A stretch of 31,994 bases of DNA, from NCBI GenBank assembly GCA_964403625.1, contig CAYOHA010000001.1, forward strand, positions 1 to 31,994. Reading direction: 5' to 3'. The position numbers and the translations under genes are program-made. The notes beneath the pieces are model-generated. The model ran no database searches. It was not told where the DNA came from and saw nothing but the letters and a program-made list of their open reading frames with translations. Shown here in pieces: positions 1 to 31,994 of the stretch; within the stretch, counting starts at the first letter, position 1, and the number at the start of each line of letters is the position of its first letter. This DNA is from an uncultured Dehalococcoidales bacterium. Lineage in GTDB: Bacteria; Chloroflexota; Dehalococcoidia; Dehalococcoidales; UBA2162.

Positions 1-1
1 C

Positions 2-931
2 GGAGAATATATGAAAAGTGATGAGTATGCCCACTTTCTTGAAGACATGACCGATTTCATAATCCGCCGGTATCTACCACGCGTTTACGCTGCCCTGGAG
101 CCTTTATCCAGACTTCCCTCCATCAATGTGGGGATGGGTGCGCTGGAGAGACTTACCCAGATGCTAACCTCGGAAGAAATGAAAAAGGTGGGCCAGGTTT
201 TACTGAAGGCTGGAGAAGAACAGAAAAAGTGGTTTGAAGCCATGGCCGGATTTAGTGAAGATATGGAGTACCTGGGCTTTCCGCCGTTCAATAGGGGAGG
301 CTTTGTTGCCGGCGGTCCGGCCTTTGATGTTATGGCCAATACTTACCGCGGCTGGAAAGGTATCATTAAAGATATGTTCCGGCAGCCCGATAAACTCATC
401 GCCGCTATGGAAAAAATAAATGAAATGCAAATGGCCAGAGCCAAACCGGCAGACCCCTCTATTCCCGGCCCAATGCTGGGCGGTGGCGGCGCCATACACC
501 GGGGCTCAGACCGGTTTCTATCTAAGCAACAGTGGGAGAAATTTTACTGGCCTCCCTGGAAGAAAGCACTGCAAAAAACGATTGACCTGGGTTACATTCC
601 TTTCATATTTGCTGAGGGATTCTGTGAAAAGCGCTTCGAGTACTTCCTCGAGTTCCCCAAGCGCAGCCTGGTAATCCGCTTTACCGATACGGATATGTTT
701 AAAGCCAAGGAAGCCCTGGGCGACCATTTTTGTCTGATGGGTAGCGTGCCCCTGACATTATTACAGATGGGCTCAGCTTCAGAAGTGGATGAATACTGCA
801 AGAAACTCATCCAGGTCTGTGGCAAGGGCGGTGGTTACATCATGAGGACGGATACGGATTATATCCAAGACGCTAAACCGGAAAATGTTAAAGCAATGAT
901 GGACGCGGTTGAGAAATACGGTAGATACTAA
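2..931 (+). CDS. Uroporphyrinogen decarboxylase-family (URO-D/MtaA-CmuA-like TIM barrel) protein, 5'-truncated by the window edge
   Basis: C-terminus 'HFCLMGSVP..LL..GS..EVDEYCKKLI..CGKGGGYIM' is typical of the family. The frame is open upstream of ATG 11 to the window edge (GGA GAA TAT). A corrinoid protein gene follows directly. Confidence 0.8.
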   Translation, partial: GEYMKSDEYAHFLEDMTDFIIRRYLPRVYAALEPLSRLPSINVGMGALERLTQMLTSEEMKKVGQVLLKAGEEQKKWFEAMAGFSEDMEYLGFPPFNRGGFVAGGPAFDVMANTYRGWKGIIKDMFRQPDKLIAAMEKINEMQMARAKPADPSIPGPMLGGGGAIHRGSDRFLSKQQWEKFYWPPWKKALQKTIDLGYIPFIFAEGFCEKRFEYFLEFPKRSLVIRFTDTDMFKAKEALGDHFCLMGSVPLTLLQMGSASEVDEYCKKLIQVCGKGGGYIMRTDTDYIQDAKPENVKAMMDAVEKYGRY

Positions 932-984
932 TACTTAATCGTCTGAACATCAGATATTATCAACATTCTAAAAAGGAGAACAAT

Positions 985-1623
985 ATGAGTGAAGACTTGG
1001 TAAAGGCAATGTCTGAAATACGTGAAGATGATGCGATACGCCTGGTGAATGAAGCAATTGCTAATGGAGTGGACCCCCTTAGTATCCTGGAAGATTGCCA
1101 GGAAGCCATGAATATCGTGGGAGAACGTTACGAAAAAGGAGAATATTACTTGCCGGAACTTATGATGTCGGGTGAGGTACTTCAGTCTATTTCTGATATT
1201 GTAAAACCCTTAATGCAGGCAAATAATTCGGAAGAAAGCAGAAAAAAGGGCAGGATAGTGCTCGGTACGGTAGCCGGGGACATACATGATATTGGCAAAG
1301 ATATTGTCGGTTTCATGCTGGATGTTAACGGTTTTGAGGTGTATGACCTGGGGGTGGATGTTCCCGAAGAAAAGTTCGTCGAAAAAGTTAAAGAAGTGAA
1401 ACCGCAGGTTGTAGCGTTGAGCGGATTTCTTACCGTGGCTTATGATGCGATGAAGTCGACAGTTGAGGCGCTAAAGAAGGCCGGTTTAAGAGATGATGTC
1501 AAGATAATGATCGGCGGCGGCCAGATGACTGAAATGGTGAAGGAGCATGTCGCCGCCGATGCCTTCGGTCTGGATGCCGTGGCAGCGGTGCGGCTGGCTA
1601 AAGAATGGATACCAGCTAAGTAG
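985..1623 (+). CDS. Cobalamin (corrinoid)-binding protein of a methyltransferase system
   Basis: B12-binding signature GDIHDIGK (DxHxxG), SGFLT and IGGG, with an N-terminal cap domain 'Y.LPEL.MSGE'. SD AAGGAG upstream. Confidence 0.93.
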   Translation: MSEDLVKAMSEIREDDAIRLVNEAIANGVDPLSILEDCQEAMNIVGERYEKGEYYLPELMMSGEVLQSISDIVKPLMQANNSEESRKKGRIVLGTVAGDIHDIGKDIVGFMLDVNGFEVYDLGVDVPEEKFVEKVKEVKPQVVALSGFLTVAYDAMKSTVEALKKAGLRDDVKIMIGGGQMTEMVKEHVAADAFGLDAVAAVRLAKEWIPAK

Positions 1624-1726
1624 CCAAACAACGGTTTGCCCCGTAGTTATTTCACATAAGCCGGATGTAGTTGCGGTATATCGCCGCGGTAATAAGACTC
1701 AAGGTCTGAAGTCGCTCCAATAAAAC

Positions 1727-1758
1727 AAAGGTGACAGGGCGTACGCCCTGTCACCTTT
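1727..1758. terminator. Bidirectional intrinsic terminator (perfect 32 bp palindrome)
   Basis: aaaggtgacagggcgt|acgccctgtcaccttt, between convergent genes, with A/T-rich flanks. Confidence 0.8.
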
Positions 1759-1792
1759 ATATATTATTATTTTTATTACGTTATCATGGTCG

Positions 1793-2575
1793 CTATTTGT
1801 TCTTGAATTCGGGTTTCCTTTTTTCTGTAAATGCTTTCATGCCTTCCTTCTGGTCTTCCGTAGCGAAACAGCGGGCAAAATAGCATTCGTCCAGGTCCAA
1901 CGCTGCGGCTAGGTTCAGGTCAATCCCGGTATTAAAGGCCTTTTTAATGTAAGACAACGTCACACTGCTTTTACTGAGCAGCTTCCTCGCCAGTGCCTTG
2001 GCCTCTTCGATCAGTTTGTCCGGGGGTACAACTTTATTAATAATTCCCATCTGGAGGGCACTCTGGGCGTCATAAACATCCCCGGTAAAGACGATTTCTT
2101 TTGCCCTGGCCATGCCGGCCAATTGAGTAAGCCGTGGAATGGCACCTCCACCCGGGACAACGCCGACGTTTATCTCCTGCTGACCGAATTGAGCATTTTC
2201 TGAAGCTATCCTCAGGTCGCAGGCCAGGGCAAGCTCATTACCGCCCCCGAAAGCGTATCCGTTTATCGCGGCGATGACCGGCTTACTTAGATTGTAAATA
2301 CTGTCACCAGCCCATCTGGCGATGGTGATAAACCGTTCAATATCTACGCTGTTTCTATCCTTCATTTCCAGAATATCCACTCCGGCGACAAAAGATTTCT
2401 CACCAGCACCCGTGATGATAACAACGCGTACTTCGGGATCTTGTTCGATTTCGGTGAACATCTTGTTGAGCTCGCTATAGACTTCTATATTAAGGGCATT
2501 CAATACTTGAGGTCGATTGATGGTGACCACGCCGATACCATCTTCCTTTTCAAAAAGCAAGTACTTGTAGCTCAA
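1793..2575 (-). CDS. Enoyl-CoA hydratase/crotonase
   Basis: SFVAGVDI, AINGYAFGGGNELALACDLRIA and FGQQEINVGVVPGGG motifs with both catalytic Glu. TTG start 9 nt after GGAGG. Confidence 0.93.
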   Translation of the reverse strand: MSYKYLLFEKEDGIGVVTINRPQVLNALNIEVYSELNKMFTEIEQDPEVRVVIITGAGEKSFVAGVDILEMKDRNSVDIERFITIARWAGDSIYNLSKPVIAAINGYAFGGGNELALACDLRIASENAQFGQQEINVGVVPGGGAIPRLTQLAGMARAKEIVFTGDVYDAQSALQMGIINKVVPPDKLIEEAKALARKLLSKSSVTLSYIKKAFNTGIDLNLAAALDLDECYFARCFATEDQKEGMKAFTEKRKPEFKNK

Positions 2576-2641
2576 GGCATTGACCTCCTTACTTAATTAT
2601 TTCAGGCCGTGTAAAAAAGGTGGCGGAGGTGTACTGATATT

Positions 2642-3049
2642 TCAATCGGCCACAGTGAAGGTAAGGGCAATACGCGACCCGCCGGAGAACATGTCTGCCG
2701 GGACTTCCTGATAGTCTATTCTCCCCTTACGGCCAATGAGATTCTCCATGGTGGCATCTTTTGGGTCAAAATTGATGATATTGGTCGTGACCCAGGGCCC
2801 CTCCTCGAGTTCCACCAGGCTAACGATGTAAGGAGGAGTAAATCCCTCGGCCGGGGTGTAGATGACGGTAAAGCTGCGTACTTCACCATTACGGCTGAGC
2901 TCCACCACTTCCATATCTTCACTATGGCAGTTGGAGCATACCTTCTGGGGAGGTACGGTGTATTCCCCGCACTCATTGCATTTCAGCCCCCGAAAACTGC
3001 CGCCCCTGAGGGCGTCAGCGTACTCATCAGCTGTAAATAAATATTCCAT
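2642..3049 (-). CDS. DUF35 Zn-ribbon/OB-fold protein (thiolase partner)
   Basis: CNECG..VCSNC zinc ribbon plus OB fold 'G.V.SFTVI..P...F.PPY..LVELEEG'. Directly downstream of a thiolase. Confidence 0.92.
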   Translation of the reverse strand: MEYLFTADEYADALRGGSFRGLKCNECGEYTVPPQKVCSNCHSEDMEVVELSRNGEVRSFTVIYTPAEGFTPPYIVSLVELEEGPWVTTNIINFDPKDATMENLIGRKGRIDYQEVPADMFSGGSRIALTFTVAD

Positions 3050-3053
3050 TTCT

Positions 3054-4226
3054 TTACCAGCCTCTCCTCATAATTATGTGGGCGATGGAAGCAAAACTGC
3101 CGCCCATGGTGTCCGTTATGCCTATCTTCGCCCCCTCGGCCTGCCGGGGACCGCAGTTCCCCCTCAGTTGATTGACTATCTCATAGACTTGGGCAGCGCC
3201 GGTAGCCCCTACCGGGTGTCCCTTGGCCTTGATGCCGCCGGAGACATTAATCGGGATCTTGCCGCCAAGATCGGTATCGCCCCGCAGGACTGCTTTATAC
3301 CCGTCTCCCGGTTCAAAGAAACCAAGCCCCTCGCTGGCCACTATCTCCGCGATGGTAAAGCAGTCATGCAGTTCGCAGACATCGATGTCTGAAGGTTTGA
3401 GCCCTGCCATCTTATAAGCACGCTGGACTGACATTTCACGCGCGGGAATGCGGGTGATGTCCTTCTGGCTGCATACCGAGCCTGAAGAACCCTGACCGAC
3501 GCCGATAATCTGTACCGGTTTATCCGTCAGCTTCTTGGCGACATCCATCGCGGCGACAACGACGGCGGCGGCTCCGTCCGAAATCGGGCAGCAATCATAA
3601 ACCTGGAGAGGAGAAGCCACCATGGCGCTTTCGTAGATTTTTTCCATGGTTACATCTTTACCGTAAAACTGCGCCTTGGGATTAATACTACCCCACTTAT
3701 GGGCCTTGAAAGATACCCTGGCCATGGCTTCTTTGAGCTCAGCCAGAGGAATGTTATACCGATTAGCATACAGGTGGGCCATCATGGCGAATATCCCCGG
3801 AAAGCTCAGGCCGGTGGGGGTTTCATATCTGGCGTGAACACCCATGCCCATGACCCGCGTCGCCAACGGGGTGCTCATCGTCCTTTGCCTTTCAGTGCCG
3901 CCCGCCAGGACAATATCATATATTCCCGAGGCTACCCAGACGAAGGCGTTAATCACCGCCAGCGTACCCGATGAGCAGGCGCCTTCAAATCTGGTAGCGG
4001 GTGTCCCTCGGAGTCCGATATCAGCGGTACACATGGAGGCTATTACCGACTGTCCTTCCTCCAGATTACCATCGGCATTGCCCACATAGACCGCCTGAAT
4101 GTCTTCAGGTTTTATATTTGAGGCGCTGATAGCGTCTGTGGCTGCTTCGGCGAACATCTCGACCTGGGTCTTCTCCGATTCCCCAAATTTGGTCATGCCA
4201 ACTCCTAGTATCGCTACTTCTCTCAT
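3054..4226 (-). CDS. Thiolase (archaeal/SCP2-type acetyl-CoA acyltransferase)
   Basis: EGACSSG (nucleophile Cys), ELHDCF, KAKGHPVGATG. Confidence 0.93.
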   Translation of the reverse strand: MREVAILGVGMTKFGESEKTQVEMFAEAATDAISASNIKPEDIQAVYVGNADGNLEEGQSVIASMCTADIGLRGTPATRFEGACSSGTLAVINAFVWVASGIYDIVLAGGTERQRTMSTPLATRVMGMGVHARYETPTGLSFPGIFAMMAHLYANRYNIPLAELKEAMARVSFKAHKWGSINPKAQFYGKDVTMEKIYESAMVASPLQVYDCCPISDGAAAVVVAAMDVAKKLTDKPVQIIGVGQGSSGSVCSQKDITRIPAREMSVQRAYKMAGLKPSDIDVCELHDCFTIAEIVASEGLGFFEPGDGYKAVLRGDTDLGGKIPINVSGGIKAKGHPVGATGAAQVYEIVNQLRGNCGPRQAEGAKIGITDTMGGSFASIAHIIMRRGW

Positions 4227-4273
4227 TTGCTCCTCGCTCGTTCACTGTTTTTTTCGTTTCTGTATCCAAACCT

Positions 4274-5125
4274 CTAAGTATATTCATAGAATCCTTTGCC
4301 ACTCTTGCGTCCGAGCCACCCGGCGGTAAGCATTTTCTTCATCAGGGTGGGCGGCGCAAACCGCGGGTCTTGAAGTTCCTCGTACATGGCGGTGGCTCCG
4401 GCGAAGACGCTATCGATACCGATCAGATCGATGAGCCGGAGCGGACCCATGGGATGGTTCATTCCCAAGGTGGCGGCGTTGTCGATGTCCTCTCTCGTGG
4501 CTTTACCGTTCTCCAGCATGCGGACAGCGTCGAGCAAGAAAGGTGTAAACAACCGGTTGACAATGAACCCGGGGCTGTCCTGGGACACGGCGGGCGTTTT
4601 ACCCAGGGAAACCACAAATTCCACGCCAGTTTTAACGGTATCTTCACTGGTGACGATGGTTTTAATCACTTCGACGAGCTTCATCACCGGCACCGGATTG
4701 AAGAAGTGCAGGCCGAGCACTTTATCGGGACGGCCGGTGGCCATGGCAATATCAGTCACGGATTGCCCGGACGTGTTGGTGGCCAGTATCGTATCATCCA
4801 GACAGACCCTGTCTAGTCCGGTAAAAATCTCTTTCTTTATGTCGAAATTCTCCGTGGCAGCTTCTATCACTAAATCGCAATCGGAAAATTCTTTGGTATC
4901 GGTGGAGCCTTTGATACGGCCCAGAATGGCATCTTTATCCGGACCGGTCAGCTTTCCCTTCTCCACGTTTTTAGACAGTCCAGAAATGATGGAATTCAAA
5001 CCTTTTTGCAGCAGCTCATTATTTATTTCCACGACCACCACCGGATAACCTGATTGAGCACATACCTGGGTAATGCCGGAACCCATCAGCCCGCAACCAA
5101 CGACGCCGATTTTCCTGACTTGCAT
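4274..5125 (-). CDS. hbd: 3-hydroxybutyryl/3-hydroxyacyl-CoA dehydrogenase
   Basis: GCGLMGSGI Rossmann motif, ATNTS, GLHFFNPVPVMKLVE, PGFIVNR, HPMGPL, GRKSGKGFY. Confidence 0.92.
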   Translation of the reverse strand: MQVRKIGVVGCGLMGSGITQVCAQSGYPVVVVEINNELLQKGLNSIISGLSKNVEKGKLTGPDKDAILGRIKGSTDTKEFSDCDLVIEAATENFDIKKEIFTGLDRVCLDDTILATNTSGQSVTDIAMATGRPDKVLGLHFFNPVPVMKLVEVIKTIVTSEDTVKTGVEFVVSLGKTPAVSQDSPGFIVNRLFTPFLLDAVRMLENGKATREDIDNAATLGMNHPMGPLRLIDLIGIDSVFAGATAMYEELQDPRFAPPTLMKKMLTAGWLGRKSGKGFYEYT

Positions 5126-5674
5126 ATTAACCCCTTACTGTCTGGTTAGATAACGGTTTTATCAGTAATCGCCAGCTTATTATATTATACAACATTTTAA
5201 AGTACCCAGACACTTATGAGACTCGATCTTGACAATAGTCGTGCCTTATTCCGCCAGGTAGCGGGAGGTGGATGGATCGACAATGACCCAGGCGAACTCG
5301 ACCACCTTATACCACTAAAGACTTACTCGTTCATATTTTACCTAGATGATATTTCTTAACTATAAGGAATCGAGTGTTTCTCTGGAAATACCCACTTCAA
5401 TCCCGTAAATATCATCATTGTACTCACCTATCAGCGACACCTGTATTTGGTACTTTATCGGCGTTTCACTCATTCTGATAAAGGGGCCACAGAAAATGAT
5501 GGAATCTACCAGCTTGTCAAGGTATATCTACTCTCAAGAATATCTGGACCTAAGTTGAAGACCCCTCACTAATATCCCTGGTCGCTGAAATGGGAGTAAT
5601 CAATATTTTTAAAATAGCTCCCTCATGTCTGCTATACTAATAGAAAATAGAAATGCGAATTACTTTCAGGCTGG

Positions 5675-6580
5675 TTACAAGGTGCCTCTCAGCCTGGGGT
5701 CAAGGGCATCCCTCAGTCCGTCTCCGACCATATTGAAGCTGAATACCAGCAGCATGATAGCAACGCCGGGGGCCAAGGAAAGTACCGGATGCGTTCGCAG
5801 ATACTGTCGGCCGTCATTAATCATACTGCCCCAGGTTGCCGTTGGAGCCTGAACGCCGATACCCAGGAAGCCGAGGCCGGCTTCTGCCAGTACAACGGCT
5901 CCTATCTGCATGGTCAAGGCTACGATAAGCGGTGGAAAGCAGTTAGGTGCGATATGACGCAACATGATACGTAAGTTGCTGCCTCCCAAAGAACGTCCCG
6001 CTAGAACATAGTCATTTTCTTTCACTCCGAGCACCTGACCGCACATTAACCTGCCGTAAACCGGCATCATGGCAACGCTGAGTGCTATGACAACGTTTAC
6101 AAGACCTCCCCCCAGCAGAGAAGCAATAAGCAGAGCCAGTACTATAAGAGGGAAAGCCATAAGAGAGTCTAAACATCTCATGATAATAGTATAGGTCCAG
6201 CCACCAAAATATCCTGCAAAGAGTCCCAGTAGCGTACCGCCGGCAGAAGCAACTGCGACCACAATCAGGGAAATTATAAGCGAAATCTGTGAGCCGTAGA
6301 TGATACGGCTTAACGTGTCTCTTCCCAGGGCGTCTGTGCCCAGTAGATGCTCCCCGCTAGGTGATGCCAGGGTATTAGCCAGGTCTTGATCATTCGGGTC
6401 GTAGGGAGATATTAGCGGGGCAGTAATAGCTACTATTATCAATCCCAAGATTATTACCATACCTAATACCACCACTTTCCGACCCAAAAACACCCTCAGA
6501 AATCGCCGAAACTCATTGACACGTGGTGGAATTTCTGTTATTTCTCCCATGCGTGCATCTATTTCTGACACTGCTAGCAC
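5675..6580 (-). CDS. dppC: Peptide/nickel-type ABC transporter permease (DppC/OppC family)
   Basis: HLLGTDALGRDTLSRIIYG, an EAA-like loop 'ENDYVLAGRSLGGSNLRIMLRHIAPN', and a multi-TM pattern. GTG start. Confidence 0.93.
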   Translation of the reverse strand: MLAVSEIDARMGEITEIPPRVNEFRRFLRVFLGRKVVVLGMVIILGLIIVAITAPLISPYDPNDQDLANTLASPSGEHLLGTDALGRDTLSRIIYGSQISLIISLIVVAVASAGGTLLGLFAGYFGGWTYTIIMRCLDSLMAFPLIVLALLIASLLGGGLVNVVIALSVAMMPVYGRLMCGQVLGVKENDYVLAGRSLGGSNLRIMLRHIAPNCFPPLIVALTMQIGAVVLAEAGLGFLGIGVQAPTATWGSMINDGRQYLRTHPVLSLAPGVAIMLLVFSFNMVGDGLRDALDPRLRGTL

Positions 6581-6583
6581 CTT

Positions 6584-7540
6584 TTATTCATATCTGATTC
6601 TGGGGTCGAGACAGCCATAGGCAATGTCCGTAAGCAGGTTGGATATTATTACTACTGCGGCTACCAGTAAAGTAACAGCCTGTACGTAGGGGTAATCCTT
6701 GCCAAGGGTAGAAGTGACTGCCAGCCTGCCCAAACCGGGGATGTTGAACACGGTCTCTATCAATACTGAGCCACCAATGATGGCTCCGAATCCCATGCCT
6801 GCCAGGGTAAGTACCGGTATGAGTCCGTTTTTCAGGGCATGCTTTATTATTACCGCCCGTTCTCTTAAACCCTTGGACCAGGCAGTCCGGATATAATCCT
6901 GTCCCATTACCTCCAGCATGGCGGAACGGGTCTGGCGAACGTTTGACGCTATTGGAAATAAGCACAAGCAGATGATCGGCATTATAAGCTGTCTTGTGCT
7001 CAAGGCGAAGTTCTCAAAAGGCGAGGTATAGCCCTGTACGGGAAGCCAGCCAAGATTAAGGGCAACCAGATATATTAGTAAAAAGCCCAGCCAGAAGTTA
7101 GGAATAGTTATCCCTATGTTTGCCAGAACGGTTATCGCCGTATCCAGCCAGGTACTACGCCTGATCGCGCATATTACCCCCATCGGTATGCCAATAATAA
7201 GGCTGATGACGAAAGAGAGTATACCCAGATGGAAAGTTATGGGTAACCGTCTGCCTATTTCTTTGGTCACCTCACTGCGGGTAAAAATAGATTTCCCGAA
7301 GTCACCCCGAAAGATGCCTCCCATCCAGTCAAAATATTGTACTACTATAGGTTTGTCTAGCCCGTATTCATGTCTGATCTGTTCAAGATATTCCGGAGTG
7401 ATTTCCGCCAGTTCCTGCTCACTTATAAGCAGTAATATTGGGTCACCCGGCAGTAAACGCATCGCAATGAAAAGCGCGAATGTGACTATTAAAAGGATTA
7501 TTATCGCCTGTATCAGCCTGCGTATGATATATGTTATCAC
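6584..7540 (-). CDS. dppB: Peptide/nickel-type ABC transporter permease (DppB/OppB family)
   Basis: YIIRRL..., LPGDP, GLDKP, DYIRTAWSKGL, HALKN, ETVFNIPGLG, LDPRIRY. Confidence 0.94.
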   Translation of the reverse strand: MITYIIRRLIQAIIILLIVTFALFIAMRLLPGDPILLLISEQELAEITPEYLEQIRHEYGLDKPIVVQYFDWMGGIFRGDFGKSIFTRSEVTKEIGRRLPITFHLGILSFVISLIIGIPMGVICAIRRSTWLDTAITVLANIGITIPNFWLGFLLIYLVALNLGWLPVQGYTSPFENFALSTRQLIMPIICLCLFPIASNVRQTRSAMLEVMGQDYIRTAWSKGLRERAVIIKHALKNGLIPVLTLAGMGFGAIIGGSVLIETVFNIPGLGRLAVTSTLGKDYPYVQAVTLLVAAVVIISNLLTDIAYGCLDPRIRYE

Positions 7541-7551
7541 TGATAACCTTT

Positions 7552-8781
7552 TTACACTTGAGCAATCACATATTTATTCTTGAAGGATTCAATATCATCC
7601 CAGGTATAGCCCAACTCTAGTAATATCTCTTCGGTATGTTGTCCCCATTCCGGAGCTGGGGTTCGGTAGGTCCCGGGAGTTTCGGTAAATTTCTGAGGAG
7701 CTGGAAGAAGTTCAATTTGCCCCCAGACTGGATGGTCAAATGTTTCGATGACATTGTTAGCCTTGGCTTGCGGGTCTGCTAGAGCTTCCACCGGTGTCTG
7801 GACGGGTGAATATACCAGATCGCTTTCGGCTAGCTTTTCTTTCCATTCTTTCATAGTGAACTTAGCAAATATATCATCTAACATCTTGATTAAGGTAAGC
7901 TTATTTTCTCTTCTCGCTTCCATAGAATTATAACGAGGATCATCTTTAATGCTTTCCAGTCCCATTGTTTTACAGAACCGTTCCCAATAATGATCGGATT
8001 GCATATTGTACAGCAAGATCCATCGGTTATCTTTGGTTTTGTAGAAGTTGGCAATAGGATTATCGGCTGTTTCCCTGTTATGCCTGGGTGGATTCTCATG
8101 TGTGGCCAGAGCCGCCATGGAATCCGCTGCCAGCGCCCAAACGCCGTTGTTGAATAAGTTGGTATATACCGCTTGCCCGATTCCTATTTCTTTACGAGCA
8201 TAAAGGGCTAGAACAATACCACAGGCACAGAACATACCTGAAGGTATATCCCCAAATCCTCCTCTGGGCCAGATTGGTACATCATTTGAATCCGCTGTCA
8301 TATAGGTTATTCCGGACTTGGCAAAATAGCAGATTCCATCAAATCCGGGCATGTCTTTTTCTGGGCCTTTGGTGCCATACCCGGTAATGAGGGCATAAAT
8401 GAGCTGGGGGTTAATGGCTTTTATTGTCTCATATTCTATATCAAATTTTTTTACATCTCTAGTTCTCATGGCAGCCAGGAGAACATCCGATTTGGTCACC
8501 AGCTTTTTTAGTATCGCCTGCCCTTCTTTGGAAACAAGATCCAGAGTAATACTTTTCTTGTTCATGTTTGGCTGTTCAAACATGAAATTATATTTGCGTT
8601 CGTTGAGAAACGTAGTTCCTATACCACTCTGGAGTCCCCTAATTGAATCACCCCGGATAGGATGCTCGACTTTAATAACTTCAGCTCCCCATTGGCCTAA
8701 TAAGCCGGCGCACATTGGGCCAGCCCCCCATTGGGTAATATCTATGACTCTAATCCCTTCAAGTATTCCTCTGGATTGCAT
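7552..8781 (-). CDS. Class III (CaiB/BaiF) CoA-transferase
   Basis: LEGIRVIDIT..GAGP, GAEVIKVE, NMNKKSITLDL, GFGD (catalytic Asp region), APEWGQHTEEIL. Confidence 0.93.
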   Translation of the reverse strand: MQSRGILEGIRVIDITQWGAGPMCAGLLGQWGAEVIKVEHPIRGDSIRGLQSGIGTTFLNERKYNFMFEQPNMNKKSITLDLVSKEGQAILKKLVTKSDVLLAAMRTRDVKKFDIEYETIKAINPQLIYALITGYGTKGPEKDMPGFDGICYFAKSGITYMTADSNDVPIWPRGGFGDIPSGMFCACGIVLALYARKEIGIGQAVYTNLFNNGVWALAADSMAALATHENPPRHNRETADNPIANFYKTKDNRWILLYNMQSDHYWERFCKTMGLESIKDDPRYNSMEARRENKLTLIKMLDDIFAKFTMKEWKEKLAESDLVYSPVQTPVEALADPQAKANNVIETFDHPVWGQIELLPAPQKFTETPGTYRTPAPEWGQHTEEILLELGYTWDDIESFKNKYVIAQV

Positions 8782-9045
8782 TATCCCTTCCTCTAAATAT
8801 CAATAGGGTTTCCCAACTTTCGTTTTCGATTGAACTTATGTTACTAATTATATTGCGGATTTGAGTAGATGTCTATTATTCATCAATGGTTTTAGTACCG
8901 AACATATTTTTTGTTTTGGAGGATACCTCGCAATAACAGGAGAGTTGATCAAAAAGGGAATAATCAAGACATATTCAGTAATGCTCCCTTTAGTCATTTA
9001 TAAGACTGTATTCAACTGTCTGGTGAGTAAATATATCGGTATGCA

Positions 9046-9075
9046 AATATACCATATTGAAAAAAGATTTGTCAA
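9046..9075 (-). promoter_or_regulatory. Sigma70-type promoter for the CoA-transferase/permease operon
   Basis: Minus strand TTGACA (9075-9070), 18 nt spacer, TG-n-TATATT (9051-9046). Confidence 0.55.
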
Positions 9076-9193
9076 GTGAAATTTCGCCTTAGAATATCGA
9101 TACAACCAGCCTGTATAACACTAAAAGCCCCTCCCCATTACATCCGCAACAATAGCTTTTTCGGTAACTTTTATTATGTGTACATGCCCGTCC

Positions 9194-9252
9194 TTGACAA
9201 GCATCCTCTTATATGCTAAATTATATAACCAATAACTTATTTACTGACTGGA
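9194..9252 (+). promoter_or_regulatory. Sigma70 promoter plus downstream conserved box for the SDR/binding-protein operon (copy 1 of duplicated cassette)
   Basis: TTGACA-17-TAAATT with extended -10 TG. 49/59 identical to the reverse complement of 18150-18208. Confidence 0.75.
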
Positions 9253-9361
9253 TATTTAGTATACTTTTATGGTTATAACTTGTCCGCCTTTATATTGTAA
9301 CAAACAGGTATAGGTTTTATGTGCCTGTGATCAGTAAATAGGAAAAACGTTAAGGGAGAAG

Positions 9362-10282
9362 ATGCTGGTGGGAAAACTAGCAGGTAAAGTAGCGGTGATA
9401 ACCGGGGGCGGCGGTGGTATCGGCGGAGCCGTAGCGATGGAAATGGCTGCCGAAGGGGCCAGAGTTGTTGTTAACGATTTCGGAAAAGATGAGAAAGGCA
9501 ACAACTATGCCGATATTATGGTGGATGCGATCAAGAAATCCGGGGGTGCAGCTGTAGCTAACTATGACGATATCTCCACCATGGCTGGTGGTGCCAACCT
9601 CATCCAAACGGCCATCGAAAACTTTGGTCGTGTTGATATCCTGTTAAATACGGCGGGATTTTCCCGGCGTGGGCCGATGGTGGATATGCCTGAAGAGGAC
9701 TGGGATTCAGTTATAGCGGTCCATCTGAAAGGGCATTTCAGTTGTAGCCAGGCGGCTGCCAGAGAGATGATCAAGCAAAATAGTGGTGGTCGTATCATCA
9801 ATGTCTCCTCGGTAGCGGGCTTTGGGTTCATGGACGTACCCTTTTTCGGAATATCCTATGCCACTGCCAAGGCTGGAGTGGTGGGTTTCACCGGGAAGCT
9901 ATGTGGAGAACTCAGTAAATATGGTATAACGGTCAACGCCATATTCCCCAATGCCAGGACCAAGGGCTTTCCTGAAGAGAGACCTGGAGCCGATACACCG
10001 GACCACATGGCACCATTAATCGTTTATCTGGCTACGGACGAAGCCAAGGATATCACCGGTCAGCTCTTCCATATTGGCCCCGGTGAAGTGGGCCTCTTCC
10101 CGCGGCCAATCCAGCAGCAATCCATTCTTATACGTAAGATGGGTAAATGGACCGTGGATGAACTTAGCAAGGCTGTTCCACAGATGATGCCGCGACAGGG
10201 ACCGCCACCCGGAGGAACAGGTGGGCCTGGCGGACATGGTGGACCGGGCGGACCAGCAGGGTCAGAGAGACCACCGCGGTAA
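9362..10282 (+). CDS. Short-chain dehydrogenase/reductase with a Gly/Pro-rich C-terminal tail
   Basis: TGGGGGIG, VVND, NTAG, NVSS, YATAK. Confidence 0.93.
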   Translation: MLVGKLAGKVAVITGGGGGIGGAVAMEMAAEGARVVVNDFGKDEKGNNYADIMVDAIKKSGGAAVANYDDISTMAGGANLIQTAIENFGRVDILLNTAGFSRRGPMVDMPEEDWDSVIAVHLKGHFSCSQAAAREMIKQNSGGRIINVSSVAGFGFMDVPFFGISYATAKAGVVGFTGKLCGELSKYGITVNAIFPNARTKGFPEERPGADTPDHMAPLIVYLATDEAKDITGQLFHIGPGEVGLFPRPIQQQSILIRKMGKWTVDELSKAVPQMMPRQGPPPGGTGGPGGHGGPGGPAGSERPPR

Positions 10283-10406
10283 ACGTCTTGGTTTTACCGG
10301 GAAGGTTAGAGTATTTTAAGATAACTTAAATTTAATTAAAGGGGGTGCTAAATAAGAAATAAGGATATAGCGTCAGGATAGTATCTTTATTAAGGAGGTT
10401 AAACTT

Positions 10407-12029
10407 GTGAAAAAGGGATTATACAGAAAACTGGTTTATCTCGGGGTGGCCTTGTGTGTTATTGCTTCCATGATATCCATCACCGGCTGCGGTGAACCTA
10501 CCAAAACCACCACACCGACAGCTACCCAGCCAACCATTACCCAAACGGCCAGTCCTACTGCTACACCCGGGCCGCAGTACGGCGGAACCCTGAAAATTCT
10601 GGCTGGCACCGGACAGACTAATATCGGGAATCCAGCAATTGGGTCGCCACCGTTCAACCCCTTCATTCCATCGCCTGGGCTAGAGAGCTTGATGAACCGG
10701 GCTGATGATGGCAGCCCCGTGCCATTCTTGCTTGAAGGCTGGGATCTTGACAGAGACGCCATGACCCTTACCATGCACTTAAAGGAAGGGATCCGGTTCC
10801 ACGACGGCACCCCATTTAACGCCGAGGCGGTCATCTGGTGTGCCCAGGCCCTCATAGATTCAAAGCAGGGGGAGCTGCCGAATGTAGCCTCAATGGAAGC
10901 CCTCGACGAATACACCGTCGTGGTACACATGTCAACCTGGGACATCCTGATGGTAAACTACTTCGTGCTCAAGGCGGGGAACATGTACTCCCCCACGGCC
11001 GTCCAGACGAACGGCGCGGAATGGGCCATGAGTAATCCGGTGGCAACCGGCCCCTTCAAATTCGTGAGTTACGAAACAGATGTCAGCCTCAAATACACGA
11101 GGAACGACGACTACTGGCAGGAAGGAAAACCCTACCTCGACGGCATAGAATGGATATATGTAGCCGACACGATGACGCGGGTAGCTTCTTTCGAGGCGGG
11201 CGAGGCACAAATAGTCACCGGCCTGACTGCCGTGCAGGCTGACGAACTGAAGAAGACCGGTGACTACGTTGTAACGAAAGCTCCTACGCAAATCTTCTCA
11301 CTCTACATGGACAGCGTCAATCCAGATTCTCCCTGGTACAAATTGGAGGTACGGCAGGCCGCAGCCCATGCCATTAACAACCAGGCAATATGTGACGCCT
11401 TTGGCTACGGCTTCTACGAGCCCGCCAACCAGATCGGTTATCCTGGGTACCCCGCGTATAACCCAGATGTCGTTGGCTACGACTACGACCCCGACCTGGC
11501 CAGGCAAATGCTGGCAGACGCCGGCTACTCCGAAGGCTTCGATACCACGATTTGGTTTACAAGTGGCGGCGATAACAGCGTATTCGAGGCGATACAGGGG
11601 TATTGGGAAAAAGTGGGTATACGTACCACATTGGAAATTGTGGATTTCCCCAGGCTTCTTGAGATCTCCACCAAGGGCTGGTTTAACGGCATACAGACCT
11701 TCCTGGCACCTTTCGTGCCGCTCGGCTACCCGCCAGCCAAGAATATAACATTCACCTTCTCACCAACGTCGATTTTCTCGGTTTCCGTTATGCGCCCGGA
11801 CGAAGTCGAGGAGTTGAGAATTCAAGCCCTGGGTGCCGATACCGAGGAAGAGTCGAACGAAATCTGCAAAGAAATCAACCGGCTGCTCGTCGATAAATAC
11901 TGTGTCTTAATCCCGATTTTTGTTTCGCCCAGCATCGCTGCCAAGGTTCCATGGGTGCATGATGACAGAATCTTCGACACGTGGCAGGAACAGTGGTTCC
12001 CGGCAGATGCCTGGTTGGAGCACGAGTAA
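10407..12029 (+). CDS. ABC family-5 substrate-binding lipoprotein
   Basis: Lipobox ITG-C, Thr/Pro linker, QYGGTL, FHDGTPFNAEAV, GPFKF, YWQEGKPYLD, VRQA..AIN. SD AAGGAGG before the GTG start. Confidence 0.93.
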   Translation: MKKGLYRKLVYLGVALCVIASMISITGCGEPTKTTTPTATQPTITQTASPTATPGPQYGGTLKILAGTGQTNIGNPAIGSPPFNPFIPSPGLESLMNRADDGSPVPFLLEGWDLDRDAMTLTMHLKEGIRFHDGTPFNAEAVIWCAQALIDSKQGELPNVASMEALDEYTVVVHMSTWDILMVNYFVLKAGNMYSPTAVQTNGAEWAMSNPVATGPFKFVSYETDVSLKYTRNDDYWQEGKPYLDGIEWIYVADTMTRVASFEAGEAQIVTGLTAVQADELKKTGDYVVTKAPTQIFSLYMDSVNPDSPWYKLEVRQAAAHAINNQAICDAFGYGFYEPANQIGYPGYPAYNPDVVGYDYDPDLARQMLADAGYSEGFDTTIWFTSGGDNSVFEAIQGYWEKVGIRTTLEIVDFPRLLEISTKGWFNGIQTFLAPFVPLGYPPAKNITFTFSPTSIFSVSVMRPDEVEELRIQALGADTEEESNEICKEINRLLVDKYCVLIPIFVSPSIAAKVPWVHDDRIFDTWQEQWFPADAWLEHE

Positions 12030-12077
12030 ACTTAGAATATAGTAAGTAAGTAAAGTAATTAGGTAATCAAGTCACTT

Positions 12078-12130
12078 GAGGGGGCTTGCTTCCACTTCTC
12101 TGAAAAGAGAGGATGGGGGTGAGCCCTCTC
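12078..12130. terminator. Long imperfect GC-rich hairpin (GAAA loop), terminator or REP-like element
   Basis: gagggggct...ctct-gaaa-agag...gagccctctc, downstream of the binding-protein gene. Confidence 0.4.
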
Positions 12131-12242
12131 GTCTAATATTTAGTCGGCAAAAGGCTATAAGGCTCAGGCAGGGTTGGGAGATTTCTTGTCGTGAGTCTTG
12201 ATTTATTGTAAACTATATTCAGGTCACCTTTAATTTTTTATA

Positions 12243-12887
12243 ATGAATGTAAGAAAGGCTGGTCTTTCCGTGTACTCAAGAAAAGTAAAAAATACCGATA
12301 CGGCTGAAAATAGAATGACCGAAATAATAGATGCGGCCTTGAAATTATTCGCCCAGGAAGGTTATCATTCAACCACTCTGGATGCGGTAGCTTCCGAAAT
12401 CGGCGTCACTAAAGCGGCCCTTTATTATTATTTTCGCAATAAAGAGGAAATAATAAGGGCTATTCTGAATCGAAGTATAGACCGCATGAAACAAGTCCTG
12501 GGATTGAGAAAATCCTCTTTATCCGCTAGAGAAAAATTACGTCAATTGATCGTATACCATGTTATATTCGGGACTGATAATGCTGACCTGGCAAAAATCA
12601 CTTTTGAGCAGCTAAGTATACTTCCTAAAAGATCACGTGAGGTCCATAAGCGTAAACAGAGAGAGGTTGTGGCACTTTTACAGGATCTTTTACGCCAGGG
12701 TATTGATGATGGGACTATAGCTGTTGATAATACCAAAATGACTGCCATTGCCATCCTTGGTATGTGCAACTGGACATACCACTGGTATAAGTCGCAAGGG
12801 AAGTTGAGACCAAGGCAAATAGCAGATATATATGTTAACCTTCTGGAAAATGGATATCTAAATAAACCACCTTCTCCGAAAGAGTAA
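12243..12887 (+). CDS. TetR/AcrR-family regulator (KstR2/PaaR-like C-terminal domain); start may be slightly downstream
   Basis: IIDAALKLFAQEGYHSTTLDAVASEIGVTKAALYYYF..KEE helix-turn-helix, and 'AILGMCNWTYHWY'. Confidence 0.92.
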   Translation: MNVRKAGLSVYSRKVKNTDTAENRMTEIIDAALKLFAQEGYHSTTLDAVASEIGVTKAALYYYFRNKEEIIRAILNRSIDRMKQVLGLRKSSLSAREKLRQLIVYHVIFGTDNADLAKITFEQLSILPKRSREVHKRKQREVVALLQDLLRQGIDDGTIAVDNTKMTAIAILGMCNWTYHWYKSQGKLRPRQIADIYVNLLENGYLNKPPSPKE

Positions 12888-12978
12888 AACTAAAATTTGG
12901 AAAGTATCTGGGGGCTACGGGGCCAAACTAAAACCCTCAAAGGTCGTGCGTCCGTGGCAATGGCCTCCTGCCAAAACA

Positions 12979-13392
12979 TCAAACGGTCACCGGTTTAAAC
13001 CTGGGTAATGTAACCTCCGCAGTTACATCGTCAAAGACCGCTTCCACGCGCATCCCTATATATAAGTCATTATTATCACAACCAATAACACTGGAAATGA
13101 GTATAGGTCCTTCGTCCAGTTTGATCCAGCAAACATTATAAGGTACTTCATCTTTCCAGGATGGATGGTAGACCTGGTGTATGATCGTGAAGGTGTATAT
13201 CTCCCCCTGGCCGGTGACTTCGACCCACTCCATCACGGGATGTTCACATTTCATACAGTCGATAGCGGGCCAGTAGTAAGCTCCACAGTTGAGGCACTTA
13301 TATGCCTTGAGTTTATGTTGCTTTGTACCATCCCAGAAAGGCCTGGTGGTTAAAGTTATCGGCGGTAACGCTTTTGCATACTCCGTAGCCAT
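12979..13392 (-). CDS. DUF35 Zn-ribbon/OB-fold protein
   Basis: PFWDG..., CLNCG...CMKC, G.IYTFTIIHQ..HP....VPY, L.IGMRVEAVF. Confidence 0.92.
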   Translation of the reverse strand: MATEYAKALPPITLTTRPFWDGTKQHKLKAYKCLNCGAYYWPAIDCMKCEHPVMEWVEVTGQGEIYTFTIIHQVYHPSWKDEVPYNVCWIKLDEGPILISSVIGCDNNDLYIGMRVEAVFDDVTAEVTLPRFKPVTV

Positions 13393-13394
13393 TT

Positions 13395-14540
13395 CTACCT
13401 CCGTAAAATGAAGCAGGCGGCCGCCAGGCCAAAATCTACAGCACTCAAACCGCCGGTTACCAGGCAGATTTCAGCGTCTTTCACCTGACATTCACCAGCT
13501 TCGCCTCGCAACTGCCGTATCGCTTCTATAAAATGAGTCCAAACATGCAGGTAGCCCCAGGACAGCTCCGTGCCCGAAGTGTTACAGGGTATGGCGCCAC
13601 CCAGCCGGATATTCCCCGCTTCGATGAATGCTCCCTCTTCTCCCCTATGACAAAATCCGTAGCCCGATAGCTGGTCGATGATATTGATGGTAAAGGCATC
13701 GTAGAACTGTGCGACATCTATATCCTTGAGCTCTATGCCTGCCATTTTGAGAGCTTTTTCTCCCGATTTCTTAGCCATTTCACCATCAAACTGGTATACG
13801 GCTTCTATCGATTGTGCCGCCTTACCCATAGAGAAGTCCTGGGAATACCCCATAATATACACCGGGGGACGTCTTAAGCTCCGGGCTTTTTCGGCGGTAG
13901 TGATTATCAGAGCGGCGGCGCCATCGTTAACCAGACAGCAATCCCGGGCCCGCAACGGTTCTGCGATGTACCTGGAATTCAGATAATCTTCCATGGTGAG
14001 TTTCTTATCGTACATTACCGCCTCGGGACGTTTATTGGCGTAATCCCGCAGTGTGGTAGCCACTGCTCCTAGATGCTGCTCGGTAATACCGTATAGATGC
14101 ATGTATCTCTTGGCCCAGCCAGCGGCAATGGCGGCGGCGCCAAATAGGCCGTAGGCTCCTTCTAAGCTCTGTCCACCCATAGGTCCTCCAGCCATTGGCC
14201 TCGATGTGCTGGTGGCATAGACGAGCATTACCGTGTCACATACGCCAGTCTCCAGTGCTCCGATGGCTGAAAGGAAAACGCCGATGCCATGAGTGCCGGA
14301 ACCCTCCAGTTGCCAGATTAATTTGGCGTTTATGCCGATATCCCGCACCACCTCCGTAAGGCGCCCGGTGCCGGGTGCCTGCTGACAGATGAAGCCGGTG
14401 ATATCTGACTTTTTCAATCCGGCGTCTTCGATAGCCAGTAGTGCTGCCTGGACGGCAAGTTCGTGCCCGGTTAGTTCTGGCAGTCTCCCCATTTTAGTGA
14501 AGCCTGACCCTGCAAACGCGTACTTATCCTTGATACTCAT
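13395..14540 (-). CDS. Thiolase-fold protein of Ltp2/aldolase type (lacks thiolase Cys and GHP)
   Basis: LEGSGTHG replaces the Cys motif. FYDAF and SWGYLH resemble Ltp2 YDHF and EAYIH. Coupled to a DUF35 gene. Confidence 0.8.
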   Translation of the reverse strand: MSIKDKYAFAGSGFTKMGRLPELTGHELAVQAALLAIEDAGLKKSDITGFICQQAPGTGRLTEVVRDIGINAKLIWQLEGSGTHGIGVFLSAIGALETGVCDTVMLVYATSTSRPMAGGPMGGQSLEGAYGLFGAAAIAAGWAKRYMHLYGITEQHLGAVATTLRDYANKRPEAVMYDKKLTMEDYLNSRYIAEPLRARDCCLVNDGAAALIITTAEKARSLRRPPVYIMGYSQDFSMGKAAQSIEAVYQFDGEMAKKSGEKALKMAGIELKDIDVAQFYDAFTINIIDQLSGYGFCHRGEEGAFIEAGNIRLGGAIPCNTSGTELSWGYLHVWTHFIEAIRQLRGEAGECQVKDAEICLVTGGLSAVDFGLAAACFILRR

Positions 14541-14713
14541 GGAGACCCTCCTGTAAGAGTACGCTGCCCTTTTTCAATGCCGGTTCATATCCCAACGCTA
14601 CCTAGAGGACCCGTTAGGATATTAACCGGTACTTGATCACTTTTAAGAAGTTCGTATTTAGTTACGACGCATATGAACCATATAACGTCTATAAATGGTT
14701 ATATAATTCCCGA

Positions 14714-15202
14714 TTAAATCCCGTCTTTGGCGCGAACGTATAACTTTTTGCCGTCTTCCAGGGTCTTCAAATACTCACCGGTAAAGCAAACGTTCTGGAA
14801 TATGATGGGCTTATCGACTCTATGATACGTTAGCGGGCAATGCATCATACCCTTGGGAATGTAGATAATGGTAGGTTTGGTGATGACCTGCTTTTCGCCT
14901 TCCTCACCGAGGTAAAACCAGACTTCTGCCTGGAAGTCACTGAGGTCGCTCGGGTCTCCGCCATAAAAGTGGGCGCACTGGTCATAATCATGGGAATGCG
15001 GCACCTGCTCCATCATGAAAGGTTGGGTAATATAGGTCAACCTCATCCAGTAGTTAATGCCACCAAAGTGAGTCGAACCGTCAAAGGCCAGCCTTTTCGG
15101 CCCTTTCTTGTTGGTCATTTTACCAGTTTTTGGGTCCCTCATCGGAAATCCATCGATTACAAAGTCATCCGCGAGGTATTTCGCATACTTTAGTTTTGCC
15201 AT
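14714..15202 (-). CDS. His-rich cupin-like protein of unknown function
   Basis: PHSHDYD..FYGGDP..F.AE..LGEE.E..IT.P..YIP.G..HCPL. SD AAAGGAGG. Paralog at 18511. Confidence 0.75.
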   Translation of the reverse strand: MAKLKYAKYLADDFVIDGFPMRDPKTGKMTNKKGPKRLAFDGSTHFGGINYWMRLTYITQPFMMEQVPHSHDYDQCAHFYGGDPSDLSDFQAEVWFYLGEEGEKQVITKPTIIYIPKGMMHCPLTYHRVDKPIIFQNVCFTGEYLKTLEDGKKLYVRAKDGI

Positions 15203-15410
15203 GGTACCCTCCTTTGTCCACTTTAATAAAGGTTACTATGCTTCACTGCGAAAAATCAATGAAGCTTTTTAGCTCCTCGGTTTTCAGTATACCAAATTTG
15301 ATACCACTTAGCCGACTCTACCGCTGGATGATATGCTTCCAAACAGCATCACGTTCGGTAGATCCGGCTTGAGCGACATCACAAAGAAACTACATAGCGG
15401 TCCCCGTGAG

Positions 15411-16838
15411 TTAAGATAAAGTTATTGCTTTAATCTGAGTGTATTCTTCCTGGCCTAAGACGCCATTGGTTTTCCCGAAGCCGCTCTCTTTATAGCCACC
15501 CCACACCAATCCCATCGAGTGTTGATTTACGGTAACGGTGCCGGCCTGTAACTCATTGGCAAACATCCGGCCTTTAGCCAGGTCTCTCGTCCATACGGAA
15601 GCTGCCAGGCCATAGGTATTATCATTGGCCAGTTGTAAAACCTCTTCCTCTTTGGAGTACTTCATAATGCAGGCGACTGGGCCGAAGATTTCTTCCCTGG
15701 CAAGTCTCATATCCTGGGTAACATCGGTGAAAACGGTGGGCACTACATAAAAGCCTTTATCCAGCGGGGGTTTCGTAGGCCTTTTTCCGCCCAGTACCAG
15801 CTTGGCACCTTCCTCGACGCCTATCTTGTAATAGCTTTCTATTTTATCGCGGTGTCCGGCGCTTACCACCGGCCCCATTTGAGTGGCTTTATCACGCGGT
15901 ACGCCAACAACATGCTTTTTCGAGCCTTCGACAAACTTCTCAATGAACTCATCATAGAGTTTTTCATGAATATAGAACCTGCCCGGTGCGCCGCATATCA
16001 TACCGGTGTTCATGTAACAGCTCATTATGCCACCACCCACAGCCCGATCCAAATCAGCATCTTCGAGAACAATAAACGGATTCTTGCCTCCGAGTTCCAT
16101 CGTAAGACGTTTTACCGTCTTACTGGCGGCAGCCATTATCGCTTTACCCGTCTCGCAACTTCCGGTGAAAGATACCATGCCAACACCGGGGTGGGAAGCT
16201 AGTGCTTCACCGACGGAGCCTCCCGGCCCGGTTACGAGGTTCACCGCACCCGGGGGCAGGTCAGTTACTGTGGCTATTATCTCAATGACTTTTTGTGCGG
16301 TGAGTGTACATATGCTGGGTGGTTTCACCACGCAGGTATTTCCAGAAGCAAGTGAAGAGGCTATCTTACTGCCAATCATAATAGGAACGTTCCATGGCTC
16401 AATGGCGGCACATACCCCAATGGGTTCACGCTGATAATACCTAATTTCACGGTTGTTCTGGGATATCTCACACTCCCCGAATACGGTAGTAGCAAGGTCG
16501 CCGGCACGATCGAAAGCCATGGGCGCCATACGACCCATCCCATTAGCCATTGAAACGGGCGTACCGTGGTTGAGAATATCAATATCGATAATCTCTTGAA
16601 CACGTTCCATCAGTGCAGCCGAAATTTTCTTCAATATTCTGGTGCGTTCCATCTGTGGGAGTTTTGACCAGATCGGGAAAGCTTTCTGGGCAGCTTTCAC
16701 AGCTTTATCAACATCCCTTTCATCTCCCAACGCGACTTGCCCAATTACTTCTGCGTTATCCGGATTGTAGTTTGGATAAGTTTTACCTGATTCCGCATCT
16801 ACCCACTCTCCGCCGATCCACATTTGATACTTTTGCAT
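15411..16838 (-). CDS. NAD(P)-dependent aldehyde dehydrogenase
   Basis: PWN, FTGS, MELGGKNP (Glu), GMICGAP (Cys), EEIFGP, YGLAA. Confidence 0.95.
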   Translation of the reverse strand: MQKYQMWIGGEWVDAESGKTYPNYNPDNAEVIGQVALGDERDVDKAVKAAQKAFPIWSKLPQMERTRILKKISAALMERVQEIIDIDILNHGTPVSMANGMGRMAPMAFDRAGDLATTVFGECEISQNNREIRYYQREPIGVCAAIEPWNVPIMIGSKIASSLASGNTCVVKPPSICTLTAQKVIEIIATVTDLPPGAVNLVTGPGGSVGEALASHPGVGMVSFTGSCETGKAIMAAASKTVKRLTMELGGKNPFIVLEDADLDRAVGGGIMSCYMNTGMICGAPGRFYIHEKLYDEFIEKFVEGSKKHVVGVPRDKATQMGPVVSAGHRDKIESYYKIGVEEGAKLVLGGKRPTKPPLDKGFYVVPTVFTDVTQDMRLAREEIFGPVACIMKYSKEEEVLQLANDNTYGLAASVWTRDLAKGRMFANELQAGTVTVNQHSMGLVWGGYKESGFGKTNGVLGQEEYTQIKAITLS

Positions 16839-16994
16839 TAAACTATATGTCCTCCTAGTTTTTATTGTTTGACATTCGACTATTTATGATGTTAAACCGG
16901 CTCCTCTTACGTAAAAATGGCGTGCCAGCATTGCTAAACTGATGTTTAGTTTTTTATTTCCTTGAATATTTAAGGCAGCGTTGCGCTACACATC

Positions 16995-17024
16995 AATTGA
17001 CCTGATGATCTCATCAGATCAATT
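16995..17024. other. Near-perfect 30 bp palindrome between the SDR and ALDH genes (hairpin or operator)
   Basis: aattga-c-ctgatga-tc-tcatcag-a-tcaatt, 13 of 14 pairs. Confidence 0.5.
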
Positions 17025-17064
17025 TGTTCAATAATGACAATCAGTGCCTTTAGGCATTGCCTTT

Positions 17065-17841
17065 TTAGGGGCTCGTTTGGCCGCTGTCAATACTAATGGT
17101 CTGAGCGGTGATATTACTCGATACGTCTGAAACCAGAAACAGCACTGCATTGGCAATATCCTCAACTTTGGTAATCTTTCTCCCGGGAGGTCCCGGCATT
17201 TGCCCTGTCTCACGCACCTGGGGCGGCAACTGGGGTGCACGTTCTTTGCTGTAGAAATTAGTCAAGGTTAAGCCCGGGGCGATACCATTGACATTAATTC
17301 CCGAAGCGGCTCCTTCTGCGGCGATAGCGCGGGTGAAACCAACAACTCCAGACTTGGCTGCGGAATATCCAGAACCGCCGGGCATACCGGTCCGGGCAAC
17401 ATTGGACGAAATATTTACAATCTTGCCGGATTTCTGGGCAATCATACCGGGTAAAACGGCCTTGGTACAATATATGGTTCCCATAAGGTTTAGATTTATC
17501 TCTTGTTCGATGTCTGCCAGGTTGGCTTCAGCCAGGGGTCCAGAGAAGGTTGTCCCGCCGGCAGCATTAACCAGGATATCGATTCTACCGAATTCCTTTA
17601 TCCCGGCCTCCACCATTGCCTTAACTTCGGCGTTCTTCAAAACGTTGGCTTTTTTCACAAAAGCCTTTTTTCCTAAGGCCCTGATTTCTTTTCCAGTCTT
17701 TTCTGCGCCGTCCAGGTCGATATCCGTAACGATGATATCACACCCTTCTTTAGCCAGAAACAGGGCAATCGCCTTGCCCATACCTATCTGGCTGCCAGCA
17801 CCGGTTACCAGAGCTACTTTGCCCTGAAGTCCTAATTCCAT
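17065..17841 (-). CDS. Short-chain dehydrogenase/reductase
   Basis: TGAGSQIGMG, NAAG, NISS, YSAAK, NGIAPG. SD AAAGGAGG. Confidence 0.93.
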   Translation of the reverse strand: MELGLQGKVALVTGAGSQIGMGKAIALFLAKEGCDIIVTDIDLDGAEKTGKEIRALGKKAFVKKANVLKNAEVKAMVEAGIKEFGRIDILVNAAGGTTFSGPLAEANLADIEQEINLNLMGTIYCTKAVLPGMIAQKSGKIVNISSNVARTGMPGGSGYSAAKSGVVGFTRAIAAEGAASGINVNGIAPGLTLTNFYSKERAPQLPPQVRETGQMPGPPGRKITKVEDIANAVLFLVSDVSSNITAQTISIDSGQTSP

Positions 17842-18149
17842 TGTCTCCTCCTTTAGATTATTCTCGAGATTATTCCGGTCTGTCTTTTGTACTATGTAAT
17901 CATGCCGATTGCATAGTTATTAATCCCATTGAAATTAGAATCCTTTTTCGCACATGTCCCTTGTCGGTATGACGTCCGACTGATCACTTTATTTCTTGGC
18001 TTTTAACGCGACTAGGGGGTTTATTACCTTCTTCATAATAGAAGCCGACCATCTTGGTCGGTGGACAGCCAATAACCGCACATTAGATAAGTTGGTTAAA
18101 ATGTCGTGACAATGATCACAAGACAGGGACATTAAAGTTATATCCACTT

Positions 18150-18208
18150 TCTGGTCAGTAAATAGGTTATTGGTAAGATAGATTAGCATATCAGGGGATG
18201 ATTGTCAA
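18150..18208 (-). promoter_or_regulatory. Sigma70 promoter cassette for the second SDR (copy 2 of duplicated cassette)
   Basis: Minus strand TTGACA-17-TAATCT with extended -10 TG. 49/59 identical to 9194-9252. Confidence 0.75.
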
Positions 18209-18332
18209 CTTCATCGTTGACTCAAAATTAACTGTCGAAAAGAGTATCATTGCGTTAAAATTAGTATTGTCGGAGGAAGTAAAATCCACCTGGCGACCGG
18301 GTATGAACGTACGGCTAGAGAAGAATTACTGT

Positions 18333-18361
18333 TTGACTAAACGTGGCGGAGGATATATAAT
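18333..18361 (+). promoter_or_regulatory. Sigma70 promoter for cupin 18511
   Basis: TTGACT-17-TATAAT. Confidence 0.65.
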
Positions 18362-18510
18362 CGAGTACACTCTCCCGAGCCCCTCGAGCCAACGGTGCCC
18401 GGCTCCTGAAATTATTATGAGCGTGGAACTAAATACTGAACGGTATCGCTGCCCGGGGGAAGGCCGGTAGATAAGCATAAATAAAAACAGCTAAAGGAGG
18501 TTATCAGAGT

Positions 18511-18978
18511 ATGAAAAAAACTAAATACGGAAAACACATAATGTCTAAAAAGCTCTATTTTAAGTTTCCACGTGGTTACGTCGGAACATCTTTACTCTCA
18601 CATAAAGGTGAATTGAATCCTAACGTCTGCTTTGGTTATCATTGCATCAATAATACGGAGTATAAACACCCGGAACCTCATACGCACGATTTCGATGAAC
18701 TCCTTGGCTTCGTCGGAGGGAACCCGCTAGATATAACCGACTTCCCAGCGGAGATACACTTTTGTTTAGGGGAAGAACAGGAAGAGCATATAATAACCGA
18801 ACCCTCGATGATTTCTATTCCGGCAGGGCTGGTCCATTGTCCGCTAACCGTCACCAGGTGCGATAAACCTATTGTGATGTTGGAAATATCACTAACCAAA
18901 CATTTCGATAGTTCGGAAATGAAGGCAAAGCGAAAAAGAGAAGCAGCCAAGAAAAAGTCGGCAGTAAAACGAAACTAA
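18511..18978 (+). CDS. His-rich cupin-like protein of unknown function (paralog of 14714-15202)
   Basis: PHTHDFD..FVGGNP..F.AE..LGEE.E..IT.P..SIP.G..HCPL. SD AAAGGAGG. Confidence 0.75.
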   Translation: MKKTKYGKHIMSKKLYFKFPRGYVGTSLLSHKGELNPNVCFGYHCINNTEYKHPEPHTHDFDELLGFVGGNPLDITDFPAEIHFCLGEEQEEHIITEPSMISIPAGLVHCPLTVTRCDKPIVMLEISLTKHFDSSEMKAKRKREAAKKKSAVKRN

Positions 18979-19787
18979 TTTAAGGCAATATCGCCTATAT
19001 TTACGTCGTTTCTTACTTCGATATTGTCGAGTGTCTTGACCGGATGGCCCTCGGCATGTATTTCCAGGGAATAGATGCCCTCTTTCACATCCTTGAACCA
19101 GAATCCCCCGAAGCTGTCGGTATTAGTGGTATACTCTTCACCGTGGCTCGCACCGGTGAGTACGACGCGGGCATCTGAAATACACGAATCTTTCTGCGCG
19201 TCGTATACATCCCCGGTAATAAACGGTTTCGGTAAACCCAGGTAATATACCCTTGGTTTCGTACTTGAATCGGGCTTTAATAACTCCGCCCGGCCGATCA
19301 ATTCTTTTAGTTCTTCTTCCTCGCCGAATTGTAAAGCCCCGGTAGGGCAGACTTCGACACAACGCGGTTCTTTCCATCCCCTGTCCAGCAGATGGGCGCA
19401 GAAGGTACATTTCTGGGCAATGTTGAGAACCTCGTTGAAATATATCACACCGGGATACGGGCATGCATCGATACAATCCCTCCGTCCAGAGCATTTCCCG
19501 GGGTCAATAATCACTATTCCGTCATCCCGCTTGTATATCGCCTGTTGTTTGCAGGCGCTGATGCAAGGCGCCTCATCACAGTGCTGGCATAGCGTGGGGA
19601 GATAGGTGATTTTAACCTTCGGAACCGTTCCCCTGACCATATCGGTGATCTTCATCCAGAATTGGCCGGTATCCGGCTGCGGCTTGGCATAGGGAGTCCA
19701 GTCGTTACCGACATGTTCATCCTTGCAGGCAATTTGGCAATTATAACAACCATTGCACTTGGCAATATCAATAACTAAGACTTTCGT
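18975..19787 (-). CDS. Fe-S (DmsB-like) small subunit of a pyrogallol transhydroxylase-like enzyme; apparent start codon is ACG
   Basis: The frame is open upstream of ATG 19655 and encodes KVLVIDIAKCNGCYNCQIACKDEH. Further Cys clusters and a C-terminal beta-sandwich ('TNTDSFGGFWF') follow. GGAGGT lies 8 nt before ACG at 19787-19785. Confidence 0.85.
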   Translation of the reverse strand, partial: TKVLVIDIAKCNGCYNCQIACKDEHVGNDWTPYAKPQPDTGQFWMKITDMVRGTVPKVKITYLPTLCQHCDEAPCISACKQQAIYKRDDGIVIIDPGKCSGRRDCIDACPYPGVIYFNEVLNIAQKCTFCAHLLDRGWKEPRCVEVCPTGALQFGEEEELKELIGRAELLKPDSSTKPRVYYLGLPKPFITGDVYDAQKDSCISDARVVLTGASHGEEYTTNTDSFGGFWFKDVKEGIYSLEIHAEGHPVKTLDNIEVRNDVNIGDIALN

Positions 19788-19788
19788 G

Positions 19789-22365
19789 CTACTTTACCTC
19801 CAGGTAAGAATCTACACACGGTCCCGCCGCAGGATGGAAGGTCTTCTTGAACGCTTCAGGGTACCGGTCTCTCAGTTCATCAAGATTAGCCCGCTCAATT
19901 TCAACGAGAAAACCGCTGACCGCCATACCGCAGACATTCCGCGACGTAGTGTTCCGGGGAGTAATAGCATTAATAGCTCCACCCCTGTCAATTTCACCGG
20001 GGATGATCGGATCATATTTCGCTCCGTGGTCCTGGCTGACAACGCCGGGCATTATTCTCTCGGTCACATAAGCCCCGGCCAGCACAATACCCCGTTCGTT
20101 ATAAACCTTGACCACATCACCGTTCCGGATACCTCTTGCGGCGGCATCCCCGGGATTGATCCAGACCGGTTGATACTGGTAGCCGTCCGCTCCCCTGACT
20201 TTACAGGTGGGTATTTCCCGTAACCAGGAGATATCTTCATGGTTGGCATGCACCCCCCAACGGGGATGGTTGGACATCATCAGCAAAGGATATGTTTCAG
20301 CCCTGGGATGTAAAAGGCTTTCCTGGTGCGTCTCGCCGTATGGTATCCAGTGAGGGACCGGTGGCCTTTCATCGTCATCAGGGAAATGCTCCTTCAAACC
20401 GACCGATTCGAATTCTATCTTCCCCGTCGGTGTCAGCAGCGGATTCGCCTCGGGATCTTCGTAGAACGGCCTCAGCCCCGGTGGGTCTTCCTTCCAGTTC
20501 GGCGCTACCGGTACCACCCAGTACTTCTTTTCCTTCACTTCTTCCCACTTGACCATGTTCTGGAGGCGGCAATGATCGAAGCACTCTTTTATCCATTCGT
20601 CTACCGTTTTTCCGCCCGTATATTCCTCGGCCAGGCCCAGTCTTTCCGCGATGGCGCACACGATCTCGTAGTCACTCATGCTTTCGCCGATGGACTCAAT
20701 GCACTTTTCTTCCGGGAACAGTACGGTATATTGCCCGCTTAGGTTATCAAAGGAAATATCATCTTCTTCAAATACGGTATTAGCCGGCAAGATGATATCC
20801 GCCAGCATGCAATCGTTTTCCATCCATGGGTGCTGGGCCATCACAAACTCTATTTTTGGATCCCGGAAGGCTTTTACGATCCGGTGCCCCTCGTTCCAGC
20901 AGGTTACCCAGCAGGGAGAATCCGTCCAGACCATGTGGATCTCCGGATTATTTCCCATGGGGAAGGTATAATGTACAAACTGGTTTTCCCGGTTGGTCGT
21001 TTCGGATTCACACCCGTACCAGCTTATCGGCGGGTTGAGTATCGCATCCGGTACCAGCGTCTTGGGAATGAATGATTCATTGACATCAGCGATGTATCCC
21101 CCGCGGTACCCCGCATGTAGGTCTGGACGCATAACCGCTTTCGGCAGCGGATATTGACCGCGGCGGTCGAACATACCCCATTCAAGCATCTTTACCTGCT
21201 GTACTCCCGGTTTACCCAGTCCCTGCATGGCTAGTAGCAAGATTTGAAGTCTAGCCGGTTCGGTTGAGTACGGCCCTCTGATACCGGGTCCGCCGTTACC
21301 GATAACAACGGAAGTCCTTTTTGATGCCCACAGCTGTGCCAGGGCAGTTGCCGTGCGCGCTGGGACCCCGGTTATCTCGGCAGCCCATTGCGGTGTTTTG
21401 GGGATGCCGTCTTCTTTCCCCAGTACATATTCGGCGAACTTGTCAAAACCGTGCGTATGCGTGGCCACATAGTCTTTATCGTACGTCCCTTCGGTAATCC
21501 ATACGTACGCAATCGCCAGGTATAGCGCCGCATCCGTATTCGGCCTGATGGGAATCCAGCGGTCGGCATGGACTCCTGCGGCATAGTTTAAATCCGGTGC
21601 GATATAAATTTGCTGGATACCCAAGTCAGTGAACCAGTAGCTCAGTCGGCTAGCCAGCTGTCCGCCCCAACCCCAGGGGGTGGTTTCCTGGTCACAGCCC
21701 CAGAACAGCAGCAATTCGGCATTTTCTGCAATGTCCGGCATCACATTCGCCTGCGGCACCTGCTGCCCCACCGGTTCCATTCCCCACACGTGTTTGCCGC
21801 CCCACACCCATCCTTCCCAGCTATCCGGATTCCTTGATTGTAGCGTATAACCCCCCAGCAGCTTCAGCAATCTCCGACCGCAGCCGTGAGAGGCATGAAC
21901 AGTCTTGTTCTCGCCGTGGCAATCCGATTGATACAATATAGCGTTGGTCGTATATGTTTTTTTGATTCTGGTGATTTCATCGGCAATAATATCCAGGGCT
22001 TCATCCCAGGATATCCACTCATACTGGCTTTTTCCCCGGTTCTTGATATTCCGGTTACCCTTGTGGTCAAAATCCACCCTTTTCATCGGGTACCTGATAC
22101 GGTTGGGGGAATAGCATCGCTTTTTATAAGAAAGCGTCAGTGGCGGAATCAGGGTCTTCATTGTAGGTTCAAAAGTCTGGCCGCGCGCTTCGATTTTCCA
22201 GGGATTGAATTCTTTAGGATCGTACATCCAGTCGTAGTGTAGTGGTCTGATCCGGATTATTTTGCCGTCTTTCACATCAACCACGGAAGCGTTGGATCCG
22301 TAGGACTCTCCGCACCAGCTGATGTCTTTAATATATGACTCTTCTCTCGTTGTTTCGTTCTTCAA
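19789..22365 (-). CDS. Molybdopterin oxidoreductase (DMSO reductase family), pyrogallol transhydroxylase large-subunit-like
   Basis: VKDGKIIRI.P, WKIEARG.TF.P, ISWDEA, NPDSWEGW (Ser Mo-ligand motif), ADIILPA, and a C-terminal molydopterin-binding domain. No N-terminal Fe-S motif or Tat signal. TTG start. Confidence 0.88.
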   Translation of the reverse strand: MKNETTREESYIKDISWCGESYGSNASVVDVKDGKIIRIRPLHYDWMYDPKEFNPWKIEARGQTFEPTMKTLIPPLTLSYKKRCYSPNRIRYPMKRVDFDHKGNRNIKNRGKSQYEWISWDEALDIIADEITRIKKTYTTNAILYQSDCHGENKTVHASHGCGRRLLKLLGGYTLQSRNPDSWEGWVWGGKHVWGMEPVGQQVPQANVMPDIAENAELLLFWGCDQETTPWGWGGQLASRLSYWFTDLGIQQIYIAPDLNYAAGVHADRWIPIRPNTDAALYLAIAYVWITEGTYDKDYVATHTHGFDKFAEYVLGKEDGIPKTPQWAAEITGVPARTATALAQLWASKRTSVVIGNGGPGIRGPYSTEPARLQILLLAMQGLGKPGVQQVKMLEWGMFDRRGQYPLPKAVMRPDLHAGYRGGYIADVNESFIPKTLVPDAILNPPISWYGCESETTNRENQFVHYTFPMGNNPEIHMVWTDSPCWVTCWNEGHRIVKAFRDPKIEFVMAQHPWMENDCMLADIILPANTVFEEDDISFDNLSGQYTVLFPEEKCIESIGESMSDYEIVCAIAERLGLAEEYTGGKTVDEWIKECFDHCRLQNMVKWEEVKEKKYWVVPVAPNWKEDPPGLRPFYEDPEANPLLTPTGKIEFESVGLKEHFPDDDERPPVPHWIPYGETHQESLLHPRAETYPLLMMSNHPRWGVHANHEDISWLREIPTCKVRGADGYQYQPVWINPGDAAARGIRNGDVVKVYNERGIVLAGAYVTERIMPGVVSQDHGAKYDPIIPGEIDRGGAINAITPRNTTSRNVCGMAVSGFLVEIERANLDELRDRYPEAFKKTFHPAAGPCVDSYLEVK

Positions 22366-22468
22366 CTGATAATGCCCTCAGCTTTGTTATGGGCAGACCT
22401 GGTTAAGCTTGCCCGATTTTAAGATATATTCCGTACCTACTCTCAGAACAGCTTTCCTGCTAAATACT

Positions 22469-22508
22469 AATATAATACTAAACAAGTAATTAGTCAATAC
22501 ATTGACTA
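22469..22508 (-). promoter_or_regulatory. Promoter of the molybdoenzyme operon overlapped by a palindromic candidate MarR operator
   Basis: Minus strand TTGACT (22497-22492)-17-TATATT (22474-22469). Palindrome tagtcaat-ac-attgacta at 22491-22508. Confidence 0.65.
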
Positions 22509-22562
22509 TTATATCTTGATAGTCGATAAATATACAGGAATTGATTGACAATAATTTAATCG

Positions 22563-23129
22563 ATGAGATACTATTGCTTCATGAATACACCCCCAAAAAC
22601 AGGTGCTAATGATTCTCGCCATCTCGCCACCGTTCAGTATATCGATAATACGGGGAGGTTCCCGCGGGTTAGATTATTCTTCAGGCTGCTTACCTTTGCT
22701 GATACTCTTAATAAATATGCCGGCATAGAAGTAAGGGAAAAAGGTGATAACCGTACCGGACTAGCTGTTTTGCAGATTTTACTCAAATATCCGGATGGTA
22801 TCTCTCAGCAAGAGATAGCCAAGCAAACGGGTAGAACCAAGCAGGCAATTGTGATGGCGATTAACAAACTTGAGCAGCAAAACTACCTTCAAAGACGTTC
22901 GAATAGCTACGATAGAAGGATGAATTCCATTATTATTACCCAAGAGGGGATTGATCATCTCAACGAAGTGTTCCCCCACACTCTGGCCATGTGTGATAGT
23001 GTTTTATCATCTTTTAGTGATGAAGAAATCGATCAATTCATCACCCTCAGTGGAAAATTGACGAAACGGCTGTGGCAGCAGATCGAAGCTGAATCATCGG
23101 AATTTGAACAGCGTGTAGAAGAGGAATAA
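22563..23129 (+). CDS. MarR-family winged-helix regulator (start may be 22581 or later)
   Basis: 'GISQQEIAKQTGRTKQAIVMAINKLEQQNYLQR....DRR...I.IT..G'. Divergent from the molybdoenzyme operon. Confidence 0.9.
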   Translation: MRYYCFMNTPPKTGANDSRHLATVQYIDNTGRFPRVRLFFRLLTFADTLNKYAGIEVREKGDNRTGLAVLQILLKYPDGISQQEIAKQTGRTKQAIVMAINKLEQQNYLQRRSNSYDRRMNSIIITQEGIDHLNEVFPHTLAMCDSVLSSFSDEEIDQFITLSGKLTKRLWQQIEAESSEFEQRVEEE

Positions 23130-24044
23130 CCGAATATTCCCGTGCCCACCATCATGCCGGACTGTGCTTAAGATGAAGGGAAAAGGGGCAGGGTTCAGGC
23201 AGGTGGTGCAGGTTATATCAATTGTCTCCCCTTCTAGAAGTAGGCCTATATCTGATGCGCTGAGATCAACAGAGAGTCCGCGGCCGCACCTGTCGCAAGC
23301 GAAACGCCATGTACCTTGTAGTTCCTTCAGCGAATCCTTAAGGCCAGCCGCAAGTGCCCTTGCCTTGGAGCCGGCGTATTCTTTCCACTGCCCATCTTTC
23401 ATTAGTTCGAGGCGTTTTTCGGCCCCTGCCTGTACTCTCCTCTCAAATTCAGCGGTCACGCGGTGGTTTACCAGTGCATTAACCTCCTTAAGGTAGTAGT
23501 TCTTGAACCAGTCTGGCCACTGATCCCTAGCACCCAACATGGCATCTGCAACTTGCCTTGCGCTGGAATCAATGACCTTTGCTATCTCAGGGGGCCACTC
23601 AGAACCGTTAAGTACTTGTATCAGGCTCTCGTGAACCAGAGTCGGCATTCGGCTTCGCATATCCTTTTCTAGTGCTGCCAGGCATTCTTTTACCCTTCTC
23701 TCAATCTCGCCTTCCTCGGCATGGAGGAATTGGTCTCTTATCTCCTCCAAGGAGAGGTCGCCGCTGTCAGGAAAATTCACTTTAAATTCCTTTAGCGACA
23801 ACAGCTCCTTCTGGGCGTCATCGAGCCTACTGGCCAGCTCCCTAACCTCGCCCTCGCTTTTCGTGAGGCGTGAAGAAAGCTCGTTGTTCGTAGAAACTTC
23901 GCTTCCCAGTTCGGCTATCTTTTTCTTCAGCTGGGCTACTTCTGTTGCCAGACAATCCCTTTCCCGCTTGACCCGAGAGTAACGCCTCAGTGCCTCGAGT
24001 TCCTTTACGTACTTTTCCAGAACTTTAAATTCGTCCTTTATCAC
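23094..24044 (-). CDS. Hypothetical coiled-coil protein with C-terminal CxxC..CxxC zinc ribbon; tail probably junction-derived
   Basis: Heptad-rich N-terminus, CDRC...CTTC, and GGAGGTGA SD before GTG 24044. The 3' end runs 36 bp antisense into marR across the repeat at 23138-23165. Confidence 0.7.
   Translation of the reverse strand: MIKDEFKVLEKYVKELEALRRYSRVKRERDCLATEVAQLKKKIAELGSEVSTNNELSSRLTKSEGEVRELASRLDDAQKELLSLKEFKVNFPDSGDLSLEEIRDQFLHAEEGEIERRVKECLAALEKDMRSRMPTLVHESLIQVLNGSEWPPEIAKVIDSSARQVADAMLGARDQWPDWFKNYYLKEVNALVNHRVTAEFERRVQAGAEKRLELMKDGQWKEYAGSKARALAAGLKDSLKELQGTWRFACDRCGRGLSVDLSASDIGLLLEGETIDITCTTCLNPAPFPFILSTVRHDGGHGNIRLFLFYTLFKFR
23138..23165 (+). repeat. Imperfect direct repeat of the tRNA-Val 3' end/att junction (26973-27000)
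   Basis: 20/28 ungapped identities. Also shares the exact 9-mer gcccaccat (23144-23152 and 26982-26990) on a diagonal shifted by 3 nt. Confidence 0.5.
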
Positions 24045-25722
24045 TACTCACCTCCCCGACGAGCATCAGCAACGCCCAGATGAAGACATCTGCAAGCTCC
24101 ACCTCGGTGTATTCACCAATACTGTAGTATTTCTTGGTAATCTCCCGGGGCGGTCTCAGCTTCGGGTTGAGATTCTTACGGCACCAGGCGAGGCCTATCA
24201 TCAGATATTGCACCACGACCTGGAGACTTAAATCAGCCACCAGGCTGGAGATGGCCTCTTCGCTCAGGGGCAGTTTGACAAAATAGCGGGTGAACTTTAG
24301 CTCCTCTTCCAATTTACCCATCTCCGCCTGCGTATCACCCCACTTCCTGATGTCATCGTGGAGGCCACGACACAGCTTCTTTACCTCAGCCACTGCTGAA
24401 CTCCTCATGCTGTTGATCTGCTTAACTCCTGAATCCCTGAGGGAAGTGATTGACTGCCTTACTTTAGCCAGCTCACCCTGAAGCTCTCTAAGTGCTTGCA
24501 CCTTTTCCCCTAGCTCTTGTGCTACCCTGTCGAGTTCAGCCCTTCTTGCTGTTAGTGCCTTCTCAACACTGCTGAAATCCGCGACTACTTCTTCGAATGA
24601 TTCAGGAGCAACCCCAGCCGCGGTAAGCATTCTCTCATAGGAGACTATTGTCGGCGGTAAAACGCCCTTACGTCGCAGAGATTTTATCGCCGCTATTCCT
24701 TCAGCGATCTGTTCTGAGGTCAGCCCCAGCTTTTGAGCGAGCCCGGCTAGCGATTCCCTCTCTACCGTCAGGCTCTTGACTTCTTCGGAACGTTTTCCCT
24801 TGGTCGCCTCCATTCCAATGACGGCCTCATAGGTTTCGAGATATCCAAAGAATCTATTGACAGCCTCCCCTGTACCGTGCTTCTGCGCTATCTCACTCAG
24901 GCGGTCTCTTAGCCGGTTTAATTGATCCCGTGGAAAACCAATCTCATCCAGACCCCTTAGCGTCTCAGTCTTGTCGGCAACTTGCTTTTCCAGAGTCATC
25001 ATTCTTTCCTGAAGCTGGCTGGTTTCCTCTTTGAGCTTGCTCTTCTCGGTTTCAAGTTGAGCCATCTCCTCCTGGCACTGCTTGACTTGCTCCCCCAACT
25101 CTTGGATGCGATCCTCCTGCTCCTTTTCTTTCACTGCCATGGCATTCAGCCTGCCTTGAAGCCTGACAGACTCTGCTTCAAGGCGGTGGTTTGCTTGAGT
25201 GAGTTCCTCTCCCCTTCCGTGAAGTTTGGTCTCCTCAGCTCTCAGCTCTGCTAGCTCTACCCTCAGCCTCTCTAGCTCGGCAGAGGAGGTCCTGAGGCTT
25301 TCTAAGGTCTGCTCATAGCTAAGACCTTCTTTTTCCAACTTTGACAGTTTGCTTGCCGCCTGGATGATCTGGCTGCGGGAAAATTCTTCCTCGGGAACTG
25401 CTCGGCACATTCTTATCCATGATTCAAGATACGCTGGTTCTACACCCAGCCCGATGAGTTTCTTTAACAAGATGAAGAGGGAAGCAGCTTCAATGATAGT
25501 AATGCCTGCCTTGCGGAGACCAACCGTCAGTTCTCTGAGCTCGTTCACCAAATCAGTCACCTGTTCAAACTGGGGGAATTCTCCGACTCTGAGCGCCTCT
25601 ACTACTGCTGCCACACTTCCTTTTGCTACGCCTGTTTTCTCGGCGATATCATCGTAGGAAAAACCTTCGAAGTAGAGTTTTACCACCTCAAGCTTTCTGT
25701 CTAGAGTTATCTCCCTGCTCAC
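24025..25722 (-). CDS. Hypothetical protein: N-terminal HTH plus long coiled coil
   Basis: 'RKLEVVKLYFEGFSYDDIAEKTGVAKGSV' HTH and an extended Glu/Lys/Leu heptad region. AGGAGG lies 8 nt before GTG 25722 (the ORF track starts at 25740). Confidence 0.75.
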   Translation of the reverse strand: MSREITLDRKLEVVKLYFEGFSYDDIAEKTGVAKGSVAAVVEALRVGEFPQFEQVTDLVNELRELTVGLRKAGITIIEAASLFILLKKLIGLGVEPAYLESWIRMCRAVPEEEFSRSQIIQAASKLSKLEKEGLSYEQTLESLRTSSAELERLRVELAELRAEETKLHGRGEELTQANHRLEAESVRLQGRLNAMAVKEKEQEDRIQELGEQVKQCQEEMAQLETEKSKLKEETSQLQERMMTLEKQVADKTETLRGLDEIGFPRDQLNRLRDRLSEIAQKHGTGEAVNRFFGYLETYEAVIGMEATKGKRSEEVKSLTVERESLAGLAQKLGLTSEQIAEGIAAIKSLRRKGVLPPTIVSYERMLTAAGVAPESFEEVVADFSSVEKALTARRAELDRVAQELGEKVQALRELQGELAKVRQSITSLRDSGVKQINSMRSSAVAEVKKLCRGLHDDIRKWGDTQAEMGKLEEELKFTRYFVKLPLSEEAISSLVADLSLQVVVQYLMIGLAWCRKNLNPKLRPPREITKKYYSIGEYTEVELADVFIWALLMLVGEVSSDKGRI

Positions 25723-25816
25723 TGTTCTTGCCTCCTTCACCGCCTACGGTTTTACTCGGTCTGCTAGTCAAGCTAGCTGCCTAACTGAATGAACAACTGA
25801 ACAAAGTTTTGAACAT

Positions 25817-26752
25817 CTAGGTACTCCTAAGTTCTATCGTATTAGTCTCTTTCTCAATTACGCTATTATTTCGCTTCCCCCTTCTATACGCCAGTTTGAA
25901 GTCCATATTGTCTGCCGGAGAATAGCGACGGTGTGCCTCTTGAATACCACTTTGAGCCATGTTTACATAGATTCGAAGGACATCTAGTGTGGAATGCCCC
26001 ATCATCCTTTGGAGACTGAAGACATCGCCGCCGTTTCTTAAAAACCTGACGGCAGCAGAATGACGTAAAGTATGAGGTGAGCACCTGACTCCTTCTATCC
26101 CAGCTTTCCTGCCGTAATAGGTCATAATCTTCTCCGCCCTATCTTTGGTTAGCGGCCTACCATCCTTGGTGAGGAAGAGGAAGTCGTATTTAGCCATCGC
26201 TGGTTCGGGACGGCATCGGTTAATGTAGCGCCAGAGGAGGCGCTGAACTTGCTTACCTATCGGAATAAGGCGCTCCTTATTACCTTTACCTACAACCTTC
26301 AGCATACCCTCATCCAACCAGAGATTGCCAAGCTTTAGATTACAGAGTTCAGATATCCTAAGGGCCGTATCAAGCAAGGTCAGAATGATGATATAGTCTC
26401 GGTATCCCTCAGCGGTTCTAGTATCTATGGCATTGAGTAACCCCTGGAACTGGGAGTCGGAGAAGGCAGGTATAACCTTTCCTGGTGGTCGTGGAATTTT
26501 CACTCGTTCAAAGGGGTTACACTCTATGATATTTTCGGAGACAAGCCATGATAAAAAGATCCTGAGACTGCGGAGGTAACAGTTAATGGTATACCCCGAA
26601 AGCCCTCTATCCTGGGTATGGTTGAAACGGTGGCCGGAGAAGCACATCTTCTGTTGTAGATAGAGGATGAATGCTCTAATCTGGTGCTGAGTAATCTGAG
26701 TTGCATCGGTGCTTATTCCCTGTGAAGCAAGGAAATCGAGAAAGTAATGCAC
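25817..26752 (-). CDS. Tyrosine recombinase/integrase (XerC/D-like fold); coding frame extends upstream without a canonical start
   Basis: Complete catalytic set: DTALRISEL (R), GKGNKER (K), HTLRH, MMGH, RIY (Y). SAM-like N-terminal domain. Confidence 0.92.
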   Translation of the reverse strand: MHYFLDFLASQGISTDATQITQHQIRAFILYLQQKMCFSGHRFNHTQDRGLSGYTINCYLRSLRIFLSWLVSENIIECNPFERVKIPRPPGKVIPAFSDSQFQGLLNAIDTRTAEGYRDYIIILTLLDTALRISELCNLKLGNLWLDEGMLKVVGKGNKERLIPIGKQVQRLLWRYINRCRPEPAMAKYDFLFLTKDGRPLTKDRAEKIMTYYGRKAGIEGVRCSPHTLRHSAAVRFLRNGGDVFSLQRMMGHSTLDVLRIYVNMAQSGIQEAHRRYSPADNMDFKLAYRRGKRNNSVIEKETNTIELRST

Positions 26753-26872
26753 GCTATTAGTGACAATAGCGATAGCATTAGGGCTCTTTCCTTCAGTAGC
26801 AGCACAAAGCTGATAGCCCTGAAGCAGGCCTCTTATGTCGGTGTAAAAATTTAACGAAGCAAGAGGTCTACC

Positions 26873-26901
26873 TTTACAAAGCTGATTTTTGGGGGTAAAA
26901 T
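26873..26901 (+). promoter_or_regulatory. Sigma70 promoter for tRNA-Val
   Basis: TTTACA-17-TAAAAT, ending 12 nt before the tRNA 5' end. Confidence 0.7.
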
Positions 26902-26913
26902 AGATATGATTTC

Positions 26914-26989
26914 GGGCGGTTAGCTCAGTGGTTGGAGCGCTTGCTTCACACGCAAGAGGTCACAGGTTCAAGTCCTGTACCGCCCACCA
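26914..26989 (+). tRNA. trnV: tRNA-Val(CAC), CCA encoded
   Basis: Acceptor stem GGGCGGT/ACCGCCC, D-arm GCTC/GAGC, anticodon stem CTTGC/GCAAG with loop TTCACAC, T-arm ACAGG-TTCAAGT-CCTGT, ACCA end. 76 nt. Confidence 0.97.
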
Positions 26990-27774
26990 TACCGTACAGT
27001 AGGCAGAACTCCCAATCCTTCTTCCTCCTGGTCGTCCGGAAGTATCGGAAACGTGTATTTAATTCGCCCCTCATTCCCCGTGACCTTGATTTCCTTTACG
27101 AAGCTCTTGATAAATGCTTTCCTTTCCAGCAGGTCGCTGGTATCGATGAACTGATGCAAATCTTCAACGTATTTTCGTACCACCTCCGGACTTACTAACT
27201 CAATCTTATGTTGAGACATAAGACCATCAAGTTCGGATTTCCGTGTTAGCAACCGGTCATGCTGCACTCTTAGCTCCTGCAGACGCGGTTTTAGCAAATG
27301 AAATTCGATATTACCGTTCTCAATGGCATTGTAAAGATTACCCAACCGCTGTTCTACTCTGCCAATCTCACTGATAATGGTATCCATCTCATCCCTGAAT
27401 GAGCTTGAAGCAGCGTCCATCTCCTCATTAATTAAGTCGACCAGTTCGGACAAGTTCCCCGGGGTGAGAATATGTTCCTTGATTTTCGAGATCACCAGCC
27501 GCTCGAATTTAACACTGTTGAGGTAAGGAGTAGAGCACGCCCCTGCTCCCTTCTTCGTCAATGAGCCGCAAATATAGTATGAATACTTACCGCTTTTAGC
27601 ATCCAGCCCTATCAGTGCCTTACCGCAACAGCCGCACCAGGTTAGACCACTCAACAGAAATCTACTGGTTGCCCGTCTCGGATGCTGCTTCTTCGGCGCC
27701 CGATCTCCCATAAGTTCTTGTGTTTTATTAAAGACCTCCTTGCTGATAAGTGCCGGAAATACGTTTTCAACTCT
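26968..27774 (-). pseudogene. Large serine recombinase, C-terminal remnant (end of recombinase domain, Zn ribbon, coiled coil); catalytic N-terminus missing
   Basis: RVENVFPALISKEVF..Q, then LLSGLTWCGCCG...YYICG....AC, then coiled coil. An in-frame TAA at 27777-27775 caps the 5' end. The stop codon lies in the tRNA T-loop. Confidence 0.85.
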
Positions 27775-28036
27775 TTACAAACACGTGTATTTTACAAAAA
27801 AATTATATGACGGTATCGAGTTGGTCGCTAAAATAGAAAACGTGAACAGAAAAAAGGCAGCCGAGTTGCTGATGAAAGCCGGCCTGTCCAGCTATATGGG
27901 AGCGAAACTAACCGAATACATTAAAAACGATCAAGCTGCCAGAGAACAAAACCAAAAAATGAAAATGACTCGCTTCGTAATGATTTTGAGAAGATATGCC
28001 AGAGAACACGGCATGGATATTTCAAAAATTATTTGA
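27775..28036 (+). pseudogene. Small basic helical hypothetical protein, probably 5'-truncated and fused to recombinase antisense sequence
   Basis: The first 35 nt of ORF 27740-28036 are recombinase antisense with no SD. The remainder (YKHVYFTKKLYDGIELVAKIE..RKKAAELL) reads like a real small DNA-binding protein. Confidence 0.45.
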
Positions 28037-28133
28037 TGATGTTGCTACCTGGTTCGCAGGCTTTCCTCTTTAGGTGTTCGATGGCTTCTCGGTGATGATA
28101 GTACACAAGATGGCTTTTTGTGAGGTGAGAATA

Positions 28134-28162
28134 GATTGCACAAATGTCAGATTTGTGCAATC
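28134..28162. repeat. Perfect 12 bp inverted repeat with 5 bp spacer
   Basis: gattgcacaaat-gtcag-atttgtgcaatc. Confidence 0.75.
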
Positions 28163-28636
28163 CACACTCACGTTTAACTGCTATTACACGTGAATTAAAT
28201 CTGGCGTATAATCCATGTTATACGCATTTATTCACAGGTTGATTATCCAACTACCTATTTGATAGCGAGGTTTGAACAATAAGTCATAAGGTAAAATTTC
28301 AAGAACTAGCTCGTTTATCACCATCCCCGAGGCAAGGAATTAAAATAAAAGTCTTTTTATCCAGCTAACATATCCTATAAAGACTTATTCTCTTGTTTTT
28401 CCACTTCTTAATGGACTATAATCAGGTACGTCCTCATAGTTCCCCGGGTTATCGGCCACCCGCTCCTGAGGTTAGAATGCTGGTAACTCTAACTTAACAA
28501 GTGGTATCCCTTCAGGGGGCAGGTCAAGTGTAACAAATACTGCGAGCAAGGCAGTAATACATGTAAAACCCATTAGTAACTCCACAAGGGAAAACTTAAA
28601 CCAGTTTTAGGAAATAGAAAACCAGGGGGCATAGTT

Positions 28637-29875
28637 ATGGCAACGAAAAAGAGCAATCAGGGTAAGGGAAGACTTCCCCCGGTTCTGAAGAGGTTTGAGG
28701 GAAATCCCATTCTTAGGCCAGAACCCAAACACTGGTGGGAGTCAAAAGCGGTCTTCAACCCAGCCGCCATCTACGAAGACAATAAGGTCCATATTCTATA
28801 CCGAGCGCTGGGGGATACTGACACCTCAGTAATTGGATATGCATCCAGCCTCGATGGATTTCACATTGACGAGCGGTTGGACAAACCTGTGTATGTGCCT
28901 CGGGAGCCATTTGAAGGTGTTGGTGCAATACGTCATACTGAGGCTAAGCTATCTGATAACTATACATCCGGAGGAAGTTTTTCCGGTGGGTGTGAAGACC
29001 CCAGACTGACCAGAATTGATGACAGGGTTTATTTAACTTATGTTGCGTATGATGGCTACAGTTCCCCCAGGATAGCATTAAGTTCAATACACATTAATGA
29101 TTTCCTTGGCAAAAATTGGAAATGGAAAAAGCCAGTCCTCATCTCACGACCAGATATTGTGGATAAAAATGCCTGCATCTTGCCGGAAAAAATAGATGGT
29201 AAATATGTCATCTTTCACCGGATTTTTCCCGACATTTTGATTGATTTCGTCGATGATCTAGATTTCGATGGTGAAGGAAGGTGGTTAGAGGGGCAGTTCA
29301 AAATACCGATCAGAGAATCAAGCTCTAGCTGGGATAGCCGTAAGGTTGCTGCTGGACCGCCACCGATGAGAACAAAAGACGGGTGGTTGTTCATCTACCA
29401 CGCTATTGATGATAAGGATGAATTCCGTTATAAGATGGGTGCGATGCTACTTGCTATAAAAGACCCCCCGAGAGTTCTGGCGCGTACCACACACCCCATT
29501 CTGGAACCTTCGGCACGCTATGAGAATGAAGGTTTGAAGTCAGGGGTAATCTATCCGTGCGGCGCTGTAATCTTGGATGACCAGCTATTTGTCTATTATG
29601 GTGGGGCAGATATGGTAGTGTGCGTAGCAACGGCAAAAATGAGCGAATTTATGTCACGGCTAAGCTACGAATGTGAACCGGTACAGGTTAGCGTCACAGT
29701 GAATCCGAGCGCAAATGTCACTATCAAAACAGAGGGACATATCCAGGGATACTGTGTTAAGTGTCATGCGAAGGCGGAGATAAAGAATCCTCACCATCTA
29801 ATTATGAAAAACAAAAGGCATGCAGTTCAGGGTATTTGTCCCAAATGCGGAACCAAAATGGTTAAGTTTGGATAG
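28637..29875 (+). CDS. GH130 glycoside phosphorylase/hydrolase with C-terminal DUF5679-like zinc-ribbon domain
   Basis: NPIL, FNPAA, GCEDPR, DKNA.ILPEKIDG....HR, WDSRKV..G.PP, YH, V.YPCG..., YYGGAD. Tail YCVKC...GICPKCGTKM. Confidence 0.9.
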   Translation: MATKKSNQGKGRLPPVLKRFEGNPILRPEPKHWWESKAVFNPAAIYEDNKVHILYRALGDTDTSVIGYASSLDGFHIDERLDKPVYVPREPFEGVGAIRHTEAKLSDNYTSGGSFSGGCEDPRLTRIDDRVYLTYVAYDGYSSPRIALSSIHINDFLGKNWKWKKPVLISRPDIVDKNACILPEKIDGKYVIFHRIFPDILIDFVDDLDFDGEGRWLEGQFKIPIRESSSSWDSRKVAAGPPPMRTKDGWLFIYHAIDDKDEFRYKMGAMLLAIKDPPRVLARTTHPILEPSARYENEGLKSGVIYPCGAVILDDQLFVYYGGADMVVCVATAKMSEFMSRLSYECEPVQVSVTVNPSANVTIKTEGHIQGYCVKCHAKAEIKNPHHLIMKNKRHAVQGICPKCGTKMVKFG

Positions 29876-29907
29876 AGTCAGGGTGAAATTATGAGGGTTT
29901 GATTTTT

Positions 29908-31902
29908 ATGACTGAAATAAGGCGTTCCGAAGAAAATCCCGTTTTGATACCTTTGAGTGAAAACACATGGGAGGCGGATGGAGCATTTAATGGCTGTCCG
30001 GTACGTGATGGCGGTAAGATTCACTTTGTTTATCGGGCGATTTCACTGCCTCAAAAGATAGCCGGTCATGAATTACCTCTGTCTACTGTTGGTTATGCTT
30101 TAAGCAATGACGGCATACACTTCAGGAACCGCCGTCAGTTCATCAAACCGGAGCACGACTGGGAGCAATTCGGTTGTGAAGACCCGCGTGTCACCAAAAT
30201 GGATGGTAAATTCTATGTCTTCTATACGGCACTGGCAACTTTCCCATTCTGTGCCGAGTGTATTAGAGTCGGCGTAGCCATTACTCGTGATTTCAAGAAG
30301 ATTGATGAAAAGCACCTGGTCACAACTTTCAACTCCAAGGCAATGTCTCTCTTTCCAGAGAAGATTGATGGTAAATATGCCATCGTTTTAAGCGTTAATA
30401 CTGATGTTCCGCCCACAAGAATTGCGGTTGCTTATTTTGACCGTGAGGAACAGATGTGGTCACCAACATACTGGGAAGGCTGGTACTCACACCTGAATGA
30501 TAGTGTTATTCCTTTGCAGAGGTCATCCAAAGACCATGTTGAAGCAGGCGCTCCGCCCATCAAAACCAAAGCTGGTTGGTTATTAATCTACTCATACATT
30601 CAGAGTTATTTTTCGCCGCCGGCGATTTTTGGTATTGAAGCGGCTCTACTTGACCTGTATGACCCGCGTCGGATAATCGCACGCACTGAAGCTCCATTGC
30701 TGGTGCCTCAAGAAGCCTACGAAAAATATGGCAAGGTGCCTAATATCGTCTTTCCAACGGGGGCAATGGTTAAAGATGGCACATTATATCTTTACTATGG
30801 CGCTGCCGACACGACCTGTGCCGTCGCCACCTGTAAACTGGACACTCTTCTGGAGGATATACTGGAGACAAGGATAAAGCAGATAAAGCTGGAGCGTTTC
30901 CCCGGCAATCCTGTAATTAAGCCCAACCCCAAACTTTCATGGCAAGCAAAAGCAGTTTTTAATCCGACTGCTCTGTACGAATATAGCAGAGTTCATCTTG
31001 CTTACCGGGCGATGTCTGAAGACAATACCTCCGTAATTGGGTTTGCCTCCAGCGCCGATGGATATAATTTTGACGACCAATCATCTGAGCCAATGTACAC
31101 CCCCCGTGAAGAATTTGAAGCTAAACTGGTGCCGGGCGGCAATTCAGGCTGCGAAGATCCAAGACTGACCAGAATAGATGATACGATTTATATGTTGTAC
31201 ACCGCCTTTAACGGTAGAAGTGACCCGCGGGTGGCATTAACCCAAATTTCCCTGGATGACTTTCTAACAAGGCGTTGGAACTGGTCACGACCCGTTCTGA
31301 TTTCGCCACCGAATTTGTCTGATAAAGATGCAGCTATTTTCCCCAAGAAAATCAAAGGCAAATATGCTATCCTGCATCGTTTAGGCACGAGTATCTGGCT
31401 GGATTTGGTGAATGATTTGAAATTTGAGGGCAATAAATGGCTCGGTGGGCATATTTTCATGAGTCCGAAAGACGAGTTGCCAGACACAGATAGACTCGGC
31501 ATCTCCGGACCACCGATTGAGACTAAATACGGCTGGCTCCTGCTTTACCACGCTGCTTCCAGAAAAACACAACCAATGACATATTATGTTTCGGCGGCTT
31601 TGCTTGATTTGAAGGATCCATCTAAAGTCCTTGCTCGTCGGAAAGTGCCCATCCTTGAACCGGAAACGCCTTATGAATTATATGGTCAGGTAAATAATGT
31701 GGTTTTTCCGTGCGGTGCGGCAATCATTGGTGAAGATCTGTTTGTTTTTTACGGTGGGGCTGATAGTGTCATTGGCGTTGCGACAATGAAAGTAGAGGAC
31801 CTGCTTAATAGCCTGATTACCTGGGGAGAAATTGGAGACGATGTGATAAAACTAGGCAAATTAAAATGGGGCACCTTCCGCTTCTCTCATTTGAGAAAGT
31901 AG
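29908..31902 (+). CDS. Tandem two-domain GH130 protein
   Basis: Two complete sets of NP/FN/GCEDPR/GxPP/VFPxG/YG.AD motifs. ATG 29908 has better SD spacing than TTG 29899. Confidence 0.9.
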   Translation: MTEIRRSEENPVLIPLSENTWEADGAFNGCPVRDGGKIHFVYRAISLPQKIAGHELPLSTVGYALSNDGIHFRNRRQFIKPEHDWEQFGCEDPRVTKMDGKFYVFYTALATFPFCAECIRVGVAITRDFKKIDEKHLVTTFNSKAMSLFPEKIDGKYAIVLSVNTDVPPTRIAVAYFDREEQMWSPTYWEGWYSHLNDSVIPLQRSSKDHVEAGAPPIKTKAGWLLIYSYIQSYFSPPAIFGIEAALLDLYDPRRIIARTEAPLLVPQEAYEKYGKVPNIVFPTGAMVKDGTLYLYYGAADTTCAVATCKLDTLLEDILETRIKQIKLERFPGNPVIKPNPKLSWQAKAVFNPTALYEYSRVHLAYRAMSEDNTSVIGFASSADGYNFDDQSSEPMYTPREEFEAKLVPGGNSGCEDPRLTRIDDTIYMLYTAFNGRSDPRVALTQISLDDFLTRRWNWSRPVLISPPNLSDKDAAIFPKKIKGKYAILHRLGTSIWLDLVNDLKFEGNKWLGGHIFMSPKDELPDTDRLGISGPPIETKYGWLLLYHAASRKTQPMTYYVSAALLDLKDPSKVLARRKVPILEPETPYELYGQVNNVVFPCGAAIIGEDLFVFYGGADSVIGVATMKVEDLLNSLITWGEIGDDVIKLGKLKWGTFRFSHLRK

Positions 31903-31994
31903 TTTTATCTGATGTTAAGGTATTAAACGGGATTTTCTTTATCTACTAACTGAAGGGTAACTTTCATTATCGAGTCAGGGTTGAGAGACATTGA

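What the first reader, a model, noticed from the sequence alone, without database searches (positions are those of the whole stretch)
19789..22365. Transhydroxylase-like molybdoenzyme with a remodelled substrate pocket
Seen: the Asp-Ser-Trp Mo-ligand motif (NPDSWEGW) and the upstream His (DCHG) are retained. Aligning from memory to the Pelobacter acidigallici enzyme (SSHHMWGNVGYRH), the Ser before His becomes Cys and the Tyr-Arg pair becomes Ala-Ser (DCHGENKTVHASH). Inference: the same Mo chemistry acts on a different substrate, making this a candidate new hydroxyl-transfer or dehydroxylation enzyme under MarR control.
Basis: partly seen in the sequence, partly recalled or inferred. Interest (0 to 1): 0.58.

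Follow-up and report, generated by a model that had tools for sequence, protein, structure and literature searches.

The report
Uncharacterised cousin of pyrogallol transhydroxylase
This gene encodes a molybdenum enzyme related to the one that lets anaerobes rearrange plant trihydroxybenzenes, but it belongs to a large, untested sister branch with a rebuilt substrate pocket and an extra iron-sulfur site, so its usual "pyrogallol hydroxytransferase" label is probably wrong.

Summary
ORF 19789-22365 (-) is an intact 858-aa AthL-like molybdoenzyme. Its best solved relative is P. acidigallici transhydroxylase (TH): E 2.5e-149, model TM 0.87. It keeps TH His144 and Asp174-Ser175-Trp176.

The remodelling goes further and is not special to this gene:
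- Two aligners put TH's Tyr404 on Leu416.
- The TH Tyr560 loop is deleted.
- The protein sits in a well-supported sister clade (84 leaves, support 0.98) with its own signature, D-x-H-G-E-x-K...H-G-C.
- The clade occurs in Dehalococcoidia, Actinomycetes, Desulfobacterota, Oscillospiraceae and Eggerthellaceae.
- AthL and RhL, the two members with assigned functions that I could place, lie outside it.

The partner Fe-S subunit (18975-19787) keeps the cysteines of a fourth, NarH-type 3-Cys cluster that TH lacks. That argues for net electron transfer rather than redox-neutral transhydroxylation.

A divergent MarR gene and an 8-2-8 palindrome over the -35 recur in the nearest relative.

The substrate is unknown. 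Earlier notes of this scan describe the same sister branch on other DNA. Verdict: a new variant of a known kind, of moderate interest.

The parts
19789..22365 (-). alpha (catalytic) subunit, 858 aa, AthL-like bis-MGD molybdoenzyme of the 'HGExK' sister clade; no Tat signal and no N-terminal Fe-S (FS0) Cys motif
21886..21924 (-). pocket strand DCHGENKTVHASH (residues 148-160); His150 = TH His144; Asp148, Glu152, Lys154 and His160 are invariant in 121 close homologs
21808..21831 (-). NPDSWEGW; Ser182 is the predicted Mo ligand and Asp181 = TH Asp174
21097..21129 (-). RPDLHAGYRGG (residues 413-423), the stretch equivalent to TH FPGY404AEGG; Leu416 sits at the Tyr404 column
20716..20763 (-). DDISFDNLSGQYTVLF (residues 535-550), a shortened version of the TH Tyr560 loop (9-10 residues missing)
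18975..19787 (-). beta (Fe-S) subunit, 270 aa if read from ACG at 19787-19785. Cys groups: I (19725-19757), II (19551-19589, 4 Cys), III (19458-19493, C-x5-C-x3-CP, second Cys replaced by Arg), IV (19344-19409). C-terminal CarboxypepD_reg-like barrel as in TH BthL
19797..19801 (-). GGAGG Shine-Dalgarno sequence, with 9 nt between it and the ACG codon that occupies the beta start position
22491..22508 (.). palindrome TAGTCAAT-AC-ATTGACTA overlapping the -35 of the alpha-beta promoter; candidate MarR operator, conserved in L071
22469..22497 (-). sigma-70-like promoter (TTGACT, 17 nt spacer, TATATT) for alpha-beta
22563..23129 (+). divergent MarR-family regulator gene (188 aa)

Best explanation
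Genes 19789-22365 and 18975-19787 encode a soluble, cytoplasmic two-subunit Mo-bisMGD/Fe-S enzyme of the AthL/RhL (pyrogallol transhydroxylase / resorcinol hydroxylase) family. It belongs to a large sister clade in which I found no member with an assigned function. Shown: family membership, clade placement, retention of the Ser-Mo ligand with Asp181 and His150, loss of the TH-type pocket (His145, Trp147, Gly148, Tyr152, Arg153, Tyr404, Tyr560 loop), a new invariant polar set (Asp148, Glu152, Lys154, His160), and a beta subunit with 15 motif cysteines including a NarH-like 3-Cys distal site. Inferred: the enzyme binds a hydroxylated aromatic, or a similarly polar small molecule taken up by a nearby ABC transporter, at the Mo centre. 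It then carries out a net two-electron hydroxyl-group reaction: either water-dependent hydroxylation or reductive dehydroxylation. Electrons pass along a four-cluster wire to or from an unidentified soluble partner. It does not perform the redox-neutral, cosubstrate-dependent pyrogallol-to-phloroglucinol transfer. Transcription is probably repressed by the divergent MarR protein bound to the palindrome over the -35, and relieved by the substrate or a related phenolic.
For: Family: Pfam PF21423/PF00384/PF01568; 4v4c_A E 2.5e-149; AF2 model pLDDT 93.2 with Foldseek top hit 4v4c_A, TMq 0.87, rmsd 2.8, against 0.77-0.80 for DMSO/TMAO reductases. Clade: FastTree on 131 sequences gives the HGExK clade 84 leaves at support 0.98 and the TH-type clade 11 leaves at 0.998. 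TH-type sequences keep Ser143, His144, His145, Gly148, Tyr152, Asp174, Ser175 and Trp176 in 12/12, and Tyr404 in 11/12 (the exception is a TH fragment that is garbled in that stretch). HGExK sequences have L/I/V/M at the Tyr404 column. RhL of Azoarcus anaerobius carries PSHHQWGNIGYY, so it is TH-type (Data Set S1B of PMC7327174). Beta subunit: the alignment to 4v4c_B shows TH lacks the group II fourth Cys and group III Cys 1-3, while this protein has them, except group III Cys2, which is Arg. Most betas paired with HGExK alphas have 3 or 4 group III Cys. The assignment of these cysteines to the distal FS4 cluster follows established NarH/DmsB cluster assignments (my knowledge, Rothery et al.). 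Phenolic context: in relatives L016 and L017 (73% and 67% identical) the alpha-beta pair is followed directly by a TH-type alpha. A UroD-like methyltransferase plus B12-binding protein pair (O-demethylase-like) lies at window 2-1623 and also near the alpha in L051 and L065. Transport: SBP_bac_5/Opp-type or Peripla_BP_6 ABC systems adjoin the pair in L013, L047, L058, L073, L074 and L075. Regulation: MarR is divergent here and in L071, and the palindrome is conserved while the flanks diverge. Not canonical TH: no PF04199 cyclase (dihydrophloroglucinol cyclohydrolase family, PMC10470551) was found in the 82%-complete genome.
Against: No member of the clade has been assayed, so substrate, direction of electron flow and even the aromatic nature of the substrate are inferences. 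No electron partner gene is evident in the window. Some clade members (L061, L044, L038) have lost the fourth-cluster cysteines as TH has, so the extra cluster is not universal. The Tyr404-to-Leu416 assignment rests on sequence alignment through a length-variable loop of lower model confidence (pLDDT 82-84). Tyr420, four residues on, could occupy the same space, and I could not inspect coordinates. SBP_bac_5 transporters are not typical aromatic-acid binders. The genome is incomplete, so the absence of the phloroglucinol pathway is not proven.
Confidence: 0.55

Rival explanations
1. It is a redox-neutral transhydroxylase acting on a different polyphenol, for example one step of the hydroxyhydroquinone-to-phloroglucinol series described for Pelobacter massiliensis, or a tetrahydroxybenzene isomerisation. 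It would use the same Mo-bound phenolate chemistry as TH.
For: His144, Asp174, Ser175 and Trp176 equivalents are retained. In L016 and L017 a clade member and a TH-type alpha share one operon and one beta, as expected for sequential hydroxyl shuffling. Tyr420 in AGYRGG is conserved in 90/121 close homologs and might replace Tyr404.
Against: The Tyr404 column is hydrophobic across the clade, and Tyr420 is not conserved clade-wide. The beta subunit keeps a distal cluster site that TH has dispensed with.
Confidence: 0.2
2. It is an anaerobic C-H hydroxylase acting on an alkyl or alicyclic substrate. Its alcohol product would be oxidised by the neighbouring SDR and aldehyde dehydrogenase, and degraded by the Bbs-like thiolase/DUF35, CoA-transferase, hydratase and hydroxyacyl-CoA dehydrogenase genes.
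For: The order alpha-beta-SDR-ALDH-cupin-like-thiolase-DUF35 is kept in the window and in L071. The SDR's second-best solved relative is BbsD, and the thiolase/DUF35 pair gives weak BbsB/BbsA matches. A four-cluster beta suits a dehydrogenase.
Against: The linkage holds only in the nearest relative; homologs at 67-85% identity lack it. The SDR block has its own promoter, a copy of the one before the second SDR gene (49/59 identical), so it is a separate unit from the MarR-linked pair. Known anaerobic alkyl hydroxylases belong to the Asp-ligated EbdA type (ethylbenzene dehydrogenase matches at only E 1.7e-14).
Confidence: 0.12
3. It is a genuine pyrogallol-phloroglucinol transhydroxylase whose pocket has merely drifted, as existing Chloroflexi annotations assume.
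For: It is the best solved-structure match and shares the two-subunit architecture with the C-terminal beta-barrel. Similar genes in Chloroflexi MAGs are annotated this way (PMC3971608, PMC4959651).
Against: It fails the TH-type invariants His145, Gly148, Tyr152, Arg/Lys153 and Tyr404 and lacks the Tyr560 loop. True TH-type paralogs exist in related genomes beside clade members, so the two are distinct functions. No DPGC-type cyclase was found in the genome.
Confidence: 0.06
4. It is an S- or N-oxide reductase like its next-nearest relatives (DMSO/TMAO/biotin sulfoxide reductases).
For: The second tier of solved relatives is DorA/TorA/MtsZ (E about 1e-83, TM 0.77-0.80). NCBIfam's best hit is the bisC family, far below its cut-off (387 vs 1018 bits).
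Against: It shares the TH-specific N-P-D-S-W-E-G-W motif rather than the DorA-type motif, carries the AthL-like N-terminal domain, and has a dedicated BthL-like beta subunit, which DorA, TorA and BisC lack.
Confidence: 0.05

Closest known systems
Pyrogallol-phloroglucinol transhydroxylase AthL/BthL (PgtL) of Pelobacter acidigallici, EC 1.97.1.2, PDB 4V4C/D/E
   Same: Same fold and domain order (TMq 0.87). Cytoplasmic, with no Tat signal and no FS0. Ser-ligated Mo in an N-P-D-S-W-E-G-W motif, with Asp174 and His144 equivalents. The beta subunit has ferredoxin-type Cys groups and a C-terminal seven-stranded-barrel-type (CarboxypepD_reg-like) domain.
   Different: About 35-42% identity and a separate clade. 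The pocket strand is DCHGENKTVHASH instead of SSHHMWGNVGYRH. Leu sits at the Tyr404 column and the Tyr560 loop is shortened. The beta subunit has 15 rather than 12 motif cysteines, restoring a distal 3-Cys site.
Resorcinol hydroxylase RhL/RhS of Azoarcus (Aromatoleum) anaerobius
   Same: Same family. A net-redox hydroxylase using water, which is the kind of reaction proposed here.
   Different: RhL carries the TH-type strand PSHHQWGNIGYY and therefore sits with AthL, not with this protein. RhS was not available for comparison.
Gut actinobacterial catechol dehydroxylases (Dadh, Cldh, Hcdh, Dodh)
   Same: bis-MGD enzymes that remove hydroxyl groups from phenolics reductively, a candidate reaction type for this clade.
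   Different: They cluster with acetylene hydratase, away from AthL (PMC7028382). Acetylene hydratase matches this protein only at E 1.7e-13 and TM 0.61.
'Pyrogallol hydroxytransferase' genes reported in Chloroflexi/Dehalococcoidia MAGs and single cells (RBG-2, RBG-1351, DEH-C11)
   Same: Same phylum and the same kind of multi-copy AthLS-like genes, interpreted as polyphenol catabolism (PMC3971608, PMC4959651).
   Different: Those reports do not separate TH-type genes from the sister-clade type. This gene is of the sister type.

Membership tests
AthL/RhL family of Ser-ligated, cytoplasmic bis-MGD enzymes (Pfam PF21423-bearing) | AthL-like N-terminal domain plus Molybdopterin and Molydop_binding domains | tested here: met
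   PF21423 46.4 bits (cut-off 27), PF00384 94.6 bits, PF01568 67.9 bits; Foldseek TMq 0.87 to 4v4c_A
AthL/RhL family of Ser-ligated, cytoplasmic bis-MGD enzymes (Pfam PF21423-bearing) | Ser Mo ligand within N-P-D-S-W-E-G-W | tested here: met
   Residues 179-186; Ser182 in 121/121 and Asp181 in 118/121 close homologs
AthL/RhL family of Ser-ligated, cytoplasmic bis-MGD enzymes (Pfam PF21423-bearing) | No Tat signal or FS0 cluster; partner BthL-like Fe-S subunit with a C-terminal barrel | tested here: met
   The N-terminus has no RR motif or CxxCxxxC. Beta matches 4v4c_B at E 3.8e-57 over residues 4-251; Fer4_11 + CarboxypepD_reg
Pyrogallol-phloroglucinol transhydroxylase sensu stricto (TH-type clade: AthL, RhL) | Pocket strand S-S-H-H-x-W-G-N-x-G-Y-(R/K/Y) | tested here: not met
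   The strand is S-D-C-H-G-E-N-K-T-V-H-A-S; only His144 is kept
Pyrogallol-phloroglucinol transhydroxylase sensu stricto (TH-type clade: AthL, RhL) | Tyr404 in F-P-G-Y-A-E-G-G | tested here: not met
   MAFFT and profile-HMM alignments both give Leu416. The motif is absent. The column is Tyr in 11/12 TH-type sequences and L/I/V/M in the sister clade. Caveat: the loop varies in length and no 3D check was possible
Pyrogallol-phloroglucinol transhydroxylase sensu stricto (TH-type clade: AthL, RhL) | Loop S-G-Y560-I-P...N-H-R | tested here: not met
   9-10 residue deletion, reading SGQY. The role of Tyr560 is recalled from memory only
Pyrogallol-phloroglucinol transhydroxylase sensu stricto (TH-type clade: AthL, RhL) | Beta subunit with only three [4Fe-4S] clusters (distal site lost) | tested here: not met
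   Group II fourth Cys and group III Cys 1, 3 and 4 are present here and absent in 4v4c_B
Pyrogallol-phloroglucinol transhydroxylase sensu stricto (TH-type clade: AthL, RhL) | Phylogenetic placement inside the clade holding AthL | tested here: not met
   Separate clades with support 0.98 and 0.998
Pyrogallol-phloroglucinol transhydroxylase sensu stricto (TH-type clade: AthL, RhL) | Genome also encodes the phloroglucinol pathway (PGR, DPGC cyclase, TfD, TAL) | tested here: inconclusive
   No PF04199 cyclase found; BKACE is present elsewhere; the genome is only 82% complete
Pyrogallol-phloroglucinol transhydroxylase sensu stricto (TH-type clade: AthL, RhL) | Pyrogallol-to-phloroglucinol activity with tetrahydroxybenzene as cosubstrate | not testable with these tools
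   Needs an anaerobic enzyme assay
Catechol dehydroxylases (acetylene-hydratase-related bis-MGD clade) | Closest characterised relative is acetylene hydratase or Dadh | tested here: not met
   Acetylene hydratase 2e7z E 1.7e-13 against TH 2.5e-149; literature placement in PMC7028382
DMSO/TMAO/biotin sulfoxide reductases (DorA/TorA/BisC) | Reaches family score thresholds; single-subunit enzyme | tested here: not met
   TIGR00509 387 bits against a cut-off of 1018; TorA models are far below cut-off; a dedicated beta subunit is present

The most novel reading that the evidence does not exclude
The HGExK clade, of which this is an intact, regulator-linked example, is a distinct and widespread class of cytoplasmic Mo/Fe-S enzymes. 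It would catalyse a net-redox hydroxyl-group reaction on non-catechol phenolics (water-dependent ring hydroxylation or reductive dehydroxylation) that no described enzyme accounts for. That would give Dehalococcoidia and other anaerobes an unrecognised route into polyphenol carbon in sediments, peat and guts.
Probability: 0.35. Interest if true: 0.7.

Novelty: new variant of a known kind. Interest (0 to 1): 0.42.

Why it matters
Genes of this type are routinely annotated as pyrogallol hydroxytransferase or as S/N-oxide reductase. They are used to argue that subsurface Chloroflexi ferment tannin-derived trihydroxybenzenes. If the sister clade does something else, those metabolic reconstructions need revising. 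It would also mean that a sizeable enzyme class in anaerobic polyphenol or organic-matter turnover, a large share of the thousands of family homologs in public data, has no known reaction. This locus is a convenient entry point: one intact alpha-beta pair with its own regulator and a conserved operator.

Tried and rejected
1. Reading the TH structure paper (PMC511022) and the RhL paper (PMC1913315): neither is held. The catalytic roles of Tyr404, Arg153 and Tyr560 therefore rest on my memory of Messerschmidt et al. 2004.
2. Literature searches for residue names found nothing. A search including 'AthL' matched 'athlete' and was wasted.
3. The only TH-cluster representative returned (P0240) is a fragment that turns to nonsense after about residue 298. 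I mapped TH residues 387-445 from the HMMER print-outs instead.
4. No tool returns model coordinates, so a residue-level 3D pocket comparison with 4V4C was not possible. Only global fold scores were obtained.
5. The idea that the SDR is a phloroglucinol reductase and the small His-rich proteins are the ring-opening enzyme was rejected. The SDR's best solved relatives are FabG and BbsD. The known dihydrophloroglucinol cyclohydrolase is a cyclase/isatin-hydrolase-type Mn enzyme, not a cupin (PMC10470551). No such cyclase was found in the genome.
6. Programmed +1 frameshifting to fuse alpha and beta at the stop codon was considered and set aside. Homologs have an ordinary start codon at exactly the ACG position, and a GGAGG lies upstream with 9 nt between it and the ACG.
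7. Neighbourhood comparison did not yield a conserved pathway beyond alpha-beta plus a transporter and a regulator.
Full report
**What is there.** The minus-strand ORF 19789-22365 is open from a TTG (GAGGG 9 nt upstream) and gives an 858-aa protein, P0001.
- Pfam finds the AthL-like first domain (PF21423), the molybdopterin oxidoreductase domain and the dinucleotide-binding domain.
- Among solved structures the best match by far is the large subunit of Pelobacter acidigallici pyrogallol-phloroglucinol transhydroxylase (TH), 4v4c_A, at E 2.5e-149. DMSO and TMAO reductases follow at about 1e-83, and acetylene hydratase at 1.7e-13.
- An AlphaFold2 model built on 54 homologs is confident (mean pLDDT 93.2, pTM 0.93).
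- Its best Foldseek hit is again 4v4c_A (TMq 0.87, rmsd 2.8 A), ahead of MtsZ, DorA and TorA at 0.77-0.80.
- The N-terminus has no twin-arginine signal and no FS0 cysteine motif, as in TH.

- TH His144 = His150.
- Asp174-Ser175-Trp176 = Asp181-Ser182-Trp183, within NPDSWEGW.
- TH Ser143 is Cys149.
- TH Tyr152-Arg153 are Ala158-Ser159.

**The remodelling is deeper than noted.** I printed the full TH sequence through a TH-like query and a family profile.
- TH Tyr404 lies in F-P-G-Y-A-E-G-G.
- Both the profile alignment and an independent MAFFT alignment of 132 family members put Leu416 (R-P-D-L) at that column, anchored on the conserved Pro.
- The TH loop S-G-Y560-I-P-D-N-Y-Q-L-C-N-H-R is shortened by 9-10 residues.

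The catalytic importance of Tyr404, Arg153 and Tyr560 is from my memory of Messerschmidt et al. 2004, which I could not open. The loop around residue 416 varies in length and is among the less confident parts of the model (pLDDT 82-84). Tyr420 could conceivably substitute, and I could not inspect coordinates.

**It is a clade signature, not a private change.** A FastTree phylogeny of 131 sequences covered window paralogs, 56 genome loci and the full-length 50%-cluster representatives.
- One clade of 11 sequences (support 0.998) keeps S-S-H-H-x-W-G-N-x-G-Y, F-P-G-Y-A-E-G-G and the long Tyr560 loop.
- A second clade of 84 leaves (support 0.98) carries D-x-H-G-E-x-K-x-V-H-x-x-H-G-C. P0001 lies in this one.
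- Among 121 close homologs (63% identity or more), Asp148, His150, Glu152, Lys154, His160, Ser182 and Trp183 are invariant.
- The clade occurs in Dehalococcoidales, Actinomycetes, Desulfospira and Desulfobacterium, Sporobacter and Papillibacter, and Eggerthellaceae including Raoultibacter and Ellagibacter, often in tandem arrays.
- The AthL/RhL family as a whole is abundant in public data. There are 6932 hits among 8000 scored candidates at 90% clustering, the 120 best of them at 63% identity or more, and 759 representatives at E 1e-30 or better at 50% clustering.
- Within the window's own order the family is patchy and multi-copy: 12 of 81 genomes searched carry it.
- The window's genome, an 82%-complete MAG of 349 contigs, has three family members. 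Two are of this clade (C1 and C234). The third (C49) is a divergent type lacking the Asp. No TH-type copy was found.

**Are any clade members characterised?** I found none.
- The AthL sequence has the TH-type strand.
- The RhL (resorcinol hydroxylase) sequence of Azoarcus anaerobius reads P-S-H-H-Q-W-G-N-I-G-Y-Y with N-P-D-S-W-E-G-W, so it is also TH-type. It is printed in Data Set S1B of PMC7327174.
- Catechol dehydroxylases of gut Actinobacteria belong to a different, acetylene-hydratase-related branch (PMC7028382).
- Published Chloroflexi genomics labels such genes pyrogallol hydroxytransferase without distinguishing the two types (PMC3971608, PMC4959651).
- The MopB superfamily survey treats RhL/PgtL as one family (PMC10100899).

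Earlier notes of this scan describe the same uncharacterised sister branch on other DNA. I re-derived the clade split and the extra Fe-S site independently here.

**The partner subunit.** Directly after the alpha stop, the frame 19787-18975 encodes a 270-aa BthL-like protein (4v4c_B, E 3.8e-57) with the C-terminal barrel domain.
- TH beta has 12 motif cysteines. It lacks the fourth Cys of group II and the first three of group III.
- This protein has group II complete (C-QH-C-DEAP-C-ISA-C).
- Its group III reads C-SG-R-RD-C-IDA-C-P, that is three Cys with Arg at the second position.
- By the established assignment in NarH/DmsB-type four-cluster proteins (my knowledge), those ligands build the distal FS4 cluster. 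Replacement of the second Cys is the hallmark of a [3Fe-4S] centre.
- Betas paired with alphas of this clade mostly have three or four group III cysteines. A few, and the TH-type beta, have lost them.

I take this as the strongest indication that the enzyme exchanges electrons with a partner, unlike TH.

**Regulation and context.**
- A MarR gene (22563-23129) is divergent.
- The 197-bp spacer holds a sigma-70-like promoter for alpha-beta and an 8-2-8 palindrome, TAGTCAAT-AC-ATTGACTA (22491-22508), over its -35.
- The nearest relative (L071, a JGI metagenome contig; alpha 93% identical) has the same MarR arrangement. It keeps the palindrome (TAGTCAAT-AA-GTTGACTA) while the surrounding spacer has diverged.
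- Downstream genes are an SDR, an aldehyde dehydrogenase, a cupin-like protein, an SCP-x-type thiolase and a DUF35 protein. This order is conserved only in L071.
- In the window that block has its own promoter, a 49/59 copy of the one before a second SDR gene.
- More distant clade members keep only alpha-beta plus an ABC transporter (SBP_bac_5 or Peripla_BP_6) and a TetR or MarR regulator.
- Two relatives (L016, L017) place a TH-type alpha right after the clade alpha-beta.
- The window also carries a UroD-like methyltransferase with a B12-binding protein.

The last two points favour phenolic substrates.

**Conclusion.** The gene is a real, intact member of the AthL/RhL family, but it fails the defining features of a pyrogallol transhydroxylase. 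Most likely it is a net-redox hydroxylase or reductive dehydroxylase acting on an imported phenolic, under MarR control. I cannot tell the direction of the reaction or the substrate. It is one more example of a widespread, uncharacterised variant rather than a singular find.

Noticed in passing
window 19785-19801 (-); L071 about 12578-12600: The beta subunit has no ATG/GTG/TTG before its first Cys motif. ACG sits exactly where homologs have ATG, GTG or TTG, with 9 nt between GGAGG and the ACG. The nearest relative from an independent metagenome (L071) also has ACG. It is therefore not a sequencing error, and gene callers truncate the protein to 226-227 aa in both.
   Followed up: partly
window 14714-15202 (-) and 18511-18978 (+); L037 3902-4321: Two paralogous proteins of about 160 aa (P0272, P0273) carry H-x-H-D...E and P-x-G-x-x-H-C-P cupin-like motifs but no Pfam hit. 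Their look-alike clusters are Chloroflexota-dominated hypothetical proteins. One homolog lies directly upstream of an 85%-identical alpha in L037.
   Followed up: partly
L016 9884-17627; L017 3985-10048: In two relatives, one operon reads sister-clade alpha, then beta, then a TH-type alpha (and in L016 a further alpha). Both active-site types share a single Fe-S subunit.
   Followed up: partly
window 9194-9252 (+) and 18150-18208 (-): A 59-bp promoter cassette (TTGACA plus an extended -10), 49/59 identical, precedes both SDR genes. This suggests co-regulation of the two SDR-led units separately from the MarR-linked alpha-beta pair.
   Followed up: partly
window 2-1623 (+): A UroD-like methyltransferase and a B12-binding-domain protein lie side by side, the layout of corrinoid-dependent O-demethylase systems. 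UroD-like genes also lie near the alpha in L051 and L065.
   Followed up: no
window 1793-14540: A dense set of CoA-dependent beta-oxidation-type genes: enoyl-CoA hydratase, two DUF35 + SCP-x thiolase pairs, hydroxyacyl-CoA dehydrogenase and a family III CoA-transferase. With them are Opp-type permeases, an SBP_bac_5 protein and a TetR regulator. No transporter ATPase genes were seen among the ORFs of 100 aa or more that I scanned.
   Followed up: no
window 28637-31902 (+): Two adjacent GH130 (mannoside phosphorylase-type) genes. The first ends in a DUF5679 domain, and the second is double-length with two GH130 matches.
   Followed up: no
G000 contig C49 1395-3770 (L003): A third family paralog (41% identical) has H-S-M-W-G and N-P-M-S-W: the Asp next to the Ser ligand is Met. 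It falls outside both named clades.
   Followed up: no

Follow-up and report, generated by a model that had tools for sequence, protein, structure and literature searches.

The stretch of DNA analysed here (the window, 31,994 nt) comes from an uncultured Dehalococcoidales bacterium of the phylum Chloroflexota (GenBank assembly GCA_964403625.1, contig CAYOHA010000001.1, forward strand from position 1). On its minus strand a tyrosine integrase, which lies back to back with tRNA-Val(CAC), is followed after 76 nt by gene A and then by gene B, with the stop of A and the start of B overlapping by 20 nt (Table 1). Both open reading frames are present as the initial annotation described them, that is, as an overlapping pair directly downstream of the integrase. 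Gene A encodes 571 amino acids if read from GTG 25740 and 565 if read from GTG 25722; the latter is probably the true start, since most of its 55 homologs, with lengths mostly of 563-565 aa, begin at that position.

Table 1. Coordinates of the A-B locus and its surroundings in the window.
Feature	Positions	Strand	Evidence
tRNA-Val(CAC), back to back with the integrase	26914..26989	+	ARAGORN
Tyrosine integrase, directly upstream of A	25817..26752	-	Pfam Phage_integrase, E 5e-36
Gene A: HTH, two long coiled coils, C-terminal helical domain	24025..25740	-	ORF; 55 homologs; alignment; AF2
A residues 12-51: putative HTH, homeodomain-like / sigma region 4-like	25588..25707	-	Pfam
A residues 59-111: copy 1 of duplicated ~53-residue helical unit (LRKAGI, LIGLGV)	25408..25566	-	hhalign of alignment slices; conserved columns
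A residues 142-264: first long helix, coiled coil 1	24949..25317	-	AF2, pLDDT 78-90; coiled-coil family matches
A residues 319-371: copy 2 of duplicated ~53-residue unit (AQKLGL, LRRKGV)	24628..24786	-	hhalign
A residues 379-487: second long helix, coiled coil 2	24280..24606	-	AF2
A residues 488-571: conserved C-terminal domain	24028..24279	-	Invariant columns; co-variation matrix
Gene B ORF (316 aa)	23094-24044	-
Gene B, homologous part, codons 1-297	23154..24044	-	98 homologs; AF2 on relative P0057
B codons 250-282: CDRC...CTTC, four zinc-ribbon cysteines	23199..23297	-	Invariance; beta hairpins in model
Non-homologous B tail, 19 codons and stop	23094..23153	-	Alignment; blastn end points; junction comparison
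GCCCACCAT: exact 9-nt copy of the tRNA-Val 3' end (26982-26990), abutting the B break	23144..23152	+	Sequence match

Protein A had been read as an N-terminal helix-turn-helix (HTH) followed by long heptad runs and five recurring glycine-hydrophobic motifs, and the motifs and heptad runs are found, together with a probable HTH. The latter is matched by the Pfam models Sigma70_r4_2 (E 1.7e-5; 24.8 bits, just below the 25.7-bit cut-off), HTH_28 (19.9 bits) and HTH_23 (18.6 bits), and several homologs are assigned PF13384, PF13518 or PF08281 in precomputed annotation. The A profile also matches the PAI subdomain of Sleeping Beauty (E 0.005), and AF2 places three short helices at residues 13-51. 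The heptad runs correspond to two long helices, each predicted to span about 110-120 residues, in an AF2 model that is poor as a whole (mean pLDDT 65, pTM 0.27). Four of the five motifs fall inside the duplicated helical unit, the two copies of which align with P 3.6e-5, 32% identity and a probability of 71% in hhalign. The glycine is invariant or nearly so in three motifs (G99 in LIGLGV, G268 in LDEIGF and G359 in LRRKGV) and variable among homologs in AQKLGL; in LRKAGI it is absent from the listed conserved columns, and K77 is invariant. The C-terminal domain, marked by the motifs RYF..LP, W..C, NPK.RPP and EYTEVEL.D, lies in that half of A which varies together with B. We considered an SMC-like fold-back of the two long helices, but the relatives P0054 and P0040 carry deletions in one coiled coil that are unmirrored in the other, which argues against a simple arrangement of this kind.

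Protein B has 98 homologs, and its family forms 248 clusters at 50% identity. AF2 on the intact relative P0057 (pLDDT 86) predicts an N-terminal helix of 85 residues, a hairpin, a helical bundle and a zinc ribbon. Residues C250, C253, C279, C282 and H297 are invariant in 64 sequences, and the model places strands at 244-261 and 275-302 with pLDDT of about 90. Conservation and model together argue that B carries a zinc ribbon, with two CxxC knuckles on beta hairpins, as a feature of the whole family; the ribbon matches no Pfam zinc-ribbon family. The earlier statement that B ends in CDRC/CTTC holds for the presence of the cysteine motifs and fails for the end of the protein: natural B continues beyond them, and relatives run to 317 aa. 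A search of 400 other genomes sampled in the phylum with the B profile gave no match. A B domain also forms the C-terminal part of fused proteins of 648-823 aa; we examined these as possible A-B fusions and rejected the idea, as their N-terminal parts align with A at an hhalign probability below 10% and match no Pfam family.

The window copy of the pair is a 3'-truncated, decayed remnant. All relatives stop matching the window at 23154/23155 (blastn end points, about 35 loci), and the last 20 residues of the B family are gone; codon 297 is the last before the cut in the gene, so that the final 19 residues of window B are unrelated to the family. The foreign tail overlaps the 3' end of a convergent MarR gene. 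Everything past codon 297 was removed at a junction that bears a copy of the tRNA-Val 3' end: GCCCACCAT has just two occurrences in the window, against 0.28 expected by chance. A pseudo-attachment site already present in intact B was rejected, since intact B genes are unlike the tRNA end at the position of the break. The MarR flank shows no synteny among 40 relatives. A MarR also lies at the end of the G310 element, but it and the window MarR share only 23% identity. As the window copy is a dead remnant, its annotation as an intact system is unwarranted.

Across related loci A and B form an obligate, translationally coupled protein pair, which bears out the expectation that homologs would be consistently paired. 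B lies directly downstream of A in all 42 loci with room for it, the start of B overlaps A by 14-20 nt, and every distant A' protein likewise has a partner, 160-220 aa long, that overlaps it. A predicted complex of A and B scored 0.00, which we count neither for nor against interaction. The proposed link to tRNA-associated integrases stands in part: a tyrosine integrase is found within 2.6 kb upstream of A in 24 of 39 loci, but the other 15 have ordinary metabolic genes in its place. Cassettes adjoin five tRNA types (tRNA-Val, Lys, Met, Thr or Glu/Gln), and the integrases beside them are tyrosine and serine recombinases of several lineages. We found no att-type direct repeats in L066, L077, L046, L089 or G310, and no relative of A on viral contigs.

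Rather than being cargo, as first annotated, A and B are the opening genes of a conserved backbone operon of Dehalococcoidia integrative elements, about 7.5 kb long with about eight genes in the order A, B, C, D, E, F, G, H, which includes a recombinase of its own, the small tyrosine recombinase C, besides a clamp-like gene. C, present in up to seven copies per genome, is a 225-aa tyrosine recombinase consisting of a catalytic domain (Phage_integrase, E 1.4e-18) with an inserted zinc ribbon and lacking a core-binding domain. D (170 aa) shows a faint PadR match and alignment motifs; it may be winged-helix-like, and its profile has no match in PDB. F is beta-clamp-like, matching DnaN (TIGR00663, E 2e-22; phrog_947, E 9e-35). 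In G310 a clamp-loader-like ATPase follows D; we considered E as a clamp loader and dismissed this, E being unrelated to the G310 protein.

This gene order raises the alternative that A and B are accessory DNA-recognition or synapsis factors of recombinase C, which would need partners to find and pair its sites because it has no core-binding domain. C follows B directly in 28 of 30 loci, in an unbroken A-B-C-D arrangement, other variants have the order C-D-A'-B', and C consists of the catalytic domain only, with an HTH available in A and a zinc ribbon in B. We nevertheless judge this improbable. A'-B' cassettes occur in the complete genome G098, which has zero copies of C, so that the pair cannot be a dedicated partner of this recombinase, and also beside serine recombinases; conversely, C and D are present in many genomes with no detectable A-like neighbour, and D is itself a candidate DNA-binding partner on the strength of its faint PadR match and alignment motifs.

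Profile searches leave the pair uncharacterised, as was initially thought. Beyond the HTH and coiled-coil noise, A and B match no Pfam, NCBIfam, PADLOC, PHROG or PDB family, and no P-loop, ATPase, nuclease, transmembrane or other enzymatic family was matched in Pfam, NCBIfam, PADLOC, PDB or fold searches, in line with the original reading that no Walker A motif, nuclease or TM segment is visible. Sequence profiles of A and B against PDB retrieve coiled coils only, and Foldseek on PDB (A and B) and on VIA wide (B) retrieves generic coiled-coil or helix matches only. The ESM Atlas yields unnamed clusters, many of them archaeal with HTH_23, at scores of 0.78-0.91, which we treat as leads only.

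The cassettes evolve in a modular way. Many cassette types have the N-terminal half of A in common, with homology in 140 of 171 pairs of cassettes. The C-terminal half changes strictly in step with the type of B: all 49 cassette pairs with similar B are also similar in this half. Chimeric cassettes exist (L100, L032, L041/L044). On backbones where C and D retain 63-86% identity, A and B retain 30-35% and evolve much faster, and the B' variants of sister cassettes contain hydrophobic glycine-rich segments. Since fast, modular evolution of this kind keeps a conflict role in play, we considered A-B as an element-borne module for defence, exclusion or counter-defence, in which the sensing or binding of DNA would fall to the conserved N-terminal half of A and the exchangeable half together with B would be the effector, through the zinc ribbon here and possibly through a membrane-active glycine-zipper segment in sister cassettes. 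Divergence on slowly evolving backbones and the joint swapping of the A C-terminal half with B, chimeras included, are typical of conflict or specificity genes; the glycine-rich segments fit as well, and related elements carry an ArdC-like anti-restriction gene between C and D. We still consider this unlikely. The PADLOC check that had been proposed (PADLOC-DB 2.0) gives coiled-coil noise only, namely JetC, LmuB, PbeC and DruC for A and B and nothing for C-H; effector domains, whether nuclease, NTPase, TIR, Sir2 or another, were not detected; and the first position in the backbone, conserved across cassette types, suits a core function better than accessory cargo.

A conserved first gene with an HTH could also be a regulator, A being an unusually long transcription factor with a sigma region 4-like HTH and B its modulator, together controlling the backbone operon. 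The HTH is of the sigma70 region 4 or HTH_23 type, A comes first in the operon, and, as a weak point, the gap between integrase and A shows no consensus promoter in the window. However, a repressor would not need about 230 residues of predicted long helix together with an internal repeat and an obligate partner of some 317 aa, and we identified no operator-like repeats. We regard this reading as very unlikely.

We tentatively favour the view that A-B, matching no recognised defence system, is a nucleotide-independent DNA-binding scaffold or tether that serves the element; a role in defence is less likely. A would bind element DNA through its HTH, perhaps aided by the duplicated 53-residue unit, and would self-associate through its two long helices. 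B would dock on the exchangeable C-terminal half of A and provide a second attachment, through its four-cysteine zinc ribbon here and through the hydrophobic glycine-rich segment in sister cassettes. Such a tether could help the element to persist in excised form, to assemble recombination complexes or to transfer. A bolder version, which we think improbable, is that A-B is a new ATP-independent modular DNA tether in which the constant HTH and coiled-coil half holds the element DNA and the swappable half with its partner picks the anchor, the zinc ribbon attaching to DNA or protein and the glycine-zipper segment to the membrane. If true, this could be part of the route by which Dehalococcoidia islands are maintained or transferred.

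Reductive dehalogenase and catabolic genes spread among Dehalococcoidia on genomic islands. The present analysis defines a previously undescribed island backbone, made up of A, B, a tyrosine recombinase that lacks a core-binding domain, D and a clamp-like protein. Its opening pair belongs to no known family, comprises about 250 clusters at 50% identity and has a clear modular evolutionary pattern. Sister cassettes occur in cultivable relatives, and the function of the pair is therefore testable.

Among known systems, A is like the SMC-type proteins (Rad50, MukB/JetC of Wadjet and LmuB of Lamassu) in its long coiled coils and differs from them in having neither an ATPase head nor Walker motifs. 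The initial annotation had set the pair apart from SMC, Lamassu and Wadjet, and rightly so: the matches to SMC, Rad50, MukB-JetC and LmuB are limited to the coiled coil, mapping to A residues 110-480, and score 20-40 bits against cut-offs of 300-1087. A CxxC zinc hook is present in Rad50 too, at the apex of its coiled coil; here the cysteines are instead in a ribbon domain of the separate protein B. KfrA of IncP plasmids, an accessory plasmid maintenance protein, has an N-terminal DNA-binding domain and a long coiled-coil tail. A resembles it as a backbone gene of a mobile element with a small N-terminal DNA-binding domain, a very long coiled coil and no NTPase, but has two long helices, the duplicated 53-residue unit, the conserved C-terminal domain and an obligate zinc-ribbon partner; KfrA_N (PF11740) is absent from its Pfam matches at E up to 0.1. 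C shares its catalytic domain with archaeal XerA (E 3e-13 to PDB 4a8e; NCBIfam XerA, E 4e-27) and differs in its length of 225 aa, the missing N-terminal core-binding domain and the inserted zinc ribbon. The ssrA-specific genomic islands of Dehalococcoides insert at small RNA genes and carry syntenic backbone genes beside the attachment site, with no transfer genes identified (McMurdie et al. 2011, PMC3146451). Their integration module comprises the serine recombinases DsiB and DsiA, a RecF-like protein, ParB and Mom (PMC3146451), and none of these families is found in the A-H operon. Both are syntenic backbone gene sets of Dehalococcoidia islands; what distinguishes A-H is its own complement of A, B, a small tyrosine recombinase, D, E and a clamp-like protein.

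Genes A (HTH and coiled coils) and B (zinc ribbon), which overlap by 20 nt in the window with the start of B lying over the stop of A, form a real, obligate and unannotated pair. Word-based searches retrieved 55 proteins like A and 98 like B, drawn from metagenomes of sediments and the subsurface, the few taxon names among them being Dehalococcoidales or Chloroflexi; a full profile search with B yielded 248 clusters at 50% identity, 159 of them with E 1e-10 or better. Among 83 fetched loci, 42 were testable (A 3' end present and at least 300 nt downstream), and in every one B lies directly 3' of A; the starts overlap by 14-20 nt across relatives. The initial annotation had called the pair uncharacterised and unlike SMC, Lamassu or Wadjet-type systems, and profile searches agree on both points. 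A residues 12-51 match HTH families (Sigma70_r4_2, E 1.7e-5, just under threshold; HTH_28; HTH_23), the remainder of A gives coiled-coil noise only, and B has no family match in the same search. Matches to Rad50, SMC, JetC and LmuB (NCBIfam, PADLOC) are confined to the coiled-coil part and score 20-40 bits where the cut-offs are 300-1087. Profiles run against PDB sequences returned only coiled coils and the Sleeping Beauty PAI HTH, and PHROGs nothing further. That these HTH-bearing proteins and their partners are simply regulator pairs seems to us highly improbable.

The AF2 model of A is all-helical and weak (pLDDT 65): an HTH (13-51), short helices as far as residue 137, one helix spanning 142-264, a helical middle, a second helix at 379-487 and a helical C-terminal domain, which has many invariant residues in the alignment. 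The recurrent G-hydrophobic motifs noted earlier are indeed present, at helix-loop-helix corners of this model, and blocks 59-111 and 319-371 are copies of one duplicated unit (hhalign P 3.6e-5). B, modelled from an intact relative (pLDDT 86), consists of a helix (2-86), a hairpin, three helices and a beta-rich domain (244-311) holding four invariant Cys and H297; fold searches with B found single helices only. B's C-terminal part, with its WP.WF helices and zinc ribbon, also terminates far longer proteins (P0206 and P0218, 789-823 aa; P0162 and P0163, 648-721 aa), none with a Pfam family; two of the four have a winged-helix-like N-terminal region and a possible P-loop-like stretch, the other two begin with an HTH-like region and contain long coiled coils. 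A 349-aa archaeal protein (L048, an Archaeoglobus MAG contig; L111, a metagenome contig) is 31% identical to A residues 5-253, and most look-alikes of A in the ESM Atlas are Nitrososphaerota proteins with HTH_23; the N-terminal module of A may extend to archaeal elements.

Features of the window and genes of the A-H operon of intact relatives
Feature	Position in window	Strand	Length	Character
Gene A	24025-25740	minus	563-571 aa	HTH and coiled coils
Gene B	23094-24044	minus	about 317 aa	four-Cys zinc ribbon
Gene C			225 aa	Phage_integrase catalytic domain, E 1.4e-18; nearest archaeal XerA; inserted zinc ribbon; no core-binding domain
Gene D			170 aa	no significant family; faint PadR match (Pfam E 0.04, under cut-off); helix-like motifs in alignment
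Gene E			about 245 aa	no family
Gene F			380-400 aa	DnaN-like, TIGR00663 E 2e-22
Gene G			about 100 aa	no family
Gene H			about 160 aa	no family
Tyrosine integrase	25817-26752	minus
tRNA-Val(CAC)	26914-26989	plus
Large serine recombinase, C-terminal fragment	26968-27711	minus	247 aa	zinc beta-ribbon and coiled coil

Genes A and B come first in a conserved backbone operon carried by tRNA-associated elements. Of 30 loci with room, 28 have the small recombinase gene C after B, and genome G310 reads tRNA-Met, integrase, small ORF, A, B, C, D, clamp-loader-like ATPase, 315-aa protein, MarR and host genes. C (G116, G305, G055, G079 and other genomes; L137-L148) keeps 57-73% identity throughout the class and is present in 49 of 401 sampled genomes, in up to seven copies each; in complete genomes of the Dehalococcoides/Dehalogenimonas size class it ends long same-strand gene rows, where an ArdC-like gene (ArdcN, M78 peptidase and DUF192) lies between C and D. 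A and B might be accessories of this recombinase, which we regard as very unlikely since some cassettes lack C. Searches of L066, L077, L046, L089 and G310 for element ends found no att-type direct repeats. The window's assembly (2.7 Mb, 82% complete) holds one copy each of A and B; a distant C homolog (37% identity) lies on another of its contigs (G000:C122:6086-6718).

The proposed link to tRNA-adjacent integrases stands in part. Upstream sequence of at least 2 kb is available for A in 39 loci: 24 of them carry a tyrosine integrase within 2.6 kb, from several lineages, whereas the other 15 have mostly ordinary metabolic genes there. The adjoining tRNAs vary (Val, Lys, Met, Thr, Glu/Gln), sister cassettes also occur in islands that carry serine recombinases (L036, L038), and the complete genome G098 has two cassettes of the distant sister forms A'-B' and no C. 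Hence the pair belongs with islands at large rather than with any single recombinase. Many relatives (L046, L054, L063, L066, L068, L077, L095, L122) share the order tRNA-Val, integrase 1, 120-aa zinc-ribbon ORF, integrase 2, A, while the window, L072, L080 and L103 have one integrase. Window positions 25990-26989 match integrase 1 and 25817-26116 the 3' end of integrase 2, so the window's integrase appears to be a recombinant of these two tandem genes.

The window's copy of A-B is a remnant. Nucleotide homology to the window ends exactly at 23154/23155 in about 35 loci. After H297, relatives have about 20 conserved residues (HKV.SL.L..LL.LY.G), and the window's B 19 unrelated ones running into the end of a convergent MarR gene; in the AF2 model of the intact relative, the residues lost make up the final strand and helix of the zinc-ribbon domain. 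Just outside the break, GCCCACCAT (23144-23152) equals the tRNA-Val 3' end (26982-26990) and occurs twice in the window against 0.28 expected by chance. To us it looks like a scar left by site-specific recombination or deletion. Two further loci are cut elsewhere, L102 immediately behind B and L124 after 93 nt of the next gene, so decay of these elements is recurrent. Logan contigs of one run cover 22487-23166, only 12 nt beyond the junction. Contigs from two runs (X1, X3; public metagenomes of sediment and wetland) agree with B as far as 23158 and are unlike the window beyond it, consistent with B variants of a different, probably intact 3' end, which appear to co-occur with the window-type junction. 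In L085, A is cut at residue 475 and joined straight to C, with B absent, and an inverted piece of the clamp-like gene F lies just upstream of A in L055, L085 and L073; these joints suggest that element copies often rearrange.

A and B fall to 30-35% identity on backbones where C and D hold 63-86%. Such fast modular evolution would suit a conflict module, a role that we nevertheless consider unlikely. All-against-all comparison of 19 cassettes (171 pairs) found the N-terminal halves of A homologous in 140 pairs, A' of complete Dehalococcoidia genomes included. B-B similarity is seen in 49 pairs, and in all 49 the C-terminal halves of A are similar too; L100, L032 and L041/L044 are chimeric. 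Downstream of A' there is in every case an overlapping partner of 160-220 aa, which lacks the zinc ribbon and frequently has a glycine-rich hydrophobic segment. Co-inheritance of A's C-terminal half with B is indirect evidence that the two work together. Our tentative proposal, to which we would give somewhat less than an even chance, is that A and B act on element DNA as a tether or organiser that needs no nucleotide hydrolysis: A would be a DNA-binding, self-associating scaffold, and B would be recruited by its C-terminal half.

The serine recombinase fragment, whose catalytic N-terminal part is missing, overlaps the 3' end of tRNA-Val with its own 3' end and thereby resembles DsiB of the Dehalococcoides ssrA islands, described with a like overlap. 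The integration module of those islands (McMurdie et al. 2011, PMC3146451) differs in gene set from the A-H operon, nor are the operon's genes described in a 2026 pangenome paper on Dehalogenimonas. The nearest analogies are plasmid-borne DNA-binding proteins with coiled coils of the KfrA type, and SMC-like proteins; tests for membership in each of these two groups came out negative.

What the first reader, a model, noticed from the sequence alone, without database searches (positions are those of the whole stretch)
23138..27000. Integrase, cargo and tRNA-Val lie between imperfect direct repeats of the tRNA 3' junction
Seen: tcccgtgcccaccatcatgccggactgt (23138-23165) versus tcctgtaccgcccaccataccgtacagt (26973-27000), 20/28 ungapped. 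The left copy lies 8 bp after the marR stop, exactly where catabolic DNA gives way to cargo and where the 316 aa ORF degenerates into a tail overlapping marR (STVRH-DGGH, versus the recombinase's PTVRY-GGR). The right copy has a CTGTAC/GTACAG inverted repeat around CCACCAT. Inference: either a 3.8 kb unit carrying its own tRNA and promoter, or a rearrangement by one of the recombinases at a pseudo-att site. tRNA-Val(CAC) is normally dispensable where a UAC isoacceptor exists, so it could be mobile.
Basis: partly seen in the sequence, partly recalled or inferred. Interest (0 to 1): 0.65.

Follow-up and report, generated by a model that had tools for sequence, protein, structure and literature searches.

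The report
Two decayed mobile elements flanking tRNA-Val
The 3.8 kb between the two look-alike sequences is not a small mobile unit with its own tRNA: it is the cut-off stump of a much larger phage-like element beside a tRNA-Val gene that serves as an integration hot spot, with the stump of a second, serine-recombinase element on the tRNA's other side.

Summary
The two 28-mers match 20/28, share the exact 9-mer GCCCACCAT (found only at these two places in the window), and the left copy lies exactly on a breakpoint that I defined independently.

The "mobile 3.8 kb unit" reading does not hold. About 100 homologues of the 316 aa protein continue for 20 more residues after STVRH. In intact relatives at least five further element genes follow (a 225 aa integrase-like protein, a sliding-clamp-like protein, and capsid genes elsewhere). 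DNA homology to those elements stops at 23154/23155. Intact gene copies about 99% identical (3 differences in 296 nt in the best case) occur in six other metagenomes; in the three laid across marR, marR is absent.

The integrase is a hybrid of two paralogous integrase genes and lacks the family's start codon. Seven runs gave no contig across the hybrid joint, so it may be strain-specific or an assembly artefact.

The right copy is the attL of a large serine recombinase, of which only residues 251-518 remain. Genes of this family characteristically run into a tRNA 3' end, as dsiB does at ssrA in Dehalococcoides.

The left copy is most likely a deletion scar that keeps about 20 nt of a second attL of this type. 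Chance cannot be excluded. This is ordinary genome decay at a tRNA hot spot, with some instructive details.

The parts
22563..23129 (+). marR-family regulator. It is the last gene of the catabolic block; nothing in 1-23133 encodes a mobility function.
   Evidence: Pfam MarR_2/MarR. Pfam on the left 19 kb finds only catabolic, transport and regulator genes. A relative, L021, is 86% identical over 18987-23133 and then diverges.
23134..23154 (.). Orphan 21 nt (ATATTCCCGTGCCCACCATCA) between the end of marR-locus homology and the start of phage-element homology. It ends like a tRNA 3' end (GCCCACCA). Read on the minus strand it continues the 316 aa frame as D-G-G-H-G-N-I.
   Evidence: Homology limits. 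9-mer GCCCACCAT at 23144-23152. Serine recombinases ending ...IVHDGGR/P exist (P0160, P0213). Back-translated, such an ending would give GCCCACCATCATG on the + strand, which is what stands here.
23138..23165 (+). It is the orphan tRNA-like part (to 23154) plus native codons T-V-R-H of the phage gene (23155-23165).
23155..24044 (-). Gene for the 317 aa coiled-coil/zinc-ribbon protein of a phage-like element, cut after codon H297. The last 20 family codons are missing. The annotated ORF runs on to 23094 through foreign sequence.
   Evidence: 98 homologues, nearly all 317 aa, ending ...STV(R/Q)HKVVSLSLGGLLELYMGSAPP. blastn homology to L003-L013 stops at 23154/23155.
24025..25740 (-). 571 aa protein with an N-terminal HTH and a long coiled coil. 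It is the conserved partner (563-565 aa) that stands upstream of the 317 aa gene in most related elements fetched (it is absent in L016).
   Evidence: Pfam/PHROG give only weak HTH and coiled-coil hits. Synteny in L003-L013 and L026.
25817..26835 (-). Tyrosine integrase, a hybrid. The C-terminal about 65 residues are intB-like and the rest is intA-like, with the crossover in the shared ATGTCTTCAGTCT (26013-26025). The family ATG is ATA here. The first usable start is GTG at 26752 (311 aa), which removes about 27 conserved N-terminal residues.
   Evidence: Alignment with both L003 integrases. Pfam Phage_integrase 5e-36. The joint is not confirmed by any Logan contig, and parental forms are seen in X2 and X3.
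26859..26868 (+). Second copy of GCAAGAGGTC (tRNA-Val nt 39-48), 93 nt upstream of the copy inside the tRNA and next to the integrase gene. It is a candidate core site of the intA-type integrase.
   Evidence: The same 10-mer pair with the same 93 nt spacing occurs in the window, L003, L024/L025 and L026. It is absent upstream of the tRNA in L018, which has no integrase. The tRNA fragment in L027 ends exactly at it.
26914..26989 (+). tRNA-Val(CAC), complete, with the CCA end encoded.
   Evidence: ARAGORN. Rfam tRNA 72 bits.
26973..27000 (+). It is the attL of the serine-recombinase element: the tRNA 3' end plus the P' arm that encodes the recombinase's last residues.
   Evidence: The same junction stands in front of a full-length recombinase in L018. 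L019/L020 carry an attP-like version: a 23 nt tRNA 3' fragment between inverted CTACTGTA/TACAGTAG arms.
26968..27774 (-). 3' half (residues 251-518 of about 518) of a large serine recombinase gene. The catalytic resolvase domain is missing, and the stop codon lies inside the tRNA.
   Evidence: Pfam finds Zn_ribbon_recom only. tblastn of P0100 matches residues 251-518 to 27774-26971 at 82%. Full-length homologues carry Resolvase + Recombinase + Zn_ribbon_recom.
27775..28636 (.). About 860 nt of non-coding or unassignable DNA between the recombinase breakpoint and the GH130 genes. It holds a 98 aa ORF with no family match and a 36 nt patch (28276-28311) of very high metagenomic depth.

Best explanation
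tRNA-Val(CAC) is an integration hot spot, flanked here by the remains of two different elements.

The 5' side (shown). 23155-26913 is the integrase-proximal stump of a phage-like element of Dehalococcoidales. In three other element copies (L003/L004/L005, L024/L025, L026) this element has its intA-type tyrosine integrase gene divergent from this same tRNA. Intact relatives continue with a second integrase, the 563 aa and 317 aa proteins, a 225 aa integrase-like zinc-ribbon protein, a sliding-clamp-like protein and more. Related elements that lack this integrase end carry capsid genes. In the window everything beyond codon 297 of the 317 aa gene is gone.

The integrase (shown in the assembly, not confirmed). 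The two integrase genes are fused into one hybrid gene without the normal start codon.

The 3' side (shown). 26968-27774 is the C-terminal half of a large serine recombinase. Its family characteristically runs its last codons (..VLPTVRYGG..) into a tRNA 3' end, so the right repeat is that element's attL.

The left junction (inferred, about 45%). The about 20 nt next to marR are the last trace of a second attL of the same kind, from a recombinase subtype ending ..VHDGG, which would give GCCCACCATCATG on the + strand. A deletion with CAT/ATG microhomology, or a recombinase acting on a look-alike site, fused that trace to the H297 codon. The event removed that recombinase gene and the distal part of the phage-like element.

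Consequence. The two 'direct repeats' resemble each other because both derive from serine-recombinase/tRNA-end junctions. They are not the ends of a 3.8 kb unit, and nothing indicates that the interval can still move.
For: - Truncation. The family continues 20 aa past STVRH, and DNA homology stops at 23154/23155.
- Larger element: searches give the gene orders. One search matches the 225 aa protein to PHROG integrase families and the 392 aa protein to a DNA polymerase processivity factor. SU10_MCP capsid hits are in L006-L011.
- The element exists independently of this locus: contigs that join the intact 3' end of the gene to sequence 96-99% identical to the window occur in X2, X3, X4, X7, X8 and X9. 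In X7-X9 marR has zero depth.
- The marR|316' junction is real: independent Logan contigs L001 and L002 and a 683 nt X2 contig cross it.
- intA next to tRNA-Val: the arrangement recurs in L003/L004/L005, L024/L025 and L026, each with different DNA on the tRNA's 3' side.
- Hybrid integrase.
- Serine recombinase: the remnant covers residues 251-518 only. 102 of 120 homologues end in V-(R/Q)-(Y/H)-G-G followed by tails of variable length that read like antisense tRNA. L018 has a full-length gene overlapping an identical tRNA-Val, with housekeeping genes on the other side of the tRNA.
- VHDGG subtype.
- Published precedent: dsiB overlapping ssrA or its 20 bp direct repeat, with tandem islands, in Dehalococcoides (PMC3146451).
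- Significance of the resemblance.
Against: - No second serine recombinase gene and no second tRNA is present in the 32 kb contig. The proposed second attL rests on about 20 nt.
- The tRNA-like part matches tRNA-Val only 12/17 ungapped, or 13/14 with a 3 nt gap.
- The outer part of the recombinase P' arm is not matched by the phage gene: 8/11 for the inner bases, then about 2/9.
- The VHDGG subtype is known only from two protein sequences.
- The relative L021 diverges 4 nt after the marR stop, but its contig ends 70 nt after the stop, so the ancestral state downstream of marR is unknown.
- The continuity of the contig across the hybrid integrase is unconfirmed.
Confidence: 0.75

Rival explanations
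1. Chance resemblance. The left junction is a plain illegitimate deletion, or carries filler DNA. Its likeness to the tRNA/recombinase junction has no mechanistic meaning.
For: - The scan covers very many windows, so a coincidence at the 1e-3 to 1e-4 level will turn up somewhere.
- The similarity is short and C-rich.
- Part of it (TGCCGGACTGT) is simply the conserved STVRH codons of the phage gene.
- L021 shows weak (12/21) possible homology through TGCC, so part of the orphan may be native marR-downstream DNA.
Against: - P(>=20/28) is about 2e-7 per position.
- The exact 9-mer occurs only at the two junctions.
- The match is in register with an independently defined breakpoint.
- The orphan reads HDGG in frame, as a known recombinase subtype ends.
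Confidence: 0.3
2. 23138-27000 is a discrete integrative unit carrying integrase, cargo, tRNA-Val and its promoter, bounded by att-derived direct repeats and able to excise.
For: - The direct orientation of the two copies.
- The integrase is linked to the tRNA and to a conserved tRNA upstream region in four element copies (the window and three others), with different DNA beyond the tRNA 3' end. The tRNA may therefore travel with the full-length element.
Against: - The 'cargo' gene is truncated, and the rest of the element is missing.
- The integrase lacks its start codon and is a hybrid.
- The candidate core of this integrase family lies in the anticodon stem/variable loop, not at the CCA end.
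- No empty site or circle joint appears in the run contigs.
- The marR junction is the only continuation after marR in L001, L002 and X2.
Confidence: 0.05
3. Assembly chimera. The metagenome-assembled contig joins a marR-side stump to an intact copy of the element at tRNA-Val through near-identical repeat sequence, so the interval as drawn does not exist in one genome.
For: - Intact copies 96-99% identical coexist in the same samples.
- The hybrid integrase joint lies in a 28 nt stretch (25998-26025) that the intA-type contig of X3 and the intB-type contig of X2 both share with the window.
- No contig from the 7 runs examined spans that stretch, while X2 and X3 show the unrecombined genes at about the host's depth.
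Against: - The marR|316' junction itself is confirmed by three independent contigs.
- Run X4 has contigs identical to the window on both sides of the element and within it.
- Other hybrid integrase joints exist in X4, so such recombinants occur naturally.
Confidence: 0.15
4. The catabolic block is the cargo of a serine-recombinase island more than 23 kb long. That island inserted into a look-alike site inside the phage gene, and the left copy is its attR.
For: - The tRNA-like motif has the orientation expected for the distal repeat of an island lying to the left.
- The inner bases of the phage site resemble the recombinase's P' arm (8/11).
- Dehalococcoides islands of this kind carry catabolic genes and regulators.
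Against: - No recombinase, tRNA or other mobility gene lies in 1-23133.
- L021 shares the catabolic genes but has no clear terminal repeat.
- The asymmetry of the assembly graph is explained by independent circulation of the phage-like element.
- The one odd contig found (X1) does not show the predicted reciprocal junction.
Confidence: 0.08

Closest known systems
Dehalococcoides ssrA-specific genomic islands with the serine recombinase DsiB (McMurdie et al. 2011, PMC3146451; read)
   Same: A large serine recombinase gene lies on the reverse strand directly next to attL. Its 3' end overlaps the small-RNA gene or that gene's direct repeat, so the C-terminus and stop codon vary with the junction. 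Islands accumulate at one RNA gene. The host lineage is the same class.
   Different: The target here is tRNA-Val (other tRNAs for other family members), not tmRNA. The window copy is only the C-terminal half. No DsiA, ParB or Mom-like module genes are seen; L018 and L019 have a 292-303 aa partner ORF instead. No distal direct repeat was found. I did not test sequence relatedness to DsiB.
Cryptic (decayed) prophages and islands at tRNA genes (general knowledge; integration sublocations as in Williams 2002, Nucleic Acids Res, from memory)
   Same: An integrase next to a tRNA, a truncated element, loss of distal genes, and a tRNA used repeatedly as a target.
   Different: The tyrosine-integrase element lies on the 5' side of the tRNA, divergent from it. 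The tRNA's own upstream region is conserved with the element, and a 10 nt copy of tRNA nt 39-48 stands beside the integrase. Classical elements lie 3' of the tRNA and restore its 3' part.
Secondary-site (pseudo-att) recombination by large serine integrases such as phiC31 (general knowledge, from memory)
   Same: It would explain a junction in which a recombinase-type half-site is joined to a look-alike sequence inside an unrelated gene.
   Different: Nothing here shows catalysis. The likeness covers only the inner about 11 nt of the half-site. The resident recombinase gene is truncated.

Membership tests
   The left end cuts a conserved gene at codon 297. Relatives continue with at least 5 more genes.
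   The repeat is real and statistically unusual. However, the candidate core of this tyrosine integrase family is GCAAGAGGTC in the anticodon stem/variable loop. The CCA-end junction belongs to the serine recombinase family.
   The gene is an intA/intB hybrid. The family ATG is ATA here, and the first start codon removes about 27 conserved residues. The residues around HxxR and the C-terminal Y region are retained.
   No such joint appears in Logan contigs of the runs laid. Depth is low (3-9x) and contigs drop rare forms, so absence is weak evidence.
Large serine recombinase islands integrating at the 3' end of a tRNA or tmRNA gene (DsiB-like) | Resolvase + Recombinase + Zn_ribbon_recom architecture. 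| tested here: not met
   The window copy has only Zn_ribbon_recom and the C-terminal coiled coil, residues 251-518. Full-length homologues have all three domains. The window copy is therefore a remnant of a member, not a functional member.
Large serine recombinase islands integrating at the 3' end of a tRNA or tmRNA gene (DsiB-like) | The recombinase gene lies antisense and adjacent to the RNA gene, with its 3' end overlapping the RNA gene's 3' end (attL). | tested here: met
   The overlap is 22 nt (26968-26989). The arrangement is identical in L018. 102 of 120 homologues end in the junction motif.
Large serine recombinase islands integrating at the 3' end of a tRNA or tmRNA gene (DsiB-like) | A direct repeat of the RNA 3' end at the distal boundary (attR). 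| tested here: not met
   There is no second copy of the 22 nt tRNA end with up to 3 mismatches in the window. The island is truncated at 27775.
Large serine recombinase islands integrating at the 3' end of a tRNA or tmRNA gene (DsiB-like) | Demonstrated site-specific integration or excision. | not testable with these tools
   Needs a recombination assay or population data with both occupied and empty sites.
Phage-like integrative element of Dehalococcoidales (563 aa / 317 aa / 225 aa integrase-like / clamp-like module) | The conserved gene pair of 563-571 aa plus 317 aa, in the same order and overlap. | tested here: met
   81-94% DNA identity to L003-L013 over 23155-25711. Synteny.
Phage-like integrative element of Dehalococcoidales (563 aa / 317 aa / 225 aa integrase-like / clamp-like module) | The downstream module (225 aa integrase-like, 170 aa, 223-259 aa, clamp-like protein of about 390 aa) and, in some members, capsid genes. 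| tested here: not met
   Absent from the window: homology ends at 23154/23155 and marR follows.

The most novel reading that the evidence does not exclude
The left junction records a large serine recombinase of the tRNA-end-specific family acting on a secondary site. On this reading, a look-alike of its P' arm inside a phage gene (codons TVRH) was recombined with an attL of a ..VHDGG-type family member next to marR. That would make these recombinases active sculptors of the hot spot, deleting or fusing neighbouring elements.

A related, separate possibility concerns the intA-type elements. They may integrate in the anticodon-stem region of tRNA-Val and supply the promoter and 5' half, which would explain why they sit on the tRNA's 5' side.
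Probability: 0.25. Interest if true: 0.5.

Novelty: new member of a known kind. Interest (0 to 1): 0.3.

Why it matters
For annotation:
- The 316 aa ORF should be marked as a 3'-truncated pseudogene-like remnant.
- The integrase should be marked as a hybrid without its start codon, and unconfirmed.
- The 247 aa ORF should be marked as the C-terminal half of a serine recombinase.
- None of them is live 'cargo'.

For biology:
- The finding extends to tRNA genes the Dehalococcoides ssrA-island principle, in which a serine recombinase gene has its end embedded in the target RNA gene. The family is large and environmentally widespread in Dehalococcoidales.
- A phage-like element about 99% identical over the stretch compared circulates in sediment, soil and groundwater samples.
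- Two leads could be worth a specialist's time: the 5'-side position of the intA elements with a duplicated 10 nt tRNA segment, and the possible secondary-site event.

Otherwise this is ordinary decay of mobile DNA at a tRNA hot spot.

Tried and rejected
I therefore made no search of the window's own genome for second copies, tRNA-Val copy number or other recombinases.

Searches that gave little:
- The IMG/VR scan with the 317 aa family alignment found nothing.
- The species-representative genomes gave only two loci.
- The exact-protein look-up of the integrase found no record.

Ideas tested and dropped or left open:
- Empty site. The one marR relative on record (L021) ends 70 nt after the marR stop, and its tail matches nothing in the window.
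- A repeat of the tRNA end to the right of the recombinase (attR): none.
- Rfam, E-value mode, 22000-29500: only the tRNA.
- The orphan as a complete tRNA 3' half. I rejected this because GGAAT..CCGA belongs to the marR end, which L021 shares.
- A P-arm match between the left copy and the attP-like site of L019: none.
- A catabolic island inserted into the phage gene. This lost its main support once X7-X9 showed the intact element without marR. The reciprocal junction was not found; the odd X1 contig matches nothing held.
- A contig across the hybrid integrase joint: none in the 7 runs examined.
- Deriving the rearranged tRNA fragment of L027 from the common arrangement by one inversion or integration step. 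I could not do this.

Full report
**1. Layout**

ORF listing, ARAGORN and Pfam give the following order:
- a pyrogallol-hydroxytransferase-like molybdoenzyme (19789-22365, minus strand);
- marR (22563-23129, plus strand);
- three minus-strand ORFs of 316 aa (23094-24044, no family), 571 aa (24025-25740, HTH plus coiled coil) and 311 aa (25817-26752, tyrosine integrase);
- tRNA-Val(CAC) (26914-26989, plus strand);
- a 247 aa minus-strand ORF with only the zinc-ribbon domain of large serine recombinases (26968-27711);
- about 860 nt without assignable genes;
- two GH130 genes.

The left 23 kb carry catabolic, transport and regulator genes only.

**2. The observation**

The two 28-mers match 20/28, and the next best match in the window is 19/28. 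In random sequences with the window's dinucleotide statistics, a 20/28 match to the right copy has a probability of about 2e-7 per position, or 0.013 per window. The shared 9-mer GCCCACCAT occurs only at these two places.

**3. The left copy is a true breakpoint**

The 316 aa protein has 98 homologues, nearly all 317 aa, from Dehalococcoidales/Chloroflexota metagenomes. They share ...PFPFILSTV(R/Q)H and then continue KVVSLSLGGLLELYMGSAPP. The window diverges immediately after H297 into DGGHGNIRLFLFYTLFKFR*. 85 of the 98 carry the motif, and all 85 have at least 15 further residues.

At DNA level, homology to nine related loci stops at 23154/23155. On the marR side, a relative 86% identical over 18987-23133 diverges 4 nt after the marR stop. 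This leaves a 21 nt orphan, ATATTCCCGTGCCCACCATCA, which belongs to neither side.

**4. What the interval is a piece of**

In intact relatives the 563 aa and 317 aa genes are followed by:
- a 225 aa integrase-like protein with a zinc ribbon;
- proteins of 170 aa and 223-259 aa;
- a sliding-clamp-like protein of about 390 aa;
- further genes.

One set of loci has SU10-type capsid genes upstream, and another has Ku and a ligase. The window therefore keeps only the integrase-proximal 3.8 kb of an element of at least 9 kb.

Logan contigs join the intact 3' end of the gene to sequence 96-99% identical to the window in runs X2, X3, X4, X7, X8 and X9. In X7-X9 the marR region has zero depth. The element thus circulates independently of this locus, and the stump is young.

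The marR|316' junction itself is crossed by three independent contigs: L001, L002 and one from X2. L001 ends exactly 30 nt past the breakpoint, as expected for a k=31 graph branch.

**5. The integrase**

The window gene is intA-like from its N-terminus to ..FLRNGGDVFSLQRM and intB-like from there on. The comparison is with the two integrases that stand 1.76 kb apart in L003 and L026, and the crossover lies in ATGTCTTCAGTCT. The family's ATG is ATA here. The first start codon is GTG at 26752.

No contig from the seven runs examined spans the joint. X2 and X3 contain the unrecombined genes at depths like the host's. Another hybrid joint exists in X4. The fusion is therefore either a strain-specific deletion or an assembly artefact. 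Either way, '3.8 kb' is not a stable unit length.

**6. The tRNA and the tyrosine-integrase element**

The intA-type integrase is divergently adjacent to tRNA-Val(CAC), with the intergenic region conserved, in four element copies: the window, L003/L004/L005, L024/L025 and L026. The DNA beyond the tRNA's 3' end differs in each copy where it is held. L018 has an identical tRNA-Val with housekeeping genes on its 5' side and no integrase.

In all four copies the 10-mer GCAAGAGGTC (tRNA nt 39-48) recurs 93 nt upstream, beside the integrase. In L027 a tRNA-Val fragment ends exactly at this 10-mer. This points to the anticodon stem/variable loop, not the CCA end, as this integrase's site. It leaves open whether the full-length element carries or rebuilds the tRNA. 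I could not resolve this because no locus held both ends.

**7. The right copy**

The 247 aa ORF corresponds to residues 251-518 of full-length homologues of about 515 aa that carry all three serine recombinase domains. Homology ends at 27774/27775.

102 of 120 homologues end in V-(R/Q)-(Y/H)-G-G followed by tails of 1, 4, 16 or more residues (R*, RYRT*, RYWT*, RYRTRTCD.., PFWTRTRDLSLIRTAL). These are translations of antisense tRNA. L018 shows the same junction with a full-length gene. L019/L020 show an attP-like site: a 23 nt tRNA 3' fragment between inverted CTACTGTA/TACAGTAG arms.

This is the arrangement described for dsiB at ssrA in Dehalococcoides, where the integrase gene overlaps attL and its stop codon is unclear (PMC3146451). 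The right copy is thus attL of a serine-recombinase element that is itself truncated.

**8. Why the two copies resemble each other**

The right part of the left copy (TGCCGGACTGT) is the native, conserved TVRH coding sequence of the phage gene. It matches the recombinase's P' arm at 8 of 11 positions and not beyond. The left part is the orphan.

Two family members end ..IVHDGGR/P. An attL of that subtype would read GCCCACCATCATG on the plus strand, which is exactly the window's sequence and needs no gap.

My preferred reading (about 45%) has three steps:
- a second element of this family once sat next to marR;
- a deletion, with CAT/ATG microhomology or catalysed at the look-alike site, fused its last codons to H297;
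- that event removed the recombinase gene and the distal part of the phage-like element.

The alternatives are chance (about 30%, given how many windows the scan reads), templated filler, or an island insertion into the phage gene (disfavoured).

**9. Verdict**

The 'mobile unit with its own tRNA' is not supported. 'Rearrangement at an att-like site' is plausible but unproven. The region is a graveyard of two integrative elements at tRNA-Val, which is a known kind of thing.

Limits:
- the run data were low-depth contigs only;

Noticed in passing
window 26859-26868 and 26952-26961; L003, L024, L025, L026, L027: The 10-mer GCAAGAGGTC (tRNA-Val nt 39-48) is repeated 93 nt upstream, next to the intA-type integrase, in every genome with this integrase-tRNA pair. 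In L027 a tRNA-Val 5' fragment in the opposite orientation ends exactly at it. It is a candidate core site. The element sits on the 5' side of the tRNA, which is unusual.
   Followed up: partly
window 25998-26025 (integrase): The hybrid integrase joint lies in a stretch that the intA-type contig of X3 and the intB-type contig of X2 both share with the window. No independent contig spans it, and both parental genes are present in X2 and X3. It may be a misassembly or a strain-specific deletion.
   Followed up: partly
window 28276-28311: A 36 nt patch with metagenomic contig depth of 130-530 in four runs. Many different contigs start and end at its borders. It has no Rfam or tRNA match. It may be a widely shared short motif or a repeat end.
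   Followed up: no
L019 4240-4300 (and L020): A full-length serine recombinase followed only by a 23 nt tRNA 3' fragment between inverted CTACTGTA/TACAGTAG arms. This looks like an unrecombined attP. The same locus carries the 225 aa integrase-like gene of the phage-like elements. The serine and tyrosine integration modules may therefore be alternative front ends of one element family.
   Followed up: partly
L003 10913 (run X1 contig): A 292 nt contig joins unknown sequence (..CAGCTATTTGGGGCTACGGGTAGAGAGACT) to the last 14 codons of the 317 aa gene plus the start of the 225 aa gene. This is another truncation near the same place in a related element.
   Followed up: partly
L024 8001-12897: A short (about 5.7 kb) version of the element on a 205 kb contig. 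It holds intA, a 144 aa ORF, a second integrase, proteins of 230 aa and 80 aa, the integrase-like zinc-ribbon protein and a 199 aa protein, then host genes. It thus carries three tyrosine-recombinase-like genes in one small element. No terminal repeat was found.
   Followed up: partly
window 23094-23153: The truncated 316 aa ORF reads 20 codons into foreign DNA and overlaps marR antisense by 36 nt. If it is expressed, transcription would run convergent into marR.
   Followed up: no

What the first reader, a model, noticed from the sequence alone, without database searches (positions are those of the whole stretch)
25817..26962. Tyrosine integrase without a start for its N-terminus: frame open antisense through the tRNA promoter and 5' half
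Seen: upstream of GTG 26752 the frame stays open for 69 codons to a TGA at 26962-26960 inside the tRNA, with no ATG, GTG or TTG. It encodes ..SLNFYTDIRGLLQGYQLCAATEGKSPNAIAIVTNS, which reads like the first helices of an integrase core-binding domain. The GTG has no clear SD. The gene sits on the 5' side of the tRNA pointing away, and its upstream region is the tRNA promoter. Known: most tRNA-targeting elements restore the 3' end, and SSV1-type archaeal integrases are split by their own integration. Inference: an element that integrates at the tRNA 5' end, supplies a new tRNA promoter, and gains its integrase start codon only in the excised circle. That would be an integration-coupled off switch. 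A non-canonical start is the alternative.
Basis: partly seen in the sequence, partly recalled or inferred. Interest (0 to 1): 0.75.

Follow-up and report, generated by a model that had tools for sequence, protein, structure and literature searches.

The report
Start-less integrase beside tRNA-Val promoter
A mobile-element integrase gene sits back to back with a tRNA-Val gene and has no normal start codon; several relatives in Dehalococcoidia-type bacteria share this, but nothing I found shows that the missing start is supplied when the element excises.

Summary
On the minus strand the integrase frame is open for 69 codons upstream of GTG 26752, back to a TGA inside tRNA-Val(CAC). Those codons contain no ATG, GTG or TTG. 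The last ~36 of them are real coding sequence under purifying selection and encode the first helices of the core-binding domain.

This is not local decay. In 18 related loci with the same layout (19 counting L009) the integrase lies divergent from the 5' end of tRNA-Val(CAC), tRNA-Gly(CCC) or tRNA-Gly(UCC), pressed against the -35 box. The start codon is not conserved. Relatives use ATG, GTG or TTG at four different positions. Five type-D loci, including the window and its closest relative, have no canonical start.

Other loci show an empty tRNA-Val site, tRNA 5' fragments (nt 1-47/48) joined to foreign DNA, and integrase blocks joined to non-tRNA DNA at nt 47. This fits a rare 5'-side tRNA integration in which the element carries the promoter and 5' part.

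The proposed off switch is not supported. The two joined-configuration loci supply no start, most integrated relatives have a start, and no database protein links the antisense-tRNA peptide to an integrase. The window copy is a truncated remnant with a hybrid integrase. Translation, if any, probably starts at AUA 26836 or CUG 26827.

The parts
26914..26989 (+). Intact tRNA-Val(CAC) gene
   Evidence: ARAGORN; Rfam RF00005, 72.2 bits.
26873..26901 (+). tRNA promoter: -35 TTTACA, 17-nt spacer, -10 TAAAAT, followed by the discriminator AGATATGATTTC. The integrase frame runs antisense through it.
   Evidence: Promoter scan, 10/12 matches. The same promoter stands before an integrase-free tRNA-Val in L260 and before integrase-linked tRNA-Val and tRNA-Gly genes.
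26852..26868 (-). 'Site B': GACCTCTTGC-TTCGTTA. It is a copy of the tRNA variable-loop plus anticodon-stem half-site, followed by TTCG. It is a likely integrase binding site or recombination junction and overlaps codons R-P-L-A-S-L.
   Evidence: 10-nt direct repeat of 26961-26952. Present next to every family integrase and co-varies with the local tRNA (L002, L008, L006, L012).
26952..26961 (+). tRNA copy of the half-site (anticodon-stem 3' strand plus variable loop, GCAAGAGGTC). Related loci break at tRNA nt 47/48, just 3' of it.
25817..26836 (-). Tyrosine integrase coding region as I would annotate it: from near-cognate AUA 26836-26834 (alternative CUG 26827-26825) to stop 25819-25817. The first canonical start is GTG 26752. 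The 3' ~300 nt are 'int2'-like, so the gene is an int1/int2 hybrid.
   Evidence: Pfam PF00589, 8e-36, plus SAM-like domains. Catalytic R, K, HxxR, H and Y are invariant in A1. dN/dS 0.06-0.14. Codon table. Hybrid structure.
26837..26959 (-). Open but probably untranslated extension of the frame through site B, the tRNA promoter and tRNA nt 46-1.
   Evidence: Only one antisense frame of the tRNA 5' half is free of stops. L009 and L012 break the continuity.
23094..25740 (-). Two element genes that travel with 'int2' in relatives: a 571-aa HTH plus coiled-coil protein and a 316-aa protein. Homology to intact elements stops near 23151, so the element is truncated.
   Evidence: tblastx against L244/L246, 72-80%. 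Pfam. A MarR-type reading and a Mo-enzyme follow.
26968..27711 (-). C-terminal fragment of a large serine recombinase. Its stop lies inside the tRNA 3' end. It is a remnant of a different element on the 3' side of the same tRNA.
   Evidence: PF13408; phrog_95. The same overlap occurs in L001 and L248.

Best explanation
The window holds the integrase-proximal junction of a degraded integrative element. The element belongs to a Dehalococcoidia/Chloroflexota family of XerD-like tyrosine recombinases that recombine in the anticodon-arm/variable-loop region of tRNA-Val(CAC) or tRNA-Gly genes and lie on the 5' side of the tRNA. In this reading the element brings its own copy of the tRNA promoter and tRNA nt 1-47. 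After integration the tRNA is rebuilt back to back with the integrase gene, and the integrase 5' end (with an extra half-site, 'site B') is jammed against the -35 box. That leaves no room for a normal ribosome-binding region, and the start codon drifts among relatives. The protein begins a few codons before the core-binding domain. Relatives there have ATG (codon -6), TTG (codon -3), or GTG/ATG (codons -14 to -18). The window has only AUA (26836) and CUG (26827), which would give very weak translation or none. The open frame through the promoter and tRNA is incidental. Shown: the layout, the conservation, the coding constraint, the breakpoints and the remnant status. Inferred: the direction of integration, supply of the promoter by the element, and the codon actually used as start.
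For: The divergent tRNA-integrase layout occurs in the window and in L001, L002/3, L005-L008, L010, L011, L013-L016, L244-L248, L250/1 and L259, with three tRNA species. The frame and start table covers 18 loci. Purifying selection acts on the gene body and on the 36 codons upstream of the GTG, including between the two start-less copies WIN and L004. The empty site L260 has the same promoter and no integrase. Displaced fragments of promoter plus tRNA nt 1-46/48 lie next to integrases that have SD+ATG (L249, L252/3, L254). L254 has a different, native-looking promoter. The block integrase + site B + promoter + tRNA nt 47-1 is joined to non-tRNA DNA in L004 and L009. Site B co-varies with the tRNA. 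The window element is a truncated hybrid. AUA and CUG initiate at about 1-2% of AUG in E. coli (bioRxiv 10.1101/063800). 5'-side tRNA integration is a known rare class (PMC6563490).
Against: No complete element with both junctions was recovered, and no distal tRNA fragment lies within 8-10 kb in any locus. The promoter type is also the native tRNA-Val promoter (L260), so supply of the promoter by the element rests mainly on L004 and L009. Class A, the codirectional locus L012 and the solo modules (L255, L261) show that the region rearranges in ways I could not order into one scheme. No good SD precedes AUA or CUG in the window. AUU and AUC would be equally good near-cognate starts, so the strict conservation of ATA may reflect a DNA signal rather than a start codon.
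Confidence: 0.55

Rival explanations
1. Split ('suicidal'-type) integrase. The att core lies inside the integrase ORF. The start codon and N-terminal codons sit at the other end of the element and join in frame only in the excised circle, so integration switches the integrase off.
For: No conserved start. The frame is open from the integrase back to tRNA nt 46 in all type-D loci. The in-frame TGA sits exactly at the nt 47-49 boundary where related junctions break. Solo or attL-like modules (L255-258, L261) carry SD+ATG ORFs that enter the antisense tRNA fragment in the same frame.
Against: That frame is the only stop-free antisense frame of the tRNA 5' half, and those ORFs were found by searching with that peptide, so there is ascertainment bias. 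L004 and L009, the actual joined configurations, supply no start. 13 of 18 integrated copies have canonical starts. Class A relatives have their own SD+ATG. None of 5.8e9 proteins joins the peptide to an integrase. There is no PF16795 domain. The core-binding domain is complete from LLQGY onward. Suicidal integrases are reported only from Archaea (PMC8371274).
Confidence: 0.1
2. Dead remnant. The window copy is simply a pseudogene that has lost its start, sitting in a truncated element, and it is no longer translated.
For: The element is truncated at about 23151. The integrase is an int1/int2 deletion hybrid. No distal att lies in the window. In L001 and L002 an ATG stands where the window has GGT (KMGA versus KGRP).
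Against: The 339-codon frame has no frameshift or internal stop. dN/dS against the equally start-less L004 is 0.14 at dS 0.27. The start-less state is shared by L004, L006, L007 and L013, so it is not a private lesion.
Confidence: 0.2
3. Invertible switch. The integrase inverts the ~70-90 bp segment (tRNA 5' half plus promoter) between the anticodon arm and site B, toggling the promoter between the tRNA and the integrase, in the manner of FimB/FimE.
For: Perfect 11-13-nt inverted repeats between the tRNA and site B that co-vary in L001, L002 and L008. Class A loci have promoter plus tRNA 5' part codirectional with the integrase.
Against: In the window and most tRNA-Val loci site B is a direct repeat, not an inverted one. 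The segment is very short for synapsis. Class A has an extra 95-nt segment and tRNA up to nt 48, which is not the expected inversion product. No pair of contigs shows both orientations in one host.
Confidence: 0.05

Closest known systems
5'-side ('reverse orientation') tRNA-integrating elements (Zhao & Williams 2002, J Bacteriol 184:859; archaeal cases listed in PMC6563490)
   Same: The element and its integrase lie on the 5' side of the target tRNA. The 5' part, and by necessity a promoter, must be replaced by the element. Displaced 5' fragments are seen in related loci.
   Different: Here it is a whole clade in Chloroflexota that uses three tRNAs. The integrase 5' end overlaps an extra half-site and touches the -35 box. 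The start codon is not conserved. I could not read the 2002 paper (not held); its content is from memory and from the citation in PMC6563490.
SSV1/pTN3/pT26-2 'suicidal' integrases of Archaea (PMC8371274)
   Same: tRNA-derived sequence lies in frame with the integrase ORF. An int(C)-like gene without its own start sits next to a tRNA promoter. [quoted passage not shown]
   Different: No int(N) was found. The joined configurations give no start. A different Pfam domain is present (PF00589 plus SAM-like, not PF16795). The host is bacterial, and most integrated copies have starts.
XerD/XerC/XerA simple tyrosine recombinases
   Same: They are the best sequence matches to solved structures (1a0p at 1e-30, 4a8e). 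The two-domain architecture has no arm-binding N domain, and the N-terminus has a similar length if translation starts at codon -6.
   Different: The gene is linked to tRNA genes and to mobile gene sets (int2, int3, a DnaN-like gene), occurs in many contexts, and is not dif-associated as far as can be seen.
ICEclc-type control, where a promoter from the far end drives int only in the circular form
   Same: Integrase expression could depend on what lies across the att site, because no promoter is detectable upstream in the integrated state.
   Different: This is only an analogy recalled from memory. There are no data here on transcription.

Membership tests
Tyrosine recombinase / phage integrase (PF00589) | Catalytic domain with R, K, HxxR, H/W and Y | tested here: met
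   PF00589 at 8e-36. R201, K225, H296, R299, H322 and Y331 are invariant in the 30-sequence alignment A1. XerD match at 1e-30.
Tyrosine recombinase / phage integrase (PF00589) | N-terminal SAM-like core-binding domain | tested here: met
   PF13102 at 1.4e-6, plus weaker PF13495 and PF02899 matches, all starting upstream of GTG 26752. Alignment to XerA from query residue 39.
Suicidal (SSV-type) integrase | att core inside the translated integrase ORF, so that integration splits the gene into int(N) and int(C) | tested here: not met
   No int(N) lies in the window or within 10 kb in relatives. L004 and L009 give no start. No fused protein exists in the database.
Suicidal (SSV-type) integrase | Phage_integr_3 domain (PF16795), according to PMC8371274 | tested here: not met
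   The Pfam scan at E<=0.01 lists only PF00589, PF13102, PF13495 and PF02899.
5'-side tRNA integrative element | Integrase and element on the 5' side of an intact target tRNA | tested here: met
   Window and all type-D loci.
5'-side tRNA integrative element | Displaced tRNA 5' fragment (with promoter) at another junction, and an element-borne 5' part | tested here: inconclusive
   Seen in related loci: class A (L249, L252-4), L255-8, L261, and the attP-like L004 and L009. Not seen in the window, and never both junctions on one contig.
5'-side tRNA integrative element | Direct repeats bounding a complete element, and an empty site in a relative | tested here: inconclusive
   An empty site was found (L260). 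A bounded complete element was not.
Invertible promoter switch (Fim-type) | Inverted repeats flanking the promoter segment next to the recombinase gene | tested here: not met
   In the window the two half-sites are direct repeats. Inverted repeats occur only in L001, L002 and L008.

The most novel reading that the evidence does not exclude
A bacterial integrase whose expression is physically coupled to the recombination state of its att site. Either an SD+ATG (as in the P0123/P0124-type ORFs that enter the antisense tRNA fragment in the integrase frame) joins the integrase only in the circular form, which would be a bacterial counterpart of the archaeal suicidal integrases. Or the integrase flips or exchanges the tRNA promoter segment between the tRNA and itself.
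Probability: 0.1. Interest if true: 0.85.

Novelty: new variant of a known kind. Interest (0 to 1): 0.5.

Why it matters
tRNA genes are the classic landing sites of mobile elements, and almost all known elements replace the 3' end. This is a widespread clade in uncultured Chloroflexota that works from the 5' side and carries a tRNA promoter. Its integrase gene stays under purifying selection without a conserved start codon. It would broaden the rules used to find genomic islands, because island finders assume 3' targeting and ATG/GTG/TTG starts. Here the gene caller shortened the window's integrase to 228 aa. The family also offers a natural case of very weak or state-dependent integrase expression. 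If the start really were supplied across the att site, it would be the first self-splitting integrase outside Archaea.

Tried and rejected
(1) Local decay only. Rejected as the sole explanation because L004, L006, L007 and L013 also lack a canonical start and selection is strong.

(2) Search for a second tRNA fragment or an N-terminal gene piece in the window and in every long locus, using blastn-short and local alignment against shuffles. Nothing exceeded chance.

(3) The genome-contig scan and the viral-contig scan with the integrase alignment returned only relatives at 41% identity or less, which are useless for this clade.

(4) 'The promoter is specific to the element.' Weakened, because the integrase-free L260 has the same promoter, although a control tRNA-Leu and the L254 fragment differ.

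(5) Linking the L004 left flank to the far ends of L244, L246 or L249 to prove a circular junction. No match.

(6) An SD for the TTG/CTG codon. AGGA or AGAGG lies only 1-3 nt upstream, which is too close to be convincing (read directly).

(7) No integrase-strand sigma-70 promoter in 26600-27300.

(8) GH130 synteny between the window and L014. The matches are only 50-60% identical, so they are probably paralogs, and I did not use them.

(9) Zhao & Williams 2002 could not be read.

Full report
1. WHAT IS IN THE WINDOW

tRNA-Val(CAC) lies at 26914..26989 on the + strand (ARAGORN; Rfam 72 bits). A sigma-70-type promoter precedes it: TTTACA, 17 nt, TAAAAT, at 26873-26901.

On the minus strand a tyrosine-recombinase frame ends at 25817. 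It is open back to TGA 26962-26960 inside the tRNA, and its first ATG/GTG/TTG is GTG 26752, after 69 codons. This is the longest start-less lead among the 19 long frames of the window. It occurs in about 0.1% of shuffles.

The pipeline's own gene call (P0051) is only 228 aa.

2. THE UPSTREAM CODONS ARE CODING

- The peptide LLQGYQLCAATEGKSPNAIAIVTNS is almost invariant in homologs that are 60-86% identical.
- Pfam SAM-like domain hits start upstream of the GTG.
- XerD and XerA are the closest solved structures. Their alignment places helix A of the core-binding domain at DIRGLLQGYQLCAATE. A GTG 26752 start would remove helices A-B.
- Nei-Gojobori counts give dN/dS of 0.06-0.14 for the gene body.
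- For the 36 codons before the GTG, pN is 0.05-0.10 in pairs among the closer tRNA-Val loci and up to 0.22 in pairs with L013 or L008. pS is 0.33-0.92.
- In the tRNA-Gly loci, indels in this stretch are multiples of three.

3. THE LAYOUT IS A FAMILY TRAIT

I fetched contigs of homologs with the look-up of encoding contigs and ran one metagenome scan. In these 'type D' loci the integrase is divergent from the 5' end of a tRNA and touches its -35 box:

- tRNA-Val(CAC): window, L001, L002/3, L005, L006, L007, L013, L014, L244-247, L248, L250/251, L259.
- tRNA-Gly(CCC): L008.
- tRNA-Gly(UCC): L010, L011, L015, L016.

Source names for homologs point to Dehalococcoidales, Dehalococcoidia and Chloroflexota MAGs.

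4. START CODONS (codon numbers count back from the G of the G-Y motif)

- ATG at -18: L001, L002.
- GTG at -14 to -17: L008 and the four Gly-UCC loci.
- ATG at -6: L244, where the protein is called MGHLLQGY.
- TTG at -3: L005, L014, L248, L250, L259, L008.
- No canonical start: window, L004, L006, L007, L013.

Codon -6 is ATA in 12 loci, ATG in 1 and CTG in 3. The -3 Leu codon runs through TTG, CTG, TTA and CTA. The start is therefore evolutionarily labile while the protein stays constrained.

In the window the only near-cognate candidates just before the domain are AUA 26836-26834 and CUG 26827-25. Such codons initiate at about 1-2% of AUG in E. coli (bioRxiv 10.1101/063800). I could not show which codon is used. 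The SD-like AGAGG is too close to the CUG. AUU and AUC would serve equally well as near-cognate starts, so the strict conservation of ATA may reflect a DNA signal instead.

5. SITE B

Codons (R)PLAS(L/S) overlap a conserved DNA motif, C(T/C)TGCTTCGTCA. The motif is preceded by 5 nt that copy one side of the local tRNA anticodon arm.

- In the window, GACCTCTTGC (26868-26859) is a direct repeat of the antisense variable loop plus anticodon stem (26961-26952).
- In L001, L002 and L008 it is an 11-13-nt inverted copy of the D-stem/anticodon-stem side.
- In L012 it is a 15-nt direct copy.
- It co-varies with the tRNA: CCTGC versus CTTGC, Val versus Gly-CCC, and the variable-loop G of L006.

In L012 the integrase (57% identity) lies downstream of an intact tRNA-Gly(CCC). 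There site B is out of frame and separated from a normal ATG by a stop. Site B is therefore a DNA site and not an obligatory coding element. I read it as an integrase half-site, either an accessory site or an old junction.

6. OTHER att-LIKE STATES

(a) Empty site. L260 has an intact tRNA-Val(CAC) with the same promoter and no site B or integrase. Similarity to type D stops at the -35 edge.

(b) 'Class A' loci (L249, L252/253, L254). A promoter plus tRNA-Val nt 1-46/48 lies codirectional with the integrase. It is followed by a ~95-nt segment with a second -10/discriminator copy and a terminator hairpin, then site B, then SD GGAGG plus ATG (protein MITxQ...). L254's fragment has a different, native-looking promoter and a diverged D-arm. 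Two contigs begin exactly at tRNA nt 1.

(c) L004 and L009. L004 is the window's closest relative (86% aa identity, dS 0.27). In both loci the block integrase + site B + promoter + tRNA nt 47-1 is joined at nt 47 to non-tRNA DNA.

(d) Solo modules (L255-258 and L261). A site-B-like half-site, 61-63 nt, then antisense tRNA nt 47-1, lying between host-like genes.

The common breakpoint at nt 47/48 and the co-travelling promoter plus 5' part argue for site-specific recombination in the anticodon-arm/variable-loop region, with the 5' part being the one duplicated. That is the rare 5'-side mode (PMC6563490). I did not recover a complete element with both ends, so the direction of integration remains an inference.

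7. THE WINDOW COPY IS A REMNANT

- Its 5' ~85% matches the 'int1' of L244 (78%).
- Its last ~300 nt and the following 571-aa and 316-aa genes are colinear with the 'int2-563-317' module of L244.
- Homology stops at about 23151. What follows reads as a MarR-type regulator (my reading) and a molybdopterin enzyme.
- L004 still has int1, two small genes and int2.
- L259 is an independent int1/int2 hybrid.

8. TEST OF THE 'START GAINED IN THE CIRCLE' IDEA

For:
- There is no conserved start.
- The frame is open to tRNA nt 46 in every type-D locus.
- The TGA lies exactly at the nt 47-49 boundary.
- In L255 and L261 an SD+ATG ORF enters the antisense tRNA fragment in the same frame.

Against:
- That frame is the only stop-free antisense frame of the tRNA 5' half, and I found those ORFs by searching with that very peptide.
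- The two loci actually in the joined configuration give no start. L004 has a stop 10 codons upstream and no start codon. L009 has a TAG at the boundary and a broken frame.
- 13 of 18 integrated copies have canonical starts.
- Class A relatives have their own SD+ATG.
- Among 5.8 billion proteins, the only hits to the antisense-tRNA peptide were 17 ORFs at E<=10, and the 11 I retrieved are 84 aa or shorter. None is joined to an integrase.
- The suicidal-integrase domain PF16795 is absent. Such integrases are reported only from Archaea (PMC8371274).

I put this model at about 0.1.

9. VERDICT

The 'integration-coupled off switch' is not supported. The most likely reading is a truncated 5'-side tRNA-Val element whose integrase has at best a near-cognate start. 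This is a new variant of a known but rare kind of tRNA integration, of moderate interest.

Noticed in passing
window 26968-27711 (-): Only the C-terminal 247 aa (zinc-ribbon plus coiled-coil part) of a large serine recombinase are present. Its stop codon lies inside the 3' end of tRNA-Val. The same overlap occurs in L001 and L248, so a second element family seems to use the 3' end of the same tRNA.
   Followed up: partly
window 28414-28497 (+): The peptide DYNQVRPHSSPGYRPPAPEV... reads like the C-terminal tail of an IS3-type transposase, with no intact gene around it. It is a remnant in the junk region between the tRNA and the GH130 genes.
   Followed up: partly
window 25817-26140 (-); L259 10331-11343; L248: The integrase is a hybrid of two paralogous integrases (int1 5' part, int2 3' end) formed by deletion of the genes between them. 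The same kind of hybrid arose independently in L259 (96% identical to L014 int2).
   Followed up: yes
window 23094-25740 (-): A 571-aa HTH plus coiled-coil protein and a 316-aa protein with no family assignment always follow int2 in L244/L246 (72-80% identity). They are a conserved module of unknown function.
   Followed up: partly
L006 ~560-856, L011 ~270-566, L016 ~600-893: A different tyrosine integrase gene lies on the 3' side of the tRNA and reads away from it. It is preceded by two direct repeats TAGGCAGGTAGTCGCC..CAGCTTTG. The same ~560-nt context stands next to both tRNA-Val and tRNA-Gly(UCC).
   Followed up: partly
L255 4537-4790 (also L256-258); L261 5355-5600: These are ~300-bp solo modules: a site-B-like half-site, 61-63 nt, then antisense tRNA-Val nt 47-1 (with or without promoter), lying between host-like genes. 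Each is spanned by a small SD+ATG ORF (P0123 on at least 24 contigs up to 498 kb; P0124). They could be scars, secondary att sites or miniature elements.
   Followed up: partly
L249 9872-9995; L252 49-172; L254 7373-7500: In class A loci a second copy of the tRNA promoter -10/discriminator points toward the integrase. It is followed by a strong terminator hairpin (CCCGGACGAAAGTCCGGG plus a T run) before site B and the SD-ATG. This may be an attenuated integrase promoter.
   Followed up: no
L260 2600-3000: At the empty tRNA-Val site a strong divergent promoter (TTGACA-17-TATAAT) drives a ~350-nt GC-rich leader before an ABC-transporter permease gene. The leader may be a riboswitch-like element. 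I did not scan it.
   Followed up: no
L246 and L249 contig ends; L252/L253 contig starts: Several assemblies break just after a 159/167-aa gene about 8-10 kb downstream of the integrase, or exactly at tRNA nt 1. That is what a repeated tRNA 5' segment, or tail-to-tail element copies, would cause.
   Followed up: no

Follow-up and report, generated by a model that had tools for sequence, protein, structure and literature searches.

A tRNA-Val(CAC) gene of an uncultured Dehalococcoidales bacterium as a likely attachment site common to two unrelated integrative elements

The 3′ end of the gene encoding DsiB, the recombinase of the ssrA-specific islands of Dehalococcoides, always overlaps attL (McMurdie et al. 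2011; PMC3146451). Targeting of tRNA genes was stated to be known only for tyrosine recombinases (PMC4383910), and the Islander survey in the same publication reported a displaced 5′ tDNA fragment in 159 of 3919 islands. For the pTN3-like integrases of Thermococcales, attB consists of a tRNA gene's 5′ half, as far as the work of Cossu et al. (2017) is covered in PMC8371274, and the design of an integrase gene that splits itself upon integration has been described so far almost only in archaea (PMC8371274). Here, we report on a tRNA-Val(CAC) gene of an uncultured Dehalococcoidales bacterium and consider it likely that two integrative elements unrelated to each other have their attachment sites in this one gene, of which they would use different, nearly abutting parts. 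The serine-recombinase side is of a known kind, i.e., DsiB-like, here with tRNA targets and in a decayed state. Compared with the occupancy of both sides, a self-splitting bacterial integrase, which would explain an odd open frame next to the tRNA, is the more interesting part.

The window, by which we mean the whole stretch of DNA analysed, is an entire contig of 31,994 bp from a metagenome-assembled genome (MAG) of 349 contigs, which is 82% complete with 5.6% contamination. Val(CAC) is the sole tRNA found in the window by ARAGORN (Table 1); a second tRNA-Val(CAC) of this MAG is located on contig C150. Nearly the whole antisense strand of the window's tRNA (nt 1–47 and 55–76) would be recombinase-coding if the split-gene reading set out below is right. 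The original prediction, which held that the last codons of a serine recombinase are antisense to the tRNA 3′ end with the stop at 26970–26968, and that the frame of a tyrosine integrase begins 9 nt further on the same strand, was confirmed in both points: the tail of the recombinase ORF corresponds to the last 22 nt of the tRNA, and the integrase frame follows a TGA at 26962–26960 and is open from 26959 down to 25820, with its own stop codon at 25819–25817. No synteny of the tRNA flanks with relatives was found.

Table 1. Features of the tRNA-Val(CAC) locus; positions refer to the window.
Feature	Position	Strand	Support or remark
Cargo of the tyrosine-integrase element	23094–25740	−	Homologues in genome G191
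316-aa coiled-coil/zinc-ribbon protein (cargo)	23094–24044	−	72% identical homologue in G191
tRNA-3′-end-like scrap (hairpin + CGTGCCCACCA)	23122–23151	+	Just beyond the end of G191 homology
HTH/coiled-coil protein (cargo)	24025–25740	−	80% identical homologue in G191
Int(C), start-less 3′ portion of the presumed split tyrosine integrase	25817–26959	−	Pfam, orthologues, dN/dS
Conserved block of ~75 nt, holding the promoter	26839–26913		Upstream of tRNA-Val(CAC)
TTAACGAAGCAAGAGGTCT motif, putative arm-type integrase site	26851–26869	+	
tRNA promoter, TTTACA-N17-TAAAAT	26873–26901	+	Consensus scan, 10/12
tRNA-Val(CAC), intact	26914–26989	+	ARAGORN; Rfam RF00005, 72 bits
Predicted attachment core of the tyrosine-integrase element, tRNA nt 1–47	26914–26960		Antisense reading ...PLACEASAPTTELTAR...
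TGA closing the integrase frame	26960–26962	−	26961–26962 are the first two host-only tRNA bases
Overlap of recombinase tail (YGGRYRT and stop) and tRNA, 22 nt	26968–26989		T-loop, acceptor stem and CCA, antisense
Large serine recombinase remnant: zinc ribbon, coiled coil and tail only	26968–27774	−	Pfam, alignment with relative
Unrelated 98-aa ORF	27740–28036	+	Without Pfam or PHROG match
Apparent deletion scar	27775–28036		Recombinase homology ends at 27774, unrelated ORF beyond

Of the serine recombinase named in the prediction, only the C-terminal half is present. The remnant is collinear with residues 270–535 of a 537-aa full-length relative (67% identity), in which Pfam recognizes the domains Resolvase (residues 23–169), Recombinase (199–294) and zinc ribbon (309–368). 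Within the window, the ORF starting with ATG comprises 26968–27711 on the minus strand, its stop-to-stop frame extends to 27774, and its product terminates in ...PTVRYGGRYRT. The zinc ribbon (PF13408, E 2e-12) is its sole Pfam domain; about 20 residues are left of the Recombinase domain (PF07508), the Resolvase catalytic domain PF00239 with the nucleophilic serine is absent from the ORF according to Pfam, and a tblastn search with residues 1–269 of the full-length relative gave no match anywhere in the window. Behind the remnant we found the 98-aa ORF, a 38-codon scrap of an rve-type transposase and GH130 genes. An integration module of the DsiA type (the small serine recombinase DsiA, ParB, Mom, pseudo-tRNA) is not present in the window, and a direct repeat of the tRNA 3′ end was not detected there at up to 3 mismatches. 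Judged from these alignments, this copy is a gene remnant that has lost its own 5′ end, not an enzyme. Given that the catalytic half of the recombinase is gone, the island can be regarded as dead and immobilised.

The overlap of the recombinase tail with a tRNA is not a chance arrangement, since in 21 of 29 homologous loci that were fetched the gene likewise runs antisense into a tRNA 3′ end and terminates there. That serine recombinases exist whose 3′ ends overlap an attachment site in an RNA gene, as had been noted for Dehalococcoides islands, is documented in the literature (PMC3146451) and borne out by these relatives. The tRNAs hit by the tails are Val-CAC, Val-TAC, Val-GAC, Ala-TGC, Ala-GGC, Glu-CTC and Met-CAT. 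Common to the tRNA-ending recombinases is the tail motif VL(P/S)xVxxGG, in which GG is read from TGGTGG, i.e., the antisense of the acceptor end plus CCA, and the tail in the window is in the same register as those of the 21 relatives. Among 151 genomes from the order, 70 contain homologues of the recombinase; their open frames usually measure 515–600 aa, and many short C-terminal scraps were found alongside the full-length forms in these 151 genomes. The MAG's own full-length paralogue, split over contigs C83 and C126, reads through an entire tRNA-Ala(GGC). In three complete genomes with intact islands, a search over 58 kb revealed no repeat exceeding 14 nt. Across the loci compared, the layout with the tail inside a tRNA thus appears as the norm of this family.

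A possible counterpart of the tRNA 3′ end is preserved on contig C20 of the same MAG, where a 39-nt copy of the 3′ part of tRNA-Val(CAC) adjoins the core gene rsgA. This copy spans the region from the anticodon loop to the discriminator base, its T-arm is identical and CCA is not encoded. It looks like the displaced native 3′ end of the tRNA; if so, the DNA from position 26990 to the contig end and on to C20 would be integrated DNA, and the position of the fragment beside rsgA points to an integrated origin of the sequence on the right side of the tRNA. However, the C20 fragment may stem from another element because it starts at the anticodon loop, as in complete genome G027, in which a repeat of the same extent bounds a tyrosine-integrase island at Val(TAC). 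No synteny of the C20 flank with relatives was found. C20 is the only candidate far junction for the serine-recombinase side and has the same 33 nt including the stop codon. If it were the far junction, the recombinase tail would therefore remain unchanged on excision, as these 33 identical nt hold the stop.

On the other side of the tRNA, the designation as a tyrosine integrase proved right with regard to the protein domain (Phage_integrase PF00589, E 7e-36), but the gene appears to be the start-less 3′ portion of a split gene, here denoted Int(C). A SAM-like N-domain (PF13102, E 1e-6) was identified as well, and inspection of the translation shows the tyrosine-recombinase motifs R, K, HxxR and H...Y. 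The SSV integrase family PF16795 matched neither the window protein nor the 411-aa form in genome G161 in a Pfam search. Coding is supported by homology from ~26848 onwards, and the integrase is under purifying selection, with a dN/dS of 0.11 compared to G191 and G016. There is no ATG, GTG or TTG in the frame before the GTG at 26752, which is located inside the SAM-like N-domain, ~26 codons past its start, and corresponds to GTA in G016 and G018. Nine of the 10 Val-linked orthologues have no canonical start and carry ATA, the one exception being G191 with an ATG; the interpretation of the ATA at 26836 as a decayed ATG is weakened by this distribution. Orthologous integrases (61–77% identity) or scraps thereof were found 5′ of tRNA-Val(CAC) in at least 10 genomes from several families.

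The block upstream of the tRNA is present in 80 of the 362 genomes of the order. In 24 of 29 block loci examined it is directly followed by a tRNA, which is Val(CAC) in 21 of these 24; 10 of the 29 have an orthologous integrase, whole or as a scrap, oriented divergently to the tRNA, and 4 have a serine recombinase or scrap on the tRNA 3′ side. The block also precedes tRNA-Val(CAC) in genomes that lack the integrase (G010, G053, G171 and others). A role as general tRNA promoter of the MAG was rejected, for it occurs only at the two tRNA-Val(CAC) genes.

Far junctions of the tyrosine-integrase element, consisting of upstream sequence, tRNA nt 1–47 and a shared P2 arm, were found in G191, G044 and two metagenome contigs. 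In all four, the identity with the tRNA stops at the same base (26960), after which the P2 arm follows. This 5′ fragment of tRNA-Val(CAC) is located in G191 and G044 on a different contig from the integrase, and the sequence upstream of the displaced copy is unlike that upstream of the functional tRNA. On the antisense strand of the far junctions, AAGGAGG-N7-ATG opens an ORF of 58 codons, 76% identical between families, which reads the tRNA part as PLACEAS..TTELTA, i.e., in the frame and with the peptide that open the integrase frame in the window. At the position of the closing TGA, far-junction and continuous forms read CCA (Pro). Such continuous forms, in which the 58-aa ORF, Int(N), is joined through core and promoter to Int(C) without interruption, were found in three contexts: G161 (Gly-tRNA type, 411 aa, full domains), the two JGI metagenome contigs L168 and L169 (P0004), and the ENA contig L170 (P0007). 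In the continuous ORFs of the Val type (L168, L170) the integrases are truncated after 44–72 residues of Int(C), and these ORFs are therefore possibly internal junctions of tandem arrays rather than free attP. A metagenome pattern aimed at free attP forms yielded the two metagenome far junctions instead, and the P2 arm was not found in viral contigs.

Taken together, the comparison of far junctions and continuous ORFs indicates that the integrase ORF would span its own attP, with a core formed by the 5′ two-thirds of the tRNA; the assignment of the attachment core to tRNA nt 1–47 is well supported by these alignments. The motif TTAACGAAGCAAGAGGTCT recurs in the P2 arm of the far junctions, ~40 nt past the core, and the motif GACGAAGCAAGAGGTCT, present to either side of the core, is possibly an arm-type site for binding. 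We infer the crossover position, the donation of the promoter in this genome and the activity of either enzyme; promoter donation is demonstrated solely for cases in which other sequence precedes the displaced fragment, because the block exists also in integrase-less genomes. Neither the Int(N) exon nor the displaced tRNA 5′ fragment was found in this MAG with its completeness of 82%, and there is no second copy of the core between the two integrases of G191. PHROG and Pfam searches gave no function for Int(N), a 54-aa neighbour, the 316-aa protein and the 98-aa ORF.

The cargo of the element points to mobility across families. In G191, which belongs to a different family, tRNA-Val(CAC) is accompanied by the integrase at 76% identity, by another integrase and by counterparts of both cargo proteins in the same order, and the 316-aa cargo protein exists in just 2 of the 362 genomes of the order, the window's genome and G191. 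Such rare cargo, shared together with the integrase by a genome of another family, therefore indicates a horizontally moving element with the same landing site. The possibility that the 316-aa protein is a diverged serine recombinase was rejected, as the BLASTP similarity is limited to a 10-residue tail. The homology with G191 ends at ~23150, so that the copy in the window is perhaps truncated, or the split model is perhaps not valid for it. Unless truncated, the element would extend into DNA that is missing from the assembly, and the tRNA is located between two relics that are probably immobile.

These findings can be combined into the following scenario. On the 3′ side, an island would have been inserted by a DsiB-like large serine recombinase, the gene of which runs antisense into the tRNA 3′ end; a later deletion would have taken the catalytic half of the recombinase and thereby fixed the island. 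On the 5′ side, a tyrosine integrase with the attP core (tRNA nt 1–47) inside its own ORF would have inserted its element. Integration would split the integrase gene: Int(C) would remain beside the now-functional tRNA, and Int(N) (~58 aa, with Shine-Dalgarno sequence and ATG) would be moved to the far end, beside the displaced native 5′ fragment of the tRNA. The regenerated tRNA would be driven by the promoter between the core and Int(C), and the element would end up on its 5′ side. Such a split would account for the missing start and for an integrase frame that, antisense to the promoter and to the tRNA's 5′ part, is free of stops; it would likewise account for the closing TGA, which lies one codon beyond the core and 9 nt away from the serine recombinase's stop. 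With a chance slightly better than even, we think that a clade of PF00589 integrases in the Dehalococcoidales has converged on the archaeal 'suicidal' or pTN3 design, with a serine-recombinase island targeting the same tRNA. The attP core, together with a tRNA promoter, would in that case be embedded in the 5′ part of the integrase ORF. Integration would then remove the start together with the 58-aa exon, and replace the 5′ part of the tRNA and probably its promoter.

Several other explanations have to be considered. The window could encode an ordinary, unsplit integrase with a non-canonical start (e.g., the ATA at 26836–26834), for which tRNA and promoter would be a mere conserved neighbour or cargo borne by the element and the 58-aa ORF a separate and independent small gene, e.g., for a directionality factor, running into the attachment site. 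We consider this unlikely. The ATG of G191 is located exactly at the ATA of the others, and in the paralogues of the Gly type an in-frame GTG immediately precedes the SAM domain, but the ATA encodes a conserved hydrophobic position (I/L/M) of helix 1 and a canonical start is lacking in the nine orthologues mentioned above. A second tRNA-Val(CAC), as present on C150, would be expected were the window's copy cargo; however, the displaced 5′ fragments share one end point in four contexts unrelated to each other, a pattern not expected of cargo tRNAs. While every continuous ORF of the Val type is attached to a truncated integrase, which would agree with an unsplit gene, the 58-aa ORF and Int(C) always form one frame through the core, no stop separates them in G161, L168 and L170, and the frame in the window closes exactly at the first host-only bases.

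Improbable, in our view, is also an assembly chimera, in which two genomes or two tRNA-Val(CAC) loci were joined at the conserved tRNA, despite the fragmented state of the MAG (349 contigs), its contamination of 5.6% and its two tRNA-Val(CAC) genes. The three-part layout recurs on a single contig of G173, the displaced fragment on the MAG's own contig C20 has the very T-arm variant found in the window's tRNA, and the composition does not jump across the tRNA. The tRNA, which is common to many organisms, has ~100× the depth of its flanks in public runs, and among the matches listed from four such runs no contig bridges it, with one piece covering 26647–26960 and another beginning at 26994; yet both flanks were recovered with 0–3 differences and at like depth (about 2–8) in four runs of four studies. 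Highly improbable, finally, is a functional coupling of the two genes, by which antisense transcription from the serine-recombinase side would pass through the tRNA into the integrase and bring about mutual regulation or regulation of the tRNA. Int(C) lacks its own promoter and start in the segment that separates its coding part from the tRNA, and split archaeal Int(C) can be expressed according to a review (PMC8371274), but the recombinase gene is devoid of its 5′ half and native promoter. A search for RNA runs containing 25800–28100 listed none. A weak sigma-70-like site exists on the minus strand at 27335–27308 inside the recombinase scrap, although it matches at 9 of 12 positions and is one of 7 such sites found versus 3.6 expected, and the rarity of double occupancy (0/29, 1/29) speaks against a selected partnership.

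Returning to tRNA-Val(CAC) as an attachment site shared by two elements, a survey of its neighbourhoods revealed that the layout is not confined to this contig: in G173 a single contig carries a scrap of the integrase, the tRNA-Val(CAC) gene and a complete serine recombinase. None of 29 serine-recombinase loci has the integrase, and only one of 29 loci with the promoter block, that of G173, has both. This rarity of double occupancy fits a coincidence of two independent systems on non-overlapping parts of one gene. The idea of a tRNA engaged from both ends is supported, more strongly than originally put forward, in that both recombinases are tied to it by site-specific integration and not by mere adjacency. 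The same holds for the predicted two-sided hotspot at tRNA-Val(CAC), with the integrase on the 5′ side in several families and rare cargo shared between them. From the sequences compared, both ends of the tRNA can be taken as genuine attachment sites.

These results suggest that a gene of only 76 nt can serve two mechanistically different integration systems via separate sub-sites, and that host and element DNA can then be combined, mosaic-like, in a 'native' tRNA gene. If the bacterial clade is real, the excision paradox of self-splitting integrases becomes testable in a second domain of life. For annotation, they are a warning that start-less integrases beside tRNA genes need not be pseudogenes. 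In Dehalococcoidia, ecologically important genes travel on such islands, to which tRNA-Val(CAC) is added as a two-sided hotspot, and the serine recombinases that target many different tRNAs are documented here against the older view of tRNA genes as targets of tyrosine recombinases only (PMC4383910).

With DsiB, the serine side shares a CcrB-like recombinase of ~540 aa that runs antisense into the target RNA gene, the same bacterial order, and tandem and decayed islands downstream of the target. It differs in the target, which is a tRNA (Val-CAC, and in relatives Val-TAC/GAC, Ala, Glu or Met) instead of ssrA, in the reduction to half a gene, in the absence of the six-gene integration module (DsiA and others) from the window, and in that a 20-bp direct repeat was not found for intact relatives.

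For the tyrosine side, the 5′ class of the Islander survey provides a match in that the element is located 5′ of the regenerated tRNA with a displaced 5′ fragment at the far end; that class is a statistic, with no description of a split integrase or of a serine recombinase that simultaneously uses the 3′ end. The IntP/IntX system of myxophage Mx8 (Tojo et al. 1996), as it is presented in PMC4383910, is another bacterial tyrosine integrase with an ORF across attP at a tRNA, and there, too, integration alters the integrase protein; however, in the Mx8 case the C-terminus is exchanged and the start is kept, whereas here an N-terminal exon with Shine-Dalgarno sequence and ATG would be removed. The 'suicidal' integrases of the SSV type (SSV1/2, pT26-2; PMC8371274, PMC7253208) resemble the one proposed here by an attP inside the ORF and by an integrated element with Int(N) at one end and Int(C) at the other, but they are stated to be exclusive to archaea, use mostly the tRNA 3′ part and belong to a different protein family. 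Common to the pTN3-like integrases, to the extent that they are treated in PMC8371274, and the integrase in the window would be an attB in the 5′ part of a tRNA gene, an integrase gene that spans attP and is split on integration, and possibly a restored tRNA expressed from the element side. The former are archaeal and of the SSV family PF16795, whereas the protein described here is bacterial and has PF00589 and SAM-like N-domains only, and therefore the likeness is one of design, not of family.

The tyrosine element, which lies on the 5' side of tRNA-Val(CAC), carries two cargo genes. One encodes a 316-aa protein that is present in only 2 of the 362 genomes of the order; the HTH protein encoded by the other has a remote homologue, 29% identical, on a metagenome contig (L168) beside Int(N), the ~58-aa exon at the far end of the element. 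Homology to the copy in G191, a relative from a different family, stops exactly at a scrap resembling a tRNA 3' end (~23150), and this far edge of the element looks like a junction of the serine-recombinase type. The C-terminal end of the 316-aa ORF (...ILSTVRH-D-GG; 23094-23170) runs antisense through the scrap, in the same register as the tail of the serine recombinase remnant beyond the tRNA (...TVRY-GG).

Coordinates of features in the window and in related loci
Feature	Location	Details
316-aa cargo protein	window 23094-24044	coiled coil + CxxC zinc ribbon
tRNA-3'-end-like scrap	window 23122-23151	hairpin GGAATA/TATTCC + CGTGCCCACCA
571-aa cargo protein	window 24025-25740	HTH + long coiled coil
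rve-type transposase C-terminus	window 28381-28497	38-codon scrap (...YNQVRPHSSPGYRPP...)
Two GH130 genes	window 28637-31902	
Full-length serine recombinase paralogue	own genome C83:8446-9857 + C126:1-353 (L002, L003)	
Second tRNA-Val(CAC)	own genome C150:3303-3378 (L019)	
Tandem recombinases	L081 (G040:C2), L082 (G161:C33), L083 (G103:C176), L132 (G191:C77), L133 (G282:C302)	

The genome holding the window also encodes a full-length paralogue of the serine recombinase, whose ORF crosses an entire tRNA-Ala(GGC) gene antisense before reaching its stop; the two contigs that share it overlap by ~97 nt with 2 mismatches. A conserved basic protein of ~54 aa (...YYYLVE..REG.KV.Q..I.YLG...) is encoded directly upstream of the Int(N) exon (L150:1166-1327, L168:3840-4004) and, in the same genome as the window, at C10:20680-20826, directly upstream of a full-length serine recombinase gene. 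It had no match in Pfam or PHROG and may be an accessory or directionality factor common to both recombinase families.

Downstream of the tRNA, the GH130 genes may reside in integrated DNA. The first carries a DUF5679 zinc-ribbon domain fused at its C-terminus, and two GH130 modules make up the second; the transposase scrap sits between them and the recombinase remnant. The adjoining bin 28216-28349 was covered 20-450 times more deeply than its surroundings in public runs, which suggests a repeat.

The second tRNA-Val(CAC) could be either another gene copy or contamination. Its stems show compensatory differences, and the promoter block in front of it is reduced to the proximal ~50 nt. A Leu-Arg-Val(TAC) cluster ends 934 nt upstream of this tRNA, and a decayed integrase fragment is nearby. 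In a genome of another family (L108, G232:C113:832-970), a tRNA-Gly(CCC) has the 'Val(CAC)' promoter block upstream of it, and at 95% identity this copy is more similar than those of most Val(CAC) orthologues. This sequence similarity hints that the block travels between tRNA genes together with integrase elements. Relatives of the tyrosine integrase often form tandem sets of two or three tyrosine recombinase genes, each of about 350-390 aa, an arrangement that recalls the recombinase-in-trio elements.
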